From the IMG/VR virus record IMGVR_UViG_3300025093_000012, positions 32,001 through 96,000 of that record: a DNA stretch of 64,000 bases; one strand, given 5' to 3'. Shown here piece by piece: positions 1 to 64,000 of this stretch. This DNA is from a virus. Under the pieces are notes generated by a model, which did not search any database, was not told the DNA's origin, and saw only the letters and a list, made by a program, of their open reading frames with translations. Made by a program: the position numbers and the translations under genes. The stretch's first letter is position 1, and each line of letters begins with the position of its first letter.

Positions 1-24
1 ATTCTTATCCATAGTAAAATAGTA

Positions 25-396
25 TTACTCTCTAGTCCAGTAATGCCACTCTACACTTGTAGCAGCTGTGTCATACTTTAGTCTCATCCCTACACCTGCC
101 TTTATAGGAAGGAATGCAAAGTCATTTGGTTTTAATAAAGCAATATTATTAGGTGTGCCATCATCATCAGTAACAAGAATGTTACCCCCTGTACTAGTAG
201 ACCCTGTGTTTCTAACAAAGACATAAGTATCTTTAGTGTGTGCACGGTCAACAATCTCTTGATCAGTAGTAGTTATAGTAGTTATAGTACCACTCTTAGT
301 AGGATCTGTTACATTCAATGTTGGTGCAACAGTAATACTAAGGATATCAGTATAACTTAAACTTGCTAATTTTAGTGTTGATGTGATTGTTGCCAT
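25..396 (-). CDS. small beta-rich protein, probably virion structural
   Basis: 123-aa Thr-rich, beta-strand-patterned ORF at the end of the late operon; function inferred from context only. Confidence 0.45.
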   Translation of the reverse strand: MATITSTLKLASLSYTDILSITVAPTLNVTDPTKSGTITTITTTDQEIVDRAHTKDTYVFVRNTGSTSTGGNILVTDDDGTPNNIALLKPNDFAFLPIKAGVGMRLKYDTAATSVEWHYWTRE

Positions 397-405
397 AATA
401 TTACT

Positions 406-543
406 TTATCTTCCTTGACCTACATATTTCTTTTTGTAGTTCTTGGATGTTTTTGTTTTACTAGTCTTGGTTTTGGCATGAACTCCTGGTCTTTTCTTTT
501 TAGTGACTACAGTGAATTCATATGCACTTATCTTTCTTGCCAT
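406..543 (-). CDS. 45-aa very basic protein (MARKISAYEFTVVTKKKRPGVHAKTKTSKTKTSKNYKKKYVGQGR), not in the ORF track
   Basis: Translated by hand: ATG at 543, TAA at 406-408; fills the gap between its neighbours in the operon. Confidence 0.75.
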   Translation of the reverse strand: MARKISAYEFTVVTKKKRPGVHAKTKTSKTKTSKNYKKKYVGQGR

Positions 544-546
544 GAA

Positions 547-795
547 TTATCTTTTCTTAGGCTTCATGGATGTACCATACTTAGCCTTTTTCATTTTCTT
601 TGGATCCATTGAAGTTCCATACTTAGCTTTCTTTTTATAAGTAAGCTCTGGATTTGCAGCAGCTAAAGCTTCTAAACCTTTACTAGCTTTTTTCATCATT
701 CTTTTTGCAGCTGGTCCAGCTCCGTAAGCTCCTCCATCTCCATAAGTTACAAGGCCATTTTTACTTTTAAAGCCTCCTTTAATGTGCATTGGCAT
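547..795 (-). CDS. small basic protein with duplicated KKAKYGTSM motif
   Basis: 82-aa Lys/Met-rich ORF with an internal 9-aa repeat; same strand and tight spacing as the operon. Confidence 0.7.
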   Translation of the reverse strand: MPMHIKGGFKSKNGLVTYGDGGAYGAGPAAKRMMKKASKGLEALAAANPELTYKKKAKYGTSMDPKKMKKAKYGTSMKPKKR

Positions 796-820
796 AATTT
801 CTAATTTTTATTATTAATAT

Positions 821-1054
821 TTAAAGTAACCCGTTAGGGCCCATTTCCATTCCATATGGACAACCACATCCCTGTACTTGCCCACCTTCTTTTTTCTTAA
901 AACTTTTTAATGTCTTAGCTAAGTTACATCTACGTTTTGCTTTAGTAGATGGTGGATTTTCACAATACTCAGATATACTCATTCCTTTTGCCTTTGCAGC
1001 AGCAGTTAATGAACCTGGTTTTTTTATTGCATCTTTAATCCAATTCTTAGCCAT
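821..1054 (-). CDS. small basic phage protein (WIKDAIKKPGSL...RCNLAKTL)
   Basis: 77-aa ORF with an MAK start, packed in the operon; carries KKKEGG. Confidence 0.7.
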   Translation of the reverse strand: MAKNWIKDAIKKPGSLTAAAKAKGMSISEYCENPPSTKAKRRCNLAKTLKSFKKKEGGQVQGCGCPYGMEMGPNGLL

Positions 1055-1059
1055 AACTA

Positions 1060-1353
1060 TTACTTTGCGTGTGAACCATCACAATTTCCATCAGGATCTT
1101 GTGTATTACCGCAAGCACACTTCTTTGTCATATACTTATCAAATGCTCCTGACTTAACTACATCAGTAAACAATTTGAATTGTTCTTTAGTAAAAAAAGT
1201 ATACCCTTCTTCATCTCCACCTACAACTACTTTGTCTGATTCAGTTGAGATGTCAATTGCTGGGCATGATTTACAGTTAGCACAAAATGTCATTTGTGAT
1301 CTACCATTAGATACACTAACATTCTTTAATCCGTCAAAATTTTCTAAGTTCAT
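1060..1353 (-). CDS. small Cys-rich protein with C-terminal CDGSH-type Fe-S motif and DUF397-like middle region
   Basis: C-terminal CACGNTQDPDGNCDGSH; N-terminal CANCKSCP; middle VVVGGDEEGYTFFTKEQFKLFTDVVKSGAF. Confidence 0.6.
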   Translation of the reverse strand: MNLENFDGLKNVSVSNGRSQMTFCANCKSCPAIDISTESDKVVVGGDEEGYTFFTKEQFKLFTDVVKSGAFDKYMTKKCACGNTQDPDGNCDGSHAK

Positions 1354-1364
1354 ATTGGTTCTAT

Positions 1365-1556
1365 TTAAATTTCAAATCCTACATTAAAAATTACAAATCT
1401 AAATCTTTTTGAGTCACACGTTTCTCTATCACAACGTACACAAAGATTAAATTCAAATACTGTAACCTTACCAATTCTTAGTAAGAGTTCATATTTAAGT
1501 TTTTTATTTGGAGCTTTCCAGCTGTTAATCCAATTGATTGTAGTGCTCTTTGCCAT
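1365..1556 (-). CDS. hypothetical protein
   Basis: 63-aa ORF directly downstream of a recurring promoter motif (1581-1594). Confidence 0.6.
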   Translation of the reverse strand: MAKSTTINWINSWKAPNKKLKYELLLRIGKVTVFEFNLCVRCDRETCDSKRFRFVIFNVGFEI

Positions 1557-1580
1557 AATTTTTTATTTTATACTTATACT

Positions 1581-1594
1581 ATAATATACAAAAA
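1581..1594 (-). promoter_or_regulatory. recurring phage promoter motif TTTTTGTATATTAT
   Basis: Identical 14-mer also at 3123-3136 and 62415-62428; all copies are intergenic and upstream of minus-strand ATGs. Confidence 0.65.
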
Positions 1595-1604
1595 AACATC
1601 TAGA

Positions 1605-2093
1605 TTACCTCATTCTTCTCTTATCATACCTTCCACCAGGAAGACCACAACTACTTCCACCATGTCTCATAGACATACCTGGACCAGATGTAGTTACAAT
1701 CTCAATAGGACCTCTTCTTCTTTTAGTATTAGAACCACCTTTTCTTTTAGGAGAGTTCATTGGGCCAACTTGTTTCTTAGTTGTCCTTGCACTATTAATC
1801 AGATCCATTTTCTCAATTTGAGTTCTCTGTAATTCATTCTGATCTTTTAACAACATGTTTTGCATTTGCAAATCCTGCATCATCTTTTGTTGCATCATTT
1901 GTTGTTGAGCAGCCATCTGCATTTCAAACTGCATCATATTATTCTGAGCCCCAAGATTTCTTTGGTTTGTCTCCATTCCTTTTCTTGCTCTCATTTGTGG
2001 TCTTCTATATCTCATAATACTATTATCTTGATCCTCTAGATGATCTGGTTGTTCTACTTTTTGATACTGTCTTACCTTTTCTTGTTTGAGCAT
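1605..2093 (-). CDS. basic Gln/Met-rich protein; true start probably MRYRRPQ near 2015
   Basis: ORF overlaps the upstream gene by about 70 nt, so an internal Met is the likelier start; contains KRKGGS and MRHGGS. Confidence 0.55.
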   Translation of the reverse strand: MLKQEKVRQYQKVEQPDHLEDQDNSIMRYRRPQMRARKGMETNQRNLGAQNNMMQFEMQMAAQQQMMQQKMMQDLQMQNMLLKDQNELQRTQIEKMDLINSARTTKKQVGPMNSPKRKGGSNTKRRRGPIEIVTTSGPGMSMRHGGSSCGLPGGRYDKRRMR

Positions 2094-2772
2094 TCATGAA
2101 CTTTGCCATCTCACGTTTATATTGAGTTTTTCTTTGCGTGTTAGTTCTCTGAGCACTATCAAACTGAGACTTAGCTATGTTATAGTTTGGTAAGGTTCTA
2201 TCATTAAAATCTCTTAAATTAGTTTGATAAGCTTGGTAATCTTGCTGATACCGTGGTAAAACTTTACTAGTATAACGGGTATATTCTGCTACCTGTGCTG
2301 AAACTGTTTTATCTTTTGAATTAGTAATCTCACTTATTGCCTCCTTAGTTGCTTTTGCTTCTTTTTCTAAACTTGCTTGTTCTTCTTTATTTTTAGTAGC
2401 CTTAAGTTTTGTTTCTATCTCAGCTAATCTATCTTGATACGTTGTTGTGGGTTTACTCTTTGGTATAGTATATGGATTAGTTGGAGCTTTAGGTTGCTCA
2501 GGTGCTTTAGGAGCAGTAGGAGCTTTACCAGGATCACTTACTTGTAACAATAATTTTTGTACAGGTTTAGTACCTTGATCTGACTTTTTTGTAGCTCTAC
2601 CTCTTACCTTTGCAGAAGACTCTGGATACTCTACAGTTCTCTGAACTGGAAGAATACTATTAAGTTGTGTACCTGATACAGATAAAGACTTTAATGCTTG
2701 ATTAAGTCTAGTACTGTGGGACATAGCTTGTCCCTTGGTCATTTTCTTTTTTGAATTTGCTTTTTTAGCCAT
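2023..2772 (-). CDS. basic coiled-coil protein with PKAP repeats
   Basis: 249 aa; Lys/Arg-rich ends; PGKAPTAPKAPEQPKAP. Confidence 0.65.
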   Translation of the reverse strand: MAKKANSKKKMTKGQAMSHSTRLNQALKSLSVSGTQLNSILPVQRTVEYPESSAKVRGRATKKSDQGTKPVQKLLLQVSDPGKAPTAPKAPEQPKAPTNPYTIPKSKPTTTYQDRLAEIETKLKATKNKEEQASLEKEAKATKEAISEITNSKDKTVSAQVAEYTRYTSKVLPRYQQDYQAYQTNLRDFNDRTLPNYNIAKSQFDSAQRTNTQRKTQYKREMAKFMNAQTRKGKTVSKSRTTRSSRGSR

Positions 2773-2774
2773 AG

Positions 2775-3074
2775 TTATAATTTTTTAAGACGCTCATTCT
2801 CTGCTTCAAGAAACTTAACTTTCTCTCTTAGAGTTGCAACTTGTTCTGTTAAAGTAATGATACATATACGTAGATCATCCTTTTCTTTAGAAGACTCAGA
2901 CAAAAGAATTTCTAACCTATGTACTCTTTTCTTTAGGTCTTCTTTGTATTCTCCTTGTAAATCCATACTTTTGCTTTTCAGTGCTAGTTTGGATTTGTAA
3001 AACTTGAATGCCTCATTGCTCCCTAAAACTGTTAGGGCAGTAACAATGATCGTTCCAATGATATTCCAATCCAT
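2775..3074 (-). CDS. membrane-anchored coiled-coil protein (holin/spanin-like candidate)
   Basis: N-terminal hydrophobic helix IIGTIIVTALTVLG followed by a heptad coiled coil. Confidence 0.5.
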   Translation of the reverse strand: MDWNIIGTIIVTALTVLGSNEAFKFYKSKLALKSKSMDLQGEYKEDLKKRVHRLEILLSESSKEKDDLRICIITLTEQVATLREKVKFLEAENERLKKL

Positions 3075-3122
3075 TTTTATAAATATATAATATGATAGTA
3101 CCTATCTAAAGGAGGTACACAT

Positions 3123-3136
3123 ATAATATACAAAAA
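3123..3136 (-). promoter_or_regulatory. recurring phage promoter motif TTTTTGTATATTAT
   Basis: Exact copy of the motif; restarts minus-strand transcription after the RNR island. Confidence 0.65.
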
Positions 3137-3158
3137 TTAAATATAAAACAGAAATAAA

Positions 3159-3341
3159 ATGAAATTAAAAAGACATCAATTTTTTGTAGAGTTTCTACCT
3201 AAGACATGCTTATTAGGCTTGTCTATTTCACAACATGAAACCAAGATAGCGGAAGATGATTCTGAGTGGCATCCTGCCTTCAGTATTGAACTTGGTTTAG
3301 CATTTATTAAATTTTCCTATATAAACATTTCTATATCATAA
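3159..3341 (+). CDS. hypothetical protein
   Basis: 60-aa ORF with an A-rich leader; first gene of the plus-strand island; followed by a terminator-like hairpin. Confidence 0.5.
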   Translation: MKLKRHQFFVEFLPKTCLLGLSISQHETKIAEDDSEWHPAFSIELGLAFIKFSYINISIS

Positions 3342-3362
3342 TTAAAAGTGGTATATTATTAC

Positions 3363-3390
3363 TACCTCCAAATCTTGGGGGTATTTTTTT
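3363..3390 (+). terminator. intrinsic terminator-like hairpin upstream of nrdJ
   Basis: TACCTCCAA-ATC-TTGGGGGTA, a 9-bp stem with one G:U, followed by T7. Confidence 0.6.
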
Positions 3391-3421
3391 CTTTATTGTT
3401 TAACATTTAAAATAACTTGAC

Positions 3422-5281
3422 ATGAATTTAAATAACCAAATTCTGAGTGACATCACTGTCCATATGAAGTATGCCAAGTATCTTCCTGAATTTAAAAGAA
3501 GGGAGACTTGGGATGAGCTTGTTACTAGAAACAAAGCAATGCACATTAAAAAATTTCCTACTCTCAAAGAAGAGATAGATGAAGTATACAAACTTGTATA
3601 TGATAAAAAGATTTTACCATCAATGAGATCAATGCAATTTGGTGGCAAACCAATTGAAATTAGTCCTAATAGAATATACAACTGTGCTTATCTACCTATA
3701 GACAGTCTTTACTCATTCAGTGAAACTATGTTTCTACTCTTGGGTGGGACAGGTGTTGGTTATTCTGTACAGAAGCATCATGTAGAAAAGCTTCCTCCTA
3801 TCAATAAACCTTATAAGAAGAGAACAAAAAGATATGTGATTAGTGACTCTATAGAAGGTTGGGCTGACGCAGTAAAAGTTCTAATGAAGTCCTATCTAAA
3901 TGGTAGATCATCTAAGATTGTATTTGACTTTTCAGATATTAGACCCAAAGGTGCTAGACTTGTAACATCAGGTGGTAAAGCTCCTGGGCCTCAGCCACTT
4001 AAAGAATGTCTATTTAAAATAGAAGGCATTTTAAACAGTAAAGAAGATGGAGACAAACTTTCTACTTTAGAAGTACATGATATTGTATGCTACATTGCTG
4101 ATGCTGTCTTAGCTGGTGGTATCAGACGTGCTGCATTAATTAGTTTATTTAGTGCGGATGATAGTGAAATGATTTCTTGTAAGTCTGGATCATGGTGGGA
4201 ACTAAACCCACAACGTGGCCGTGCTAATAACTCTGCAGTATTAATGAGACACAAAATCACCAAAGAGTTCTTTATGGACCTATGGAAACGTGTTGAGTTA
4301 TCTGGAGCTGGTGAGCCTGGTATTTATCTTAACAATGATAAAGACTGGGGAACTAATCCATGTTGTGAGATTGCACTACGTCCATTCCAATTCTGTAACT
4401 TGTGTGAAGTAAATGTATCAACCATTGAATCACAAGAGGATCTTAATGAAAGAGTTAAGGCCGCTGCATTCATTGGTACATTACAAGCTGGTTACACTGA
4501 CTTCCACTATCTCAGACCTATTTGGCAAGAGACTACTGAAAAAGATGCTTTGATCGGTATCTCCATGACAGGTATTGGATCAGGCAGAATCTTAGGTTAT
4601 GATATGACCCAGGCTGCTGAGATTGTAAAGAAAGAAAATACAAGAGTAGCTAAAGCTATTGGTATCAATAAGTCAGCAAGATGCACCACTGTAAAACCTG
4701 CTGGTACAACTTCATTAACTTTAGGTACGTCATCTGGTATTCATGCTTGGCATAATGATTATTATGTAAGAAGAATCCGTGTAGGTAAAAATGAATCTAT
4801 CTATACTTATCTGGTAAATAATCACCCAGAGTTAGTTGAAGATTGTGTATTCCGCAGTCATGACACTGCTGTAATCAGTATTCCACAGTCAGCTCCTGAA
4901 GGATCTATACTTAGAACAGAGTCTCCTTTTGCACTTCTTGAAAGAATTAAAAAGGTTGCAACTGAATGGGTTAAACCAGGTCATAGATCTGGAAGTAATA
5001 CTCACAATGTCTCTGCTACTGTAAGTCTTAAAAAGGAAGATTGGGAGATGGCAGGCCAATGGATGTGGGAGAATAGGGATCATTATAATGGATTGTCTGT
5101 ATTGCCTTATGATGGTGGTACGTATACTCAAGCTCCATTTGAAGACATCTCAAAAAGAAAGTTCAATGAGATGGTTAAGTCTTTAATGGATGTTGATCTT
5201 ACAAAGATAGTTGAAGATGATGATAATACAAATCTCTCAGGTGAATTAGCATGTGCTGGTGGATCTTGTGAAGTTAAGTAA
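3422..5281 (+). CDS. nrdJ: class II (adenosylcobalamin-dependent) ribonucleotide reductase, monomeric RTPR type
   Basis: YAKY/RRETW N-terminus, PSMR, YNC, GTGVG, GGIRRAA, TNPCCEI thiyl-radical motif, TTVKPAGT, C-terminal CAGGSC redox pair; no ATP cone; no beta-subunit gene nearby. Confidence 0.93.
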   Translation: MNLNNQILSDITVHMKYAKYLPEFKRRETWDELVTRNKAMHIKKFPTLKEEIDEVYKLVYDKKILPSMRSMQFGGKPIEISPNRIYNCAYLPIDSLYSFSETMFLLLGGTGVGYSVQKHHVEKLPPINKPYKKRTKRYVISDSIEGWADAVKVLMKSYLNGRSSKIVFDFSDIRPKGARLVTSGGKAPGPQPLKECLFKIEGILNSKEDGDKLSTLEVHDIVCYIADAVLAGGIRRAALISLFSADDSEMISCKSGSWWELNPQRGRANNSAVLMRHKITKEFFMDLWKRVELSGAGEPGIYLNNDKDWGTNPCCEIALRPFQFCNLCEVNVSTIESQEDLNERVKAAAFIGTLQAGYTDFHYLRPIWQETTEKDALIGISMTGIGSGRILGYDMTQAAEIVKKENTRVAKAIGINKSARCTTVKPAGTTSLTLGTSSGIHAWHNDYYVRRIRVGKNESIYTYLVNNHPELVEDCVFRSHDTAVISIPQSAPEGSILRTESPFALLERIKKVATEWVKPGHRSGSNTHNVSATVSLKKEDWEMAGQWMWENRDHYNGLSVLPYDGGTYTQAPFEDISKRKFNEMVKSLMDVDLTKIVEDDDNTNLSGELACAGGSCEVK

Positions 5282-5283
5282 TC

Positions 5284-5466
5284 ATGAGTAAGAAGAAGGA
5301 TTGGATACATGATTTATATGTTAGAGAATTTCTCAAACCTAAACATCACCCTGACCACTTTTATTGGGAGAATGGGAAGATGGTTATGACAGAGAAGTAT
5401 CATCTTGCCAGGGGCAAGTGTTGTGGCAGTGGCTGCAAGCACTGTCCTTGGAGAAAGAAGAATTAG
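5284..5466 (+). CDS. small Cys-rich protein (DUF5522-like)
   Basis: YWENGKMVMTEKYHLARGKCCGSGCKHCPW; starts 2 nt after the nrdJ stop. Confidence 0.7.
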   Translation: MSKKKDWIHDLYVREFLKPKHHPDHFYWENGKMVMTEKYHLARGKCCGSGCKHCPWRKKN

Positions 5467-5633
5467 TCTGCAGTGTATAAGGGTTTAACCTTTGCTGTAA
5501 TTAATTCATCTTCCGTACCAATCACGTAATAGATACCTTCTATTATAAATAAATCTAGGGGAGTATGATGTTCTTTTTTAAGTCTGTCATACTCCTCTTT
5601 TTTTACTATCACTACTGTTTTCTCAATTGCCAT
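5463..5633 (-). CDS. 56-aa hypothetical protein (MAIEKTVVIVKKEEYDRLKK...KPLYTAD), not in the ORF track
   Basis: Translated by hand; starts 1 nt after the upstream stop; its TAA overlaps the TAG of the convergent gene. Confidence 0.65.
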   Translation of the reverse strand: MAIEKTVVIVKKEEYDRLKKEHHTPLDLFIIEGIYYVIGTEDELITAKVKPLYTAD

Positions 5634-5634
5634 T

Positions 5635-6420
5635 TTACCATTGTAAAAATTTAGGTGTGTACTGAATCCCTACACCAACGTAGTTTCTAAACTGTCCAGT
5701 GGTTGTCATTCCCACACCCATTTGTATTCCTAATCCTATTGTCTTGCGTGAGTTTCTTTGAAACTTTTTAAGGCCCTCATCATCTTGGACAAGGATTCCT
5801 GATGCATTATTAAATGATACACCAGGGTAATCCGTCTTCAGATTGATGAACACCTCTTTGGTTTTTCTGTCTTGTAAGAGTGTTGACTCAAGCCAAATAT
5901 TTTGTCTTAAAGTAAGGTTTGCTTTGCCTCCATAGAGTAGACTATCATGGACAAATATGGGCATATTAAAGTCAACTATCCTGTAGCTCTGTCCAAATGT
6001 AGTTGTATCGTTATATTTCACAACGTGTTGTTGGCCATCAGGATTCTCTGCTATAAACAGTGTGTCAAACACTTGTTCAATCACAGGTGTGAATACAATG
6101 CTGTCTCGTATTTCAGTCTTGTATTTCACTATTGTTATTGGTGGTTTGTTTTTTTCAAACTCTACCTCATCACCTAGTTCATCTATGGTTAAGTTTAGTC
6201 CTCGTATCTCACCGTTGAGCAAACCGTTCTCATCTATGTAGTGTTCTAATGTGTCCGTAAGAGCTGTATTATTGTTTGTTATTCGTGTAACTTCATCCTT
6301 AGCTTTCTGTGTTGACTCACACTGGCGTAAAAAGAGCATTATTAATACTGCTATTATTACCAGCATGATAACCTTAGAGTTATCAGAAATTATCTTTATT
6401 ATATCTACAATACTTTTCAT
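5635..6420 (-). CDS. putative spanin-like lysis protein
   Basis: N-terminal TM helix ending LRQC, then a coiled coil, then a C-terminal Gly-alternating beta hairpin ending in W. Confidence 0.5.
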   Translation of the reverse strand: MKSIVDIIKIISDNSKVIMLVIIAVLIMLFLRQCESTQKAKDEVTRITNNNTALTDTLEHYIDENGLLNGEIRGLNLTIDELGDEVEFEKNKPPITIVKYKTEIRDSIVFTPVIEQVFDTLFIAENPDGQQHVVKYNDTTTFGQSYRIVDFNMPIFVHDSLLYGGKANLTLRQNIWLESTLLQDRKTKEVFINLKTDYPGVSFNNASGILVQDDEGLKKFQRNSRKTIGLGIQMGVGMTTTGQFRNYVGVGIQYTPKFLQW

Positions 6421-6421
6421 A

Positions 6422-6526
6422 CTAACATTTAATCTTTCTGCACAATTCTTCTATAGTGAACACCCATTCTGAATATGGTCTGTTTCTATTGTACTGTTCT
6501 ATTCTCCACTTATCTGATCTACTCAT
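6422..6526 (-). CDS. 34-aa hypothetical protein (MSRSDKWRIEQYNRNRPYSEWVFTIEELCRKIKC), not in the ORF track
   Basis: ATG overlaps the upstream stop as TAATG; TAG lies 1 nt before the next ATG. Confidence 0.6.
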   Translation of the reverse strand: MSRSDKWRIEQYNRNRPYSEWVFTIEELCRKIKC

Positions 6527-9500
6527 TACTTAACAAAGAAATCATTGACTGTATCATATGCTTGCCATCTGTTGTACATATAAATCAATGGTAATACATC
6601 ACCCCACTCTTTTAAAATCTTTGGTTGACCCTTACGGCCAGTTCTTTGATAATAAACTCTAGTGTCTTTTGTAATATCATAATCTTCTTCAAACAGACCA
6701 TAGTATCCCATGTTTGCTAGTCCAAACTTACCAGTTGCTTGAATAGCACCAGCCAACTCACCTAATGATCTCATGATTGGAATAGGAGACTTAGCCATCA
6801 TATACTGTTCACTTGCACCAGCAACTGGGAAGAAGAACATAAATTCTCTAGCTTGTCTATTAAACTGATAAACTAAAGCATTCTCTAATCTTGTTCTTGA
6901 TTGTGTATCATCGTCATCATCATCTTCAAATAGATTTGCTAATATCATTGCCATAGCAAAACTTGACATTGCAATACCAAAGTCTGCAAGAGATCTATAG
7001 AAGTTTTTGATTTTATTATCAGTCTTTTCTTTACCTTCTTGGAACTCCAGCTCTCTGTAAGCTTTACCTATCTGTCCTTTTGCTTTAATAATGTAAGCCA
7101 TCACATTTACAAAAGACTTGTATCTTCCTTCTACCCAACCAAGATTTTCATTGTAGTATTCTTTTCTAAATCTTGCATCTAAACCTGGCACAACCCACTT
7201 ATGGAACTGTGCTACCAGCATACCCAAAGTATGGTCTTGAATAACCATTCTATCAGCATATGCATAGTTACCATGAATCTGTTTGTTGACCTCACGGATC
7301 TGGTTTCTTACATCATATCTAGTATTCTCATCTAATAAACTTTGTGTAATTAGATTACCGTCACTATCAGTTCTTCTTTCATTAAACCTTATAAGCTCAG
7401 TGAATCCTTCTTTTAGAGTCACTTTACCAGTTTGACTATTATACTGTAGTGCATCATAGTATGACATCTCTTCTCCTGTTTCAGGATTTCTAACTGTAGT
7501 AGACATCATTATTGCCACACCAACTTTTGTCTGAACATTATATTCTGCAGAGTCCTGGAACATATAGGCTGCAGAGAATGCTTTTTCTCTAAGACCTTTC
7601 TGACCTTCTGATGATTGCTCACGTATATCTGCTTTAGCATCCATCATTCTCATGTAATCAGCTACAGCTTCATATTTACTAGCAGGTTTGTACAGCTTAT
7701 ATCCATCACCACCAATAATAGGTGACCAAGTTGATTCATCACCTAGCTTTCTCATCATTAGAGGTATAGATTTATTATACTCTATTACAGCTCTACCATA
7801 AGCTTTTGGATCAAAGTATCTACCACCAGCAACCTCAACCATGTTGTTAAGTCTACCCATAGCATAGTTATTGATGTTACCAAACCAGTTTAGACCCACA
7901 TATGTTAAAGAAGTATATGAAACTAAACCTCTAGCAACTTTCTCCATGAATCCTCTAGTCTTCTTATTGTTATCAAAATAGACCATGTTAACCCACTTCT
8001 TAGCTCTCTTTACAATATTAGATTCATAGTCAGCCCCTATCTCAGTAATCTGACCTTTACCTATTGCAGTTTTAGTTGCATCAACAACACTTGCAAAGCC
8101 TGATGGAGTATACTTTCTTTTCTCCATTGTTTTAATGATAGCTGTGACAGTGTTTTTAATCTCTCCCATTGTCTCATAGTTCTGAGCCATTCCATTAAAG
8201 AGCAGAAGATTCTTACCCATATCAAGACTAAGTTCATTCTTAGAAGGTGCAGCTTGGATAGAGTTTCTTTCACTCTCTAAAAGATTTAACTCCTCTTTAT
8301 ACTGACCAACCTTAATCTTTTTATTTTCAAAGTCTTGCTTTAGTGCATTGATCTTATCATTAATAAACTCTAGTCTCTTTTCATCTCTGGTATTTCCTAC
8401 ATAAAAAATAGGAAGAGTGTCTTCAATAAAGTTACCCTGCTCATCAGTTATAACTTTTTCTACTCTAGTAGTTGTACTTATAAGATTTTTAAAACCTCTG
8501 TTTGCTTTAGCTGTAAGTTTACCAATAAGACCGCCCTCTCTTCTAATCTCATCAACAAAGTTTTCTCTGATGATTAAAGAGTTACCAAGCATTTTAGATT
8601 GTACAGATGAAGGTAGTTTCTTCAATAGATCATCTTCAAATAATCTTATGTACATTAAATAGAACTCCTTTTGAGCTAATGCTAGTGAGTCATTAGCATT
8701 AGGATTCATTAGTTGCTGATACTTATCACTAACCATGACTGTACCATTTCTAGCTATATCTCTAACCTCAACAAACTCAGACTTAACAAAACCTATTCCT
8801 CCACCATCATAACCACTGTCCATTCTTTTTACAACACCAGTAGGAGATCCATCTGCATTTTTAGCAATATAGTTTGATGGTTCTACTCTATGATACTTAT
8901 CTAAGAATTCTCTCTTCTGTCTTGCTGATGCACTTCTTTTAAACTTCCAACGTCCAGATTCTTTATTTGCAAATAATGAGAAGTACATAAGTTTCTCTCT
9001 TGCATCTTTATATTCTTTAGTATATCTGTGGAAGTCTCCATCTTCTGGTTGACCATCAATAACTCTTTCACCTCTCATAAAATCACTATATGCTTTTCTT
9101 TTCTCATATAGTTTTCTATTAAAAGCTAGCTCTTCATCAGTGTAATCTTCTAAATTATCTTTATAGATATACTGCTGTCTAAATATAGACTCACCTTGCT
9201 CATCGTATCTAAGTGATGTCCACTGTGCATTATACTGTGGTCCAATTTTCTTTACATAAGTTCCTAAGAAGTTGCCATCCTCATCAAAGTTCAACATGAA
9301 ACTATAATCTACTTTACCACCTGGTGAAAGCTTTGCAAGTTTACCTGCTCTGTTTCTAATTTCATCTGCTCTTTCTTCCGCTAAATCTAAAGTCTTTTGT
9401 ACTTGTCTTTTATAAAGTTTATCTAACAATTGAGATAATGGATCTGGACTTGTTGCCAAATCACTAACTCCCATTCTCAATGTACTTATATCTGACATAG

Positions 9501-12177
9501 CTTTAACATTACCAGAAAGATCATATCCAGTAATAATTGCACTTATATCATCTTCAGTTAGATCTGCATTTGTTGTATTAGTTCTGTATAGTTCTAATAC
9601 ATAGTTTTGTATCCCTGAATTAATTAAACCTTTTTCTTTGTATGCACCCTCACCTAGAACTTGGTCACTAAGAGTTCTTAGTTTGTTTCTTAAACCTTCT
9701 GTTGTTGCTCCTAAAGGAACACCTTTTGGATTCTGTACATTATCTAGAGATTGATAAGATCTAGCAACACCTTCCATTGCTAAAACTCTATCAATATACT
9801 CCATCTTATTTTGTTGAACGGGGTCATTTATATACTCTATAAAATCCTCCATTTCATCTATAGATCTTTGCAATAGCTCATCATAGATGACATCTGACTT
9901 ACCCTCCATTCTTGCTGTCTGTATATCAGATATTGCTCTGTCAAGAGCATCTATAATTTTTTCTACATTAGTAGTTTGCTTTTGTCTATCTTGAAGTGTT
10001 TCTAAAGCTTGTCTTCTTGTGACAAGTTTTATCTGGTATGACTTGAGTACATCATTTTTAATTTGATATATATCATTCTCTATATACTCACCATCTGGCT
10101 GCTTCTCATCTTCATTCAATCTATTTGGATCAGCCTCTTCTTCAACTTGATCTTTATAAAAAGTATCTTCATTGATAGGCACAACCTGATCAACAAAGTG
10201 AGCCATCATACTTGGATTATGATATGTAGTACCCTCTACTCTAAAGTTTACAACCTTATCATCTGTAAGATCTACCTTGATATGTACAGTCTGTGAATCA
10301 GTACTTACTTCATAACCCATATTACCTAAGATTCTTCTATAGGTATTTACTTGAAGGTTATGTTGTGTTCTAGTTGTAAACCCTTGTTGCATTGATTTAG
10401 GAAGAGCAGGATCATAGAAAATACTTCCTTCATTTACAGGATACTTTCTATTAGAGTATGCATCCTCCTTTATAGAGTTCTTACTAGTCTTTAGATCAAT
10501 TATTGTTAATGATCCATCCGTATGTACAACAAGCAAGTCAATTGTTCCTGAAGTAGATGTAGCAGCATCTGTTATAACAACCTGTGGGATAACAACCGCA
10601 CCCTGATCTCTATACATTGCAAGTATAGTTTGTATTTGATCTACAGCTCTTACAACTTGTTCTTTATTAAGAACATTCATTTTTTCTTTGAGGCCTTCAA
10701 CATCAGGATCTTCTGACATAGGCATAACTGCTAGATACTCCATAATGACATCAAAGTCATCTCCTATATCTCTATTAATTTTATACTTATTCTCAGGATC
10801 ATTTAGATTACCTTTAATTCTACCCGTAACTGAAGCATTTACTTCACCTGTTTCTACATTAATGTATTTATGATCTTCTTTATTTAATATAACTAAAGGT
10901 GTGTCAGTTCCAGTCAGTGTACTACCTACAGTAAAATCATCAAAGCTTTCTTTGTTATCTATATCTAATCCTGTAAGTTGAGCAACTCTTTTAGCTTGTA
11001 CATCTGTTGTAGATTGTGCTACTAGCTCATTTGCTTGTGTCTTTCTTTCAGGAGTCAAAGAAAACTTAACTCTACTGTCTCCTGTAGTATCCTCCCTTTC
11101 AAATCTAAACTCAAGAGCATCATTGTTTAATAGCTTAGCTAGATTAGTTAGTGTGTTATCAGACCTTAGCATATTAGCTCTAACAGGAATTCTTTGACCT
11201 GCAATATATTTACTAAGGTCTTCTATAACATCAAGGATAAATTTGAGAAGCTCAGATATTTTTTGCTTCCAAGTTAGTGTGGGTCTTTCTTCATATTCTT
11301 TATTGAAGTGTCTAGATAATGCTTGAGTAACTAACTCTATATCTCTATCTTGCTGATTAAACCCTCTTCTTGCTGTATATGTACCATCTATTTGCAACTT
11401 GAGTTGAGGAAACATCTGCTTTGCTTCAGCTAACAAAGATCTGTATAATGCTGGCTTTTGGATCATTACAGCATCTACAAATGGGTGAAGTACTTCTTCT
11501 ACTGCTGTATCAGCATTCACTCTCCCTTTTATAATATATGCCACTCCTTTTACATAGTAACTTCTAAGGCTATTAAAGCTAACACCTCTTCTATTTGCTG
11601 GAGCTAATGAGTCATAATATTCTCTAGCCTCTTTTACAGAAGCCACTCTTATATCTAGCTGAGGAAATATTCCCTGCATGTGATCAACAATATCTAAAAT
11701 ATGTGTGTGATCTTTATTAGTACTTTCTTGAATAATATCCTGGGGCCCAAAGACTACTGGATCAATAGATACCTTATATGTTTTATTAGTTCTATCTAAA
11801 TTGATAGATTCTGCAGATATGTTCCAGAAGTCTATAAGCTTTAAAAGTTTCAACCTATTACTTTCTGCAACTGTTCTATCTAAAGCTACAACTTGATCTC
11901 CCTCAGTATTATTTATATAGTAGTCACCATTAAACTTACTGATCAGTCCAGCATTACTTAAATTTGCAAGTATAGCATCTGCATAGTTCTTTTGCTTCAA
12001 TGCAAACTTTACCTTTTCATTTTGCACATACTTCTTTGCTTGGTATACAGTAGGAAAAGCATCTGAGTTTGTACTCTTTTGCCACTTATCTATAATACTA
12101 TTAATAACTATGACATCTCCGTACTCACCCTCAAGTGCTTTATACTCTGGAGTATTTCTATTAAAACATTTTGCCAT
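6526..12177 (-). CDS. large virion cargo protein with PD-(D/E)xK nuclease-like domain and degenerate zincin
   Basis: SGTIDLLVVHTDGSLTIIDLKTS (about 10483-10552) plus downstream QVNTY; EEVLH in place of HExxH (11485-11499); coupled to the RNAP gene by TAATG. Confidence 0.75.
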   Translation of the reverse strand: MAKCFNRNTPEYKALEGEYGDVIVINSIIDKWQKSTNSDAFPTVYQAKKYVQNEKVKFALKQKNYADAILANLSNAGLISKFNGDYYINNTEGDQVVALDRTVAESNRLKLLKLIDFWNISAESINLDRTNKTYKVSIDPVVFGPQDIIQESTNKDHTHILDIVDHMQGIFPQLDIRVASVKEAREYYDSLAPANRRGVSFNSLRSYYVKGVAYIIKGRVNADTAVEEVLHPFVDAVMIQKPALYRSLLAEAKQMFPQLKLQIDGTYTARRGFNQQDRDIELVTQALSRHFNKEYEERPTLTWKQKISELLKFILDVIEDLSKYIAGQRIPVRANMLRSDNTLTNLAKLLNNDALEFRFEREDTTGDSRVKFSLTPERKTQANELVAQSTTDVQAKRVAQLTGLDIDNKESFDDFTVGSTLTGTDTPLVILNKEDHKYINVETGEVNASVTGRIKGNLNDPENKYKINRDIGDDFDVIMEYLAVMPMSEDPDVEGLKEKMNVLNKEQVVRAVDQIQTILAMYRDQGAVVIPQVVITDAATSTSGTIDLLVVHTDGSLTIIDLKTSKNSIKEDAYSNRKYPVNEGSIFYDPALPKSMQQGFTTRTQHNLQVNTYRRILGNMGYEVSTDSQTVHIKVDLTDDKVVNFRVEGTTYHNPSMMAHFVDQVVPINEDTFYKDQVEEEADPNRLNEDEKQPDGEYIENDIYQIKNDVLKSYQIKLVTRRQALETLQDRQKQTTNVEKIIDALDRAISDIQTARMEGKSDVIYDELLQRSIDEMEDFIEYINDPVQQNKMEYIDRVLAMEGVARSYQSLDNVQNPKGVPLGATTEGLRNKLRTLSDQVLGEGAYKEKGLINSGIQNYVLELYRTNTTNADLTEDDISAIITGYDLSGNVKAMSDISTLRMGVSDLATSPDPLSQLLDKLYKRQVQKTLDLAEERADEIRNRAGKLAKLSPGGKVDYSFMLNFDEDGNFLGTYVKKIGPQYNAQWTSLRYDEQGESIFRQQYIYKDNLEDYTDEELAFNRKLYEKRKAYSDFMRGERVIDGQPEDGDFHRYTKEYKDAREKLMYFSLFANKESGRWKFKRSASARQKREFLDKYHRVEPSNYIAKNADGSPTGVVKRMDSGYDGGGIGFVKSEFVEVRDIARNGTVMVSDKYQQLMNPNANDSLALAQKEFYLMYIRLFEDDLLKKLPSSVQSKMLGNSLIIRENFVDEIRREGGLIGKLTAKANRGFKNLISTTTRVEKVITDEQGNFIEDTLPIFYVGNTRDEKRLEFINDKINALKQDFENKKIKVGQYKEELNLLESERNSIQAAPSKNELSLDMGKNLLLFNGMAQNYETMGEIKNTVTAIIKTMEKRKYTPSGFASVVDATKTAIGKGQITEIGADYESNIVKRAKKWVNMVYFDNNKKTRGFMEKVARGLVSYTSLTYVGLNWFGNINNYAMGRLNNMVEVAGGRYFDPKAYGRAVIEYNKSIPLMMRKLGDESTWSPIIGGDGYKLYKPASKYEAVADYMRMMDAKADIREQSSEGQKGLREKAFSAAYMFQDSAEYNVQTKVGVAIMMSTTVRNPETGEEMSYYDALQYNSQTGKVTLKEGFTELIRFNERRTDSDGNLITQSLLDENTRYDVRNQIREVNKQIHGNYAYADRMVIQDHTLGMLVAQFHKWVVPGLDARFRKEYYNENLGWVEGRYKSFVNVMAYIIKAKGQIGKAYRELEFQEGKEKTDNKIKNFYRSLADFGIAMSSFAMAMILANLFEDDDDDDTQSRTRLENALVYQFNRQAREFMFFFPVAGASEQYMMAKSPIPIMRSLGELAGAIQATGKFGLANMGYYGLFEEDYDITKDTRVYYQRTGRKGQPKILKEWGDVLPLIYMYNRWQAYDTVNDFFVK

Positions 12178-15100
12178 TACTTACAATTTTTTAATGTCTC
12201 CATCCAATCTTCTTGAGATATAGGAAACAGTGAATTACTAGCTTTGTATGCAGCTATTGCTTCTTCAACACTAGATATTTTTCTATTTTCTGAAATCTCT
12301 CTTTTTGCATCAGGAGTTATGTTATCCCATTCAGTTTCTATAGTAGTGTAATCTGCATTAGGATCTTCTTTAGCTTTTATTTTTACACTACGCCCTTCTG
12401 TGTCTATACTTGGACCTTCTTCTACATTCTGCTCACTCATTCTTTGTATTTGTTCCAACTGAGAAGGAGTAGGATCTGTAACTTCAACTGTTACTTTTAC
12501 ATTACCTGTTTGGCCTGCTACATTTTCTACAGTATAGTTTTTATCTGTAGCATTGACTCTTACTCCTGGTTTACCCATTCCTGTTGGATCTTGTGAAGCA
12601 GCTGCTGCCCATTTTTCCATACTACTTTCACTAGTATTTGTAGCTGAATCTCTTTGATCTTTTTTCTCTTGAAGATATTTATAATCTGATCTATCACCAT
12701 GTACAAACCCTGCATCATATTGTTGCATAGATCCTTTAGCTTCTACTTCTTCATACTTTGCACGTAATCCATAAGCTATATTTTCATTAGTGAAATCAAT
12801 CATATCTTGATAATTACCAGCTTGCTTAGGCGTATACAAATATACAAGTTTAAATTCTCTTACATCTGCTTTTTTTCTTTGACCTGGCTTTGCAGGAGGT
12901 GCTACATCCATTTTTATAATCATAGGAAATCCTATCAAGTCAATAGTTTGTGTACCACCACCTTTCTTTGGTACATCTTGTTTTGCAGTTGCAAATCTAC
13001 CAGCTCTTACAATTGCTTTTGTATTCCTTTCTCTATTCATAGAAAGTTCAAAGTCTTGGTATCTACCTTTCTTACGTGTTTCCTTTTTAGTTTTCTTTGT
13101 CTTAGAGAAGTTAGCGTTAATATCTATAGTATACTGGCCTTCTTCATTTTCTTCTACTAGAATAGCCTTCTGTCTAGTTTTAACTTTTGACTTTTGTTTT
13201 ATTACTTGAACTGGCCCTCTTTGTCTTCTTTTAATTTCACTCAAGAAATATATATTACCTCTTGACTGTGAGTAGCCTTCAACCCATTCTTTAAGAAGCT
13301 CTGTTTGTGTATCACCAAACATTGAAACAAACTGACCATCTGATACTCTATCATTATCAAATAGATTTGTAACTCTACCAGATACATTTAATATATCATC
13401 AAGCAATGGAACAGGAATAATATCTAAGAATGTATCCCTAGCATATTGTAATCCATCTTTTAATATTAAATAGTGGATTATATGTCTCACATCTTCTCTT
13501 AGCTCAGGCATTGCATATAAGTCACGTAAACCATTTTGAAGTTGTGTCACTTGACTAGCATTAAGATTGGTCCAAGTTTTTCCAACAAGCATGTTAATCA
13601 TAGCTTTATTTGCTGGATTGTTTGTATCCTTTTTAGCAACAAAATCCATGAATGCATTAGACTGACCTTTTGATTTAAGTACAGTTCTAATATTATTTAC
13701 TACACTATTGATAGTAATAGGTCCTGCCATTTCATCATAGATAAATCCATTATCAAGAGAAACATTTAATTTAGCATTACCATTATCAGATAAAGCTTTC
13801 ATATATGCTTTAACTATAAAATAGCTTAATAAGTCTTTAGCAACTTTAGGCTCTTGAGCAAAAGGTATATTTTGCATTGCTGCATTCTTAAATCTTAAGA
13901 AAGTAGGAGACATAGTTACAAAGACAGATGGCATTGTCTGAGTTAGATTATCTAAGATAGCTGCATATCTTCCTTGGAATGTTTTATTTTTATCAAATAA
14001 AGATCTGGCATCTACAGGAATGCTAGATTCAGCCCATTCTTTTTCACTCATAAATAGACCTACAGATTCCATTTTTTGATATGCTCTATTAATATCATCT
14101 ATTGAAGTAAAATCAAATGAAGTATTTGTAGATAACACTTGCAAATCACCTAATGTAGAAGATAAAACAGTTGCATTTCTAAACAACAATAATGTAGCTA
14201 GTTTTTCTGTTGAATCTATTTCACCTGGATTTCTTATCTCATTGATAAGCATGTCCGTAGTTACCTTTGTTTTTTTAGCATTTGTTATAGCATCATCATT
14301 TTGAGCAGCTAGTTCATCTATAGCTTCATTTAGTAGAGCAGTCATAGATGCTTCACCAGCTTCAGCTCTTGCATATATTTCTCTAACAGTTGGTTGATTA
14401 ATTAACATTATTGCTGTTTTAAGATCAACTCCTAAACTAACTAATCCAACTGTTGTAGCTAATGCATTTTTATTTAATCCTAGTTTTCCAAGAAGTCTTT
14501 CTTTAGCATTATCTGTAGCTGCAGTAACCAATGCAGAAATAACAAATTGCTTTCTATCACCGCTAGTTAGAGGTTTACCAGTAGCTGGATCTATAAAATA
14601 GTCACCTTTAAATGATGTATAATTATAATCATTGATGCTTATATTACCACCTGCAATAGGACCTAATCTATTTGTAGATCTTAAGGATATATTATACTCC
14701 TTAAGCATGTTAACTATAATGTTTGGTAGTACCGCTGCACCAATTGCTCCAGCTCCTGCTTTATTATTTACCCAAGATCTATACATACCTACAGGGCTTT
14801 CAATAATAACACCTTCTTCTCTTACTAAATCTGCAAGTTCTGGAAGTGATTCTTCTATTTCATTCCATACCTCTTCTACAGGATCTAATACTGCAGGTTC
14901 ATAAGCTGCACCAACAGGTCTATCAAATCTACCTTCAGTCATTCCCTTATTACCAAGCATAGCATACTTAAGATTAATTGCCTCATTGCTTTGTGCTGCT
15001 GTATATGGTAATCTGTCAAACTTTTCTTTATATTGAATGAACTCATCTTTAGTTACAGGCAGGCTTAATATCTTCAGTGCACCTATAATACTATCAGAAG

Positions 15101-18100
15101 GAAGAGATAAATCATTAACTTTTGCAGGATCAGTGATTCTTCCACGTGACTTCCATAAATCAACTGCATAGCTCATAGAAGTTCCCTTCTTCTTAGCATC
15201 TGCAATCATGTAGTCTATGTATTCTTGATACTGCTGATCTACATTTTCTGTTGCACCATACTCAATAAACTCTCCATCCTTTACATAGAACTCTTTAAAG
15301 TGAGTATACAATTTATCAATATCAAAGTCAGCCCCAGATATTTCAACTAGTTCAGTAGGGAACATTGCTGATGAACCATACTCTACAGGCAAGAAGTCAA
15401 CTACTTTTAAGTTAATAGCTGAGTGCTTATCCTGTGAAGGAATACGTACACCAAACATTTTTGCAACTACATCTGGAATAGGTTGGTCAGCTTTAATTTT
15501 ATTTAATCTAACATCCCAAGCAGGCATTGCTGTCTCAGAGTAAGTAAGACCAGTTTCATTACCATTCTTGTCATACTCTTTTACATTCATTCTTAACTCA
15601 TCTAAGTATATATCACCAACCTGTAGACCAACAAAGGTTCTATTGTCTTGGTTATCATACTCTGTTTTAGCTAGCTCTTGTCTATTCTTTAGATAGTCTT
15701 CTCTTCTTATTACCTCCCATCTTGTTGGATTACCAACCTCATCAACAGCTAGAGCTCTCTTATAAAACTTCTTACCAAAGTTTGATACAAGAGCAAAGCT
15801 ATCTCCTGCAACTTTTTCTGATACTTCTCCTTTTGAGAAAAATGCTAAGAATAACTGTTGGAATTTATTCTGAGTAATTGGATTGTTAAGATCATACTTT
15901 TGTGATCCTGTTTCATCCATCTCAAATATCTCCATAAACTGTGGTCCAGCTCCAGAGGCAGCTAATGCTTGTTGTGCATACTTTAAGAATGCATGTAGAT
16001 CAACTGTAACCGTACCAAGTTCAATACTATCCTGTAATTCATCTTGAGCTCTTTGGAAGTCAAAGATTAAGTTTCTTCTTTGTAAGTATTTAATCTCTAC
16101 CCTATCACCCAATGTTTTGTTGTATAAAGCCCTTACTTCACCCAAAGACATTTCTTTATCACCAACAGTAACTCTAACAGAATTATCTTGCTCACTAGTT
16201 ATTAGTTGTTTTATCTGAGTAGGATCAGTGATAGTCCCTTTATTAGAAGGTGTGATCTGCTGTAATCTCATGTACTTAGCAGATAGGTCAGTTACATATC
16301 CACTATTCACAAAGTCATCATATTGTGCTTGATCACTTAGATTAAAGTTAGGATTTAAGATTACCTCTTTAGGAATTATATTTTTCTTTGCCGTTTTAGA
16401 AGCAGAAGCAGGTACTGCTATTGCAATAGTATCTACACCATTTGCTTCTACAGATTCCATTGCAACTCTAAGGTTATGCAAATGAACTGTATCTGGTAAA
16501 GCTTTTTCAAAGTTAGTCTCTGGATCAGAAGTTAAATTCTTTGATAGTACAAAAGCAGACATCTTCAAGAATACCTCACCATCAAAGTATACAAATTTCT
16601 TAGAGTTCATTATACCACCAAGAGCTTTGTATCCTTGTTGTGTAATACCTGCACCATAGAATTCATCCAAAGAAATATTTTCTCCAGCATCAACTCTATC
16701 CATAATTCTTGCTTGTGCTGTATTAAGACTTCCTATACCAAACATTAAATATCTAAATGCTTTTGATGTATAGTAAAGTTGTGCATCAGTAGATGTAACT
16801 GGTTTATCCTCTGTACCTTTTCTACCAAAACGTGCTGGTGTTTCTATGTCTTCAAAAGTCATAAGACTAATGTGGTTCACCTTATGGTTTACACCAAGAC
16901 CTGATTTTATGTTACCTGCTGAATCATATACATATGGAGCAGCAATAAGACTTTGTGCACTTGGTCCTGCAGCATTTAATGCCTTTGCTCTTTTAATTTC
17001 ATCTACAGAATTCTTAAAAAGCATAGATGGATCTTGCAATAGTATTTGCTTAAATAAAGTTCTATTCAACCACTCATTGTAGAAGATCTGTTTTAAATTA
17101 TGATTATCAGGATTATTAGCAATAAGGTTAAGTCTCTCTGCAGACTTCTTAGTTATCTTATTGTTTGTTCCAGTGCTAGTTGCTAATGTTCCTGTAATTC
17201 TTTTATCAACGGAGTCTAAGGTTTTGTTATTCTGCAGTATTGTTAAATGCTCATTAAACTCTTGTTCTAGTCTTTCTTTAATTAGATCTCTAACTGAGAT
17301 TCCTAATTCAGCCTCTATCTCAGCTTTTGTTTTATCATAATCAAAGTTAGGATCTTCATTTGCTGCTTTCTCAAACATCTCAATGACTTGATCATTAACA
17401 TCTTTTTGTTCAAAATCTACTTCTTCTGTCACCTCAGTAACACCAAGAGCATCAAACATTTGCTGCTCTACAGAATTCATTTTTCTTAATGTAGCAATGT
17501 CAAATGTTTGCTTTCCTTGCAACCATTGTTTTATTGCTCCAGTTCTTACAAAATATTGCGTATCTCCAAGATACAGCATATTGTTATTCTGTTTTGTCTT
17601 TGTCTGGCTTATGTCACCACCTAATAAAGCAAGGAGCTCTTCAATAGAATAATTCTCTGAACTTTGAACACCTTGATATTCAATCATATATTTTTCAGAA
17701 CTTAATTCATTAGACTTTCCTGTTGTATAGATAGATCCTACTACTTGTCTACTTCTATTTAAATCTAATCTTTGTACCTGATCATTACTAAGAATAAAAA
17801 GTTGACTCTCATCTTCCTTTCTATTTTCTAAAGTTTTTCTTGCTTCTGCATTAAGAGCTAAGCCTTGATTTTCTCCTAATGAATTTAATTTAGTAACTCT
17901 AGTTTTACTTTTACTAAGTAAGTTTCTACCGTTATAAAATTTAAATGCTCTACCAGAAGCACTATCATTATACCCAAAAACTTCATCCTCTGTAAACCCT
18001 TCTTTCTCAAACTTCTCACGGTTTATTCTTTCTGTTTCAGTTCTAATTACAGCATCTTCAAAACGTTCAACTGTTTCATCTGTAAGTTCTGACTTACCAT

Positions 18101-21100
18101 TTTTAAGTGCTACTGTCATAAGTACAGGAAGAGGAACAAAGTCTGCTGTATTAGATTCTGATATTACAGTTATGTTCTGCAATGATGTTGCATACGGAAC
18201 TCTTTTACCATTTTCATCTAAATGGTATCTTTCTTTTAATTCACCAGTGGAATTATTATAGTCAGATAAGTATAAGTTAATTGCCAATGCTTGGAACTCA
18301 GCTCCTGAAACATCCCCAAAGGTTTTATTATTTTTATTATCCTTTAGTTTATTGTTAGCTTTAAAATTACCATTCTCATCTGCTTCTAGATTAGTATACT
18401 TAACACCACCCATTCTAGATATTCTAAGCTTACCACTAACCACCAAGTCTCTAAATCTAGGATCAGTCAACATAAACTGTTTAGTTAAGAATGGATTATC
18501 TAACAATTCATCCATTGCATCTTCTGAGTTCAGTTCTGCTACTTTCTCTAAATTGTATGTAGGCATCTGATGTGCATAGATCAACTTACCTTCAGCATTT
18601 CTAAATACTGTAGCACCAACAGTGCTATCAAAAACAGCATTTAGTTGTGCAAGCTTCTTAATTCTAAACTTAACATCAGTACCAGTCTCTTGACCTGTTG
18701 AAGTATCTTCAGTTACATCTTCTTCTATTTGATCATAGTAAAGATTTGCTTTTACTCTACCATCTTCAGTTCTACCATGTAAGCTTATTGCAACTCCTAT
18801 CTCTTGAACATCTTCTAAATTAAATGTAGGTGTAGGTACTGATGAAGCATACAATTTCATAAATGTATTCTGATCATCATTCTTATTTGTTACACCATTA
18901 TTTAGAATTATAAACTTAACTGTTAAAGCAGTAACATCTATACCAACTTTGTTAAACAGATCAGAAGATATTTCTCTTGCTGCTTTGTCTAATACTGCTG
19001 AGTCAATCTGATCTTTACCAGCTAAAAACTCTATTCTTTCAAATACAGCCTGTGCACTATTTCTTAATCCTTCTTTATCAGTTAGACCGTCTACTAATGT
19101 AGCATAGTGGTCTTGCCAATTATCAATCTGTGTAGAAGCATCATCTCTACTAGTTGCTTTAAATATATTTACAAGCTTTGCATTCTGATCTACCTCTAAT
19201 TGATAGTAATCAGATCTTAACTGTGTAAATCCTTTTAATACAGCCTGGAAGAATCCTTGACTTCTAACCTGGTCAACATTGTAGTTACCATTTAATAGCT
19301 GCTCTAATGTATACTCTGATAAATTAAACTTTGCAAATAGATCACCTATAACTGCTCTAGTATCATCATTTTGATTTTCAAAATACTTTAATCTTGCAAG
19401 CATTTGATTAGGATCTGTAATCCCAGCCAAAGCTTTCATAAATGTATTATAAGTATTTACATAGTTTACTGGTGCTAATGTTTGTTTACCAGTCAATGGA
19501 TCTATAACACTTTTTAATCTAGTAGCAAAGAATACACGGATACCCTTACTTACAGATTTAAACCCACCTATCTCATTTGCAGAAGCTTCAAAGTCCTCAT
19601 CATTCTTAAGTGATGCATCAAGAGCTAGTGCGTTTCTATCTAATACAACTTGTTGATCTTCAATTTGTGTATCAAATAAATTCAATAAATCAGATACAGA
19701 TTTTCTTACATCATCTTTATATGTACGTAAACCTTCATATCTTTCTTCCAACTGATCTGAGTAGTCAAAGAAGTTTTCATCTTCTGCATAATATAAATTA
19801 CCCTCTTCATCAGTTCGTGCAGGATCTTGTTCTTCTATGTACTCATCAATAACTCTATCTAAAAGTTCTTTTGGATTATACTTACCATTAAAATCATTTG
19901 CTTTTGTAAGCTTTTCCTGAGCTCTAAAGAAGTTTGCAGTAATAGAACCAACTATTGTTTCTGTTTCTTGCTGAGTAAAGTAGTTATTGATATAATATAT
20001 CTCAGTGTCATCTGTTCTACCAATTAATCTAGAAGATGGAATAGGATCTCCTTTACGTATAGCAAAAGCAATATTACTTGGTGCACCTGTTTGTTCAAGA
20101 ATAGTTGAATCAGTTATAGCTGATTCTGTAAATCTATTTTTCTGTATAGGTGCTGCCTTATACTTACCTGTGTTAATGTCATTAAATAATCCTTGTAAGT
20201 CACCTTTGCTATATGATAAGAAGATGCTCTTAATAAAGTCAATAAGTCTTTGGAAAAAACTCTTAACCTCTGTATCAACTTTACTACTTCTTGGATTTAT
20301 TTTAAATAGTTCAAACTGATCTGCCAAGTACTCTTCAAAAATTGTACTATCAAGAGTCTTATTATCCATATCAGCATATGTCTGAGACAAAGTTTTCATA
20401 TAAGCTCTTGCCTCTGCCATGGTTTTCACAAAGACACCAGACTCAATCTCATATCCTTTTGAAGTCTTCATTAGAGATCTTACATTATCTCTAGCTATAC
20501 CTAAGAATTTAGTAATCTCTGCTTCACTAAGCATCATTCTAAATACAGCGTGAAATGCTTCATGGTATCTAAAACCTGTTTCTTTACCAACATATAGACT
20601 ACCTGATAATGCCTCTATACCTTTAGATACTTTACCTAGTTCTATAACAAAGGCTCCTAATGTAATCCCATTACTAATAAGCCTTCTACCTAAGTCTTCT
20701 ATATCCTTTATTTGAATGTATTCAGGAAGGTTGTCATTAGCCCACTTGATAAACTCATTAATTTCTTCAACATTTCTACCATCAAACTTGTCACTTACTA
20801 TTTTACCAATAAGTTTTTCTTTTAAAGACTTAATCTCTTTCTCAAGCTTCTGCACCTCTTCAGAGTTTTTAACTGCATTAAGTGCTTGTAGATTATACTG
20901 TCCTTTTGTTTGTCCAGGGTTAGCTTCTTTAAACTCTTTTATAAATTGATTACGTAAGGATACTCTTAAAGCTTTTAACTCTATTTCTTTTTCTGCAATA
21001 AGTGAGGCTAAGTCTTGATTATTATATTCAGCTTGTAACCCGTCCTCATCTTTTTGTGTTGCAGCTTCTATTGTGGAATTATCCGTAGCTAGTGCTAGAT

Positions 21101-24100
21101 CAACACCACTTGATAGTTTATATGCTTCAGCAACATCTTTTTCTATTTGTGATAATGAATCATATCCATCACTGATTATCTTTTTTCTAATATCTTCAAT
21201 AATCTCTTCAGGAATATTTTCAAAATTATTTTCAAAGAGTTCATTATATACTTCTTGATTTAATGATATAGGTCCTCCTTCAACTGTATCCTCTGCTTTT
21301 GCAACATCTCCTTCTGGAGAAGAACTTTCATACTTATTGATAGAGTTCATCTCATTCTTAATAGCATCCTCATTTGTATAGTTAAGGTCTGCAGCTAAGC
21401 CCCATTTTAACTCTGGTATTATATTAGCTGATAATCCTATTCCTTGTAACTCAGATACATTAGATAAGTTTCTTGGTAAGTTAGGTACAAAACTTTGATC
21501 ATTAAGTTTAATTTTTATACCTGCCTCTTTTGCTTGCGGGCTATTTTTTATTTTATTATTTATAGCAGTAGCAAAATCAGAAAGAGTTCTTATCTCTGCA
21601 AAGTCTGGTGCATTTAAAAATACACTCACTGATTCACCTTGCTTGTTTTTTACAGTAACTTCAAAACCACCTCTTTTATTAAACCTCATAAAGACATTTA
21701 ATCCAGGTTGGCTAGTTTGCACATAAAATATGTCAGCTATCTTATCAGTGGCTTGATCTCCTAATGTTTCAGGATCAAACTTATCAGTCTTAGTTTTAAA
21801 CTCACCCTTATCATCAGTTACATTATCTAATAACTCCTGTTGAGTTTCTTTTATATTAGTTACTACTTCTACACCAGCTTCTTTAGAAAGAGCATCCAGT
21901 TTAATTTCAAAGTATGAAATAGTACCATTTGGTAATGTAACAAACTGTACATATCTACCCATCCCTAATGCTGGTATAGTATCAAACCCATCCCTTCTTA
22001 ACTGTTCTGCAATAGCTGCGGTTATAGCTTGATCTGTTACAGACCCAGGTTCTAAATTATCAGTGGGTACTTTTTTAGATATTCTTACACCTCTCTTATC
22101 CTTTCTAGTATCATATATAATTGTATACTCTTCACCGTTGTATGTAAAGGTATTTGATTCTAAATCTTCATATGCCGTAGTTGCAGTCTGTCCACCTTTA
22201 AGAACTGGATTACCGTTAGCATTAACTCTCCAACCATTGTAACCAGGTGTTATATTAAGTTCTATGTTTTCAAGATCATTAATACCAAAAAATAAAGTAG
22301 GTGTACTACCAAGTTTAGATTTAAGTTCTTCTGTAATTAATTTAGCTTTTGAATAGTTTCTTCTAACTGATGCAGCTAACTCTTCTGCAGACTGACCTTT
22401 GTTCTTTATAAATAATCTTTCTGCTTGCTCTGCAGTAATTTTTGTAGCATCAATTGTACTACCATCTACATCTAACAATAATGTTTGATCTATACCTGCC
22501 ATAATACCTAATGGCTTTCCGTCAGACATAATTGTGATTTGGTATTTATTTACACCATATGCTAATAAAGGATTAGCAGCAAAACCTTCATTTACATTAT
22601 AGGGTTTTACCTTACCAGCTTCAATATCTTTTATTTGCTGATCATAATTAGGGTTTAACTCAACAAGCAATTCAAGATCTTTAATTTGTGTTGGAGTTAA
22701 CTCTCTAAGTTTCTTTTCAAAGTCTTCTTTATTGCTTAAATCTAAATCATCGTATTTACCATGTAATAAAAATCCAGGCATAACTTTAGCACCATTAAAA
22801 CCATATATAGTTAACGGATAAAACTGTGAAATTTTAGTTACTAGTGTACCTACTAAATTAACAGAAGCATCATCAACTCTTTGGAAACCTTGTGCTTCCC
22901 ATTGCTTCACAGTATAGAACTTCTCTTTTTTAGGTGTATTCTTGCTTTGTTCAGCATCAAGCGGCTCTAAGTAAATATTCTTAAACGTAGAAACCATTTT
23001 ATTAGAAGACTTAACCAGATATTTATTACCTACTGAATCTACCACAATATCACCACTCTTCAAAAATTGCCCAGCAAACTTAAATGTTTCATTCTTGGGC
23101 ATATTGTTTTGGTAATACTTATAAGCTTTCTTAGCTCTCTTAAATGCATCTTTACCTGTATAACCAAGTTGAATGTATTTACCATTTGGATCTATACTAC
23201 CAAACTTATCATATAGGTTGTTACCTTTACCGTCTACAATTGTATACACTACTTCAGTTTGACCATTGTCATCTACTGTAGTAGTCTTTAGAAGATTGAT
23301 TCCCATTACATCATCAGAGGCCACAACTTCTTCAGTGGCATCTAACTTATCTTTTGGTAATGTACCTTTCCCTGCAAACTCAGGAGATACATCAGAATAA
23401 TCTACATCTAAACGTGTTAAAAGACCATTAGTTCCAACTAAGAGTGGGTTACGTGCATTTGCTTTTAACCATTCATCCATTGTAGGATACTCTGTCTTAT
23501 CTATAGAGTCATCATTCTTATAGAACTCATTCAGCTCATACCTTGCTTGTAGTATATTCTTACCACCTTTCTTTGATGCTAACCACTTGTTCTTATCTAA
23601 AAATGGTCCATCTGTAACACTGTATGTAGCTTTATACTGCTGATAAAGTTTATCAAGTATCTCTTGTGTGTTCTTATCTGAGTTATAAAACTGTTGGTAC
23701 TTACTTCTACCTACAATACTTTCAAAATCAGGTGTTGCACCTTCTTCTGTTTCTTGCTGGCTTTCAGCTTGTGTTTCTTGTCTTTGTGCATCTACACTTT
23801 CTGCTGTTTCTACACTCTGTGATTTCTGTAAGTCAGATATTCTACTTTGTATTCTCTTAAATAATACTGGATCACTTTGAGCAGTAATCTTTCCTTCAGC
23901 ACTATAGTAGTTAGTAGGTATAATACCTCTTTCTAAAAATGCAATTGTCTCATCAGGATCAGGCTGCACACCTTCTTCTTCAGATAAAGTCTGTAACCAC
24001 TGAATACGTATCTTTTTATCTTGGTATCTCTTTAATTTTAAAGTTTGATTATTCTTATCCGTGTACTTCTCATACACTTCTTTCATTACACCAGAGATTC

Positions 24101-27100
24101 TCTCAATGTACTCATCCATATATTCAGGATTCATAAGAGTCATGTGAGCTCTATAATAATCTCCAGCTCTACCTTTCAGATAACCGTAGTCAATAATATC
24201 TACTAAAACACTCTTAAGATCTTTACCTTTTAAAGTATCTCCTTTTGCATCAGCTAAGAATGCTATATAATCTATAAATGCTTGCTGTAATCCAGAAGAC
24301 TTAATCTTTCTTCTATCAAATCTACCTATTCTTCTAGTTTTACCAACACCGTCCTTAGTTCCAAATATAGGTCTACCTTCTTCATCAAGAGCTACAATAT
24401 CTTGAAACTCAATTCCTTCACTTACAATAGCATATTCAGGATTAGTTAGTATATCACTTAAGACAGTTAAGAGTTCTAACTTTTTCTTTTTAAACTCAAT
24501 CTGTTCTTTCTCTTCTTTTGTCTTTCCTTCCTTCTTAACCTCTTCCTCTAACAAACCTAACTCTTTTACAAGTTTAGTTGGATCAGTTAAAATATCTATA
24601 TCTAAAGCTGTAAGAGATTCTAATGCTTCTTGGTTTCCAAGTTTGGTAAAGATTTCATTAGATCTTATAAGAGATGTTTCAAAAGTATTCTTAGTATATA
24701 AAGCCATTTCTCTTGCATGCTTAAATGCAACAGACTTTAATACTTCCTGCTGATACTCTCTTGTGCCTTTTTCAAACTTATCAGGCCTATATGGGTTTAT
24801 AAACTCTTCATTAAACTCATCATAGTTTTTCTCAACCTCATTTGCTCTATCCTCAAACTTATCTAATCTTTTTCTTAATGTAGATGCAGAAGATCTATTG
24901 TCTGGAAATGCTTCTTTTAAAGCCTTATCATCCATCTTCTTCATGTCTTGGATGTAGTCTTTAAATATTCCCATTCTTCCTGTAGCAAGTACAGTATTTA
25001 AATGAGAGAAGATTGCTGCATCAGCTGCATCATAATAACTTAAAATATCTCCAGCATCTGCTGCTGCAAACATTGTTTGATTATATGCTTTTTGAGTAAG
25101 TAGGTTTATTCTATCAGGATTAAAAAACTTATCTGGATCAGCATACACATTATTAAGTTGTTCTACAGCATTAGCAATAACTTTTTCTTTATTATCTACA
25201 AACTCCTGCCACTGCCCATCCTTCATTATTTTACTCTTACCCCATCTAAATATATTTGGAACACTGTCCATCATAAATTTCTGAGGGCCTTGAACTAAAC
25301 CACCCATAAGGAATCCAGACATAAACACTTTAAATCCTTCACCACTCATTTGTGATCCCATACCTCTACTTACAGCATCCATAATATCTAATGACGGATT
25401 TCTTTGTAATGTATCTGTACCTAAGAAAGTTCTTCTAGCATTATTATAGTTCTCTGTCATTTCTGCTAACTGCATATCAATATCAGCTGATAGATCTAAA
25501 CTATATAAACCATCGTAGTATGATCTAATTCCAGCAGATGATGCTTCTTGAGCTAATTCTTGAAAACCTTCAGCAAAATTTGCTACAGAATATTTTAAAC
25601 CAGTTGCAGCTAAATGTTTCATAGAACCTCTAGCACCAGCTTTATACATTCTTCTAAATGTCTCTCCTATAATCCACTCCTTCCCTAAATCACTAAAAGG
25701 CTTTTTACCAGCCTTAGTTCCACCAAAGAATATTCTACCAAATCTACTGTCTAGTGCATCATCCATTACCCTACCTAAAGGTCTAAAACCTCTCATAGCT
25801 GGACCAAGAACTAACTTATTAGATAAGTAAATGATTGGTAAGTTTATCATCTGATTAGTAAATGCAGCTTGCCTTGCATCAGACGCAATCATATTCAGTT
25901 GCTCTTGTGTTGGAGCACTATTATTATTGTACTTGTATATATCTTCATACAATGACATTCTTCTTTCAGCCTCAGTCATACCACCTTCCATCTTAGACTC
26001 TGACCACGCTAAGTTAACAGCTCTAATATCTCTATAGAATCCACCAAGATGAGCATTAGCTCTAGCTATGTTTGTCATGTTCTCTCCAGCTTTAGCTGCA
26101 GTTCTGACTTTATGAAAAGAATATAATGTTTCTGGTGTAAGAAATCTAGCCATACCAAGACCAAGCTTAGTACCACCACTTCTTACAGCAGTATAAAATG
26201 ATTTAGCTGCATCAAAGTTTTTTAACTTACCCAGCATTTTAGAACCAGCTGATGCATATGTTTTTACATCTGCTAATCTAGATAAAGCCTTCACAAATCT
26301 ACCTGCATTATATGCAGTTCTTGTAGCTAATGCACCAGCTGTACCACCACCACTAAAGTATGTTGCTAAAGCTAATACAGCTTCTTCTACCATTATGTTA
26401 GAGACAATACCAAATGTATAAGCACTATTTACATATAAATCATTAAAGAATCCTCTTGTACCACCACTAGATGATCTACCAATTCTCATTGCATCATCCA
26501 TTGCTTGTGCACCTTGCATATCAGATAGACTTGTTCTTCCTGAAAATGCATCAGCTATAGATCTATAACTAGAAGTAAATGCATCATCAAACATTGAAGA
26601 GAATGCAGCACGTGATCTAGTAAAGTTATCCCATTTACTAGAATTAGTATTATAGTATGCATCATTATTAGCAAAAGGATGAAAACCTAAATCTTTAAAT
26701 CTAGGATGATGGTAGTATCTATCCATCTCATACTTTCTACTATTGTAACTTACAGGATGTGTATATGCAGGAGTTGATGTAGGACTCTCTAAAGCAGAAG
26801 TTAAATTTTCACCTGATGCAAAAAATGCTTTTCTACCTGCTGCAGAATTTAAATTAAAGTTACCTGTATCAGCTTCAAAAGGATTAAATGCATCACCAGC
26901 ATTTCCTGGATGTGCAGTATTCATATTACTATTAGGCAATTGAACTGCATATTTAGACATATCAACAGCATGCTGATCAATCATATCTCTAAACGGTTGA
27001 TCATCAAATGCTGGTTGTGATGCAATTGCAATATCAACAGCACCATTAAATGAACTATCATCAACCATTGCTACAGGATCAAACCTGTAAGGAATATCAA

Positions 27101-27266
27101 TAGCTCCTGTTCCAGGACCAACAACATCTTCTGGAAAATTATCAACTGCAATTTGATTTGCATCAACAGTTGACTCCATTGGCAAACTTACTTCAGGTGT
27201 ATTGCTTAATGATGCATCTGGCGTAACATTTGGAGATACAGGTAAATTTTCATTTAATTCTGCCAT
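12177..27266 (-). CDS. giant virion-packaged RNA polymerase (crAss-type two-barrel RNAP) fused to a zincin and an N-terminal membrane-like region
   Basis: GADFDIDK catalytic motif (15315-15329), upstream RIP, TDNAK, FLKMS and SASK motifs as in crAss-like vRNAPs; HEAFH (20550-20564); 5029 aa. Confidence 0.88.
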   Translation of the reverse strand: MAELNENLPVSPNVTPDASLSNTPEVSLPMESTVDANQIAVDNFPEDVVGPGTGAIDIPYRFDPVAMVDDSSFNGAVDIAIASQPAFDDQPFRDMIDQHAVDMSKYAVQLPNSNMNTAHPGNAGDAFNPFEADTGNFNLNSAAGRKAFFASGENLTSALESPTSTPAYTHPVSYNSRKYEMDRYYHHPRFKDLGFHPFANNDAYYNTNSSKWDNFTRSRAAFSSMFDDAFTSSYRSIADAFSGRTSLSDMQGAQAMDDAMRIGRSSSGGTRGFFNDLYVNSAYTFGIVSNIMVEEAVLALATYFSGGGTAGALATRTAYNAGRFVKALSRLADVKTYASAGSKMLGKLKNFDAAKSFYTAVRSGGTKLGLGMARFLTPETLYSFHKVRTAAKAGENMTNIARANAHLGGFYRDIRAVNLAWSESKMEGGMTEAERRMSLYEDIYKYNNNSAPTQEQLNMIASDARQAAFTNQMINLPIIYLSNKLVLGPAMRGFRPLGRVMDDALDSRFGRIFFGGTKAGKKPFSDLGKEWIIGETFRRMYKAGARGSMKHLAATGLKYSVANFAEGFQELAQEASSAGIRSYYDGLYSLDLSADIDMQLAEMTENYNNARRTFLGTDTLQRNPSLDIMDAVSRGMGSQMSGEGFKVFMSGFLMGGLVQGPQKFMMDSVPNIFRWGKSKIMKDGQWQEFVDNKEKVIANAVEQLNNVYADPDKFFNPDRINLLTQKAYNQTMFAAADAGDILSYYDAADAAIFSHLNTVLATGRMGIFKDYIQDMKKMDDKALKEAFPDNRSSASTLRKRLDKFEDRANEVEKNYDEFNEEFINPYRPDKFEKGTREYQQEVLKSVAFKHAREMALYTKNTFETSLIRSNEIFTKLGNQEALESLTALDIDILTDPTKLVKELGLLEEEVKKEGKTKEEKEQIEFKKKKLELLTVLSDILTNPEYAIVSEGIEFQDIVALDEEGRPIFGTKDGVGKTRRIGRFDRRKIKSSGLQQAFIDYIAFLADAKGDTLKGKDLKSVLVDIIDYGYLKGRAGDYYRAHMTLMNPEYMDEYIERISGVMKEVYEKYTDKNNQTLKLKRYQDKKIRIQWLQTLSEEEGVQPDPDETIAFLERGIIPTNYYSAEGKITAQSDPVLFKRIQSRISDLQKSQSVETAESVDAQRQETQAESQQETEEGATPDFESIVGRSKYQQFYNSDKNTQEILDKLYQQYKATYSVTDGPFLDKNKWLASKKGGKNILQARYELNEFYKNDDSIDKTEYPTMDEWLKANARNPLLVGTNGLLTRLDVDYSDVSPEFAGKGTLPKDKLDATEEVVASDDVMGINLLKTTTVDDNGQTEVVYTIVDGKGNNLYDKFGSIDPNGKYIQLGYTGKDAFKRAKKAYKYYQNNMPKNETFKFAGQFLKSGDIVVDSVGNKYLVKSSNKMVSTFKNIYLEPLDAEQSKNTPKKEKFYTVKQWEAQGFQRVDDASVNLVGTLVTKISQFYPLTIYGFNGAKVMPGFLLHGKYDDLDLSNKEDFEKKLRELTPTQIKDLELLVELNPNYDQQIKDIEAGKVKPYNVNEGFAANPLLAYGVNKYQITIMSDGKPLGIMAGIDQTLLLDVDGSTIDATKITAEQAERLFIKNKGQSAEELAASVRRNYSKAKLITEELKSKLGSTPTLFFGINDLENIELNITPGYNGWRVNANGNPVLKGGQTATTAYEDLESNTFTYNGEEYTIIYDTRKDKRGVRISKKVPTDNLEPGSVTDQAITAAIAEQLRRDGFDTIPALGMGRYVQFVTLPNGTISYFEIKLDALSKEAGVEVVTNIKETQQELLDNVTDDKGEFKTKTDKFDPETLGDQATDKIADIFYVQTSQPGLNVFMRFNKRGGFEVTVKNKQGESVSVFLNAPDFAEIRTLSDFATAINNKIKNSPQAKEAGIKIKLNDQSFVPNLPRNLSNVSELQGIGLSANIIPELKWGLAADLNYTNEDAIKNEMNSINKYESSSPEGDVAKAEDTVEGGPISLNQEVYNELFENNFENIPEEIIEDIRKKIISDGYDSLSQIEKDVAEAYKLSSGVDLALATDNSTIEAATQKDEDGLQAEYNNQDLASLIAEKEIELKALRVSLRNQFIKEFKEANPGQTKGQYNLQALNAVKNSEEVQKLEKEIKSLKEKLIGKIVSDKFDGRNVEEINEFIKWANDNLPEYIQIKDIEDLGRRLISNGITLGAFVIELGKVSKGIEALSGSLYVGKETGFRYHEAFHAVFRMMLSEAEITKFLGIARDNVRSLMKTSKGYEIESGVFVKTMAEARAYMKTLSQTYADMDNKTLDSTIFEEYLADQFELFKINPRSSKVDTEVKSFFQRLIDFIKSIFLSYSKGDLQGLFNDINTGKYKAAPIQKNRFTESAITDSTILEQTGAPSNIAFAIRKGDPIPSSRLIGRTDDTEIYYINNYFTQQETETIVGSITANFFRAQEKLTKANDFNGKYNPKELLDRVIDEYIEEQDPARTDEEGNLYYAEDENFFDYSDQLEERYEGLRTYKDDVRKSVSDLLNLFDTQIEDQQVVLDRNALALDASLKNDEDFEASANEIGGFKSVSKGIRVFFATRLKSVIDPLTGKQTLAPVNYVNTYNTFMKALAGITDPNQMLARLKYFENQNDDTRAVIGDLFAKFNLSEYTLEQLLNGNYNVDQVRSQGFFQAVLKGFTQLRSDYYQLEVDQNAKLVNIFKATSRDDASTQIDNWQDHYATLVDGLTDKEGLRNSAQAVFERIEFLAGKDQIDSAVLDKAAREISSDLFNKVGIDVTALTVKFIILNNGVTNKNDDQNTFMKLYASSVPTPTFNLEDVQEIGVAISLHGRTEDGRVKANLYYDQIEEDVTEDTSTGQETGTDVKFRIKKLAQLNAVFDSTVGATVFRNAEGKLIYAHQMPTYNLEKVAELNSEDAMDELLDNPFLTKQFMLTDPRFRDLVVSGKLRISRMGGVKYTNLEADENGNFKANNKLKDNKNNKTFGDVSGAEFQALAINLYLSDYNNSTGELKERYHLDENGKRVPYATSLQNITVISESNTADFVPLPVLMTVALKNGKSELTDETVERFEDAVIRTETERINREKFEKEGFTEDEVFGYNDSASGRAFKFYNGRNLLSKSKTRVTKLNSLGENQGLALNAEARKTLENRKEDESQLFILSNDQVQRLDLNRSRQVVGSIYTTGKSNELSSEKYMIEYQGVQSSENYSIEELLALLGGDISQTKTKQNNNMLYLGDTQYFVRTGAIKQWLQGKQTFDIATLRKMNSVEQQMFDALGVTEVTEEVDFEQKDVNDQVIEMFEKAANEDPNFDYDKTKAEIEAELGISVRDLIKERLEQEFNEHLTILQNNKTLDSVDKRITGTLATSTGTNNKITKKSAERLNLIANNPDNHNLKQIFYNEWLNRTLFKQILLQDPSMLFKNSVDEIKRAKALNAAGPSAQSLIAAPYVYDSAGNIKSGLGVNHKVNHISLMTFEDIETPARFGRKGTEDKPVTSTDAQLYYTSKAFRYLMFGIGSLNTAQARIMDRVDAGENISLDEFYGAGITQQGYKALGGIMNSKKFVYFDGEVFLKMSAFVLSKNLTSDPETNFEKALPDTVHLHNLRVAMESVEANGVDTIAIAVPASASKTAKKNIIPKEVILNPNFNLSDQAQYDDFVNSGYVTDLSAKYMRLQQITPSNKGTITDPTQIKQLITSEQDNSVRVTVGDKEMSLGEVRALYNKTLGDRVEIKYLQRRNLIFDFQRAQDELQDSIELGTVTVDLHAFLKYAQQALAASGAGPQFMEIFEMDETGSQKYDLNNPITQNKFQQLFLAFFSKGEVSEKVAGDSFALVSNFGKKFYKRALAVDEVGNPTRWEVIRREDYLKNRQELAKTEYDNQDNRTFVGLQVGDIYLDELRMNVKEYDKNGNETGLTYSETAMPAWDVRLNKIKADQPIPDVVAKMFGVRIPSQDKHSAINLKVVDFLPVEYGSSAMFPTELVEISGADFDIDKLYTHFKEFYVKDGEFIEYGATENVDQQYQEYIDYMIADAKKKGTSMSYAVDLWKSRGRITDPAKVNDLSLPSDSIIGALKILSLPVTKDEFIQYKEKFDRLPYTAAQSNEAINLKYAMLGNKGMTEGRFDRPVGAAYEPAVLDPVEEVWNEIEESLPELADLVREEGVIIESPVGMYRSWVNNKAGAGAIGAAVLPNIIVNMLKEYNISLRSTNRLGPIAGGNISINDYNYTSFKGDYFIDPATGKPLTSGDRKQFVISALVTAATDNAKERLLGKLGLNKNALATTVGLVSLGVDLKTAIMLINQPTVREIYARAEAGEASMTALLNEAIDELAAQNDDAITNAKKTKVTTDMLINEIRNPGEIDSTEKLATLLLFRNATVLSSTLGDLQVLSTNTSFDFTSIDDINRAYQKMESVGLFMSEKEWAESSIPVDARSLFDKNKTFQGRYAAILDNLTQTMPSVFVTMSPTFLRFKNAAMQNIPFAQEPKVAKDLLSYFIVKAYMKALSDNGNAKLNVSLDNGFIYDEMAGPITINSVVNNIRTVLKSKGQSNAFMDFVAKKDTNNPANKAMINMLVGKTWTNLNASQVTQLQNGLRDLYAMPELREDVRHIIHYLILKDGLQYARDTFLDIIPVPLLDDILNVSGRVTNLFDNDRVSDGQFVSMFGDTQTELLKEWVEGYSQSRGNIYFLSEIKRRQRGPVQVIKQKSKVKTRQKAILVEENEEGQYTIDINANFSKTKKTKKETRKKGRYQDFELSMNRERNTKAIVRAGRFATAKQDVPKKGGGTQTIDLIGFPMIIKMDVAPPAKPGQRKKADVREFKLVYLYTPKQAGNYQDMIDFTNENIAYGLRAKYEEVEAKGSMQQYDAGFVHGDRSDYKYLQEKKDQRDSATNTSESSMEKWAAAASQDPTGMGKPGVRVNATDKNYTVENVAGQTGNVKVTVEVTDPTPSQLEQIQRMSEQNVEEGPSIDTEGRSVKIKAKEDPNADYTTIETEWDNITPDAKREISENRKISSVEEAIAAYKASNSLFPISQEDWMETLKNCK

Positions 27267-27277
27267 AGTATTATGTC

Positions 27278-30200
27278 TTATTGGTTTCCTTGGATTTCGT
27301 CAGAAATCTTTTTATTATTCACACCAAGGTTATGTAATCTTTGATTTTGAACTATTCTATGTCTATCTAATTGTTTAGCATCAAGATTTAATACAGTAGC
27401 TGATACTGGATCAGGAACAATGTTTCCTGTCTTTGGATCTACACCATATGTTGTAAATTCTTGTATATATTGTCCTTTGCTATTTTGATATATAGTAAAG
27501 TTACCCCCGTTTGCAATAAATGGACTTTCATATCTACCGTCTCTAGCAATTGTAGAAGCTACTTGATTTATTATTTGATTATCACTCTTGTATGCATTAT
27601 TATCATATGATTCAGGATACATAATAGTAATACCATTTTGCAATAACTTAAAATCATTCTCACTTAAATTACTTTTTCTAGAGTTAATGTAATCATCTGA
27701 AAATCTAATATGTCTTGCAGCCACCTGTTGATCTGCAGGTTGTTCTGGTCCACCTGCTTTTTCTACATAAGTATCATTAATAACAAACCTACTATCAGTT
27801 TTATCAGGAAGACCTCTTCTAAGATCTGTAAAAGCTCCTTCTAAAAATCCTCTTGCTGTTGGATTCTCTTCTATATCAGCATATGGAGTACCACGTTCAT
27901 CACCAAAAGTAATTCTTAAATCAGCTTTAGGTGTATTATAGAATACATTCACAAGATCTTTCATCTGTTCTGTAGCTTGTGCACTTGGAGCAGCAACATC
28001 ATAAACACTAGAATATTGATTCTCTAAAATCTGATCACCGTATTCTGTTTGTCCTAATGTATAAGCTCTTCTATCAAATGTAAGCTCCATATCATCTGCA
28101 GCTGCATCATCACCCATAGTATTCATATTAGAAACAAAATCATCATAAAGAGAATCTGCATCATTAGCTGCTTTTTCATCATTAAATGCCCACCTATTAT
28201 TCATGACTGTTTCAGCTGTATACTCACTAGTCATTTGAGTATAACTATCACGGGCCCAGTACTCATATCTTTTTGTCTCTCTATCATCACCAAAGAACCC
28301 TCTCTTATCTCTCATCCAGAAAGGATAGTCATCCATATCCCAATTATTCGTACTTATAGCTCTATTTATTTGAGCCATATCAGCTGAAGTACCTCTCATT
28401 ACAGAACTATATATCTGTCTATATTCATCTTTACCAACCATCCTATATGTTGGTTGACCATTTGCATCTAACATAGGATGCTCATAATCAGGAGATGACA
28501 TTATTTCATTAACCTCTTGTGGGCTATGGCCTTGTTTATATAATTGTATTTCTCCTTCTGAAAGAATAATCCCTGGTATTTCTTGAATAGGCTTTCCGTC
28601 ATTACCATTTCCTTTATAACCACTATATCTACCAAGATTACCTTGCTCTAATTCATTTGCTAAAGTAAAATCATGAATATTTTTATATATTCTATTTTGT
28701 TCATTTTCAGCATCAATCATAACTTGTTGTTGAGTATTTAAATCCTCAACATATGCACCTATCTGTTGTGTAATAGCAACACCTTCTGTTGTTTGTGTAA
28801 GTGTAGGAAAGTTAAGATTAACTACTGAACCATCTTGTAGAGTAACATAAGGTGCATCTGAGTCTCCTGGTTTAGTAGTTGTAAAGAAATTAATTAGACC
28901 ATTAGTTCTATTATCTAAAAACTGAAGATTAGCTTGATTATATCCTTCGTATTGTTTTTTAATATCCTCTTTTGTAAGAGTACTACCTGATGGTCTAGCA
29001 TCATACATTTGATCTATAAATTCATCAGTAACCTCAACAGGAGAAAGATCAGCAAACATTTGATCTACTGTACCAACTTTTACTTGACCATTTGGATATT
29101 GTGTATTTTGAACAGTATATTCAAACTGTCCACCTCCTTTATAACCACCTGTACCTTGAAATTCAGCTGGAAGGTTTTGTGCTAAAAACTCATAAAACTC
29201 TTTAGAAGTTTTATTATAAGCTCTTGTTTGTTGTATAGTAGCAGCTTCATTTCTTTCCATCATTGTATGAAGTCCAACTGGATCACCACTTATAGCCTCA
29301 TCACCAGGTAATTGTATAACACCACCAAACAAATCTGCAGCTGCTGCTTGATTATCCATATCTTTCAAAGCTACATCATACTCAAACTTTTTAGCCATCT
29401 TAGCCATGTCATAAGCATGCTGAGCATTCATTCTAGATAATGCAAACTGATGTTGCATTTCTAATTGTTTAAATGGATTAGCTTTTAATGTTCTTTCAGC
29501 ATCTATCATGCTGTATGCTTTTGCAGCAGCCAACATTTTAGGAGCCATATTACCACCCATATATGCACTATAAGCTATATTCATAAGCTTATTTACATCA
29601 TCAGTTGGTTGTCTTACTTCCTTTAGACTTTGCTCAGTAGCTTTTTTATTTGCTTCAGCAATAGAAAGATTGTATGCATTCAAAGCAAGAGCTTCCTCAG
29701 CAGATGAGCCAGGAGTTATATTATTTCTTTTAGCCCATTCTTTCCAATTGTTATCTGCTTGTACAGCATTTTCATAAACAGCATTATCATTAACTAGCTT
29801 CTTAGTTTGCTCATCAGCATATACCTCAATTGTTTGTTGAGCCCATGCTTGTTCTGCTTGCTGTCTCCCACCATACTGTTCAGCATTTTCTTTACCAAAA
29901 TTATATGCTTTAACCTGTGCTTCTAACATATAAGCTTGACGCACTTGTGGATCTTGCATTACTGTATTTTGAATATACTCAGCAGCTGGATTTGAATAAA
30001 TAGGAATTGGTTGTTTATTATCATCATAAATTAATGAGCCATCTTGATTTCTTTGATAACCTGTAACTTGACTTGTAAGAGCATTACCATTCTGTGTAGT
30101 AACAATCCAATCACCTTCTAGTGTAGTTTGTTTTACTTTTAAACCACTGTCTTTTAGTGCCTCAAAAGATTTCTCATATAAATTAGGGTTAGATATATAT

Positions 30201-30700
30201 TTAGGTAAACCCATTGTTTGTGCTTCCTCTGCAGATGCGTCTCTAAACTTTTCCATTTGCATCTGTAAACCTTGAACACCAATGTCCCAATACCTATCTC
30301 TTGTCTCATCTACACTAGAGTTCTTAAATCTATTAGCATTCATCATCTCTTGTCTATAAGACTTAGTGAACGCCATATCTTTTAGAAGTGCTTTATCTTC
30401 AAAAAATGGTTTAAACACACCTTTTGCTACATCAACATTCTTTTGTAAAGAAAGGTCTAATCCAGAAACCTGCTTAAGACCATTACTAATTCTATTAGCA
30501 TACTGATCTTGTTTCTCTTTACTATCTTCTCTAGTCAAAGGTGCATATACAACTTTACTATATAGATTATTCAATGATTGGAAGTTGGTATCATACCTAT
30601 CCTGCCTAACTGTTAAAACATCAGATAGAAACTTATAGTCTGGCTTGAATGGCTCCAAGACAGGTATATAATCCGTTACTCCTTTTATATAAGTTGCCAT
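27278..30700 (-). CDS. virion cargo/ejection protein
   Basis: 1140-aa helical protein directly upstream of the vRNAP, the position of crAss-like cargo genes; no catalytic motif seen. Confidence 0.6.
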   Translation of the reverse strand: MATYIKGVTDYIPVLEPFKPDYKFLSDVLTVRQDRYDTNFQSLNNLYSKVVYAPLTREDSKEKQDQYANRISNGLKQVSGLDLSLQKNVDVAKGVFKPFFEDKALLKDMAFTKSYRQEMMNANRFKNSSVDETRDRYWDIGVQGLQMQMEKFRDASAEEAQTMGLPKYISNPNLYEKSFEALKDSGLKVKQTTLEGDWIVTTQNGNALTSQVTGYQRNQDGSLIYDDNKQPIPIYSNPAAEYIQNTVMQDPQVRQAYMLEAQVKAYNFGKENAEQYGGRQQAEQAWAQQTIEVYADEQTKKLVNDNAVYENAVQADNNWKEWAKRNNITPGSSAEEALALNAYNLSIAEANKKATEQSLKEVRQPTDDVNKLMNIAYSAYMGGNMAPKMLAAAKAYSMIDAERTLKANPFKQLEMQHQFALSRMNAQHAYDMAKMAKKFEYDVALKDMDNQAAAADLFGGVIQLPGDEAISGDPVGLHTMMERNEAATIQQTRAYNKTSKEFYEFLAQNLPAEFQGTGGYKGGGQFEYTVQNTQYPNGQVKVGTVDQMFADLSPVEVTDEFIDQMYDARPSGSTLTKEDIKKQYEGYNQANLQFLDNRTNGLINFFTTTKPGDSDAPYVTLQDGSVVNLNFPTLTQTTEGVAITQQIGAYVEDLNTQQQVMIDAENEQNRIYKNIHDFTLANELEQGNLGRYSGYKGNGNDGKPIQEIPGIILSEGEIQLYKQGHSPQEVNEIMSSPDYEHPMLDANGQPTYRMVGKDEYRQIYSSVMRGTSADMAQINRAISTNNWDMDDYPFWMRDKRGFFGDDRETKRYEYWARDSYTQMTSEYTAETVMNNRWAFNDEKAANDADSLYDDFVSNMNTMGDDAAADDMELTFDRRAYTLGQTEYGDQILENQYSSVYDVAAPSAQATEQMKDLVNVFYNTPKADLRITFGDERGTPYADIEENPTARGFLEGAFTDLRRGLPDKTDSRFVINDTYVEKAGGPEQPADQQVAARHIRFSDDYINSRKSNLSENDFKLLQNGITIMYPESYDNNAYKSDNQIINQVASTIARDGRYESPFIANGGNFTIYQNSKGQYIQEFTTYGVDPKTGNIVPDPVSATVLNLDAKQLDRHRIVQNQRLHNLGVNNKKISDEIQGNQ

Positions 30701-30704
30701 ATTA

Positions 30705-30717
30705 CAAAGATACTAAA
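30705..30717 (-). promoter_or_regulatory. Bacteroidota-type -7 promoter box (TTTAG-TATCTTTG)
   Basis: TATCTTTG matches TAnnTTTG and lies 4 nt upstream of the ATG at 30700. Confidence 0.55.
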
Positions 30718-30762
30718 TTTTTATGGTTTGTCATATTATACACAATACACTTTTAAAGTTTA

Positions 30763-33700
30763 CTATTTACCCATTGGCAAGAAAAAATCTCTTAATTCTG
30801 CTCCTTTTCTAAGGATTCTCATTTCTCTTCCCATCTTACCTTGATATCCTGCATTTGTAATTACATCTTGCTGCTGTCTACCAAATGTAGTTGGTGCAGT
30901 TTGATTAGGCATTTTAAATACAGGCCACTGATCCTGTGGTACACCTGCAGCATCTAGCTTTTCTGTAATAGCAACATACTGATCAACTGCATCTTGTGGA
31001 TCTTTATAATTAGGATCTGCATAAAATGCTTTAGGATCTGTAATATTAATTATACCTCCTGACGCTGGATCAATATCAAACTGAGGATATATACTATTTA
31101 GATTTGCTGTATTAGCTCTATTAGTATATGCATTCTGAAGCTGTGCAGTAATAGCTGCATTTGCTTTTCTCATTGCATTATCATAGTTCTCATCAGTTAG
31201 TACAGTGTTATCATATAACTGTTTCTTTTCGTTATTATTAAGAAGTTGAGTTTTATACTCTAGCTCTGCATTTTTAACACCTATAGTATTAGCTAGTTGT
31301 ACATTATCATTTTGAACTTTATTTATTGTATCAGCAATAGCTGTATTAGCTTTACCTTGTGCTGCTAGTGCAGCAGACATAGCTCTACCAGAACCAGATC
31401 CAAATGCTTTAGCTACTTCTGCAGCTGTAGCTGCTTGCTCACCTATAGCTGCAATCTCTCTTGTAGGATCTTTAAATACTCCGTCAATTTGTGGTTGGTC
31501 ATAAAATGGAGCCCAAGGATAACGTTTTTGCAAACTCAGTTTAGCATCTCTTGCGTTAGCTAAACCTAGTTCATCTTGTAACCAAAATGGAGTATCTTTT
31601 TTCTCACCTACTTTTTCTTGAACATCAATTTCCTTATCACACTCACAACCAGATGCAGGTGTAGTTACATTTCCTTCAGCATCTTTTACAGCTGCAGTAT
31701 AAGGTGTCCAAGTTCCTCCAGCTTCAGTACATGCTGCTTGCATCTCTTCTGCATTTGCACAAGGCACAGCATCCACGGCTTCTGTAGTTTCTACAGTACC
31801 CATCAACTCTCTGTTAGTGGTATTACCCCAAAAACCATCATCTCCTGAAACCATTCCATCAAATAGTTTATCATCGGCAACACCAGTATTAAAGTACTCT
31901 TGAGTTTTATCATCTCCTGCTTCAACATACTTACCAGCAATAAAACCTGCTTGAGCATGACTAATCATATCCTTATCTAATGGAGTAAAGCCTTGCTCTT
32001 CTGCAGCTTGGTTATATCTCCAGTTAGCTCCTTTATTCTCTCCCTTCTTGTAGTACTTTCCGTCTTTTGCTTTTGTACAACCATCACCTGGACCATCACA
32101 TGGAATCATTTCAAATGTTCTATCCCAATCTGGTAAACTCAAGTATTCTTGATCATACTCTTCATTAAACTTTCTATTCTGAGTTTGGAACTCTACAGTA
32201 ACATCTACAAATTCTTCTAATGGTAAAACATCTTTACCCTGCTCTTCTCTATATTTTTTGTAGAATTCATACATCTTCTTTTGATAGTCTTCATCTACTT
32301 TAAAGTTTTCTATCCAATCTTCTTTACCACTTGTAGTATATGTGGTTGTAGACTCTTGAGCCTCAGTGTCTACTCTTGATTCATTTATATCATCTAACCT
32401 TTTTCGTTCTGCTTCTGTTATTGATCCACTCATTATCTCTTGAAAGAATTGAGGATTCTTTCTTTTGATTCTTCTTAAATCTTTTGCACTATATTCTACA
32501 CCATCATAAACAACCCCCATAGATTCTTTCCCTCTTTGAGCAACAGGTAATCCAGGTTGACCACCATTTAAAAATGACCATTGTGATCCTACATAATATG
32601 GGCTGTCAGGACTAACATAATCTAAAGGCACACCTTGTGTTCTAACTCTATTATTCATAGCCATTTGATCTGACTCATCATCATTAGGTAATCTAAAGTT
32701 TCTTGGATCTACATAACCCGTTGGATTACTTTCATTAGGATTTTCTTGAATGTTATATACATTAGTAATTTGTGGTACATTTGATGATCTATTTGATCCA
32801 GTATTTGTTTCATAATCTGGAATTGCATCTTCACCATAAATATTCTTATATGCTTGAGTATAACTTGGATCATAGTCACTTGGTGCAGTTCCACCTTCAT
32901 TTATATGATTTTCCCAAAACTCAACCATTTCAGGATTAGCTGCACCTGATGCACCTAACATACCCATTTGATCTTCTGGAGAAGGGATCATAGAAGTCAT
33001 CATAGTATTATAACCATCAATCATATTAGTCATAACATTATTATAGTCATCTAACATCATACTCTGATCTGCAATATATTGTTCTAATAACTGTTCTCTT
33101 GAAGGTTGAGTAGGATAATTTAATGTACCTGCTACAACAGGTTCTGGCTCCATTGGCATAACAACTGCTGTATTATCTGTTTCTGCAACATACTCTGGAA
33201 TATAATATTGTGCACCTAAATAACCAGCTGTTCTAGTTATACCTTTTTGTGCTTTAGGTAGTTCTCTACCATACATAGCAAGTAATTTTTCATCTATGCT
33301 TGCCTCTTCTGTATTTACAGGACTATCAATCATAGTATTGCTTGGTTCACCTTTAATAGTATCTTTAACACCACTTTTAACACCTGTTTTAAATGTATGT
33401 GCTAAGGTCTTATTTGCTAATGGTTCTGCTATAGTTTTTGCAGCAGTTTTGTATCCTGCTTTTATTAGGTTACCCCCTGGGGTTGCTCCTAATATTGCAG
33501 ATGTACCAGCAGTAGCAAGTTCCTTTTTCATAGTATCATAGTCACCATCTTTATATGCCATATAAGCATCACCTGCATCAATAGCTGCACTACCTAGACT
33601 TGCAGCTGTACCAAGAACAGGTACATATGAAGCTTTGTCTAATACATTTTGAATATCATCTTTATTCTCCATGTATGTTTCAGTAGTTGATTTTCCTTTA

Positions 33701-35391
33701 TAGTCAGGAATAAATCCTTGTTCTCCTTTAAGGTAACCTGCAAAATCAAAACCAAACTGAGCTTTCTTCATTCCTTGCATTTCATCCTCATGCAAGTAGC
33801 CCATTTCTTTCATACGTAAATGATCTTCATATGTCTCAGCCATATAACCTTTTCCAGTTTCTGGATCATACATCATATGTGGCTCAAAAGATTCTTCTCC
33901 ACCCTCTTCTCTTCTATTAAGATACCCTAGATTAATATCAAAGTTTCTTTGAAGTTTTCTACCAAACTTGGTGTTATCTAGCAATGCATTAAGACCATAG
34001 TTAATTAAGCCTCCTTTTATTCCATCTTTTAATCCTTGCTTTAAACCAGTACCTAAATCTTGTCTATATTGCTCTTTAGTTTTTCCACCCACTTGACCCA
34101 TATAGTAATCAGGACTCATACCAAAATACTCTCCAGCAAAAAAGTCTTGTTTATTTGGAGTAAAGTTTTCAAACTGTGGGCATGTATTATTCTCACAATA
34201 GTCTACATAACTTGTATAACCACCCGCATTACCAGGTCTAGCAAACATTGCATCCATGTTAGTATTATACAATTCCCATGCATCATTTTTTCTGTTATAC
34301 TGAGTAATCATTTGAGGAACTGTTCTTGCCAAAATACTACCAAGTGCAGTTGTACCTGCTACTTTTAAAGATTGATTTAAGTTAGACTTACCTCTGTTAG
34401 AACCCATGTATCCAAACTGTGCTTTTGGTAACAGATTAGATAACTGACCTCCACGTTTAGCCATAGCAGGTTGTTGCATAGAAGGCTGCATAGAAGTCAT
34501 CATATTAGGTTGCATGTTTGGCTGCATGTTAGGTTGTTGCATAGCCATCATCTCCTGTCCAGGAGCTGGTGCAGGCATACCTGATTGAGAAGGAGGAAGA
34601 ACCTGAGCTTGTTCAAGCTGAGCTTGTTCTTGTTCTCTACGTTGTTGCTCTTCCATCATTTTTTGTGCAGTAAGTATTTGCATTCTGCTTTCAAAAGGAA
34701 GTTGTACTAACATCTTCAACTCTGCTTCTTTTCTAGAAATATTTTCTACTTGTTGTGAGAACTGAATAGGATCAATATTCTTTTCTGTTAAATATGGATA
34801 TGCAGCTAATGGTACACCATCTTCAAACTCTTTCTTTGCTTCTTGAAGAAATGCTAGTTGAGATAAAGACCTTTTATTTTTACCCAACATATACTCTGCA
34901 GTATCTCTTGTAATAAAATCAGACTGCTCATCATCTAATAAACCAATAAAATTATTAAGTTGATATTTTTTAGATATTTCTGCTGGTGTTAATTTCTTTC
35001 TTGATTCTAACCCCATCTCTGCAAGTTCATACTTACTAAACTTCATTGCAGATGTGTCAGAATAAATAAATGATTGAGGTGGTAAATTTAATGGCGTACC
35101 CCCTTGATGATGTCTTTTACCTTGAATATCATATAACTCAAAGTTACCATCATTATTAAGATCAGTGAGGACGGTTTCACCTTTCTCAGCTTCTAGATTA
35201 GCTTCTTCCCTAGGAACAGGATTAATAGAATAATTTACTTTAGATGTAGGATCAGGACTAGAAAATGGATCTAAGTGAGGATATGTCACTAATCCATAAT
35301 TAGATTGATCACCTGTAGTACCACCGTCCTGGTACACTTTACCTTCTCTTATAGAAAAGCCTTTTGGTAATTTTTTAATTTTTACTTTCAT
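30763..35391 (-). CDS. modular virion cargo protein with GG/LPKAQxG linkers
   Basis: 1542 aa; N-terminal EAEKGE...GKRHHQGG domain; MQPN repeats; several LPKAQxG linkers. Confidence 0.7.
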   Translation of the reverse strand: MKVKIKKLPKGFSIREGKVYQDGGTTGDQSNYGLVTYPHLDPFSSPDPTSKVNYSINPVPREEANLEAEKGETVLTDLNNDGNFELYDIQGKRHHQGGTPLNLPPQSFIYSDTSAMKFSKYELAEMGLESRKKLTPAEISKKYQLNNFIGLLDDEQSDFITRDTAEYMLGKNKRSLSQLAFLQEAKKEFEDGVPLAAYPYLTEKNIDPIQFSQQVENISRKEAELKMLVQLPFESRMQILTAQKMMEEQQRREQEQAQLEQAQVLPPSQSGMPAPAPGQEMMAMQQPNMQPNMQPNMMTSMQPSMQQPAMAKRGGQLSNLLPKAQFGYMGSNRGKSNLNQSLKVAGTTALGSILARTVPQMITQYNRKNDAWELYNTNMDAMFARPGNAGGYTSYVDYCENNTCPQFENFTPNKQDFFAGEYFGMSPDYYMGQVGGKTKEQYRQDLGTGLKQGLKDGIKGGLINYGLNALLDNTKFGRKLQRNFDINLGYLNRREEGGEESFEPHMMYDPETGKGYMAETYEDHLRMKEMGYLHEDEMQGMKKAQFGFDFAGYLKGEQGFIPDYKGKSTTETYMENKDDIQNVLDKASYVPVLGTAASLGSAAIDAGDAYMAYKDGDYDTMKKELATAGTSAILGATPGGNLIKAGYKTAAKTIAEPLANKTLAHTFKTGVKSGVKDTIKGEPSNTMIDSPVNTEEASIDEKLLAMYGRELPKAQKGITRTAGYLGAQYYIPEYVAETDNTAVVMPMEPEPVVAGTLNYPTQPSREQLLEQYIADQSMMLDDYNNVMTNMIDGYNTMMTSMIPSPEDQMGMLGASGAANPEMVEFWENHINEGGTAPSDYDPSYTQAYKNIYGEDAIPDYETNTGSNRSSNVPQITNVYNIQENPNESNPTGYVDPRNFRLPNDDESDQMAMNNRVRTQGVPLDYVSPDSPYYVGSQWSFLNGGQPGLPVAQRGKESMGVVYDGVEYSAKDLRRIKRKNPQFFQEIMSGSITEAERKRLDDINESRVDTEAQESTTTYTTSGKEDWIENFKVDEDYQKKMYEFYKKYREEQGKDVLPLEEFVDVTVEFQTQNRKFNEEYDQEYLSLPDWDRTFEMIPCDGPGDGCTKAKDGKYYKKGENKGANWRYNQAAEEQGFTPLDKDMISHAQAGFIAGKYVEAGDDKTQEYFNTGVADDKLFDGMVSGDDGFWGNTTNRELMGTVETTEAVDAVPCANAEEMQAACTEAGGTWTPYTAAVKDAEGNVTTPASGCECDKEIDVQEKVGEKKDTPFWLQDELGLANARDAKLSLQKRYPWAPFYDQPQIDGVFKDPTREIAAIGEQAATAAEVAKAFGSGSGRAMSAALAAQGKANTAIADTINKVQNDNVQLANTIGVKNAELEYKTQLLNNNEKKQLYDNTVLTDENYDNAMRKANAAITAQLQNAYTNRANTANLNSIYPQFDIDPASGGIINITDPKAFYADPNYKDPQDAVDQYVAITEKLDAAGVPQDQWPVFKMPNQTAPTTFGRQQQDVITNAGYQGKMGREMRILRKGAELRDFFLPMGK
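34460..34545 (-). repeat. degenerate 12-nt coding tandem repeat (MQPN/MQPS)
   Basis: Encodes MQQPNMQPNMQPNMMTSMQPSMQQPAM. Confidence 0.7.
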
Positions 35392-35393
35392 AA

Positions 35394-38300
35394 TTATACT
35401 ATTTGTATCTCTGCTCCTGCAGCTACTAGTTGTTTATATGTATTCATATCTATTTCTATCTCTCCACCTGGTTTATAAAAACCTCCTCCAAATTGAGCTG
35501 ATTGAGTTGTACCAACAACAACCTTATCATCTGGTCTAAATATACCAGAGTTAGGATCATAGTTACCTTTGTTTCCCGTTATATCAGCATCAGTTGCAGC
35601 AAACATATTATCAGCTAAAAATGCATTATTCATTATATTAGCTCTTTGCCTATTCTCATTAAATTGTCTAGCTATTCTAGTAACAGGTTTTGCCACATCA
35701 ATTAGCATATCACTTACCTTGGTATATGTTTGAACTGGTTTACTATCAGCTACTCTTAACATAGTGTTATATGCTCTAGTTCCAAAACCAGGTCTTTCAC
35801 TAGAAGCATCTATTAAATCAGCTCTATCAGATCTCATCTGAGCTTCTTCTGCCTCTGCAGCATCATAAGCATCCATAGCTGCAAGATCACCATCAAAACC
35901 TAATTCCATAGATCTATCATATCTATCTAAGTTTTCTTGTGTACCTGTATATTCAGGCATTGAATCAACTTGACTTTGTAAGTTAGCTGATGTTTCATCT
36001 ACCACATCTTGCATTTGTTCTGATGACATAAGAACTTGCCCATCAGATGTAACCCTACCTTGTCCCTCAGCTATAGTATAGTCCATCATATCTTTTGCTT
36101 GAAGAAACTCTTCACTAGGTTCAAAAGAAACATTAGGTGTCTGAAGCGGATTAGTATTTACTTGATTCATCATTAATGATGGATTCTCTAATCTTTTATT
36201 CATATCAGCAGTAAATGCTTGGAACTCATCTAATGATCTATTAACAGATTGATTCATTGCATACAACCTAGCATTTGACATAGGTGTATATGTGTCATCT
36301 GTTGATTGGCTAAACAATACATTTTGATTTAAGAAGCCAGCTGGATTATTTAATGTAGGACCTGATGTAAAGAAAGGTGTAGATTGATTTCCTGATAAAC
36401 TATACCCAGAGAATGTTGGTTGTAAAGTACCTTGTGTAGGAGCACCAAATTCACCTAATGATTGATACTTTGTTAAACTGCCACCCATCTTTTTTGATGT
36501 ATCACCTTGTTTTTCTGCTTCATCATATGCTGCGTCTAGTTTAGCTTTATATGCTTTGTAACCAGGAGTTACATCAGGCAAGCTTTCTACAAAATCTGAA
36601 TAAGATTTAGTATCACGAACATTAGTATTATCATGTCTGTATCCATACTTTGTACCTAATCCCATACCATAAAAAACTATTTCATGATCTTTTTCAGCAT
36701 CTACATTAACCCTTCTAAATACACCAGAGTTTAAAGTTTTATCACGGTCAGGATTGTCATGAAAATATTTTAAAGGATACCACCAGTCACGGTCCATTCT
36801 TATTTTACCTGCATCAACTAATGCTCCATCCTTATCATGAACTCTAAAATAATTAGCTTCTGGATCAAAAGACTCACTTAATAAATCATTTTCAGCCCTT
36901 ACCATATCTACAGTAGGACGTTTCATTTTAGGCATTGGTCCATCATACAATGGTGGTGCTATAGGTACAGCATTTGTTGTGAATACATCATACACGTTTC
37001 CAGTTACATCAGGTGTAGCTGCTACTGCATCAGTATATTCATAGGCATCAAGCGCAATACCAGGTGTACCATAAGCAGTATTATAAACTATTGTAGAATC
37101 ACTAAGCATAGGAGTAATAGTTCTAGCAAAACCAGGCGGTCTTGTAAGACTAAATCCTACACTAACAGGATCATTTTCCAAAGCTGTTCTGTTATTGTTA
37201 ATAAAAGTCTGTGCAGCTCCAGCTGTAACACCACCTGGAAAAAACATCCATCCTGCCCCAGGTGTTCCTGCTGATCCTTCTTCTAAAACTACTTGCCTAT
37301 TTCTCATTGATTGATTATAATCATTGATAGTAGGTCTGTCCCTAAATGTTTCTCTAGTTGTTACAAACTTATTTGTATTAGGATTATATAAATCTTCAAT
37401 AGTTACACCTTTTATACCTGGCACATCAATCATTTCTACCTCACCTCTGTTCTGATAATAAGGTAATGAGCCACCATATCTTGCTAAATCATTTGGCATT
37501 GGTGGAAGATCCTCTTGTCCTGGTTCATAATCCATCTCACTGTTTGTAGGAGTTATAACAGGAACTGGAACAGGATTTAATTGTGGTTGTGGTATATTAG
37601 TTGGAATAGGTTGAACTGATCTTGATGGAATCTGCACAGGTTGATTCATAGGATTCTTCATACTTCTTTGCCACTCAGGTGAATCATCTACACCAGTTGG
37701 ACGTGAACCTTTATCAAAGTCCTTATCTACAAATATACCATCCACACCATCTAACTGAACATTACCAGGTCCTGTAACAAGATAATCATAAGGCACAGAA
37801 GAACCATCAGGTCTTTGTGTGTAACCTAAATATTCTGCATCTGAATATTTTTGTTCTAATAAATCTCCTTGCCCTGGACCTTTTCTGCCAAATGTTTCAC
37901 CTCTACCTGTTAGATTAAAAAGATCCATATCAAAATCTTTAACCTTCCCATACATATCTGGTCTGTTCTGTCTTCTTGCCTCAAGGAAGTTCATCATCTC
38001 CTCCTCTTGCACTTGTTCCTCATCTTTCAGATATTTACCAGGATTATATCCCATTCTGAAGTAGTCTTCCTTGTCATAGTATAGATCTTCACCAGTTGGG
38101 TTTCTAACAGTAAACTTCATGTAATCTGACTTAGTGCCAGGATCATAATAGTTTTCACCTTTAAAACTCTTTACCCCTCTCCCAATAGCATCTGCTAATT
38201 CTAAAAATGGATTATCCCCTAAACCAGAAAGTATAGTTGCTTGATCAGGATTCCTAAATTTATTATTAAAAGCATCTATTTTTTGATTTGCATCATCTTC

Positions 38301-38747
38301 ATCTTCAGCCTCTTCTGTAATATCTGTAACATCTGTATCTTCTGTCTCTTCTTCAGAATCAAATTTTGCATTAAATTCTTCTTCACTTTCACCTTCTGAT
38401 CTAGTTGTATATACTTTACCATTCCAAGTAAAAGTTTTTTCACCTGCACTTTTAGCTGAGCTAAAGGCTTGACTAAATGATAAACCTGTTGCAGGATCAA
38501 CACCACTTTGATTATCATCCTTACCTAGGGTATTCCAATTGCCCTCCATATCTACAACAGCAGTTTGTGATACACCATTTGCATCAGTCCACATTGCTAT
38601 ACCATTCTCTATGACGGCATTATCTGGAACACCATTACCATCAGAATCAGTTAAGTCAACTTCACTAGATCCTTCATCACCTTGAAATATAGGTAATGAA
38701 CCACCTAGCTTTGCTAACATTAAATATGGATTGTTGTAAAAAAACAT
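35394..38747 (-). CDS. modular, acidic virion cargo protein with GGSLPxxQ linkers
   Basis: 1117 aa; AKLGGSLPIFQG, ARYGGSLPYYQ, KKMGGSLTKYQ, AQFGG. Confidence 0.7.
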   Translation of the reverse strand: MFFYNNPYLMLAKLGGSLPIFQGDEGSSEVDLTDSDGNGVPDNAVIENGIAMWTDANGVSQTAVVDMEGNWNTLGKDDNQSGVDPATGLSFSQAFSSAKSAGEKTFTWNGKVYTTRSEGESEEEFNAKFDSEEETEDTDVTDITEEAEDEDDANQKIDAFNNKFRNPDQATILSGLGDNPFLELADAIGRGVKSFKGENYYDPGTKSDYMKFTVRNPTGEDLYYDKEDYFRMGYNPGKYLKDEEQVQEEEMMNFLEARRQNRPDMYGKVKDFDMDLFNLTGRGETFGRKGPGQGDLLEQKYSDAEYLGYTQRPDGSSVPYDYLVTGPGNVQLDGVDGIFVDKDFDKGSRPTGVDDSPEWQRSMKNPMNQPVQIPSRSVQPIPTNIPQPQLNPVPVPVITPTNSEMDYEPGQEDLPPMPNDLARYGGSLPYYQNRGEVEMIDVPGIKGVTIEDLYNPNTNKFVTTRETFRDRPTINDYNQSMRNRQVVLEEGSAGTPGAGWMFFPGGVTAGAAQTFINNNRTALENDPVSVGFSLTRPPGFARTITPMLSDSTIVYNTAYGTPGIALDAYEYTDAVAATPDVTGNVYDVFTTNAVPIAPPLYDGPMPKMKRPTVDMVRAENDLLSESFDPEANYFRVHDKDGALVDAGKIRMDRDWWYPLKYFHDNPDRDKTLNSGVFRRVNVDAEKDHEIVFYGMGLGTKYGYRHDNTNVRDTKSYSDFVESLPDVTPGYKAYKAKLDAAYDEAEKQGDTSKKMGGSLTKYQSLGEFGAPTQGTLQPTFSGYSLSGNQSTPFFTSGPTLNNPAGFLNQNVLFSQSTDDTYTPMSNARLYAMNQSVNRSLDEFQAFTADMNKRLENPSLMMNQVNTNPLQTPNVSFEPSEEFLQAKDMMDYTIAEGQGRVTSDGQVLMSSEQMQDVVDETSANLQSQVDSMPEYTGTQENLDRYDRSMELGFDGDLAAMDAYDAAEAEEAQMRSDRADLIDASSERPGFGTRAYNTMLRVADSKPVQTYTKVSDMLIDVAKPVTRIARQFNENRQRANIMNNAFLADNMFAATDADITGNKGNYDPNSGIFRPDDKVVVGTTQSAQFGGGFYKPGGEIEIDMNTYKQLVAAGAEIQIV

Positions 38748-38766
38748 ATAGTTACAGTTTACTTTA

Positions 38767-38780
38767 ATAATATACTAAAT
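38767..38780 (-). promoter_or_regulatory. promoter motif variant ATTTAGTATATTAT
   Basis: Intergenic; shares the GTATATTAT core. Confidence 0.55.
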
Positions 38781-38794
38781 TATCAGCAGATATA

Positions 38795-41700
38795 CTAATT
38801 ATTAGGTGGAGTATTCATTCGGTTCATAACATCTAAAGCATTCATTTTAGTACCCTTGTAATCATTATAGTACATTCTATTAATCTTATCATATAATTTT
38901 TTAGCAGATTTAGATTGTTGAGTATTATCATAAACACCACGTACATAGTCATTGTAAAATTGAATTTGATTTTGTAATCCAAATTCACCACCATAAGAAA
39001 ACATAATAGGACGTAACATAGTTTTAGCAGATCTAGCCATCATATTTGTAAAAGTATCCCACGCCTCTTCAGTATTATCTTGAAATATCTCCCAATTAGA
39101 TTTAGGCTCTTCTTTAGTAACAACTTTTTCATCCATGTTGTCAATGTTAGTTTCACTTAAAGTGACAATAGGTATATGGTTATTAACAAACCTTGCATAA
39201 TTGTCTGCTTTCTTACCAGGCCTCCAAGTTTTGGCTAATGAAGTATAAACATCAAAGTCTTCACTATTTTTATCTTCTCTACTAATTTGTGTTTGGTATC
39301 TATTACCTAATATTAATGCTGTAGCTATTGCAGATTTTTCTGGATCCATTAACTCACTATTATTAATATCAAATTGATGATATTGAGATATTGTATTTTC
39401 CCCATCATTATAAGAAAAGACTCTACCTTTAAAATCATTTGCTTCAGCTATTTTATACTCGTCAGGAGAAAGTAAATCTATTTCAGCTTGAGATAATTTA
39501 GTTTCTATTGGTGTTGTAAAATTAGTTTCAAATCTCTTATCTGCCTCAGCAAGAAGTTCTCGTTCTCTTGGATCTGTATTACCATCAGCAACTCTTAACT
39601 GTGTCCACCCTACACTGCGGTAAGGCTCCTTTCCCTTTCCTGATATGTTATCATACTTTCTTTCTACAGAACCTGAACTTCCTTTACCAGTTACCGCTTT
39701 CCTTATTAATCTACTATAATCTGAAACCCAATTATTTCTGTCTCCCATACCACTTTCATAACCATATATACCAAATGCAGTAAGTGCTATATCATTATAT
39801 AAATCACCATCTATATTTAGTATTTCCATCATGTCCTTTTTATTAGTAGCTAGTGCATTTAAAAAAGGTTTTGTAATTTCATTATATTCTTCAAGTCTAT
39901 TACCTGCTGTTCCATCTATATAACCACTCTCCTCAGCAATGTCATTGTTATATTCAAACATTATAGGTTTGTAATTATATAAATTATTTATAGATGTATT
40001 TATACCTTGACCACCTTCTATCTCACCAATAACTTCTCCTTTAGAATTCAACTGATCATATGATGTTTCAGCTTTCTCAATATTTTCTTTAGATGCATAC
40101 AAATTAAGTTTCCCATTTTCATACACAAAGGCATTATCTTTATCTTCAGGTAAGACATACATCATAGTACCCACACCTACATCTGGGTTATCATATAATT
40201 CTTGTAAGTCAGTACATTTTCCATTAATACATCCGTTTGTTAATCTATTGTTGGTTCCGTCATTATCATATAGGTTACTAACTCTACCTCTTGTAACTCC
40301 ATGAAATGCCATAGATTGACTAATACCATCTTCATTTTCAAAAGTGAATGAAGGAACATCTGCTCTAGTATCAGCTCCGTATGCTCTACCACCATCAGCT
40401 TTTGCAGAAGATATAGTATATACCCCAGCTCCAGTTTGTTTATTACCACTCTTCCAGTCTACCTTAGTTCTATATCCTGGAACTTTTATAAGCTCATCAA
40501 TGGTACTAACACCATTATCTTTCATAGCTTCATTAAGCTCATCCTGAGATAATTGTTTTCCTTTATAGTATACTGCTACTTTAGTTACTGTAGCAGCATC
40601 TCCTGTTGCTTGACCAGTTAATACATCATATGATTGTCTTGGAGTTTCTTCACCTGGATAAAGAAGATGTATCTTACCTTTCTTTTCATCTAAAATTAAA
40701 TACGCATTAGATGCTGTTCTATTAATAGTAAGTTTCTGCCCTACTCTTAGATTGTTTTGATTTTGTCTAGATATACCATTATCAGCCATAAGTCTCCCTA
40801 GACTAACTCCTTCTTTCTCAGCAATTTTTGTAAGATTGTCTCCTGCTTTTACTGTATATACTTTTTCTACTTTCTCTTCATCTACACCATACTCATCATT
40901 CATACCCTGAACAATAGTTTGAAATTGATCTAACTTATTTATTTCTTGTATATTATTCTTTTTACCAGAAACACTACGCCATACACCATTTTCATCTTGT
41001 TCTCTTTTTACCCATACTTCATTAACAGGAGTTGTATCATTTACAACAACTTCATCTATTGTAGTTATAGGTGATACTGCAGCAGCTTCTTGACTTTTAG
41101 TACTTTCAGTTTCTTCATATTGAGAATGTTGAGGAATAATCAATTTTTGATTAACTAGTATTAAAGATGGATTAGTAATATTATTTAACTCAGCAATCTC
41201 TGCAACAGACACTTTATATCTATTAGCTATTGCACTAAGTGACTCACCTCTTTTAACTCTGTGTTTTAATACAGGATTGTTTGACTCAGCAATATCTTTA
41301 CTATTAACGTCAAAAAATACTTGTTCTCCTGGACGGATCATACCTTCTCTTCCTCTAAATGTAGGATTCAGATCTACAAGTTCTTTTAATGTAAGACCAT
41401 TGTCTCTAGCAATTCTACCTAATGTATCTCCTGATTTAATAGTGTATGAACCACCAACTCTCATTATAACAGGTTCAATTAGTCCACGTTCCTCTAATTC
41501 CTTTTTAGCAATAGGAGATATTACACCACCCCTGTTATACAAATCAAGTTGTTGCTTGAGTCTATTCATCTTTCTCATAAACTCACCACCACTCTTTTTA
41601 TCTTCTAATACTCCTTTTCTAAATGTTTCAATATATTCATCTGGAGTCTTATTAGAATACTCTGCGTTCTCACCATACAATTTTGGGAATACAGTTTCTA

Positions 41701-44700
41701 ATGATTTACCATCTCTAATGTGGTAACCAATATATTCTCTTGCTCCTTGTCTACCTAAAAAGTTAGATAATGCAGCAATGTCTAACATTGACATTCCATG
41801 ATCAACATCTTTGTACTCATTATACACCTCTTCTCCAGCAAGTAACAATCCTGGAATACCTTCTAATTCACCATAAGCTCTTTTTCTAAATAGATCTTTT
41901 TGAAAGTCAGTGTCTTCTGCAAACTCTGCTCTTGTGCCATCATACTGATCTTTTACCTCACTCCATAACTGACCATATAAACCAGTTGCAGATGATTCAG
42001 GATTTAACATTAACACACCATTCAAACTTTCTGTGTGTCTTATACCACGCTCTAAGTCATCAAAACTTACTGTCTCTTCTCCTTCTTGTGCAGATCTCAA
42101 ACTGCCTCCACGTTTTTTATTAGTCCAAGATTCTTGGAATACATACTCTTTAAGTGGAATAGCTCTTACAGAATGTGCATCATGTTCTAATGCTCCTTCA
42201 GTCTTATATGTTGCACCTTGATCTCCTGCATGTGAAATAAGATCTTTTACATAATTTACTGAAAAAGGAAGTCTTCCCATTTCACGTAACTGTTGTGAGT
42301 GAGATAATTCCTCAAGTAAAATATCCATTAAAGCATAGGGTCCACCTTCCATGTAGTCTTCTGTAATAAATATATTACCTCCAGATGAAGCATCAGTCAT
42401 AGGATTGACATGAGGAGCAACTCTTGACTCTTGTCCTGTTAGTCCTGCAGCCACATCCGTAACTTCTTGAAAGCTTGGTGAAAATCCTCCTAAAAATCCA
42501 GGTTCATAATCTGCACCTATATTAAGATTAGGTTGTCCTAGTTGATTCCAAACATCTATAAATCTATCATAAGTACCTTGGTCATATTGATAATCAATAC
42601 CTTGTTCAAGTAAACCTAATACTCTATTTGTATTTGCATCTTCAGTTTGACCATAGTAATCAGTAGTGTATCTTGTACCATCATAAACAAAACTTTGACC
42701 TGGTCCAAGATCTTTTCTTGCTTTTCCAAATGCATCATCTTTATTAGATGCTTTACTTGTATAATCTTTTGGAGCAGAAATAGCATCAAATTCTCCTGAA
42801 AGAAATCCACCAACAGCTGATGCAGCATCTTCATAACCTGCACCTCTTGTGTAGTTATATGGATTTGCATATGTTGATGCTAACTTACCTATATCATCAT
42901 AACCTGTAGCCTCTTCTAATTTATTACTTAAATATTTATTTACATCAGAATTTACAAATGCATCTTTAGCTCTATTATATAAAAAAGTCAAACCAAATCC
43001 TGTCTGTGCTTTAGGTAAATCACCACCTTCCTGATAATACTTATTCATTATATTAATAAAGTTCTGTGGATCTTTAAGATTTAAATACTTACGCATACCA
43101 GATAAATCACCAGCTGTTTCAAAATGCTTTAATGTATATGGGTCAGATGGTTTAAGACCAAGTCTTAATCTTTCTTCCATCATTCTAGCTTTAATCTCAG
43201 TTGGTTGTGTATAATAACCAAAATCATACCTACCACTCTTTCCAGATTTACTAGATGATTTTAATAAATCTGTATTTACTAGTCCTTTTAAATCAGATCT
43301 TTGTTGTCTGCTTAATCTCCCACTTCCTGCATCCATAAAATGTGACCACTCATGAATATTTGTACCTTGTGTATTTCCAAAACTGCCAACTCTGTTGGTA
43401 TAAAATTTATTTCCAAAGTTTCTTCCAGCTGCAGGATGAAAATAAATACCTCCTGTATTAAGACTTTTATCTAAATAATTTTTGGTTGCATCAAATCTTC
43501 CTTTTAAAGTTCTTGGATAATCGGCAAACATATCTTTACCTAATTGTAAGTATGTATTAGAAAATTTATTACCTGGTGCATTAGCAGCAATATCATCTAT
43601 GCTTGGAAATTTAATATCTGGATACCTACCTAATACTTGTATACCATCATCTCTTACTGGTCTAGTAATCTTTAGTATATCATCATAACTTTGTCTATAG
43701 TTAATCTTATCATGTATAGTAGGTACATAACCTGATTCTAATGGATTACCTTTTGTAAACATAAAACCAGCAGGTCTATTCTGATTTAAACCTATTCTTA
43801 AATTACCTTGATTAAAGTCTCTTGCTAAACGTACCTGTTCAGTATTTACATATTTTTGATAAGCTGGATCATTTATATAATTCTCTACATATTTAAATGT
43901 TCCTTGATCAGTATTTGGTACACCTGATTTTATTTTTGAACGCTTTATTGCAAGATCAACATCTTTTATAATATTCTTTCCTGCTGTTTTTCCTGTTTGA
44001 ACAATAGGCTTTCCTGCCTGTACACCTGCTGGAATAAAAGGTACTGCACCTAATGCATTAAATGCTGCATCAACATACTCTCCTTGTTTTAAATCATCTA
44101 CAGCAGCATCACCATAACCAAGAAATGCAAATGGATTTAACACATCAAATGCATAATCATATGGGTTTCTATTTGGTACATCCATAGGAATTCTATCTGG
44201 AAGGTCCTGCCCTCTTACTAAATATCCTAATGTTGTCATTGGATTTGCTAAATAGCTCATCCCTTTTTCTATTATGGATGGTTCTTCATAAGGTCTTATT
44301 TCTCCCTGATCTGGAGGTAAAGGAACTCCTTCCTCTTCTTGAAGTTGAATATTTGTATCTATTATAGGTGGCATTGCCACTCTTGTATTATCTGAAGGAG
44401 CAACATATGGTTCAATACCTAATTGTGCCATAGGCAATGATCCACCTTTTTGATTCTTTGGTAATACTAAATACTCAGGACGGTGTGGTTCTCTTCCAAA
44501 CAACCAGTTGTAATACTCAGCATCATATAACTTTTTTGTATGTTCTGAAGGTATATAACCGCCATCATCTTGCCAAGTGCCTCCTTGAAATCCATCTACA
44601 TTATGATAGACAGATTGATTGCTAAATGTAGGATGATTAGGTTTCTTCCATTTATCACTACCATGATTATCCTCATCCATTTTTTCAAAGTCACCAGACT

Positions 44701-45802
44701 TCCAAAAACCTTGTATATCATAAGCACCCATGTCCATCATGATATCTCTACCCTGTCTTGCAGATTCAGACTTAACCCATTCTGTAAACTGTGTTAGCTC
44801 ATCTTCTGTTAGATCAGTATTATACTTATCACGAAACATCATCTCAGGATCAAAATCACCACCCGCTTGAGCCATAAATAATTCACTCTGTTGAGAATCA
44901 TCCATAGCAATATTATTTAATAACCAAATAAGATCATCTTCTGAGTAGTTTTTTAAAAGTCTATTTTTAAGATAACTACTCTTAGATTTTCTTAATGTTT
45001 CTTTATCTATATCCTCTGTACCTGCATCATAAAGACCTTGTTGAAATAATTCAAACCTAAGAGCATTTAAATCTGATTTATTTTCATCAGGCTCTGTGTC
45101 ATGACGTGTTTGTCCTTCATAGGTTTGTAGTCTAGAAACTAATTCATCTATATCATATTGATTTAATCTATCTCCAGTTTTTCTATTAGGTTTAAAATTT
45201 TGTAATTCAGCATGCCCATATTCATGAGCTATTATAGAACTTCCATCACCATAACCATATTTTTCTGCATCGTCTGAATTATAAATTATAAGGTCATCAG
45301 ATGGTGAATACATAGAACCATATGCACTATAAGGTTCACCTTTATACATTTTTATTAATTGGTCAATAAATCCTGGTGTTCCGCGTTGAACCATATAACC
45401 AGTATCAGCTACTTGACTTGCTCTTAAATCTCTCTCATCCTCTGGAAAATTATAACCAGATGACTGCAACCTTTCTAAATATTTAGGTGAGTTTATATAA
45501 TTAAGAGTAAAATCTTTTGCATCACTATTTTGAAATACTCTATTTGGATCTTGTGGTTCTAAAGCATCAAATAATTCTCCATAAAAACCTCCACCTCTCT
45601 GAACCAACGGAACTTCAAAAACAGAACTACCAGGAAATGTATAGTTAGCACCTGGCATCATAACTCTGCTGTTACCTAAATTATCCATACCAAACACAGG
45701 AAAGTCTACATCTTTCATAGTTATATTACCTGATGGTATTATATTATAAGGATTATTCTTATCCTTACTTGTTCTCTTATATCCGTCTTTACTGTACTTC
45801 AT
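38795..45802 (-). CDS. multi-enzyme modular virion protein: 3 zincin-like, lytic transglycosylase-like, 3 LysM, L,D-transpeptidase (YkuD)-like and a second lysozyme-like domain
   Basis: HEYGH (45212-45226), HEWSH (43340-43354), EELSH; HTES...SATGLYGQ; YTIKSGDTLGRIA, HRVKRGESLSAIA, YTVKAGDNLTKIA; MAFHG...TNGCIN; YESGMG...SVGWTQ. Confidence 0.8.
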   Translation of the reverse strand: MKYSKDGYKRTSKDKNNPYNIIPSGNITMKDVDFPVFGMDNLGNSRVMMPGANYTFPGSSVFEVPLVQRGGGFYGELFDALEPQDPNRVFQNSDAKDFTLNYINSPKYLERLQSSGYNFPEDERDLRASQVADTGYMVQRGTPGFIDQLIKMYKGEPYSAYGSMYSPSDDLIIYNSDDAEKYGYGDGSSIIAHEYGHAELQNFKPNRKTGDRLNQYDIDELVSRLQTYEGQTRHDTEPDENKSDLNALRFELFQQGLYDAGTEDIDKETLRKSKSSYLKNRLLKNYSEDDLIWLLNNIAMDDSQQSELFMAQAGGDFDPEMMFRDKYNTDLTEDELTQFTEWVKSESARQGRDIMMDMGAYDIQGFWKSGDFEKMDEDNHGSDKWKKPNHPTFSNQSVYHNVDGFQGGTWQDDGGYIPSEHTKKLYDAEYYNWLFGREPHRPEYLVLPKNQKGGSLPMAQLGIEPYVAPSDNTRVAMPPIIDTNIQLQEEEGVPLPPDQGEIRPYEEPSIIEKGMSYLANPMTTLGYLVRGQDLPDRIPMDVPNRNPYDYAFDVLNPFAFLGYGDAAVDDLKQGEYVDAAFNALGAVPFIPAGVQAGKPIVQTGKTAGKNIIKDVDLAIKRSKIKSGVPNTDQGTFKYVENYINDPAYQKYVNTEQVRLARDFNQGNLRIGLNQNRPAGFMFTKGNPLESGYVPTIHDKINYRQSYDDILKITRPVRDDGIQVLGRYPDIKFPSIDDIAANAPGNKFSNTYLQLGKDMFADYPRTLKGRFDATKNYLDKSLNTGGIYFHPAAGRNFGNKFYTNRVGSFGNTQGTNIHEWSHFMDAGSGRLSRQQRSDLKGLVNTDLLKSSSKSGKSGRYDFGYYTQPTEIKARMMEERLRLGLKPSDPYTLKHFETAGDLSGMRKYLNLKDPQNFINIMNKYYQEGGDLPKAQTGFGLTFLYNRAKDAFVNSDVNKYLSNKLEEATGYDDIGKLASTYANPYNYTRGAGYEDAASAVGGFLSGEFDAISAPKDYTSKASNKDDAFGKARKDLGPGQSFVYDGTRYTTDYYGQTEDANTNRVLGLLEQGIDYQYDQGTYDRFIDVWNQLGQPNLNIGADYEPGFLGGFSPSFQEVTDVAAGLTGQESRVAPHVNPMTDASSGGNIFITEDYMEGGPYALMDILLEELSHSQQLREMGRLPFSVNYVKDLISHAGDQGATYKTEGALEHDAHSVRAIPLKEYVFQESWTNKKRGGSLRSAQEGEETVSFDDLERGIRHTESLNGVLMLNPESSATGLYGQLWSEVKDQYDGTRAEFAEDTDFQKDLFRKRAYGELEGIPGLLLAGEEVYNEYKDVDHGMSMLDIAALSNFLGRQGAREYIGYHIRDGKSLETVFPKLYGENAEYSNKTPDEYIETFRKGVLEDKKSGGEFMRKMNRLKQQLDLYNRGGVISPIAKKELEERGLIEPVIMRVGGSYTIKSGDTLGRIARDNGLTLKELVDLNPTFRGREGMIRPGEQVFFDVNSKDIAESNNPVLKHRVKRGESLSAIANRYKVSVAEIAELNNITNPSLILVNQKLIIPQHSQYEETESTKSQEAAAVSPITTIDEVVVNDTTPVNEVWVKREQDENGVWRSVSGKKNNIQEINKLDQFQTIVQGMNDEYGVDEEKVEKVYTVKAGDNLTKIAEKEGVSLGRLMADNGISRQNQNNLRVGQKLTINRTASNAYLILDEKKGKIHLLYPGEETPRQSYDVLTGQATGDAATVTKVAVYYKGKQLSQDELNEAMKDNGVSTIDELIKVPGYRTKVDWKSGNKQTGAGVYTISSAKADGGRAYGADTRADVPSFTFENEDGISQSMAFHGVTRGRVSNLYDNDGTNNRLTNGCINGKCTDLQELYDNPDVGVGTMMYVLPEDKDNAFVYENGKLNLYASKENIEKAETSYDQLNSKGEVIGEIEGGQGINTSINNLYNYKPIMFEYNNDIAEESGYIDGTAGNRLEEYNEITKPFLNALATNKKDMMEILNIDGDLYNDIALTAFGIYGYESGMGDRNNWVSDYSRLIRKAVTGKGSSGSVERKYDNISGKGKEPYRSVGWTQLRVADGNTDPRERELLAEADKRFETNFTTPIETKLSQAEIDLLSPDEYKIAEANDFKGRVFSYNDGENTISQYHQFDINNSELMDPEKSAIATALILGNRYQTQISREDKNSEDFDVYTSLAKTWRPGKKADNYARFVNNHIPIVTLSETNIDNMDEKVVTKEEPKSNWEIFQDNTEEAWDTFTNMMARSAKTMLRPIMFSYGGEFGLQNQIQFYNDYVRGVYDNTQQSKSAKKLYDKINRMYYNDYKGTKMNALDVMNRMNTPPNN

Positions 45803-48800
45803 TACCTAAATGATACGTTTATTTTACTATTGTTTAGTTTCAATATCATCTTTCTATTTCCTGAAACTCTCTTTCTTAATACAACTGCATTCCAGTAGTG
45901 TCTAAACTTCTTACGTTGGAAGAATGGTTTGTTTAGATCTATGTTAGCTAAGTTTAAATCTCTAATGTATCCGTTAAGTTGAGTTATAAATATTGGCTCA
46001 CTAACATTAGGATCAAACTCACCTCTATTATTAGTTACATCCCAGAATTGATTGAATCTATATTTCTGCTCTTCCTTACTATATAGTATTTGAATATCAT
46101 TAGGTGTAATCTGTGGATACTGAGTAATTAACGGAGCATTGTTTTTAGGTGATAAATTTAATGCTAATAATCCTGATACTTGCTCTGTGTTATGTAGAAT
46201 TGCTTCATCAAAATTATAATCTAAATCATGGAATCTATCACCACAATCATTATCTAGATTACCTCTATATATGTATGACTCTAATTGATACTCTATACTT
46301 CTTACTGTATTAACTGTTTGTCCAACAGATTCAATTAGCTCTACCTCCCATGGATAATCTTCTGTATAGTAGTTTGTATATAAGTCACATCTATCGTTAT
46401 GTTTCCAGATACCACCTCTCTCATTAATAGAAGGGATACAGCATAAATAATCAAATTGACACATTGTAGGGTCAGGATTAACAAATGCTGGATTACCAAT
46501 ACCTGTATCTTCATTATAATATTCTGCTATACCATTTGGTATATCATCAGGACATGTTCCCAATTGTTGTAAACTTCCAGGTACATATGAATCTGGTAAA
46601 CTGTTTTCTATATCACAATCACATTCTATCTTTCTACATATACCATTTTTACGGTCACCTAATTGTTCATTACAATCTAATGGATCAGTTAAAATTTCAT
46701 ATGGTGAATCTATTGATATTCTTTCATAACCTTCAGGACATGTGCATGTAATAGTAGCACATATATTATCAGCTAACTCAGCTGAAAATGGTGTGATTTC
46801 AAGAGGTGTTAAATCTAATCTTTGGAAATTAGTATTATTATTAGTTATTATATCAAACTGAGCAGCAGGTGCAGTATTAGTAGGATGACAAAATATACCC
46901 CATGACTCACTATTAATTTCTGCTATTCCTTGATTAAATGCATCTATGTTCGGTAATCCAAATACAACATTAGGTAAATCTGTTGGAAAAGAACTTCCTT
47001 GAAACTGTGAATAGTATGCTGCTCCTGCAGCATTAGGATTATCCCCTGCAGCACCATCAGCAAGTTGAATATGTATCCTTCTATACAATGGGTTTGCTGT
47101 TCTATCACCTAATGTAGAATTTGTAACATCAGATAATTGTTGTTGACCATTATCAAATGCTTCATAAAAGTCAGTACCTTGAGTAGATGAAGTCATTGCA
47201 TCTGTTCCCCAGTTTGTACTACCTGTATAGTGTGACATTGAGATACTATTGGTATTATAGTTCCCCGACATATCTGGTGTAACATTTGAATATGAAGTTC
47301 CCCATTGATTAAGACCTATCTGTGCATTACCTGAATTCATCTCTGGTGCAAATTCTGCAACAAACTCATCTACAAACTGCTGAAATGAATTAAAGAAACT
47401 GCTAGTTGATCCTGAGCGGTCAACACTAATTACTATATCTACAAGACACTCTGCTTGATCTGATACAGGAACTGGTAGTTCTTCATCAACAATCACATTA
47501 CCAGGAACTTCAGTTGTCCCTTGTTGACAACATTCATTAGTTACGGGATCATAAGTAAATCCAGGAGGACAAGATGGTATTTCATCTAACTCAATATTCT
47601 TTGTTGTAAAGAAATGATTTAAGCTAGGTATTGTTAAATCAGGATGCCAGTCATGGAATGAAATCCATGCTTTAGCTTTTGGATCATAACTTACCGTCCA
47701 AGAAACATCTTTAAAGTATTGCTCATCATCAATGCTAATAGGTATAGTATTATCTATAAATTCTCCAGGTATAACTTCTGTATATATACAAGTTGATGTA
47801 CCAATAGTATCATTAGCATCTGGGCATAAACCAGTTACTGTTGGAACAAAACCATTAGAATCAGGAGGACATTCACAATCATATGTAGTAGTATCTCTTC
47901 TACAAACTGGACAATCTTCCGTCCCTCCATCTGTACCATCCGTATATTCTGTATATCCTTCATCACATCTAAACCCTGTTGTTCCATTCTCACGTAAGAA
48001 GTCATTAACATCAGATGACCATAGTTTTGGTAAGCTTGCCCATGATGTTGCACTTTGAATATCTAACCAATTATCTACATCAATTACAGCAGCAGCTAAA
48101 GCTCCAGGTGTTCCCTGTTGATTCAAACCTGTCATTCTAAATCTAGTACATCCTTGCTGCAACTCATATCTGTATATCCAAGCTTTTGAATATTGTGATG
48201 CATTAGCTGCATCTCCTGCAAGCCAAGCAAAGTTTCCTCCAGCACCTGTTTGACCAGACCAAATGCCAGCTAATCCAACACCAAATAGTGTATTATCATT
48301 TGGTTGAACAACTGTTGACCAAACACCACCAATATTTTCTTCAAATAAAAATCCATTATCAGCAGCTAATAGTATATGTACAGTTTTAGGTACAGGCACA
48401 TTAACCTGAAACTCAGCTACTGCAAAATTATTTGGTTCATTACCTGACCCTCTCATTAATGCATTTACTATACCATTTGTATTATTAGCTGGAGTATTTC
48501 TCCACCAAGTATTAGATCCGTTATCTGTTATGTAATGCCATGTATTTGGATCTGCTTGATTACTAGGCATTCCATCAATTGCTACATCATCAATAACAAT
48601 TGGCCAGTCTCTACCATATCTACTATTACCATAAGAAGCTAATCCAGCACTTGTACCCACACCAATTGCAGCACCATACTCATAAGTTGTAGTGCTAGTT
48701 AAAATAGGTTCTAGTTCATACTCACCTTTACATAATACTTCTCCTGTTACTGGATTAACATTTGTTTCATATCCATCTGGACAACATGCTATTGGATCTG

Positions 48801-51800
48801 CATTAGAACATTTAGTTATATTAAATACAAAACCATTACATGGATCAAATTCTATACAATCTGGATCTAATGCTTGATAATCCTTTTTACAGAAATATAC
48901 CAAATCATAGTTAGGATCATATACTGATTGACATCCTACACCTGCTACAGGATTGTCTATCCATCCTGGACAGTCCTCCATCTCAGGAAACTGAGATAAT
49001 AAAACAGATGGTAAATATTTATTAAACCACTGTTTCATTCCTGCATTAGCAATGTTTTCTAAACCTCTACCACTATATGTAAATATCTTACCTTGTGCTT
49101 GTGATATATAATATAATCCTGAAGGTGTATTAATCACACTTCTTGCACTTTCACATGATCCATACTCATGTGCTTCATCTGCATTTACAACATTCTGCAT
49201 TGGTTGACTAAATAGTCCTCCGTCACCAATAGTAAGTTTAGTTCCTAAATCTGTTTGCAGTTGATCCACGCCTTGGAACAATGCTGGTGCTAAGTTAGGA
49301 AATGTAACAAGTGCACCACTCTTAGAAATAGGTTTAATTACATTTACTCTATTCTTAAAGTCTTTGTAATTAAATGGTAAGAACACTCTCCAAAAATCTT
49401 TTTTAGCTTCTTTCTGAGCCTGAAGAGAGTATATTAATCTTTTAGGGAAATGTGTAAAGCACTTCTCTGCAGTAATAGGATCATAATCTCTATCCTGAAT
49501 CTGTCCAAAAGATATAAGTTGAGTATTAAATCTACTCTTACTTAATGAAAAGTCATACTTATAGAAGTTATCCTTTCTAATTATTTTAGAATGGAACATT
49601 GCTTCTACATCTGTATACTCAGAAAAGTCATAGTGTCTTTTCTCATCAGTATCTTCATAGTCTCTTAGACCTATGTTTAGTGTAGACTCAACAAAGAAAT
49701 CCTGTATACCATTACAATGAGTATACATATATCCATTCTTAATATGAAATATAGATCTACCACCTCTATCTTGTGTTATACCATCATTAGCATTATTAGG
49801 ATTACCTATAGCATTCGGTCCTGCAGCAGTTGATCCACCACCAATACCACTACCATCACCCGCATTATCACCAGCACCAGCAACTCCATCATTAGCTAAA
49901 TCATTGTTAGGTCTATCTAAAAAGTGTAAAGAGTTAGGACTTATAGCATTTAAACCAGCATTACCTTGGTCAAGAAAACCAAGAGTAGTTATATACCTTA
50001 CTAATTCAGAAAGATCATATTTAGCTGTATTCATCCAATATATAGGACGTGGAACATTAGATCTTAATCTATAGTCATATGCAAACATATCTGGTTGTCC
50101 ATCTAAGAAGTCCCAGAAGAAAGGCATAATAACCTTTTCAGTATATCTATTTATATATGAATCCCCACCATAAATAATTTGAGTTTGAAACTCAGCTTCT
50201 GCTAAACTTGTATCTTCTAAATCATATTTGTACTCTCCTCTACTGTCTTTTTCTACATTCTCTTGTGTAAAGTAATGTATACATCCTGATGGTATTTGTT
50301 TAATTTGATCTAACTGACCGTATTGATTTCTAAATGCTACCTTAAGAGAAGTGTAGTGTGCAGCAATAGGACGTATTTGCCATTGTGAAGGATTCCACCA
50401 CCCACCAATAGTTTGATCTGCATTTATTATACCACCAATAATAAATCTAGAATTATCCTGTGCAGGTGTTGGTGTTACAAATCCTGCTGCTCCTGGAGGT
50501 GCTATTGCTGAAATAGCAACAGTGCTTGGTCTTTGTAAATTATTGATTCTAATATTAGCTGTTAAGTTTTGTATTGTTGAACCAATATATCTTCCTTTAT
50601 CAACTAACATTCTGCTTACTTGGCCTGAAGCAGGAGCATTTGTGTTTATGTAAAATCCATGACCACTATATTTCCAAGCATAATCTTGTAAGCTAACAAG
50701 CTCATATATAGCATCTATAATAACTTGACCGCCTTCTGCAGTCAATTGCATAAAGTTAAATATACCAAATAATACTTGAACTAATCCAGGAGCTTCTGTA
50801 AATCTTTCACCTTCATAAGATTCTTCATTCAGTCTACCTATATAACCTCTACGTAATGCAGTTGTTTTTGATGAATCCTGAGCTATTTTTGCATTATCGT
50901 ATACTACATCTTTTGCAACTTTTGGTGCACCAATAATTGTTGCACCTGTAAGTGCTGAATTTAAACCAAGGTTTGGTCCTAAAAATGGAGTGTTTTGTCC
51001 AGCTTCATTTGCATTAAGTTGAGTATCAGGATTTAATAATGCTAAACCTTGACCAGCAGAAGCAGGAGCACCAGCACGTGCACCACTTTGACTGGTATTA
51101 ATATTACCAGAAGCTGTAATACCACCTGGAATTGTACCAGATGATCCTGAAGTATTACCAAATGAACTACCACCATCTCTTGCATTTTGTTGGAAACCCA
51201 TGCTATAACCTTGCGGTCTTCCAGTTCTTTGAGTTCTTTTACCACGCATCTGACCAATAGCATATCCTATACCTACTATGATACCTACCCACATTGCTAA
51301 GTTTCTAAGAAGCTTATGTTGTGGATGATTTTCTGAAGGTCTAAATCTACCTATAGATGAACCTGTAGTTAAACCATAGGTCTTAATCTCAAATGGAGAT
51401 AAGAATGGTCTATTAAATGATGTATCAGGACCATGAAATGTAAATATATTAGCTGCAGTATTAGCAGCAGGGTATGAGTTTGTATTTTGTGGATTTTGAT
51501 AGTTAAAACTAAAACCTGGATCTCCTGCTAAATATGGATCTCCTTGAGCACTATTAAAAGGATAGTTAGCAATGTAACCTACTGTTGCAGTATTATCCTG
51601 CTGTCCTTGAGCGTTCTGAGGAATAGTATATTGTCTCATATTCCTAGATATACCCTTAGCAATAATAGACTTATTACCTTCTCTAGACCCTACAAGTATT
51701 TCATATCCAACAATACCTGGTATAACTGGTCCTGTTGGTGTTCCATCATCTGGTGCACACACTTGACCAAAACTTGCACTATATCTTGGTACTTTTATAT

Positions 51801-53469
51801 TTTCAAACTTTACACCAAGAACATTAATTGAGTGACCATTATTAGAAGATCTATCTAATATTCCACCAGGACCTGATCCTGAAAATGTTTCATCAGGAAA
51901 CTTATGGTGTCTAATTGGTTGATTACATAAATCATATCTTTCATCACCATCTACTGAATTATATCTTACAGGATCATTAGGGTATCTTTCTGTTGACTCC
52001 CAATAAGCCATATGACCTTCAGCAATTACAGTACCGCAGTCATCTGTAACATTTCCTTCAGTTAGTGATCCTGGATTATTCCAAAATTGATTTGGTTGAT
52101 TTAATGCAGTATTATATACTTCAAAAGCTCTATCTATAACTGTATTATCACATAGACCATTAAGTGAAGCTTGTGCACCTAAATTATTTATATCACCAGC
52201 AAGTTCATCTAATTCATATATTGTAGAACCATTTGGTGCTGTCCAGTTAGTAGGTGGTCTACCAGGTATATGATATGATCTAGACTTCTCACCTGTTTCA
52301 TAAACAAACCTAATAAAGAAAGCATATACCTCATCCCTCATGAATGTAGGCTTATTACCTCCTTTCTTGTAGTAATCTGAATCAAATTGAGTTACTGTCC
52401 AGTGAGTATGTATTTGATTAGCTATTGGCTGATAGTTAAAGTCATATCTTTCAGTTGGCCCTTGTCTAATTAAATAATCATTAACTACATACATTTTCTC
52501 AGACTTCTCAAAGGCTGGTGTAGTTAATGGTAATGTATTTAATGGAACAGTTTTTAATGCTTGATTTATGTAATCAATACTAATAGTACTTTGTTCTGTA
52601 CTATATATACCCATTTCTTTAGCTTGTATCTCACCTTGATTATGACTTAGGATAACAAGCTTAAAGTATTCAAATCCTTTATCTAGATTTGTTATTTCTA
52701 TTTCTAATCCTGATTTTAAATCTTCATGATCAAATAAAGGCTGTATATTTGATATACCATAAAAATCTCCTACTACTTGATCATTAATAGTGTATGCAAT
52801 AAATGCTTGGTATGATCCATTTCTTAATTGTCCTCCATCAGTAGATTTACTAAGTTTGATGCAAGGTATATCTACTAATGGTGCTAATCTTAATTTCTCA
52901 CAATCAAGACATATTGTATCTTCTTTTATAACACAGTCCTCACCTTCTTCAGAAACTACTTCTTGAATATATGGTACATTGTCTATATTTAAAGTTCTTG
53001 ATGGATTCTTACCGTCATCCCAATACACCTGCCAACTGCAATCAAAATTTTCTTTAGCAGCCCCAGTGATTAAATGTTGAGTATCAAAATTTAAACAAGG
53101 TGTGCTATCAAGAGCTAAACAATCATAACAAGTAAAGTCATTTACAATAGTTTCATATTTACATTCACTATCATCCCACAACCCTATTTCACTAATTGTA
53201 TTATTTGTAGAATACAAAACCCACTTATCACCATAAAGATGTATTGTTCCTATAATAGTATATGGTGCACTGCTACATAACTTATTCCCAGGTTCATTAC
53301 CTAATGTACCTACATCACCATCCTTAGAATTGTTAATAGCATTGATAGCATGGGTCCAGTTTTCTTTACCCACTAAAGAAGTATTTAAATCTTTAGTCAT
53401 CCCTTTAATAGGAATGTTAGTATCTATCCCACTTGTATTTGTTTGTTTTGGAGTCTGCTGCTTGGCCAT
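45802..53469 (-). CDS. tail stabilisation/muzzle-type protein with inserted lectin-like and VWA domains
   Basis: Beta-propeller-like N-terminus, FMRDEVYAFFI and SWTVSYDP...WISFHDW motifs typical of crAss-like muzzle proteins; VWA MIDAS DRSGS (47408-47422). Confidence 0.7.
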   Translation of the reverse strand: MAKQQTPKQTNTSGIDTNIPIKGMTKDLNTSLVGKENWTHAINAINNSKDGDVGTLGNEPGNKLCSSAPYTIIGTIHLYGDKWVLYSTNNTISEIGLWDDSECKYETIVNDFTCYDCLALDSTPCLNFDTQHLITGAAKENFDCSWQVYWDDGKNPSRTLNIDNVPYIQEVVSEEGEDCVIKEDTICLDCEKLRLAPLVDIPCIKLSKSTDGGQLRNGSYQAFIAYTINDQVVGDFYGISNIQPLFDHEDLKSGLEIEITNLDKGFEYFKLVILSHNQGEIQAKEMGIYSTEQSTISIDYINQALKTVPLNTLPLTTPAFEKSEKMYVVNDYLIRQGPTERYDFNYQPIANQIHTHWTVTQFDSDYYKKGGNKPTFMRDEVYAFFIRFVYETGEKSRSYHIPGRPPTNWTAPNGSTIYELDELAGDINNLGAQASLNGLCDNTVIDRAFEVYNTALNQPNQFWNNPGSLTEGNVTDDCGTVIAEGHMAYWESTERYPNDPVRYNSVDGDERYDLCNQPIRHHKFPDETFSGSGPGGILDRSSNNGHSINVLGVKFENIKVPRYSASFGQVCAPDDGTPTGPVIPGIVGYEILVGSREGNKSIIAKGISRNMRQYTIPQNAQGQQDNTATVGYIANYPFNSAQGDPYLAGDPGFSFNYQNPQNTNSYPAANTAANIFTFHGPDTSFNRPFLSPFEIKTYGLTTGSSIGRFRPSENHPQHKLLRNLAMWVGIIVGIGYAIGQMRGKRTQRTGRPQGYSMGFQQNARDGGSSFGNTSGSSGTIPGGITASGNINTSQSGARAGAPASAGQGLALLNPDTQLNANEAGQNTPFLGPNLGLNSALTGATIIGAPKVAKDVVYDNAKIAQDSSKTTALRRGYIGRLNEESYEGERFTEAPGLVQVLFGIFNFMQLTAEGGQVIIDAIYELVSLQDYAWKYSGHGFYINTNAPASGQVSRMLVDKGRYIGSTIQNLTANIRINNLQRPSTVAISAIAPPGAAGFVTPTPAQDNSRFIIGGIINADQTIGGWWNPSQWQIRPIAAHYTSLKVAFRNQYGQLDQIKQIPSGCIHYFTQENVEKDSRGEYKYDLEDTSLAEAEFQTQIIYGGDSYINRYTEKVIMPFFWDFLDGQPDMFAYDYRLRSNVPRPIYWMNTAKYDLSELVRYITTLGFLDQGNAGLNAISPNSLHFLDRPNNDLANDGVAGAGDNAGDGSGIGGGSTAAGPNAIGNPNNANDGITQDRGGRSIFHIKNGYMYTHCNGIQDFFVESTLNIGLRDYEDTDEKRHYDFSEYTDVEAMFHSKIIRKDNFYKYDFSLSKSRFNTQLISFGQIQDRDYDPITAEKCFTHFPKRLIYSLQAQKEAKKDFWRVFLPFNYKDFKNRVNVIKPISKSGALVTFPNLAPALFQGVDQLQTDLGTKLTIGDGGLFSQPMQNVVNADEAHEYGSCESARSVINTPSGLYYISQAQGKIFTYSGRGLENIANAGMKQWFNKYLPSVLLSQFPEMEDCPGWIDNPVAGVGCQSVYDPNYDLVYFCKKDYQALDPDCIEFDPCNGFVFNITKCSNADPIACCPDGYETNVNPVTGEVLCKGEYELEPILTSTTTYEYGAAIGVGTSAGLASYGNSRYGRDWPIVIDDVAIDGMPSNQADPNTWHYITDNGSNTWWRNTPANNTNGIVNALMRGSGNEPNNFAVAEFQVNVPVPKTVHILLAADNGFLFEENIGGVWSTVVQPNDNTLFGVGLAGIWSGQTGAGGNFAWLAGDAANASQYSKAWIYRYELQQGCTRFRMTGLNQQGTPGALAAAVIDVDNWLDIQSATSWASLPKLWSSDVNDFLRENGTTGFRCDEGYTEYTDGTDGGTEDCPVCRRDTTTYDCECPPDSNGFVPTVTGLCPDANDTIGTSTCIYTEVIPGEFIDNTIPISIDDEQYFKDVSWTVSYDPKAKAWISFHDWHPDLTIPSLNHFFTTKNIELDEIPSCPPGFTYDPVTNECCQQGTTEVPGNVIVDEELPVPVSDQAECLVDIVISVDRSGSTSSFFNSFQQFVDEFVAEFAPEMNSGNAQIGLNQWGTSYSNVTPDMSGNYNTNSISMSHYTGSTNWGTDAMTSSTQGTDFYEAFDNGQQQLSDVTNSTLGDRTANPLYRRIHIQLADGAAGDNPNAAGAAYYSQFQGSSFPTDLPNVVFGLPNIDAFNQGIAEINSESWGIFCHPTNTAPAAQFDIITNNNTNFQRLDLTPLEITPFSAELADNICATITCTCPEGYERISIDSPYEILTDPLDCNEQLGDRKNGICRKIECDCDIENSLPDSYVPGSLQQLGTCPDDIPNGIAEYYNEDTGIGNPAFVNPDPTMCQFDYLCCIPSINERGGIWKHNDRCDLYTNYYTEDYPWEVELIESVGQTVNTVRSIEYQLESYIYRGNLDNDCGDRFHDLDYNFDEAILHNTEQVSGLLALNLSPKNNAPLITQYPQITPNDIQILYSKEEQKYRFNQFWDVTNNRGEFDPNVSEPIFITQLNGYIRDLNLANIDLNKPFFQRKKFRHYWNAVVLRKRVSGNRKMILKLNNSKINVSFR

Positions 53470-53482
53470 TGCTATTTATTTT

Positions 53483-54415
53483 TTATCCTAGTGTAGGATG
53501 ACTCTTAAACATATTGTAATAATTATGGTACTGTGCTTTTCTATTAACCTCCCAGATCTTTCTCATTTCTTCAAAGTCAGGAGTATTAATAAATCCTAAT
53601 GCATTATTTCTTGATGCTCTTAACTTCTGCTGTATCAAACCTAACTGTTGTCCAACATTTTCACCAGCAAAAACCATATTCTCCAAGATTCTTTCTTTCA
53701 ATGCATATTCATAATACTCATTACAATAAGGATGATCTAATACTAATAAATTACCATCACCATCTTCCATAGCACCTTGGTAGCTTATATATACATTACC
53801 TGTTTCAAAATTTGTAAGAATATAGTTATCCTTAATTTCTGCAACGTATCTTGATTGAATATTAACATTTGGACAATCACACTGCACTTTATTAGTTGTA
53901 CTAAATCTTAAAGGGTGATAGTCTGAATAATGTCTATATTGACCAGCACCCACAAACTGAACAACAATATGTTCATTATATGTTGTAACATCTTTTGATC
54001 TACCTCTACCTGATGAAACAGTTGTAGTTTTAGGGCATGTTTGTACTACACAAACATCTTTACAATCCGTTGGTGTTACACATTGTGCAGGATCTCCTGG
54101 ATCTGGAACATACTTAGTATATGTTGTATCAACAGTAGTACCTGCAGGCATTGTATTATTTACTGAATATGAATTACAACAAAAAGCATAATTTAAATAT
54201 GCAAAATCAGTAGGTAATTTTGCCTTACCATGTTCAATATTTACTACAGTTTCTTTTGTTCTATGTATACGTAAACCTAAATCATAATTAACCCTAGTTG
54301 CAACCTTAATAAGTTGCTGTGGTTCAATCATGCCCTCTAACGCATAAGTTGAAAAATCAATAGAAACATCTTCTAGTAACTGATCAAAGGTTCTATATTT
54401 ATGTGATACAGCCAT
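53483..54415 (-). CDS. tail ring/tubular protein with Cys-rich insert
   Basis: 310 aa; KAKLPTDF, YILTNFETGNVYISY pattern; sits immediately upstream of the muzzle gene. Confidence 0.6.
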   Translation of the reverse strand: MAVSHKYRTFDQLLEDVSIDFSTYALEGMIEPQQLIKVATRVNYDLGLRIHRTKETVVNIEHGKAKLPTDFAYLNYAFCCNSYSVNNTMPAGTTVDTTYTKYVPDPGDPAQCVTPTDCKDVCVVQTCPKTTTVSSGRGRSKDVTTYNEHIVVQFVGAGQYRHYSDYHPLRFSTTNKVQCDCPNVNIQSRYVAEIKDNYILTNFETGNVYISYQGAMEDGDGNLLVLDHPYCNEYYEYALKERILENMVFAGENVGQQLGLIQQKLRASRNNALGFINTPDFEEMRKIWEVNRKAQYHNYYNMFKSHPTLG

Positions 54416-55086
54416 TATCTATTAATATTTATTTTATTATCAGAATCTTCTGAAGGAACCTTCATTGTATTCAGTAATTGATTTAATACTTGGGTTTCAA
54501 TCTCAGCAAATAAAAACTCTGGAATAAAAATCTGTTGTTTATATCTAGGAATGCAATCATCATCAACATCACATGTAAACCCAGATATATCTCCTTCAAA
54601 TACACCTTCTAATTTTATTGCATCCCACTCCACATTTGGTAAGTATAAATATCCATTTAAAAACCAATAGTATTTATTTTTATTATATCTAAATGAAGTA
54701 GTCTTTGTCATAGATGTATATGTACCAGGACTAGTTGGCTGTACTTCAATAGATGTATCTATAGAACTTACTGTACGAATTAGTGGTCCCCAATAACCTT
54801 CCATAAATGTTGGAAGTTTATCTTTTGTTCTTTTGATTGTACAACCACTCTGTATACCACTACAATGAGCTTCTACCTTATCAACCTCTATTAATTCCAA
54901 ATAGGGAAGAGATTGCCATACACTATTAAACTTCATAAGTTTATTAGCGTGATCTTGTCTTCTCATGAAGAGCTGTGCATTTTTTAATATAAGGCTATAG
55001 ATGTATCTATCAGTCATAAATGCATCCTGCACTTCTGCTTTGATAGATTGTCTTACCCTAGAAACTACTTCTCCTATTGTTGTCAT
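54415..55086 (-). CDS. tail ring protein
   Basis: 223 aa; KRTKDKLP, YYWFLNGYLY, EGVFE; coupled by TAATG; crAss-like tail synteny. Confidence 0.55.
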   Translation of the reverse strand: MTTIGEVVSRVRQSIKAEVQDAFMTDRYIYSLILKNAQLFMRRQDHANKLMKFNSVWQSLPYLELIEVDKVEAHCSGIQSGCTIKRTKDKLPTFMEGYWGPLIRTVSSIDTSIEVQPTSPGTYTSMTKTTSFRYNKNKYYWFLNGYLYLPNVEWDAIKLEGVFEGDISGFTCDVDDDCIPRYKQQIFIPEFLFAEIETQVLNQLLNTMKVPSEDSDNKININR

Positions 55087-55088
55087 AA

Positions 55089-55610
55089 CTATATGTTTTT
55101 CTTATACATATCAGCCACTCTCTTTCTATTTTCCATTTTAAGATATTTAGTCCACTTTTTAGGGTATTCTTTAGCTACTGCTCTTTTAAACTGTCTAACA
55201 GCTTTAAACTGCCATAGCTCTCTATTTTTAAAACGGTATTTAGTAGAGTAGTTAGTATAAAATATCTTTGCTACATTACCATCAGTCTCCCAGTTTTTAT
55301 TCTGCAAAACCTTACCATATTGTTTAGATAGTGCATAATCTGTATTCACACTCTTTGCAGCAGGGCAAGTACCTATAAAGATATACCCCAGTGAATCAGG
55401 TAGTTCTACACCATCTCTATTTTCTATTACTTCCCTCCATATTCTTTCATTAAACAGCATAATTATATTTTTTAATTTTGCATTGTCTATTTCAGAATAC
55501 ATTGGGTTTCTTTCTTTAAATTCATTTATTAACTCCGCATTAAGAAGGCCTAAGACTTTCTCTCTATATCTTGGGGCATTTAAATTGGGTTTTTTAAAAT
55601 TGTTTATCAT
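55089..55610 (-). CDS. IHF/HU-like DNA-binding protein; start probably 55610 rather than 55625
   Basis: Helix-helix region followed by GVELPDSLGYIFIG and basic beta arms; promoter motif at 55627-55640 abuts the upstream ATG. Confidence 0.5.
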   Translation of the reverse strand: MINNFKKPNLNAPRYREKVLGLLNAELINEFKERNPMYSEIDNAKLKNIIMLFNERIWREVIENRDGVELPDSLGYIFIGTCPAAKSVNTDYALSKQYGKVLQNKNWETDGNVAKIFYTNYSTKYRFKNRELWQFKAVRQFKRAVAKEYPKKWTKYLKMENRKRVADMYKKNI

Positions 55611-55626
55611 AGTAATAGCATACATT

Positions 55627-55640
55627 ATAATTTACAAAAA
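55627..55640 (-). promoter_or_regulatory. promoter motif variant TTTTTGTAAATTAT
   Basis: One mismatch to the 14-mer; intergenic. Confidence 0.55.
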
Positions 55641-55659
55641 AAAGGTCACTTATTCAAGT

Positions 55660-56841
55660 TTATTCAGGTGAATGTGTAAGTTCACATATCTCACCTTTGT
55701 TTGGAGAATGTAATGATAACACACCTGATCTTCTGGCTCCTACAAACTTATTGTGGTAATGATAGTAATCTGTCTTTGATAAACTTGGTAATATCTTTAA
55801 CGTAAAACCAGTATTCTCATGCTGTGTTATATACTCTATTTTTTTCTTATGGTGGTAGTGTCCAGTATATAGTGTTCTAAATAAAGTCTTACCCCATTCT
55901 CTTGGATATTCCATAGAGTATAGCATTAAAGAGTTTTTAGTATTTACATCTCCATGCTCAAACGCAAAGAAGTTATCTCCATATACAAACACCTTTCTTT
56001 CTAAATAAACTACGTCCCAAATAATTTTTGGATCATCAAAGCATTTAGATAACCCATGTGCTAAGTGAAATGAAGAAAGTCTATCATGATTACCAGGAAT
56101 ATATACAACCTGTAATTCATCACAAAATTGCTTGATATAGTTAATACTCCATTGTATAGCATTAAAGGCTTGTACGTAAGCCTGTGTAGCTGTCATACAA
56201 TTATCTAACGGTGTTCCACTTGTAGTAGTTCCAGACCAAGTATCCATATTTATTAGATCACCACCTATTACATAATAGATCTTTTCTAAATGATGTGAGC
56301 TTGAAGCTCTATTTACAAGATCAATTACAGTTTCTTCAAAATCTTTGTCAATAGTTTCATTACCCTCTTTACCAAAATGAATGTCCTGTAAAGACAAAAC
56401 TCCAGCTGTTTTTATTTTACCTGGAGTTTGTAATCTTTTTGTTGGTTTAAATTTTGAAGGCTTAAAGTCTTTTAAAAGCTCTGCTACATTATCTATATCA
56501 TTACCCTTTATCTTAGTAACCATTGCAGAAACCCTCCAATGGTCACCCATCTGCTTATTCCAATAACTAGATAACTTCCACTGTGTAGTATCTATATTTA
56601 ATATTTCTATAATTTCTTCAGGAGATTTAGGTTCTGTTGAACTTACAGCTTCCATTTTAGCTTCTCCTTTTTCTAAGTCAAACTCATATGATGAAGATCC
56701 TGTTTCACATGCTTCTTGTGACTTGACATAATTTTTTAATTTCTCATAATCCTCAACTGTAATGTTTAATTTATCAGCACAATATTCAGGTGATTTTTTC
56801 CACTTAAATGATGCTTTAATTTTGTTTAAAAATGATTCCAT
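55660..56841 (-). CDS. calcineurin-like metallophosphoesterase with N-terminal HTH-like region
   Basis: All five motifs present: DIH, GD, GNHD, HGD, GHYH. Confidence 0.85.
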   Translation of the reverse strand: MESFLNKIKASFKWKKSPEYCADKLNITVEDYEKLKNYVKSQEACETGSSSYEFDLEKGEAKMEAVSSTEPKSPEEIIEILNIDTTQWKLSSYWNKQMGDHWRVSAMVTKIKGNDIDNVAELLKDFKPSKFKPTKRLQTPGKIKTAGVLSLQDIHFGKEGNETIDKDFEETVIDLVNRASSSHHLEKIYYVIGGDLINMDTWSGTTTSGTPLDNCMTATQAYVQAFNAIQWSINYIKQFCDELQVVYIPGNHDRLSSFHLAHGLSKCFDDPKIIWDVVYLERKVFVYGDNFFAFEHGDVNTKNSLMLYSMEYPREWGKTLFRTLYTGHYHHKKKIEYITQHENTGFTLKILPSLSKTDYYHYHNKFVGARRSGVLSLHSPNKGEICELTHSPE

Positions 56842-56871
56842 GTGATCTATTAATTATTAATTAAATTGGTT

Positions 56872-56885
56872 GCAAGATACAAAAA
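56872..56885 (-). promoter_or_regulatory. promoter-like TTTTTGTATCTTGC
   Basis: Shares TTTTTGTAT with the recurring motif; lies just downstream of a terminator. Confidence 0.45.
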
Positions 56886-56894
56886 AATGCTGTA

Positions 56895-56929
56895 TAAAGA
56901 CGGAAACCCCAGATTTCTCTAGGGCTTCC
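56895..56929 (-). terminator. intrinsic terminator
   Basis: GGAAGCCCTAGA-GAAA-TCTGGGGTTTCC, a 12-bp stem (2 G:U) with a GNRA loop, then GTCTTTAT; full pairing only on the minus strand. Confidence 0.7.
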
Positions 56930-56972
56930 AAACAATTGCAGAGTTAAAACCAACAAACTATCTCTACTTTTG

Positions 56973-57515
56973 TTATGCTTTTGTTGTTATATAAACTTCC
57001 ACTGAATCACAATCAACACCACTTACAGCAGCTTGAACTTTAAATTTATATGCTGTATTTGGTGTTAAAGATCCAACAGTATATGTTGTTGTAAAAGGAG
57101 TCACTGCTTCAACTAATGAATAAGCTCCAGCTGCTTCTGCTTTATATACTTTTATACCACTAGTTCCTGTAGGAATGCCTGTCCAAAATAATTCAACTGA
57201 CGTAGATGTAACAGTACCTGAAAATAAATGTGATATTGCTCCTTCAACACATGCAGGGGTAGCAATAAATAATGCCATTCTTTGTAGAATTAAATCTAAC
57301 CTATCCCCTTTATTTACACAAAATGTATTACCACTACCATTAGATATACAAAATGTATCTTGACACCATTGTACACATTCTGCACATTGAATATCTTCAC
57401 ACACCTCTGTACTTGCATCTCTTTTACAATCTGTATAACTACAAGGAGTAGTTAACCCATGATCTTCACAAGCACAGGGTGATGATTTAGTATATCCACA
57501 TTTATTACAAGCCAT
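56973..57515 (-). CDS. Cys-rich protein with C-terminal fibronectin type III domain
   Basis: VTSTSVELFW...YTVGSLTPNTAYKFKVQA FN3 signature; Cys-rich N-terminus. Confidence 0.75.
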   Translation of the reverse strand: MACNKCGYTKSSPCACEDHGLTTPCSYTDCKRDASTEVCEDIQCAECVQWCQDTFCISNGSGNTFCVNKGDRLDLILQRMALFIATPACVEGAISHLFSGTVTSTSVELFWTGIPTGTSGIKVYKAEAAGAYSLVEAVTPFTTTYTVGSLTPNTAYKFKVQAAVSGVDCDSVEVYITTKA

Positions 57516-57533
57516 AATTTTTATTTTTAATCA

Positions 57534-60500
57534 TTAACAGGTAGTGTTATTTCTCCAATGTGGTGCTGTTTTATAATATTGTGCTACAGCTTTACCAGTA
57601 CTACCATTTGCTAAAGCATACCATCTTAAATCTATTAGTTCTAATGATGCTTGTTCATTAACTGCACCTGTAAGTGATGTATACGCTTTAACTGTATTAT
57701 CAAACTCAACACCAGTTGTATTATAAATTTTTATTTGTGATGCAGTTTTAGCTGCTTCAGTACATGCATCAGCTGCATTATTAGAAGTTGGTCTTGCAGG
57801 AGCATATAAAGCTGACCCTACTCCCATTCTTTGTGCACCTGCACTAGTTGGCTCACCTGCTGATCCTGTTGGAGCTAATCCAAACATTCCTCTAAAGTAT
57901 GTTGTTATATCAGTATTTGTAACACTATCTAGATCTGTTCCATTTTCTATATACATGTGAGCTGCTATAAAGAAAGTACTAGCAACATCTTTTAACCCAA
58001 CCATTGTATTACCTGCACCATTTGTTGTTGTACTGTATGGAATGTTTACGGATGCTGTACCTTTTAGTAGATAAGCTTTGAAATCAATTCCAGGATAAGA
58101 TGTACCAAAGTCATAGTATCTTTCTAATCCAAGACTTGCACCATAATATTCTTGATCAGTTAATAATGATGAACCTTGCGCAGCAGCAAAAGTTTGTAAT
58201 GCTACTGCTGAAGTTACACCTGCTGTATCAGAAATTAAACTTACAACAACTTGACTAACTGAAAATGGTATACTAGTAGATATCCACGGGAAACCAGTTT
58301 GTGCTTGACAAGCAATACCCCATGCACTTGTTGGTGCAGCACCTGATGTAATATCAACTATTGCATCATAATCTTCTTCATATTGAGCAACACCTGTACC
58401 ACCATTTGTAGTTGGTTCAACTGGACTTGTCCATGCTGCAGGTGTTGGAACACTAGCTTTACCGTATGTTCCGTTTGCATTTGTTTGACTTACAAAAGAT
58501 ATAATATGTACATCTGGTGGTAATTCAGAACCAGCACCAGACCAATAATCTGGAAGTGTAGCACCACTATTCATTATATCTGTATACCAAGCACCTGAAG
58601 TTGGGTAACTAATTGCAGCTCCATATGTACCCGCTGAATTAAATGATCCTACATTTTCTACACAACCTTTTACATGTTTCAAATAGTCACCTGATTGAGA
58701 ACCATTAAGTGCTACATAATAAAAGTTTGGTTTAGTTCCTCCACTAAATCCTGCTCTTACAGCATTAAATGATTTTTTAATATCTCTTGCATTATCAATT
58801 GTAACACTATTTGTATCAAAGAATACAATTACATCTGTACTAGTATATTTAATATTTTCTGCTGGAAGTATTTTAATATATTTTGTTCCAATAGTTGTTC
58901 CACATTCATTTGTCAATGATATAACAAAACTATCAGCAACCATTTTATCATTGTTTTGAGTATACTCATATACTACTTGAGATGAGGTTGGGAATCCTGA
59001 TTTGAATGCTAATGTACCATGGCTAGGTTGTGTACCTATAGACCAAGTAAATGCACCTGATCCAGCTGTATAACCTACTGCATCAACAGTTATTTCTGTT
59101 ACAACATTTCTTTTAGCGTAGTATACAGGTTGTGGTGTATCTAAATATAAACCATCACATGTACATGAAAATACTACCTGTGGAACTGTCTTAGCTGTTG
59201 AATTAATAGATGCGTAAGCATAGTATAATTGAGAGTTTGGATCAGTAATAGTTCCTAAAAACTTCCATCCACTGTCCAATGTTGATCTAGTTACACTAGC
59301 AGGTGCTAATGGAGAACCTGTTAAACCAGAAATAGTTAAAGGTATTGTACTCCATTTATCATCTAAAAATTCTCCTTGATGATTCCAACCTGTTACACCA
59401 GTGGTAGTTGCTTGAACAACAATAGGTGTATTAGTATCATCAAATCCCATTTGCCACTTAGTTTGAGTTGCGCCATCATTATATGTAGCAATCTCTTTTG
59501 TTGCAGCTCCTTGTTGTAAAAATGATGTGGCGGTTTTCCACTCTGTACTAGAAGGTGTATATACAACAGTACTGCAAACTGGTGCAGTTGTAGATACTAA
59601 CTGTAATGGACATTCAGTTATATGAGTGCTGCCTGTTTGAGTTACTGTAGTTCTTACTCTATATTGTGTGCTAGCTACAAGATTTGTAAATGATCCTGTA
59701 ATATTTGTGCCCATATAAGTAAATGAACGGGAATCTTGTAAAGAACCATTTTTATTTTGTAACTCTACATTAATAATATATCCTTTATTTGCGGGTAATG
59801 TGATACCTCCTACTGTAAAAGGAATCTCAGAAGCTGTAACTGTCCCTATTGTTAAAGTAGGACAAGCCATCTGATTTTCAATACTTATATTCTGTATCTC
59901 TTGACAAGTAGTTACCCCATCTGATGCACAAAATTCTATACGTAGAGAATAGTTACTTCCTAAGTCAAGATTGCCCATTTCACTAGTAGCAATAACATAG
60001 GGTGCATTATTTTGATAATACTCAACATCAACATACTTTACTAAAGTATTTAAAGAAGAATCAGTAATAGTAACTTTAGTTCCTCTTGAATTACATTCAG
60101 TAAATGTTGTTGGTATTTGTGTTTCTTGAAAATCTAATATAATACCAGTTGTATTTCCTGTTGGACCTTTTTGAATTGTTCCTACTACTGAGAATGTAAT
60201 ATCTGAACATGTTGGTTTAGCAACAGTTTCATTTAAATTTTCTACAGCATTTCTTGTGTCATTCATCGTTAACCACAAGTTTTGGAATGACTGAGCCAAA
60301 TTTCTTGGTGTAGTAATCCAACCTCTTATACTTGACATAGTACCTGTACCACTTAATACAGACCTTTGTGAAAGTGCTGGTGTATATGCTACTGCAGTAT
60401 TAATTTGTGTTGGGTCACCTAAAACAGTAGTTAGCTCTCCATAGCTTTGATCAGCAGCAGCAATAGCTTGTGCCATATCTACAGGTGATCTTGAACCAGT

Positions 60501-61094
60501 AAAGTTTGGTACAGCAACACGTCCTGGAGTAGGAAGACCACCACCTCTGCAACAATTTTGCTCAATATAAGTTACTCTATTCTCTAATAAATCTACTCTT
60601 TGATTTAAAGTTGCAATAGAAGAAGCTAATTCACAAATTTGTGTTGCTAAGAAATGAGCATATCCTTTACCTGTTGAGGCATCATGCAACACCATAGAAA
60701 ATACTGGACTAGTACTATTCATGTAATCCATTGCTGCTTTACGCAAACAATCTGGAACAGGGATGACACAAGAACATGGACTCACAGCTGGGGTTGATTG
60801 CTCACAACACTTACACTGTTTATCTATAATATTATTTAAAAGCTCCTGTATTGTATTAGCTCTACCATATTCAGTAATTAAACATGACTGATTCACAGTT
60901 GCTATATCTACTCCTGTTGATGCAGGATTTTCACAACACTCACATAACTTTTCTGCAAGTCTTGCAACTACATCACTAACAGTATCACCTTGACAAATAT
61001 TAACGCATGTTAAATCTGGTCCTTGCCATATAACACAGTTAGAAGACGTATTGTCTGTACATCCGTTATTATTATTTGATTTACTAGGTATCAT
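57534..61094 (-). CDS. putative tail fibre/appendage protein (Cys-rich N-terminus, coiled coil, FN3, Ig-like)
   Basis: SSNCVIWQGPDLTC N-terminus; LNQRVDLLENRV coil; FTNLVASTQYRVR (FN3); QPSHGTL...YEY...DSF (Big/cadherin-like). Confidence 0.65.
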   Translation of the reverse strand: MIPSKSNNNNGCTDNTSSNCVIWQGPDLTCVNICQGDTVSDVVARLAEKLCECCENPASTGVDIATVNQSCLITEYGRANTIQELLNNIIDKQCKCCEQSTPAVSPCSCVIPVPDCLRKAAMDYMNSTSPVFSMVLHDASTGKGYAHFLATQICELASSIATLNQRVDLLENRVTYIEQNCCRGGGLPTPGRVAVPNFTGSRSPVDMAQAIAAADQSYGELTTVLGDPTQINTAVAYTPALSQRSVLSGTGTMSSIRGWITTPRNLAQSFQNLWLTMNDTRNAVENLNETVAKPTCSDITFSVVGTIQKGPTGNTTGIILDFQETQIPTTFTECNSRGTKVTITDSSLNTLVKYVDVEYYQNNAPYVIATSEMGNLDLGSNYSLRIEFCASDGVTTCQEIQNISIENQMACPTLTIGTVTASEIPFTVGGITLPANKGYIINVELQNKNGSLQDSRSFTYMGTNITGSFTNLVASTQYRVRTTVTQTGSTHITECPLQLVSTTAPVCSTVVYTPSSTEWKTATSFLQQGAATKEIATYNDGATQTKWQMGFDDTNTPIVVQATTTGVTGWNHQGEFLDDKWSTIPLTISGLTGSPLAPASVTRSTLDSGWKFLGTITDPNSQLYYAYASINSTAKTVPQVVFSCTCDGLYLDTPQPVYYAKRNVVTEITVDAVGYTAGSGAFTWSIGTQPSHGTLAFKSGFPTSSQVVYEYTQNNDKMVADSFVISLTNECGTTIGTKYIKILPAENIKYTSTDVIVFFDTNSVTIDNARDIKKSFNAVRAGFSGGTKPNFYYVALNGSQSGDYLKHVKGCVENVGSFNSAGTYGAAISYPTSGAWYTDIMNSGATLPDYWSGAGSELPPDVHIISFVSQTNANGTYGKASVPTPAAWTSPVEPTTNGGTGVAQYEEDYDAIVDITSGAAPTSAWGIACQAQTGFPWISTSIPFSVSQVVVSLISDTAGVTSAVALQTFAAAQGSSLLTDQEYYGASLGLERYYDFGTSYPGIDFKAYLLKGTASVNIPYSTTTNGAGNTMVGLKDVASTFFIAAHMYIENGTDLDSVTNTDITTYFRGMFGLAPTGSAGEPTSAGAQRMGVGSALYAPARPTSNNAADACTEAAKTASQIKIYNTTGVEFDNTVKAYTSLTGAVNEQASLELIDLRWYALANGSTGKAVAQYYKTAPHWRNNTTC

Positions 61095-61137
61095 ATATAT
61101 ATATTTTTACAGCTGCAAATTAGAACATGTATACATT

Positions 61138-61151
61138 ATAATATACTGAAA
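61138..61151 (-). promoter_or_regulatory. promoter motif variant TTTCAGTATATTAT
   Basis: Intergenic; shares the GTATATTAT core. Confidence 0.55.
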
Positions 61152-61185
61152 TTTTAATTAACAACCAAGTTGTATTATTACTATC

Positions 61186-61812
61186 TTAACTATCACATTG
61201 TGTATTAGTTTCACATTTTTCTTTTTGTTCTTCAGGCGTTACAGTTATATCAACTCTTTGTTGACTGCAAGCACCTACTGTTTTAATACAGTGACATAGA
61301 TCTAAAACATGCGTTAGACCACCAGTAAAAGTAAACTTGTATAAAAAGTATCCATTTGAATCTGTAACACCTACTTGTTTACCATCTATATAAATAGGAA
61401 AAGAAGGCATTACATTACCTTGATTATCCTTTACATAAATATGCAAACACTCATTATCAGTATTTAATCCATTTATTATACACTTGCCACTTCCTGATGA
61501 ATAACCACAACCAGGTGCTACCCATGTAGGGACAGGAGTCTGGCCCTCAAACCAATGATATGTAGGATCATCAAATTGATCTTTATAAGCAGCAGTATAT
61601 ACTGGAACTTTATTATCATTCCAATCACATATTTCCTTTTTAGTAGAAATCTTTTGTAGTTTATCTAAAGGACAGCATGATGTTAAACCATACCTTTTAG
61701 ATCTCATGTCCCTAAATATTAAATCAGCAAACTCTTGTTCTATGCTGATTTTCTTTAATATTTCTAGATCACTTTTGTTACTCATTTTAATAGTTTTAAA
61801 TGTTAGCAACAA
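61186..61812 (-). CDS. Cys-rich structural protein with C-terminal Ig/PEGA-like segment; start probably MSNKSD
   Basis: IYVKDNQGN...IYIDGKQVGVTDSNG pattern; structural context. Confidence 0.5.
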   Translation of the reverse strand: MLLTFKTIKMSNKSDLEILKKISIEQEFADLIFRDMRSKRYGLTSCCPLDKLQKISTKKEICDWNDNKVPVYTAAYKDQFDDPTYHWFEGQTPVPTWVAPGCGYSSGSGKCIINGLNTDNECLHIYVKDNQGNVMPSFPIYIDGKQVGVTDSNGYFLYKFTFTGGLTHVLDLCHCIKTVGACSQQRVDITVTPEEQKEKCETNTQCDS

Positions 61813-62381
61813 ACGTCACACGTAATTTTTTTCAATTTCTTCTTTGCAAAATTATATAATTCTAATCCTTCATTTGGACTCTGGCAATATTCAACTTTAG
61901 CTACAGCAGCATCAATAAGTGTTCTTATATATTTCATCTCTGCCATTACTTGCTGAAATTCAGAAGAAGGTTGACATGGTTGAACATCCAACTCACATAA
62001 CTTCTTATAATAAGTTGTAAGAATTTCTGTAACTCTTAAATGATTATATTCTACATATACTTTATCATTTGGTGATACACTATACTTTATAATGTATATA
62101 CCATCATTAATAGAACTTCTTGTAGATGAACAGCTTGTTGTCTGTAATCCCAAAGAACATGCTGTTAGATTTAACCTTCCAAAAGTTTCCCAGTTGCCAT
62201 CAGCATCTTTAACAATACTTGTTTTAATTAAACGTGGAGAGTTATATCCTGGTGCTGTTATCAATAGCTCAGCACAATCTACTCCTAGATCTTCATTATA
62301 ATCACTTGTATCAACTATAGGTAATATCTCACAATTAGAACTGTGAGGTATATCTAGACTTAAAATATGCTTGCCAGCCAT
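61803..62381 (-). CDS. virion structural protein (tail hub/adaptor candidate)
   Basis: 192 aa; DGIYIIKYSV motif; context between capsid-region and tail genes. Confidence 0.5.
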   Translation of the reverse strand: MAGKHILSLDIPHSSNCEILPIVDTSDYNEDLGVDCAELLITAPGYNSPRLIKTSIVKDADGNWETFGRLNLTACSLGLQTTSCSSTRSSINDGIYIIKYSVSPNDKVYVEYNHLRVTEILTTYYKKLCELDVQPCQPSSEFQQVMAEMKYIRTLIDAAVAKVEYCQSPNEGLELYNFAKKKLKKITCDVCC

Positions 62382-62414
62382 AGAATTTAATTTTAAAATG
62401 CATAGTACTCATTA

Positions 62415-62428
62415 ATAATATACAAAAA
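62415..62428 (-). promoter_or_regulatory. recurring phage promoter motif TTTTTGTATATTAT
   Basis: Exact copy, directly downstream of a terminator. Confidence 0.65.
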
Positions 62429-62444
62429 TTACTTGATTAAAGGA

Positions 62445-62476
62445 AATAAAAAGGGAGCAGATTTTTCTGCCCCCTT
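62445..62476 (-). terminator. intrinsic terminator
   Basis: AAGGGGGCAGA-AAAA-TCTGCTCCCTT stem followed by a T-rich tail. Confidence 0.75.
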
Positions 62477-62503
62477 CTTAATTAATGTATATAGTGTCAA
62501 CTA

Positions 62504-64000
62504 TTAATAATCACCACCCTTAGCTTCAAGGTCTGCAGCAGAGCTAACAATACCTGAACCGTCAAGTTTGTGAACACCAGCATCAATTGCAATAGCTAAC
62601 CAGTCAGCATCTAAACTTGTGATGACTGCAGCAGCACCTGAACATGGAACATAAACTCTATATAAGTACTGATCATTATCAAACACACCACTTGGGTTGT
62701 TAAATCGTGGAACATTGTGAAGTAAGTTATATACTCTATATTTACCTCTACATGGAGCAGAAGTAGCATCTCTTCCTACCTTATCAACAATACCAGCTAA
62801 TTGTTCAATTTCTCTAAATCTAGCTGAATCTTTGTTACCTTGGTTGTAAGGATTTTGCTTGTATCTTTCAGTTAAAAGAATATCTCTAGCAGCAGTTTCT
62901 GCAGAAGTTCTTCTTTGTTTGAAATCAGCAACGTTAGGAGTAGTAGCTCCACCGCCACCATCAGTACCAGCAACAACATCATCTCCAACATTTACAAATC
63001 CTTGACATGGGATACATGCTTGACCAGTTTCATCTTGTAAGCTAGCAATAGCTTTAAGACCACCCATCAAGTAGAAATCTCTTGTATCAAAAGAACAAGA
63101 AGAGAACTGAGTTTGTAACTCACAACTTGTTTTAAGTCTAATAACTACTCTATAGTCAGTAGAAGAAACAATACCGTTTGCAGTACCTTCAGCATTAGGT
63201 GCAATTGCAACAAGAACTGGAAGTGCATTAGCACCTGCAGTAGAACGTACACCTAATCCACCACCTGCATAGATAGCAGTTTCCATAGCTGCTGATGCTT
63301 TGTGATAAACAGTTGTAGCATTACCAGAACCGTTAGCACCAGAAGACTCACTAACCCATAATTCAGCAGTACCAAATTGGCTAAGAATTGGATCAGCATT
63401 AAACTGATCTTTTACATTCATTGCTACAATAGATACAGGAATACCAGAGTGAGTAACAGTGTTAGCTCCAACAGTAGTTGCTCCTTGAGCTGCACAACAC
63501 ATATCTACACCATTAGCAGGAAGTGTTGCTCCAGCAGGAGGTAAAGGTAAAGAACCGTTTAAAGAAGCATAAGCATTGTGATTTAAGAATCTTAATGCAG
63601 CAGTACCTTTAATATCAATTCTAAAGATTGGATCAGTACCACATGGGAAACAAGACTCAGAGAATCCAGTGTTTGCAGTAACTTCACCAATAGTTTCGTG
63701 TCTTGTATTTTTAAATTCAATAACTTGAACTGCAGAAGTTTCATCTTCACATGTAGAAATCCACATATCAGAGATGTACTTCTTAAGAATCATTTTAGAT
63801 TTAGATGATTCTGCATAACCACCATGACCAGGATTGTTACCAATTCTGTCATTTGTTTGGAATGATGCTTGAGCAATGTAGAAACCACCTTGTGTAGTAG
63901 CTACATCAGCTGCATCCATTACCTTGAAATTGCTGTTTACAAATGCAACCTCTCCTACAACAGAAAGATCAGCAGATGTTTGCGTATTATCTTGCTCATG
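62504..64000 (-). CDS. abundant virion structural protein (auxiliary capsid-type candidate), 5' end outside the window
   Basis: Frame stays open from 63919 to 64000 (HEQDNTQTSADLSVVGEVAFVNSNFKV precedes the listed Met); Ala/Gly-rich; followed by a strong terminator. Confidence 0.6.
   Translation of the reverse strand, partial: HEQDNTQTSADLSVVGEVAFVNSNFKVMDAADVATTQGGFYIAQASFQTNDRIGNNPGHGGYAESSKSKMILKKYISDMWISTCEDETSAVQVIEFKNTRHETIGEVTANTGFSESCFPCGTDPIFRIDIKGTAALRFLNHNAYASLNGSLPLPPAGATLPANGVDMCCAAQGATTVGANTVTHSGIPVSIVAMNVKDQFNADPILSQFGTAELWVSESSGANGSGNATTVYHKASAAMETAIYAGGGLGVRSTAGANALPVLVAIAPNAEGTANGIVSSTDYRVVIRLKTSCELQTQFSSCSFDTRDFYLMGGLKAIASLQDETGQACIPCQGFVNVGDDVVAGTDGGGGATTPNVADFKQRRTSAETAARDILLTERYKQNPYNQGNKDSARFREIEQLAGIVDKVGRDATSAPCRGKYRVYNLLHNVPRFNNPSGVFDNDQYLYRVYVPCSGAAAVITSLDADWLAIAIDAGVHKLDGSGIVSSAADLEAKGGDY

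Follow-up and report, generated by a model that had tools for sequence, protein, structure and literature searches.

Organization of the Locus

The stretch of DNA analysed here (the window) comprises 64,000 nt, positions 32,001 to 96,000 of the IMG/VR virus record IMGVR_UViG_3300025093_000012, and belongs to a genome of 112.8 kb with 96 ORFs and a proteome of 35.7 kaa, in which portal, TerL and MCP were identified. Three large neighbouring genes are encoded on the minus strand: P1 (38795..45802, ORF of 2335 aa), P2 (35394..38747, 1117 aa) and P3 (30763..35391, 1542 aa). They occupy the position of the cargo genes of crAss-like phages, between the muzzle gene and the RNAP-associated giants. Just upstream of P1 lies a muzzle-like tail protein of 2555 aa (45802..53469, minus), which matches virion structural families of PHROG as well as gp44 of crAss001 (E 5e-5); downstream, an RNAP-associated giant of 5029 aa (12177..27266, minus) matches crAss001 gp47 (residues 2159-2372 against 2090-2293, E 7e-11) in a region that holds a conserved HEAFH zincin motif. 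The positional counterparts of the three proteins have been verified as virion proteins by mass spectrometry in phage phi4:1 and in crAss001 (PMC10172136). By analogy with these counterparts, P1, P2 and P3 are probably cargo (ejection) proteins of an uncultured marine crAss-like phage, packaged in the virion and injected.

P1 begins with a conserved N-module of 70 aa, kept in 33 loci and closed by VPLVQRGG, followed by a zincin-like cassette, c2 (residues 91-299, with HEYGH at 193), by cassette c3 (residues 320-449) and by further cassettes, one of which contains a second such motif, HEWSH, at 817. Its C-terminal half carries three LysM domains (about 1450-1700), a weak YkuD match (1785-1876) and a conserved C-tail starting at 2268. 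A zincin-like fold with HExxH, three LysM, a YkuD-like region and a confidently predicted cassette of novel fold are found in P1, and several unrelated effector or enzyme domains in one late-block polypeptide are a trait of polyvalent-type proteins. P2 starts with an N-terminal tag (residues 12-23); its middle is variable and its C-terminal part, with the tail GGEIEID...AAGAEIQIV, is conserved. P3 is composed of a conserved N-domain (1-246), variable cassettes, one of them common to P2 of the relative L002, and a conserved C-domain (about 1269-1450). Each of the three proteins may be described as a string of independently folding cassettes framed by conserved N- and C-terminal “anchor” modules. 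The kinds of cassettes observed are zincin-like, a widespread domain of unknown fold, the LysM block, YkuD-like and many uncharacterised ones. Pfam returned no family for P2 or P3 and was uninformative for 14 individual cassettes, sequence searches of the PDB recovered LysM only, and neither Foldseek with cassette c3 nor a search of GenBank phages by megablast and tblastn with P1, P2 and P4 gave a useful match.

The Junction Peptide and Its Sites

The ORFs and linker peptides on which the original prediction had been built are present where it had placed them in the three genes (all sites are on the minus strand). In P1, VPLVQRGGG (residues 64-72; 45587..45613) ends the N-module within a stretch of low pLDDT (residues 67-90), and FMAQAGGD (309-316; 44855..44878) lies between the zincin-like c2 and c3 at pLDDT below 57. 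Full junctions follow at residues 450-462 (NQKGGSLPMAQLG; 44417..44455), where pLDDT drops from 84-98 to 41, at 922-935 (YYQEGGDLPKAQTG; 42998..43039), where the unit is doubled, and at 1229-1241 (KKRGGSLRSAQEG; 42080..42118), right after which the homology to P1 of the relative L001 begins. Three close GG units, KKSGGE, YNRGGV and MRVGGS (1402-1452; 41447..41599), were recognised by pattern only; they are separated by predicted helical pieces of 20 aa and lie ahead of the LysM block. Finally, FSYGGE (2268-2273; 38984..39001) precedes the conserved P1-type C-tail (...KxNRxYY...).

The weaker xxGG items of the original prediction have different standing. VPLVQRGG, FMAQAGG, QKGG and FSYGG-E are upheld by homology, since FMAQAGG closes the zincin cassette, where the homologue consensus is ...AQxG, QKGG closes c3 and FSYGG-E opens the conserved C-tail; KKSGGE, NRGG and MRVGGS are retained as pattern matches.

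In P2, the N-terminal tag is AKLGGSLPIFQG (residues 12-23; 38679..38714), and full junctions are found at 422-435 (ARYGGSLPYYQNRG; 37443..37484) and at 752-765 (KKMGGSLTKYQSLG; 36453..36494), the latter being the point where homology to P2 of both L001 and L002 begins, while a doubled unit (1083-1096, SAQFGGGFYKPGGE; 35460..35501) stands before the conserved C-terminal tail. In P3, KVYQDGGT (18-25; 35317..35340) closes a basic N-terminal mini-module of 24 aa (MKVKIKKLPKGF...), and the junction AKRGGQLSNLLPKAQFG (311-327; 34411..34461) precedes a cassette homologous to residues 495-674 of L002 P2. MKKAQFG (541-547; 33751..33771) comes directly after a PHMMYDP mini-domain, which is the only element in common with the Melnitz myophage, where it occurs without the motif. 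The last two junctions of P3 are a YGxE variant, seen also in several relatives (MYGRELPKAQKG, residues 706-717; 33241..33276), and LNGGQPGLPVAQRG (941-954; 32530..32571), which ends a cassette common to L002 P3.

A Short Linear Motif in Linkers Predicted to Be Disordered

Enrichment was evaluated against 200 shuffles of all 96 ORFs. The motif is strongly enriched, as had been anticipated: GG[SD]L..[AFY]Q occurs 6 times versus 0 expected, LP.AQ.G 5 times versus 0.015 and L[PRT].[AFY]Q.{0,2}G 9 times versus 0.39, and in the whole proteome all the sites of these three patterns are confined to the P1-P3 genes. The shorter Gly-Gly units are also over-represented ([AFYV]Q.GG, 5 versus 0.4 and absent from the rest of the proteome, 30.7 kaa; [FYAML][KRQ].GG, 9 versus 1.5), whereas plain GG is at background (38 versus 36.5). 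A scan of the remaining 30.7 kaa revealed neither the full nor the half motif. The linker is absent from the tail proteins and the RNAP-associated giants, in agreement with the earlier observation that the full linker was not seen in the tail proteins or the RNAP; in particular, the junction motif was not found in the muzzle, in the 1140-, 5029- and 1883-aa proteins, or in the head genes, capsid and portal included. The general unit can be written φ-[Q/K]-x-G-G and is often doubled; in this clade the doublet is usually [FY]-[KQ]-x-G-G-x-L-P-K-A-Q-x-G, and the full motif spans 13 residues. The junction peptide was not found described in the literature, and a full-text search for “LPKAQ” gave no phage paper.

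In 122 unique motif contexts, eight positions are nearly fixed and the flanks are not conserved, and synonymous codon use at all eight fixed positions is that of the background. Since neither the flanks nor the codon choice at the motif is conserved, selection acts on the peptide, which behaves as a short linear motif. The same observations rule out two other possibilities, namely a DNA-level recombination linker (codon use) and a part of a conserved domain (flanks). AlphaFold predicts c2 (91-299) and c3 (320-449) with pLDDT of 81-98, and values of about 40-57 at the P1 junctions 67-90, 300-319 and 450-459. Two junction pairs thus fall, in the models, in low-confidence linkers beside confidently folded cassettes, in line with the proposal that the linkers occupy predicted disordered gaps at domain boundaries.

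Distribution Among Relatives and Cassette Exchange

In the syntenic relatives L001 and L002, the peptide is again found in P1, P2 and P3 and is absent from the muzzle and P4 proteins. In IMG/VR, at least 119 loci contain the peptide (142 sites, median open frame 1087 aa), whereas a control scan for this DNA pattern across 596 Gb of bacterial genomes yielded 92 sites (median open frame 160 aa), roughly as many as chance would produce; these matches are mostly short frames in random taxa and only about five are phage-like. This chance-level count rules out mimicry of a host protein motif in its exact form. Genes in common with this phage were found at 92 of the 119 motif loci, and four of five sampled among the rest have its portal gene, the products being 59-71% identical in three cases and about 30% identical in the fourth. 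Nearly all motif loci belong to one marine crAss-like clade. The full motif was not found in non-crAss phages, the seemingly unrelated contigs encoding the same portal, and Flavobacterium phage Fpv1 lacks it.

BLAST homology blocks between relatives start at LPKAQxG and stop at the next xxGG, and by phmmer the cassettes are found separately, at any position, in 3390 protein clusters. The proteins are thus assembled from cassettes with a common linker between them, as first proposed. Cassette c3 always terminates in ...YY[KQ]xGG, whatever comes next. Cassettes move among genes and positions with breakpoints at the joints, and the comparison with L001 and L002 confirmed that cassette content varies among relatives at the linker. 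HExxH cassettes are present in P1 here and absent from P1-P3 of L001 and L002, which keep the motif. Tags lie 9-27 aa from N-termini, some of them without GG and keeping LPKAQxG, and none is less than 60 aa from the stop; 57 of 150 homologues end in GG plus a tail of 5-17 aa. Units are frequently in tandem (44 spacings of at most 12 aa versus 12.4 expected), and triple tandems occur in small membrane proteins of 256-281 aa. Small unit-bearing membrane proteins lie near the lysis genes of relatives.

The exchange at joints could also be understood if the peptide were a passive flexible hinge with no specific partner, a common cassette end-piece favoured by the fact that the reading frame survives recombination between similar ends; common ancestry, together with selection for a spacer that is inert, protease-resistant and unfoldable, would then explain why it is conserved. 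The homology blocks that stop at the motif, the mobility of cassettes among genes and positions, the location in low-confidence linkers and the presence of Gly-Gly and Pro, typical of linkers, are all consistent with such a hinge. However, inert spacers are not normally invariant at L, P, K, A and Q, and here 122 contexts with nothing else in common agree almost completely at eight positions; furthermore, codon use reveals no extra conservation at the nucleotide level that would favour recombination, and small single-cassette proteins are tagged at the N-terminus, where a joint is needless. We regard this explanation as improbable.

It has also been considered that, once ejected, the peptide is recognised by the host, the boxes binding a periplasmic or envelope component of a Flavobacteriia-type host and acting, on the unfolded chain, as a ratchet or an anchor comparable to the Tol/Ton boxes of colicins. 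Many motif-bearing proteins do hold cell-wall modules (LysM, YkuD-like), units are carried by the small membrane proteins near lysis genes, and the units are repeated and disordered; but bacterial genomes show no enrichment of the exact motif, and the related sites of crAss001 adjoin segments docked to virion parts rather than to host parts (PMC10172136). Reading by the host appears very improbable.

Candidate Roles: Cleavage Site or Uncut Joint

According to the original prediction, the linker was a protease cleavage signal and/or a head-packaging signal, and cleavage would release about 20 separate effectors. In its cleavage form, this explanation holds that the junction is cut after Gly-Gly or Gln and that P1-P3 are polyproteins giving rise to many separate effectors; the protease would be of the phage (e.g., the conserved zincin of the 5029-aa giant) or of the host, would act in the procapsid or after ejection, and the short leaders and tails would serve for targeting and then be cut off. 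Gly-Gly/X is the site type of adenain and of the ASFV protease pS273R, and the head proteases of T4 and phiKZ cut many head proteins at short motifs. A strongly conserved motif in disordered linkers exactly between folded cassettes has the look of a protease site, the cassettes include enzymes able to act in different compartments, the neighbouring 5029-aa protein contains a conserved HExxH zincin (HEAFH), and the leaders and tails beyond the terminal tags could be removable, as the targeting peptides of T4 internal proteins are. Moreover, DdrB and DarA of bacteriophage P1 are processed before packaging, zincin-mediated processing of polyvalent proteins has been proposed (Iyer et al. 2017, PMC5512222), and the fused crAss RNAP polyproteins are regarded as “likely cleaved” (Drobysheva et al., bioRxiv 10.1101/2020.03.07.982082).

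Several observations argue against cleavage. In PHROG, the ten largest ORFs of the head module and the tail genes were assigned to TerL, portal, MCP and structural families, with no head-maturation protease among them and two ORFs, of 432 and 357 aa, without assignment. The motif is missing from capsid, portal and the other virion proteins, as well as from the fused giant of 5029 aa, the protein that would be most in need of cutting. The zincin cassettes inside the cargo proteins are optional, and the L001 and L002 cargo, which keeps the motif without any HExxH, rules them out as a conserved processing enzyme. In addition, cutting at triple tandems, at spacings of 9-30 aa (the length of several of the proposed segments), at N-terminal tags and ahead of C-tails of 5-17 aa would yield pointless tiny products, N-terminal copies keep LPKAQxG and may lack GG, and the 13-residue motif is longer than typical protease sites. 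As for known virions, the vRNAP of N4 is packaged unprocessed, and in crAss001 virion gels, bands from about 150 to more than 300 kDa indicate unprocessed giant cargo (PMC6235969, PMC5512222). Virion data would not bear on a cut made only once the proteins are ejected, whether the HEAFH zincin of the 5029-aa giant or a host protease made it. As to a clan CE or other Gly-Gly-specific peptidase, the Pfam and PHROG scans of the giants, the cassettes and the head module, which reached all but about 60 small ORFs, gave a single peptidase match, Peptidase_C39_2 at E 0.61, which is noise. On balance, we consider cleavage into about 20 effectors rather unlikely, while the packaging-signal half of the original prediction is plausible.

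The explanation that we favour, to which we assign a rough probability of 0.45, is that the joint is an uncut docking or handling tag: a short disordered peptide of one or two φ-[Q/K]-x-G-G units, left intact in the virion, that would combine a flexible Gly-Gly hinge with a peptide recognised by a conserved virion component. Candidate partners are the portal, the lumen of the tail barrel or muzzle, and the inner surface of the capsid or scaffold; we infer that binding to one of them would serve in loading or ejection. Any cassette between two tags might enter the particle in this way and leave it later, one module after another being threaded out, and cassette swaps within or between the three genes would leave loading and ejection undisturbed, since joints that are all alike allow recombination to swap cassettes without harm. 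Such a tag is preferred to a cut site because of the N-terminal tags, some of which lack GG, the tandem and triple units and the short C-tails after GG; because PHROG recognised no head protease in the head and tail genes scanned, head proteins lack the motif and relatives can do without the zincin cassettes; and because, in crAss001, A[FY]GG of gp45 stands beside docked segments and the giants appear as large gel bands.

The presence of a conserved junction peptide at module borders would also account for the extreme modular turnover of these proteins, individual cassettes being shared by over 3000 protein clusters. In the gut, few phages are as abundant as crassviruses, which are common in the sea too, and the structure of crAss001 has raised the question of how a protein cargo of about 5 MDa is loaded and pushed through the tail; a clade-wide junction peptide offers a concrete, mutable handle on this question.

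Comparison With Known Systems

A general parallel in domain make-up is represented by the polyvalent proteins (Iyer, Burroughs, Anand, de Souza, Aravind 2017, PMC5512222), which are likewise giant and multi-domain, are encoded in late or virion gene blocks, are thought to be delivered with the DNA and combine zincin-like peptidase and peptidoglycan-targeting domains in a combinatorial manner. However, that paper describes no shared junction peptide (the words “linker” and “crAss” are absent from its text), none of the anti-restriction domains that are their hallmark (ArdC, methylases, ParB-like) turned up here, and the processing model proposed for polyvalent proteins rests on in-cis zincin domains (PMC5512222), which are optional in this clade.

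The proteins processed in the heads of T4-like and phiKZ-like phages (gp21/gp175 type) are similar in that a short motif recurs in many packaged proteins, and short terminal peptides precede the first motif here as do the capsid-targeting sequences of T4 internal proteins. Unlike in those systems, no head protease was found in the head and tail genes scanned in this phage, capsid, portal and scaffold-position proteins lack the motif, and copies are in tandem and very closely spaced. A different parallel comes from encapsulins, whose cargo-loading peptides are short, rich in Gly, Ser and Leu, and dock cargo inside an HK97-fold shell, although in most cases there is just one, at a terminus. The sequences are unrelated and the likeness is one of analogy only, suggesting that a disordered peptide with small residues and a Leu core, on flexible linkers, could address cargo to an HK97-fold interior.

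Among phages with the same gene order, Cellulophaga phage phi4:1 (KC821632) encodes two structural proteins verified by mass spectrometry, gp040 and gp041, directly after a muzzle-like gene whose product is 26% identical to that of this phage. The two proteins together contain six [AFY]Q.GG units; they differ in lacking the LPKAQ half, and phi4:1 has a genome of 146 kb and belongs to a different genus.

The cargo proteins C1 (gp45) and C2 (gp46) of crAss001 (Bayfield et al. 2023, PMC10172136; PDB 7QOG, 7QOI, 7QOJ, 7QOL, 8CKB) resemble P1-P3 in their location, with the muzzle gene immediately ahead and the RNAP-associated giants following, and in having a basic N-terminus followed by a GG site. 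They are much shorter (842 and 534 aa versus 2335, 1117 and 1542 aa), lack the LPKAQ half and have no enzyme cassettes described, and BLASTP of gp45 and gp46 against P1-P3 and relatives gave only chance-level matches (E ≥ 0.002). Virion gels of crAss001 show bands of about 150, 270 and more than 300 kDa, with gp47, gp49 and gp50 identified; they point to giant cargo proteins that are unprocessed, and do not tell the state of gp45 itself (PMC6235969). In gp45, A[FY]GG occurs 4 times versus 0.088 expected: the copies at 207 and 425 mark the starts of ordered segments bound to the tail barrel (214-245) and to the portal (425-552), and the copy at 560 follows the end of the portal-bound segment (PMC10172136). 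By this analogy, A[FY]GG of gp45 would be a cousin of the junction unit, bracketing the only cargo segments that cryo-EM has resolved. A broader proposal, which we put forward tentatively and hold as doubtful, is that the Gly-Gly units constitute a general “cargo code” of crassviruses, in which recognition of a short peptide by some conserved component of the virion suffices for any protein module to be loaded into the capsid or tail and injected into the host. If true, it would explain the fast turnover of the injected arsenal and would provide a portable tag with which foreign proteins could be packaged into crass-like virions; the LPKAQ doublet would then be the dialect of the marine clade and A[FY]GG that of the gut phage crAss001.

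Genomic Setting

The window belongs to one phage contig of 112,837 bp, in which a crAss-like late operon runs on the minus strand from TerL, portal and MCP through the tail genes to a 2555-aa muzzle-like protein (45802-53469, minus strand). This protein matches PHROG structural families and crAss001 gp44, as well as its muzzle-like counterparts in Cellulophaga phi4:1 and Flavobacterium Fpv phages. It is followed, also on the minus strand, by the genes of the putative cargo proteins P1 (2335 aa, 38795-45802), P2 (1117 aa, 35394-38747) and P3 (1542 aa, 30763-35391), and then by three further genes, for proteins of 1140, 5029 and 1883 aa. In the second of these proteins, residues 2159-2372 (window 20151-20792) match the C-terminal, zincin-bearing part of gp47, a cargo protein of crAss001 associated with the RNAP, and include the zincin motif YHEAFHAVF at residue 2235. 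Since P1-P3 lie between the muzzle-like protein and this gp47-matching giant, their place is that of C1 and C2, the crAss001 cargo proteins (PMC10172136). In the 5029-aa ORF, RNAP-associated modules encoded separately in crAss001 are apparently joined, and no junction motif occurs at its candidate fusion points. Two ORFs with no PHROG match, of 432 aa between portal and MCP (L245:4142-5440, genome 100142-101440) and of 357 aa after MCP (L245:886-1959, genome 96886-97959), are the places where a scaffold, a cryptic protease or an internal protein of the capsid might first be sought.

A Clade-Wide, Phage-Specific Junction Motif

The three ORFs and the linker peptides of the original prediction were located where it had put them, and the enrichment of the linker over background was confirmed, with every site within the P1-P3 genes. 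In comparison with shuffled versions of all 96 ORFs (35.7 kaa), GG[SD]L..[AFY]Q was observed 6 times (0 expected), LP.AQ.G 5 times (0.015 expected) and a relaxed form of the latter 9 times (0.39 expected). Most of the weaker "xxGG" items are real in context only, and four are backed by homology; plain GG stands at background (38 versus 36.5 expected); [AFYV]Q.GG occurs 5 times (0.4 expected), never outside P1-P3, and [FYAML][KRQ].GG 9 times (1.5 expected).

The motif is clade-wide and phage-specific. Two 120-kb IMG/VR relatives, L001 and L002, keep the order muzzle-P1-P2-P3-P4 (P4 being the next gene product) and likewise confine the motif to P1-P3, the lengths in this phage, L001 and L002 being 2335, 2042 and 1736 aa for P1, 1117, 1345 and 1406 aa for P2, and 1542, 1842 and 1784 aa for P3. 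A degenerate DNA pattern for GG.LPKAQ.G matched at least 119 IMG/VR loci with at least 142 sites; among the matches listed, the median open frame was 1087 aa, frames of at least 400 aa held 133 of the 142 sites, and 92 of the 119 loci had other genes in common with this phage. Five of the "unmatched" contigs were tested, and four of them encode the portal of this phage (identity 59-71% in three and about 30% in the fourth). Across 596 Gb of bacterial genomes, hits to this pattern were about as frequent as chance predicts (about 139 expected); the 92 sites in the peptide frame had a median frame of 160 aa and fell in random taxa.

Over 122 unique contexts the logo reads [FYK]-[KQR]-[YED]-G-G-[SQE]-L-P-K-A-Q-x-G, and positions beyond this 13-mer carry practically no information. 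Codons at its fixed positions follow the background synonymous use of the same ORFs, which argues against selection for nucleotide identity; judged from the sequences, selection acts on the junction at the peptide level, as on a short linear motif. Its basic unit, φ-[QK]-x-G-G, occurs 295 times versus 46 expected in the best 150 of 3390 homologues, with a hydrophobic residue two positions past GG. Because units pair up (44 spacings of at most 12 aa versus 12.4 expected), the 13-mer of the clade can be read as a doublet, a cassette end plus an xLPKAQxG mini-unit.

The relaxed motif was found at 192 sites in 116 ORFs. Six of these are 12-27 aa away from the first Met, GG being absent in some (MSRKLKNKSKKILPKAQSG), and none comes within 60 aa of a stop; P2 of this phage carries the motif near its N-terminus, like those six. 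In 57 of the best 150 of 3390 homologues the C-terminus is GG plus a 5-17-aa tail, as in GGWLDKYN and GGSVKRVKIKSLPKNWKTQ, each directly followed by the stop.

Cassettes and Their Exchange

Cassette exchange at linkers is borne out by the relatives, in which breakpoints fall at the motif and content varies. BLAST blocks among the three phages begin or stop at motif positions, the alignments starting at ...PKAQFG and ending at ...GYL.R..GGE: P1 451-614 pairs with L001 P1 174-341, and P2 753-end with L001 971-end and L002 1053-end. P3 262-499 matches L002 P2 430-674, so this cassette has moved between genes. Conserved terminal modules are kept (P1 N-module, P1 C-tail and P2 C-tail, GGEIEID...AAGA.I.I). 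That the junction is nothing but a passive spacer or a recombination end-piece seems improbable to us.

A phmmer search with P1 1-1200 against 1.84 billion representatives gave 3390 hits, in which the P1 cassettes match separately (1-70, 91-317, 316-457, 498-620, 928-1200) and occur at any position in proteins of 160-3000 aa. The cassette c3 (P1 residues 320-449, window 44456-44845; DPEMMF...PNHPTF...YY.xGG) is among the most widespread cassettes, and many of the 150 top hits (of 3390 clusters) match best in it. In 56 proteins it always closes with ...PSPLYY[KQ]xGG, followed by unrelated sequence, and usually has ...[AMFY]QxGG just ahead. Residues 500-545 of P3 (window 33757-33894) form a mini-domain, F.PHMMYDP.TGKGY.AE...DHLRMK.MGY.HE, with 49% identity to a 462-aa hypothetical protein of the Methylophilales myophages Melnitz (Kyanoviridae; L003:5158-6546), where the junction motif is absent; it looks like a small module travelling between unrelated marine phages.

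AlphaFold2 models built with alignments of phmmer homologues place the junctions flanking c2 (P1 91-299) and c3 in low-confidence gaps beside confident cassettes. The block-mean pLDDT of c3 is 84-98, falling to 41 at 450-459 (QKGGSLPMAQ) and 46-57 at 300-319 (FMAQAGG); that of c2 is 81-97, with values below 50 at 67-90 (VQRGGG...) and 300-316. In these models, the junctions are linkers between folded domains. For c2, every one of the best Foldseek hits is a zinc metalloprotease (Zmp1, probability 0.99, E 2e-3; ECE-1; PepO; neprilysin), and its alignment keeps HExxH almost without exception; c3 had no Foldseek match in the PDB. By Pfam, P1 has three LysM domains and a weak YkuD; P2 and P3 gave no Pfam hit.

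Tagged Proteins in Relatives

In the terminase-proximal region of relatives, which corresponds to the endolysin-like gene region of this phage, small proteins of 256-281 aa (L091:3529-4296, L113:2784-3551, L121:5623-6465) combine an N-terminal CxxC, a hydrophobic transmembrane-like stretch and a basic coiled-coil-like tail with 4-5 GG units, including the triple tandem KKMQAGG-TAKKIQAGG-TLPKAQNGG. Many relatives (L066, L070, L047, L056, L042, L031, L053) have a further giant motif ORF of 1200-2200 aa amid small genes upstream of terminase and portal, some beginning MSRKLKNKSKKILPKAQSG; no giant gene lies at this place in our phage (genome 110.8-112.8 kb and 0.1-1 kb). A 157-aa protein encoded at the far end of the relatives' late operon (L081:5495-5965, L105:8920-9390) bears the full tag 23 aa in from the N-terminus and closes with KKGG followed by 13 aa. 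It has the look of a tagged protein with a single cassette; no counterpart was seen in this genome.

Cleavage Site or Docking Tag

The original prediction took the linker for a protease cleavage and/or head-packaging signal, yielding about 20 injected effectors. We tentatively favor, at a probability of about 0.45, an uncut junction serving as hinge and docking tag, which would standardize loading and threading and, being a standard tag, would let cassettes be swapped. A protease site ranks second and is rather unlikely: the motif lies between enzyme modules, in linkers that are disordered, a zincin that is conserved is encoded next door to P1-P3, and processing of crAss RNAP polyproteins and polyvalent proteins is expected in the literature (bioRxiv 10.1101/2020.03.07.982082; PMC5512222), but PHROG scans of the ten largest head-module ORFs and of the tail genes found no head protease, the head proteins and the 5029-aa fused giant lack the motif, zincin cassettes are optional in cargo proteins, and cutting at tandem, N-terminal and near-C-terminal copies would release pointless pieces of 9-30 aa. 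The passive spacer comes third, and a box read by the host is the least probable reading.

Comparison With Known Systems

Injected "polyvalent" proteins of modular build are already known, as are crass cargo proteins; for the shared junction peptide no description was found, "LPKAQ" occurring in no phage paper in a full-text search and the text of PMC5512222 containing neither "linker" nor "crAss." The full motif was not found in crAss001, Fpv1 or phi4:1. Residues 661-760 of the 1883-aa protein (window 9898-10197) are weakly similar to the portal-bound domain of crAss001 gp45 (residues 437-543; 25% identical over 108 aa, with E 0.002 against a small database); if this is real, the portal-docking module of the phage would lie in the last giant protein and not in P1-P3.

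crAss001 gp45 (C1) has A[FY]GG at residues 207, 330, 425 and 560 (4 versus 0.088 expected). Its ordered pieces are residues 214-245, which bind the tail barrel, and residues 425-552, which bind the portal (PMC10172136). The 207 site just precedes the first piece; the second starts at the 425 site and stops short of the 560 site. Virion gels of crAss001 show bands of about 150, 270 and >300 kDa, with gp47, gp49 and gp50 identified (PMC6235969), which points to giant cargo left unchopped in that virion; by analogy, the crAss001 and N4 precedents would speak for uncut cargo and against a cleavage site. In cultured phi4:1 (KC821632), gp040 and gp041, MS-verified virion proteins encoded just after the muzzle-like gene, share six [AFY]Q.GG units between them and offer a tractable system for the cut-or-uncut question.
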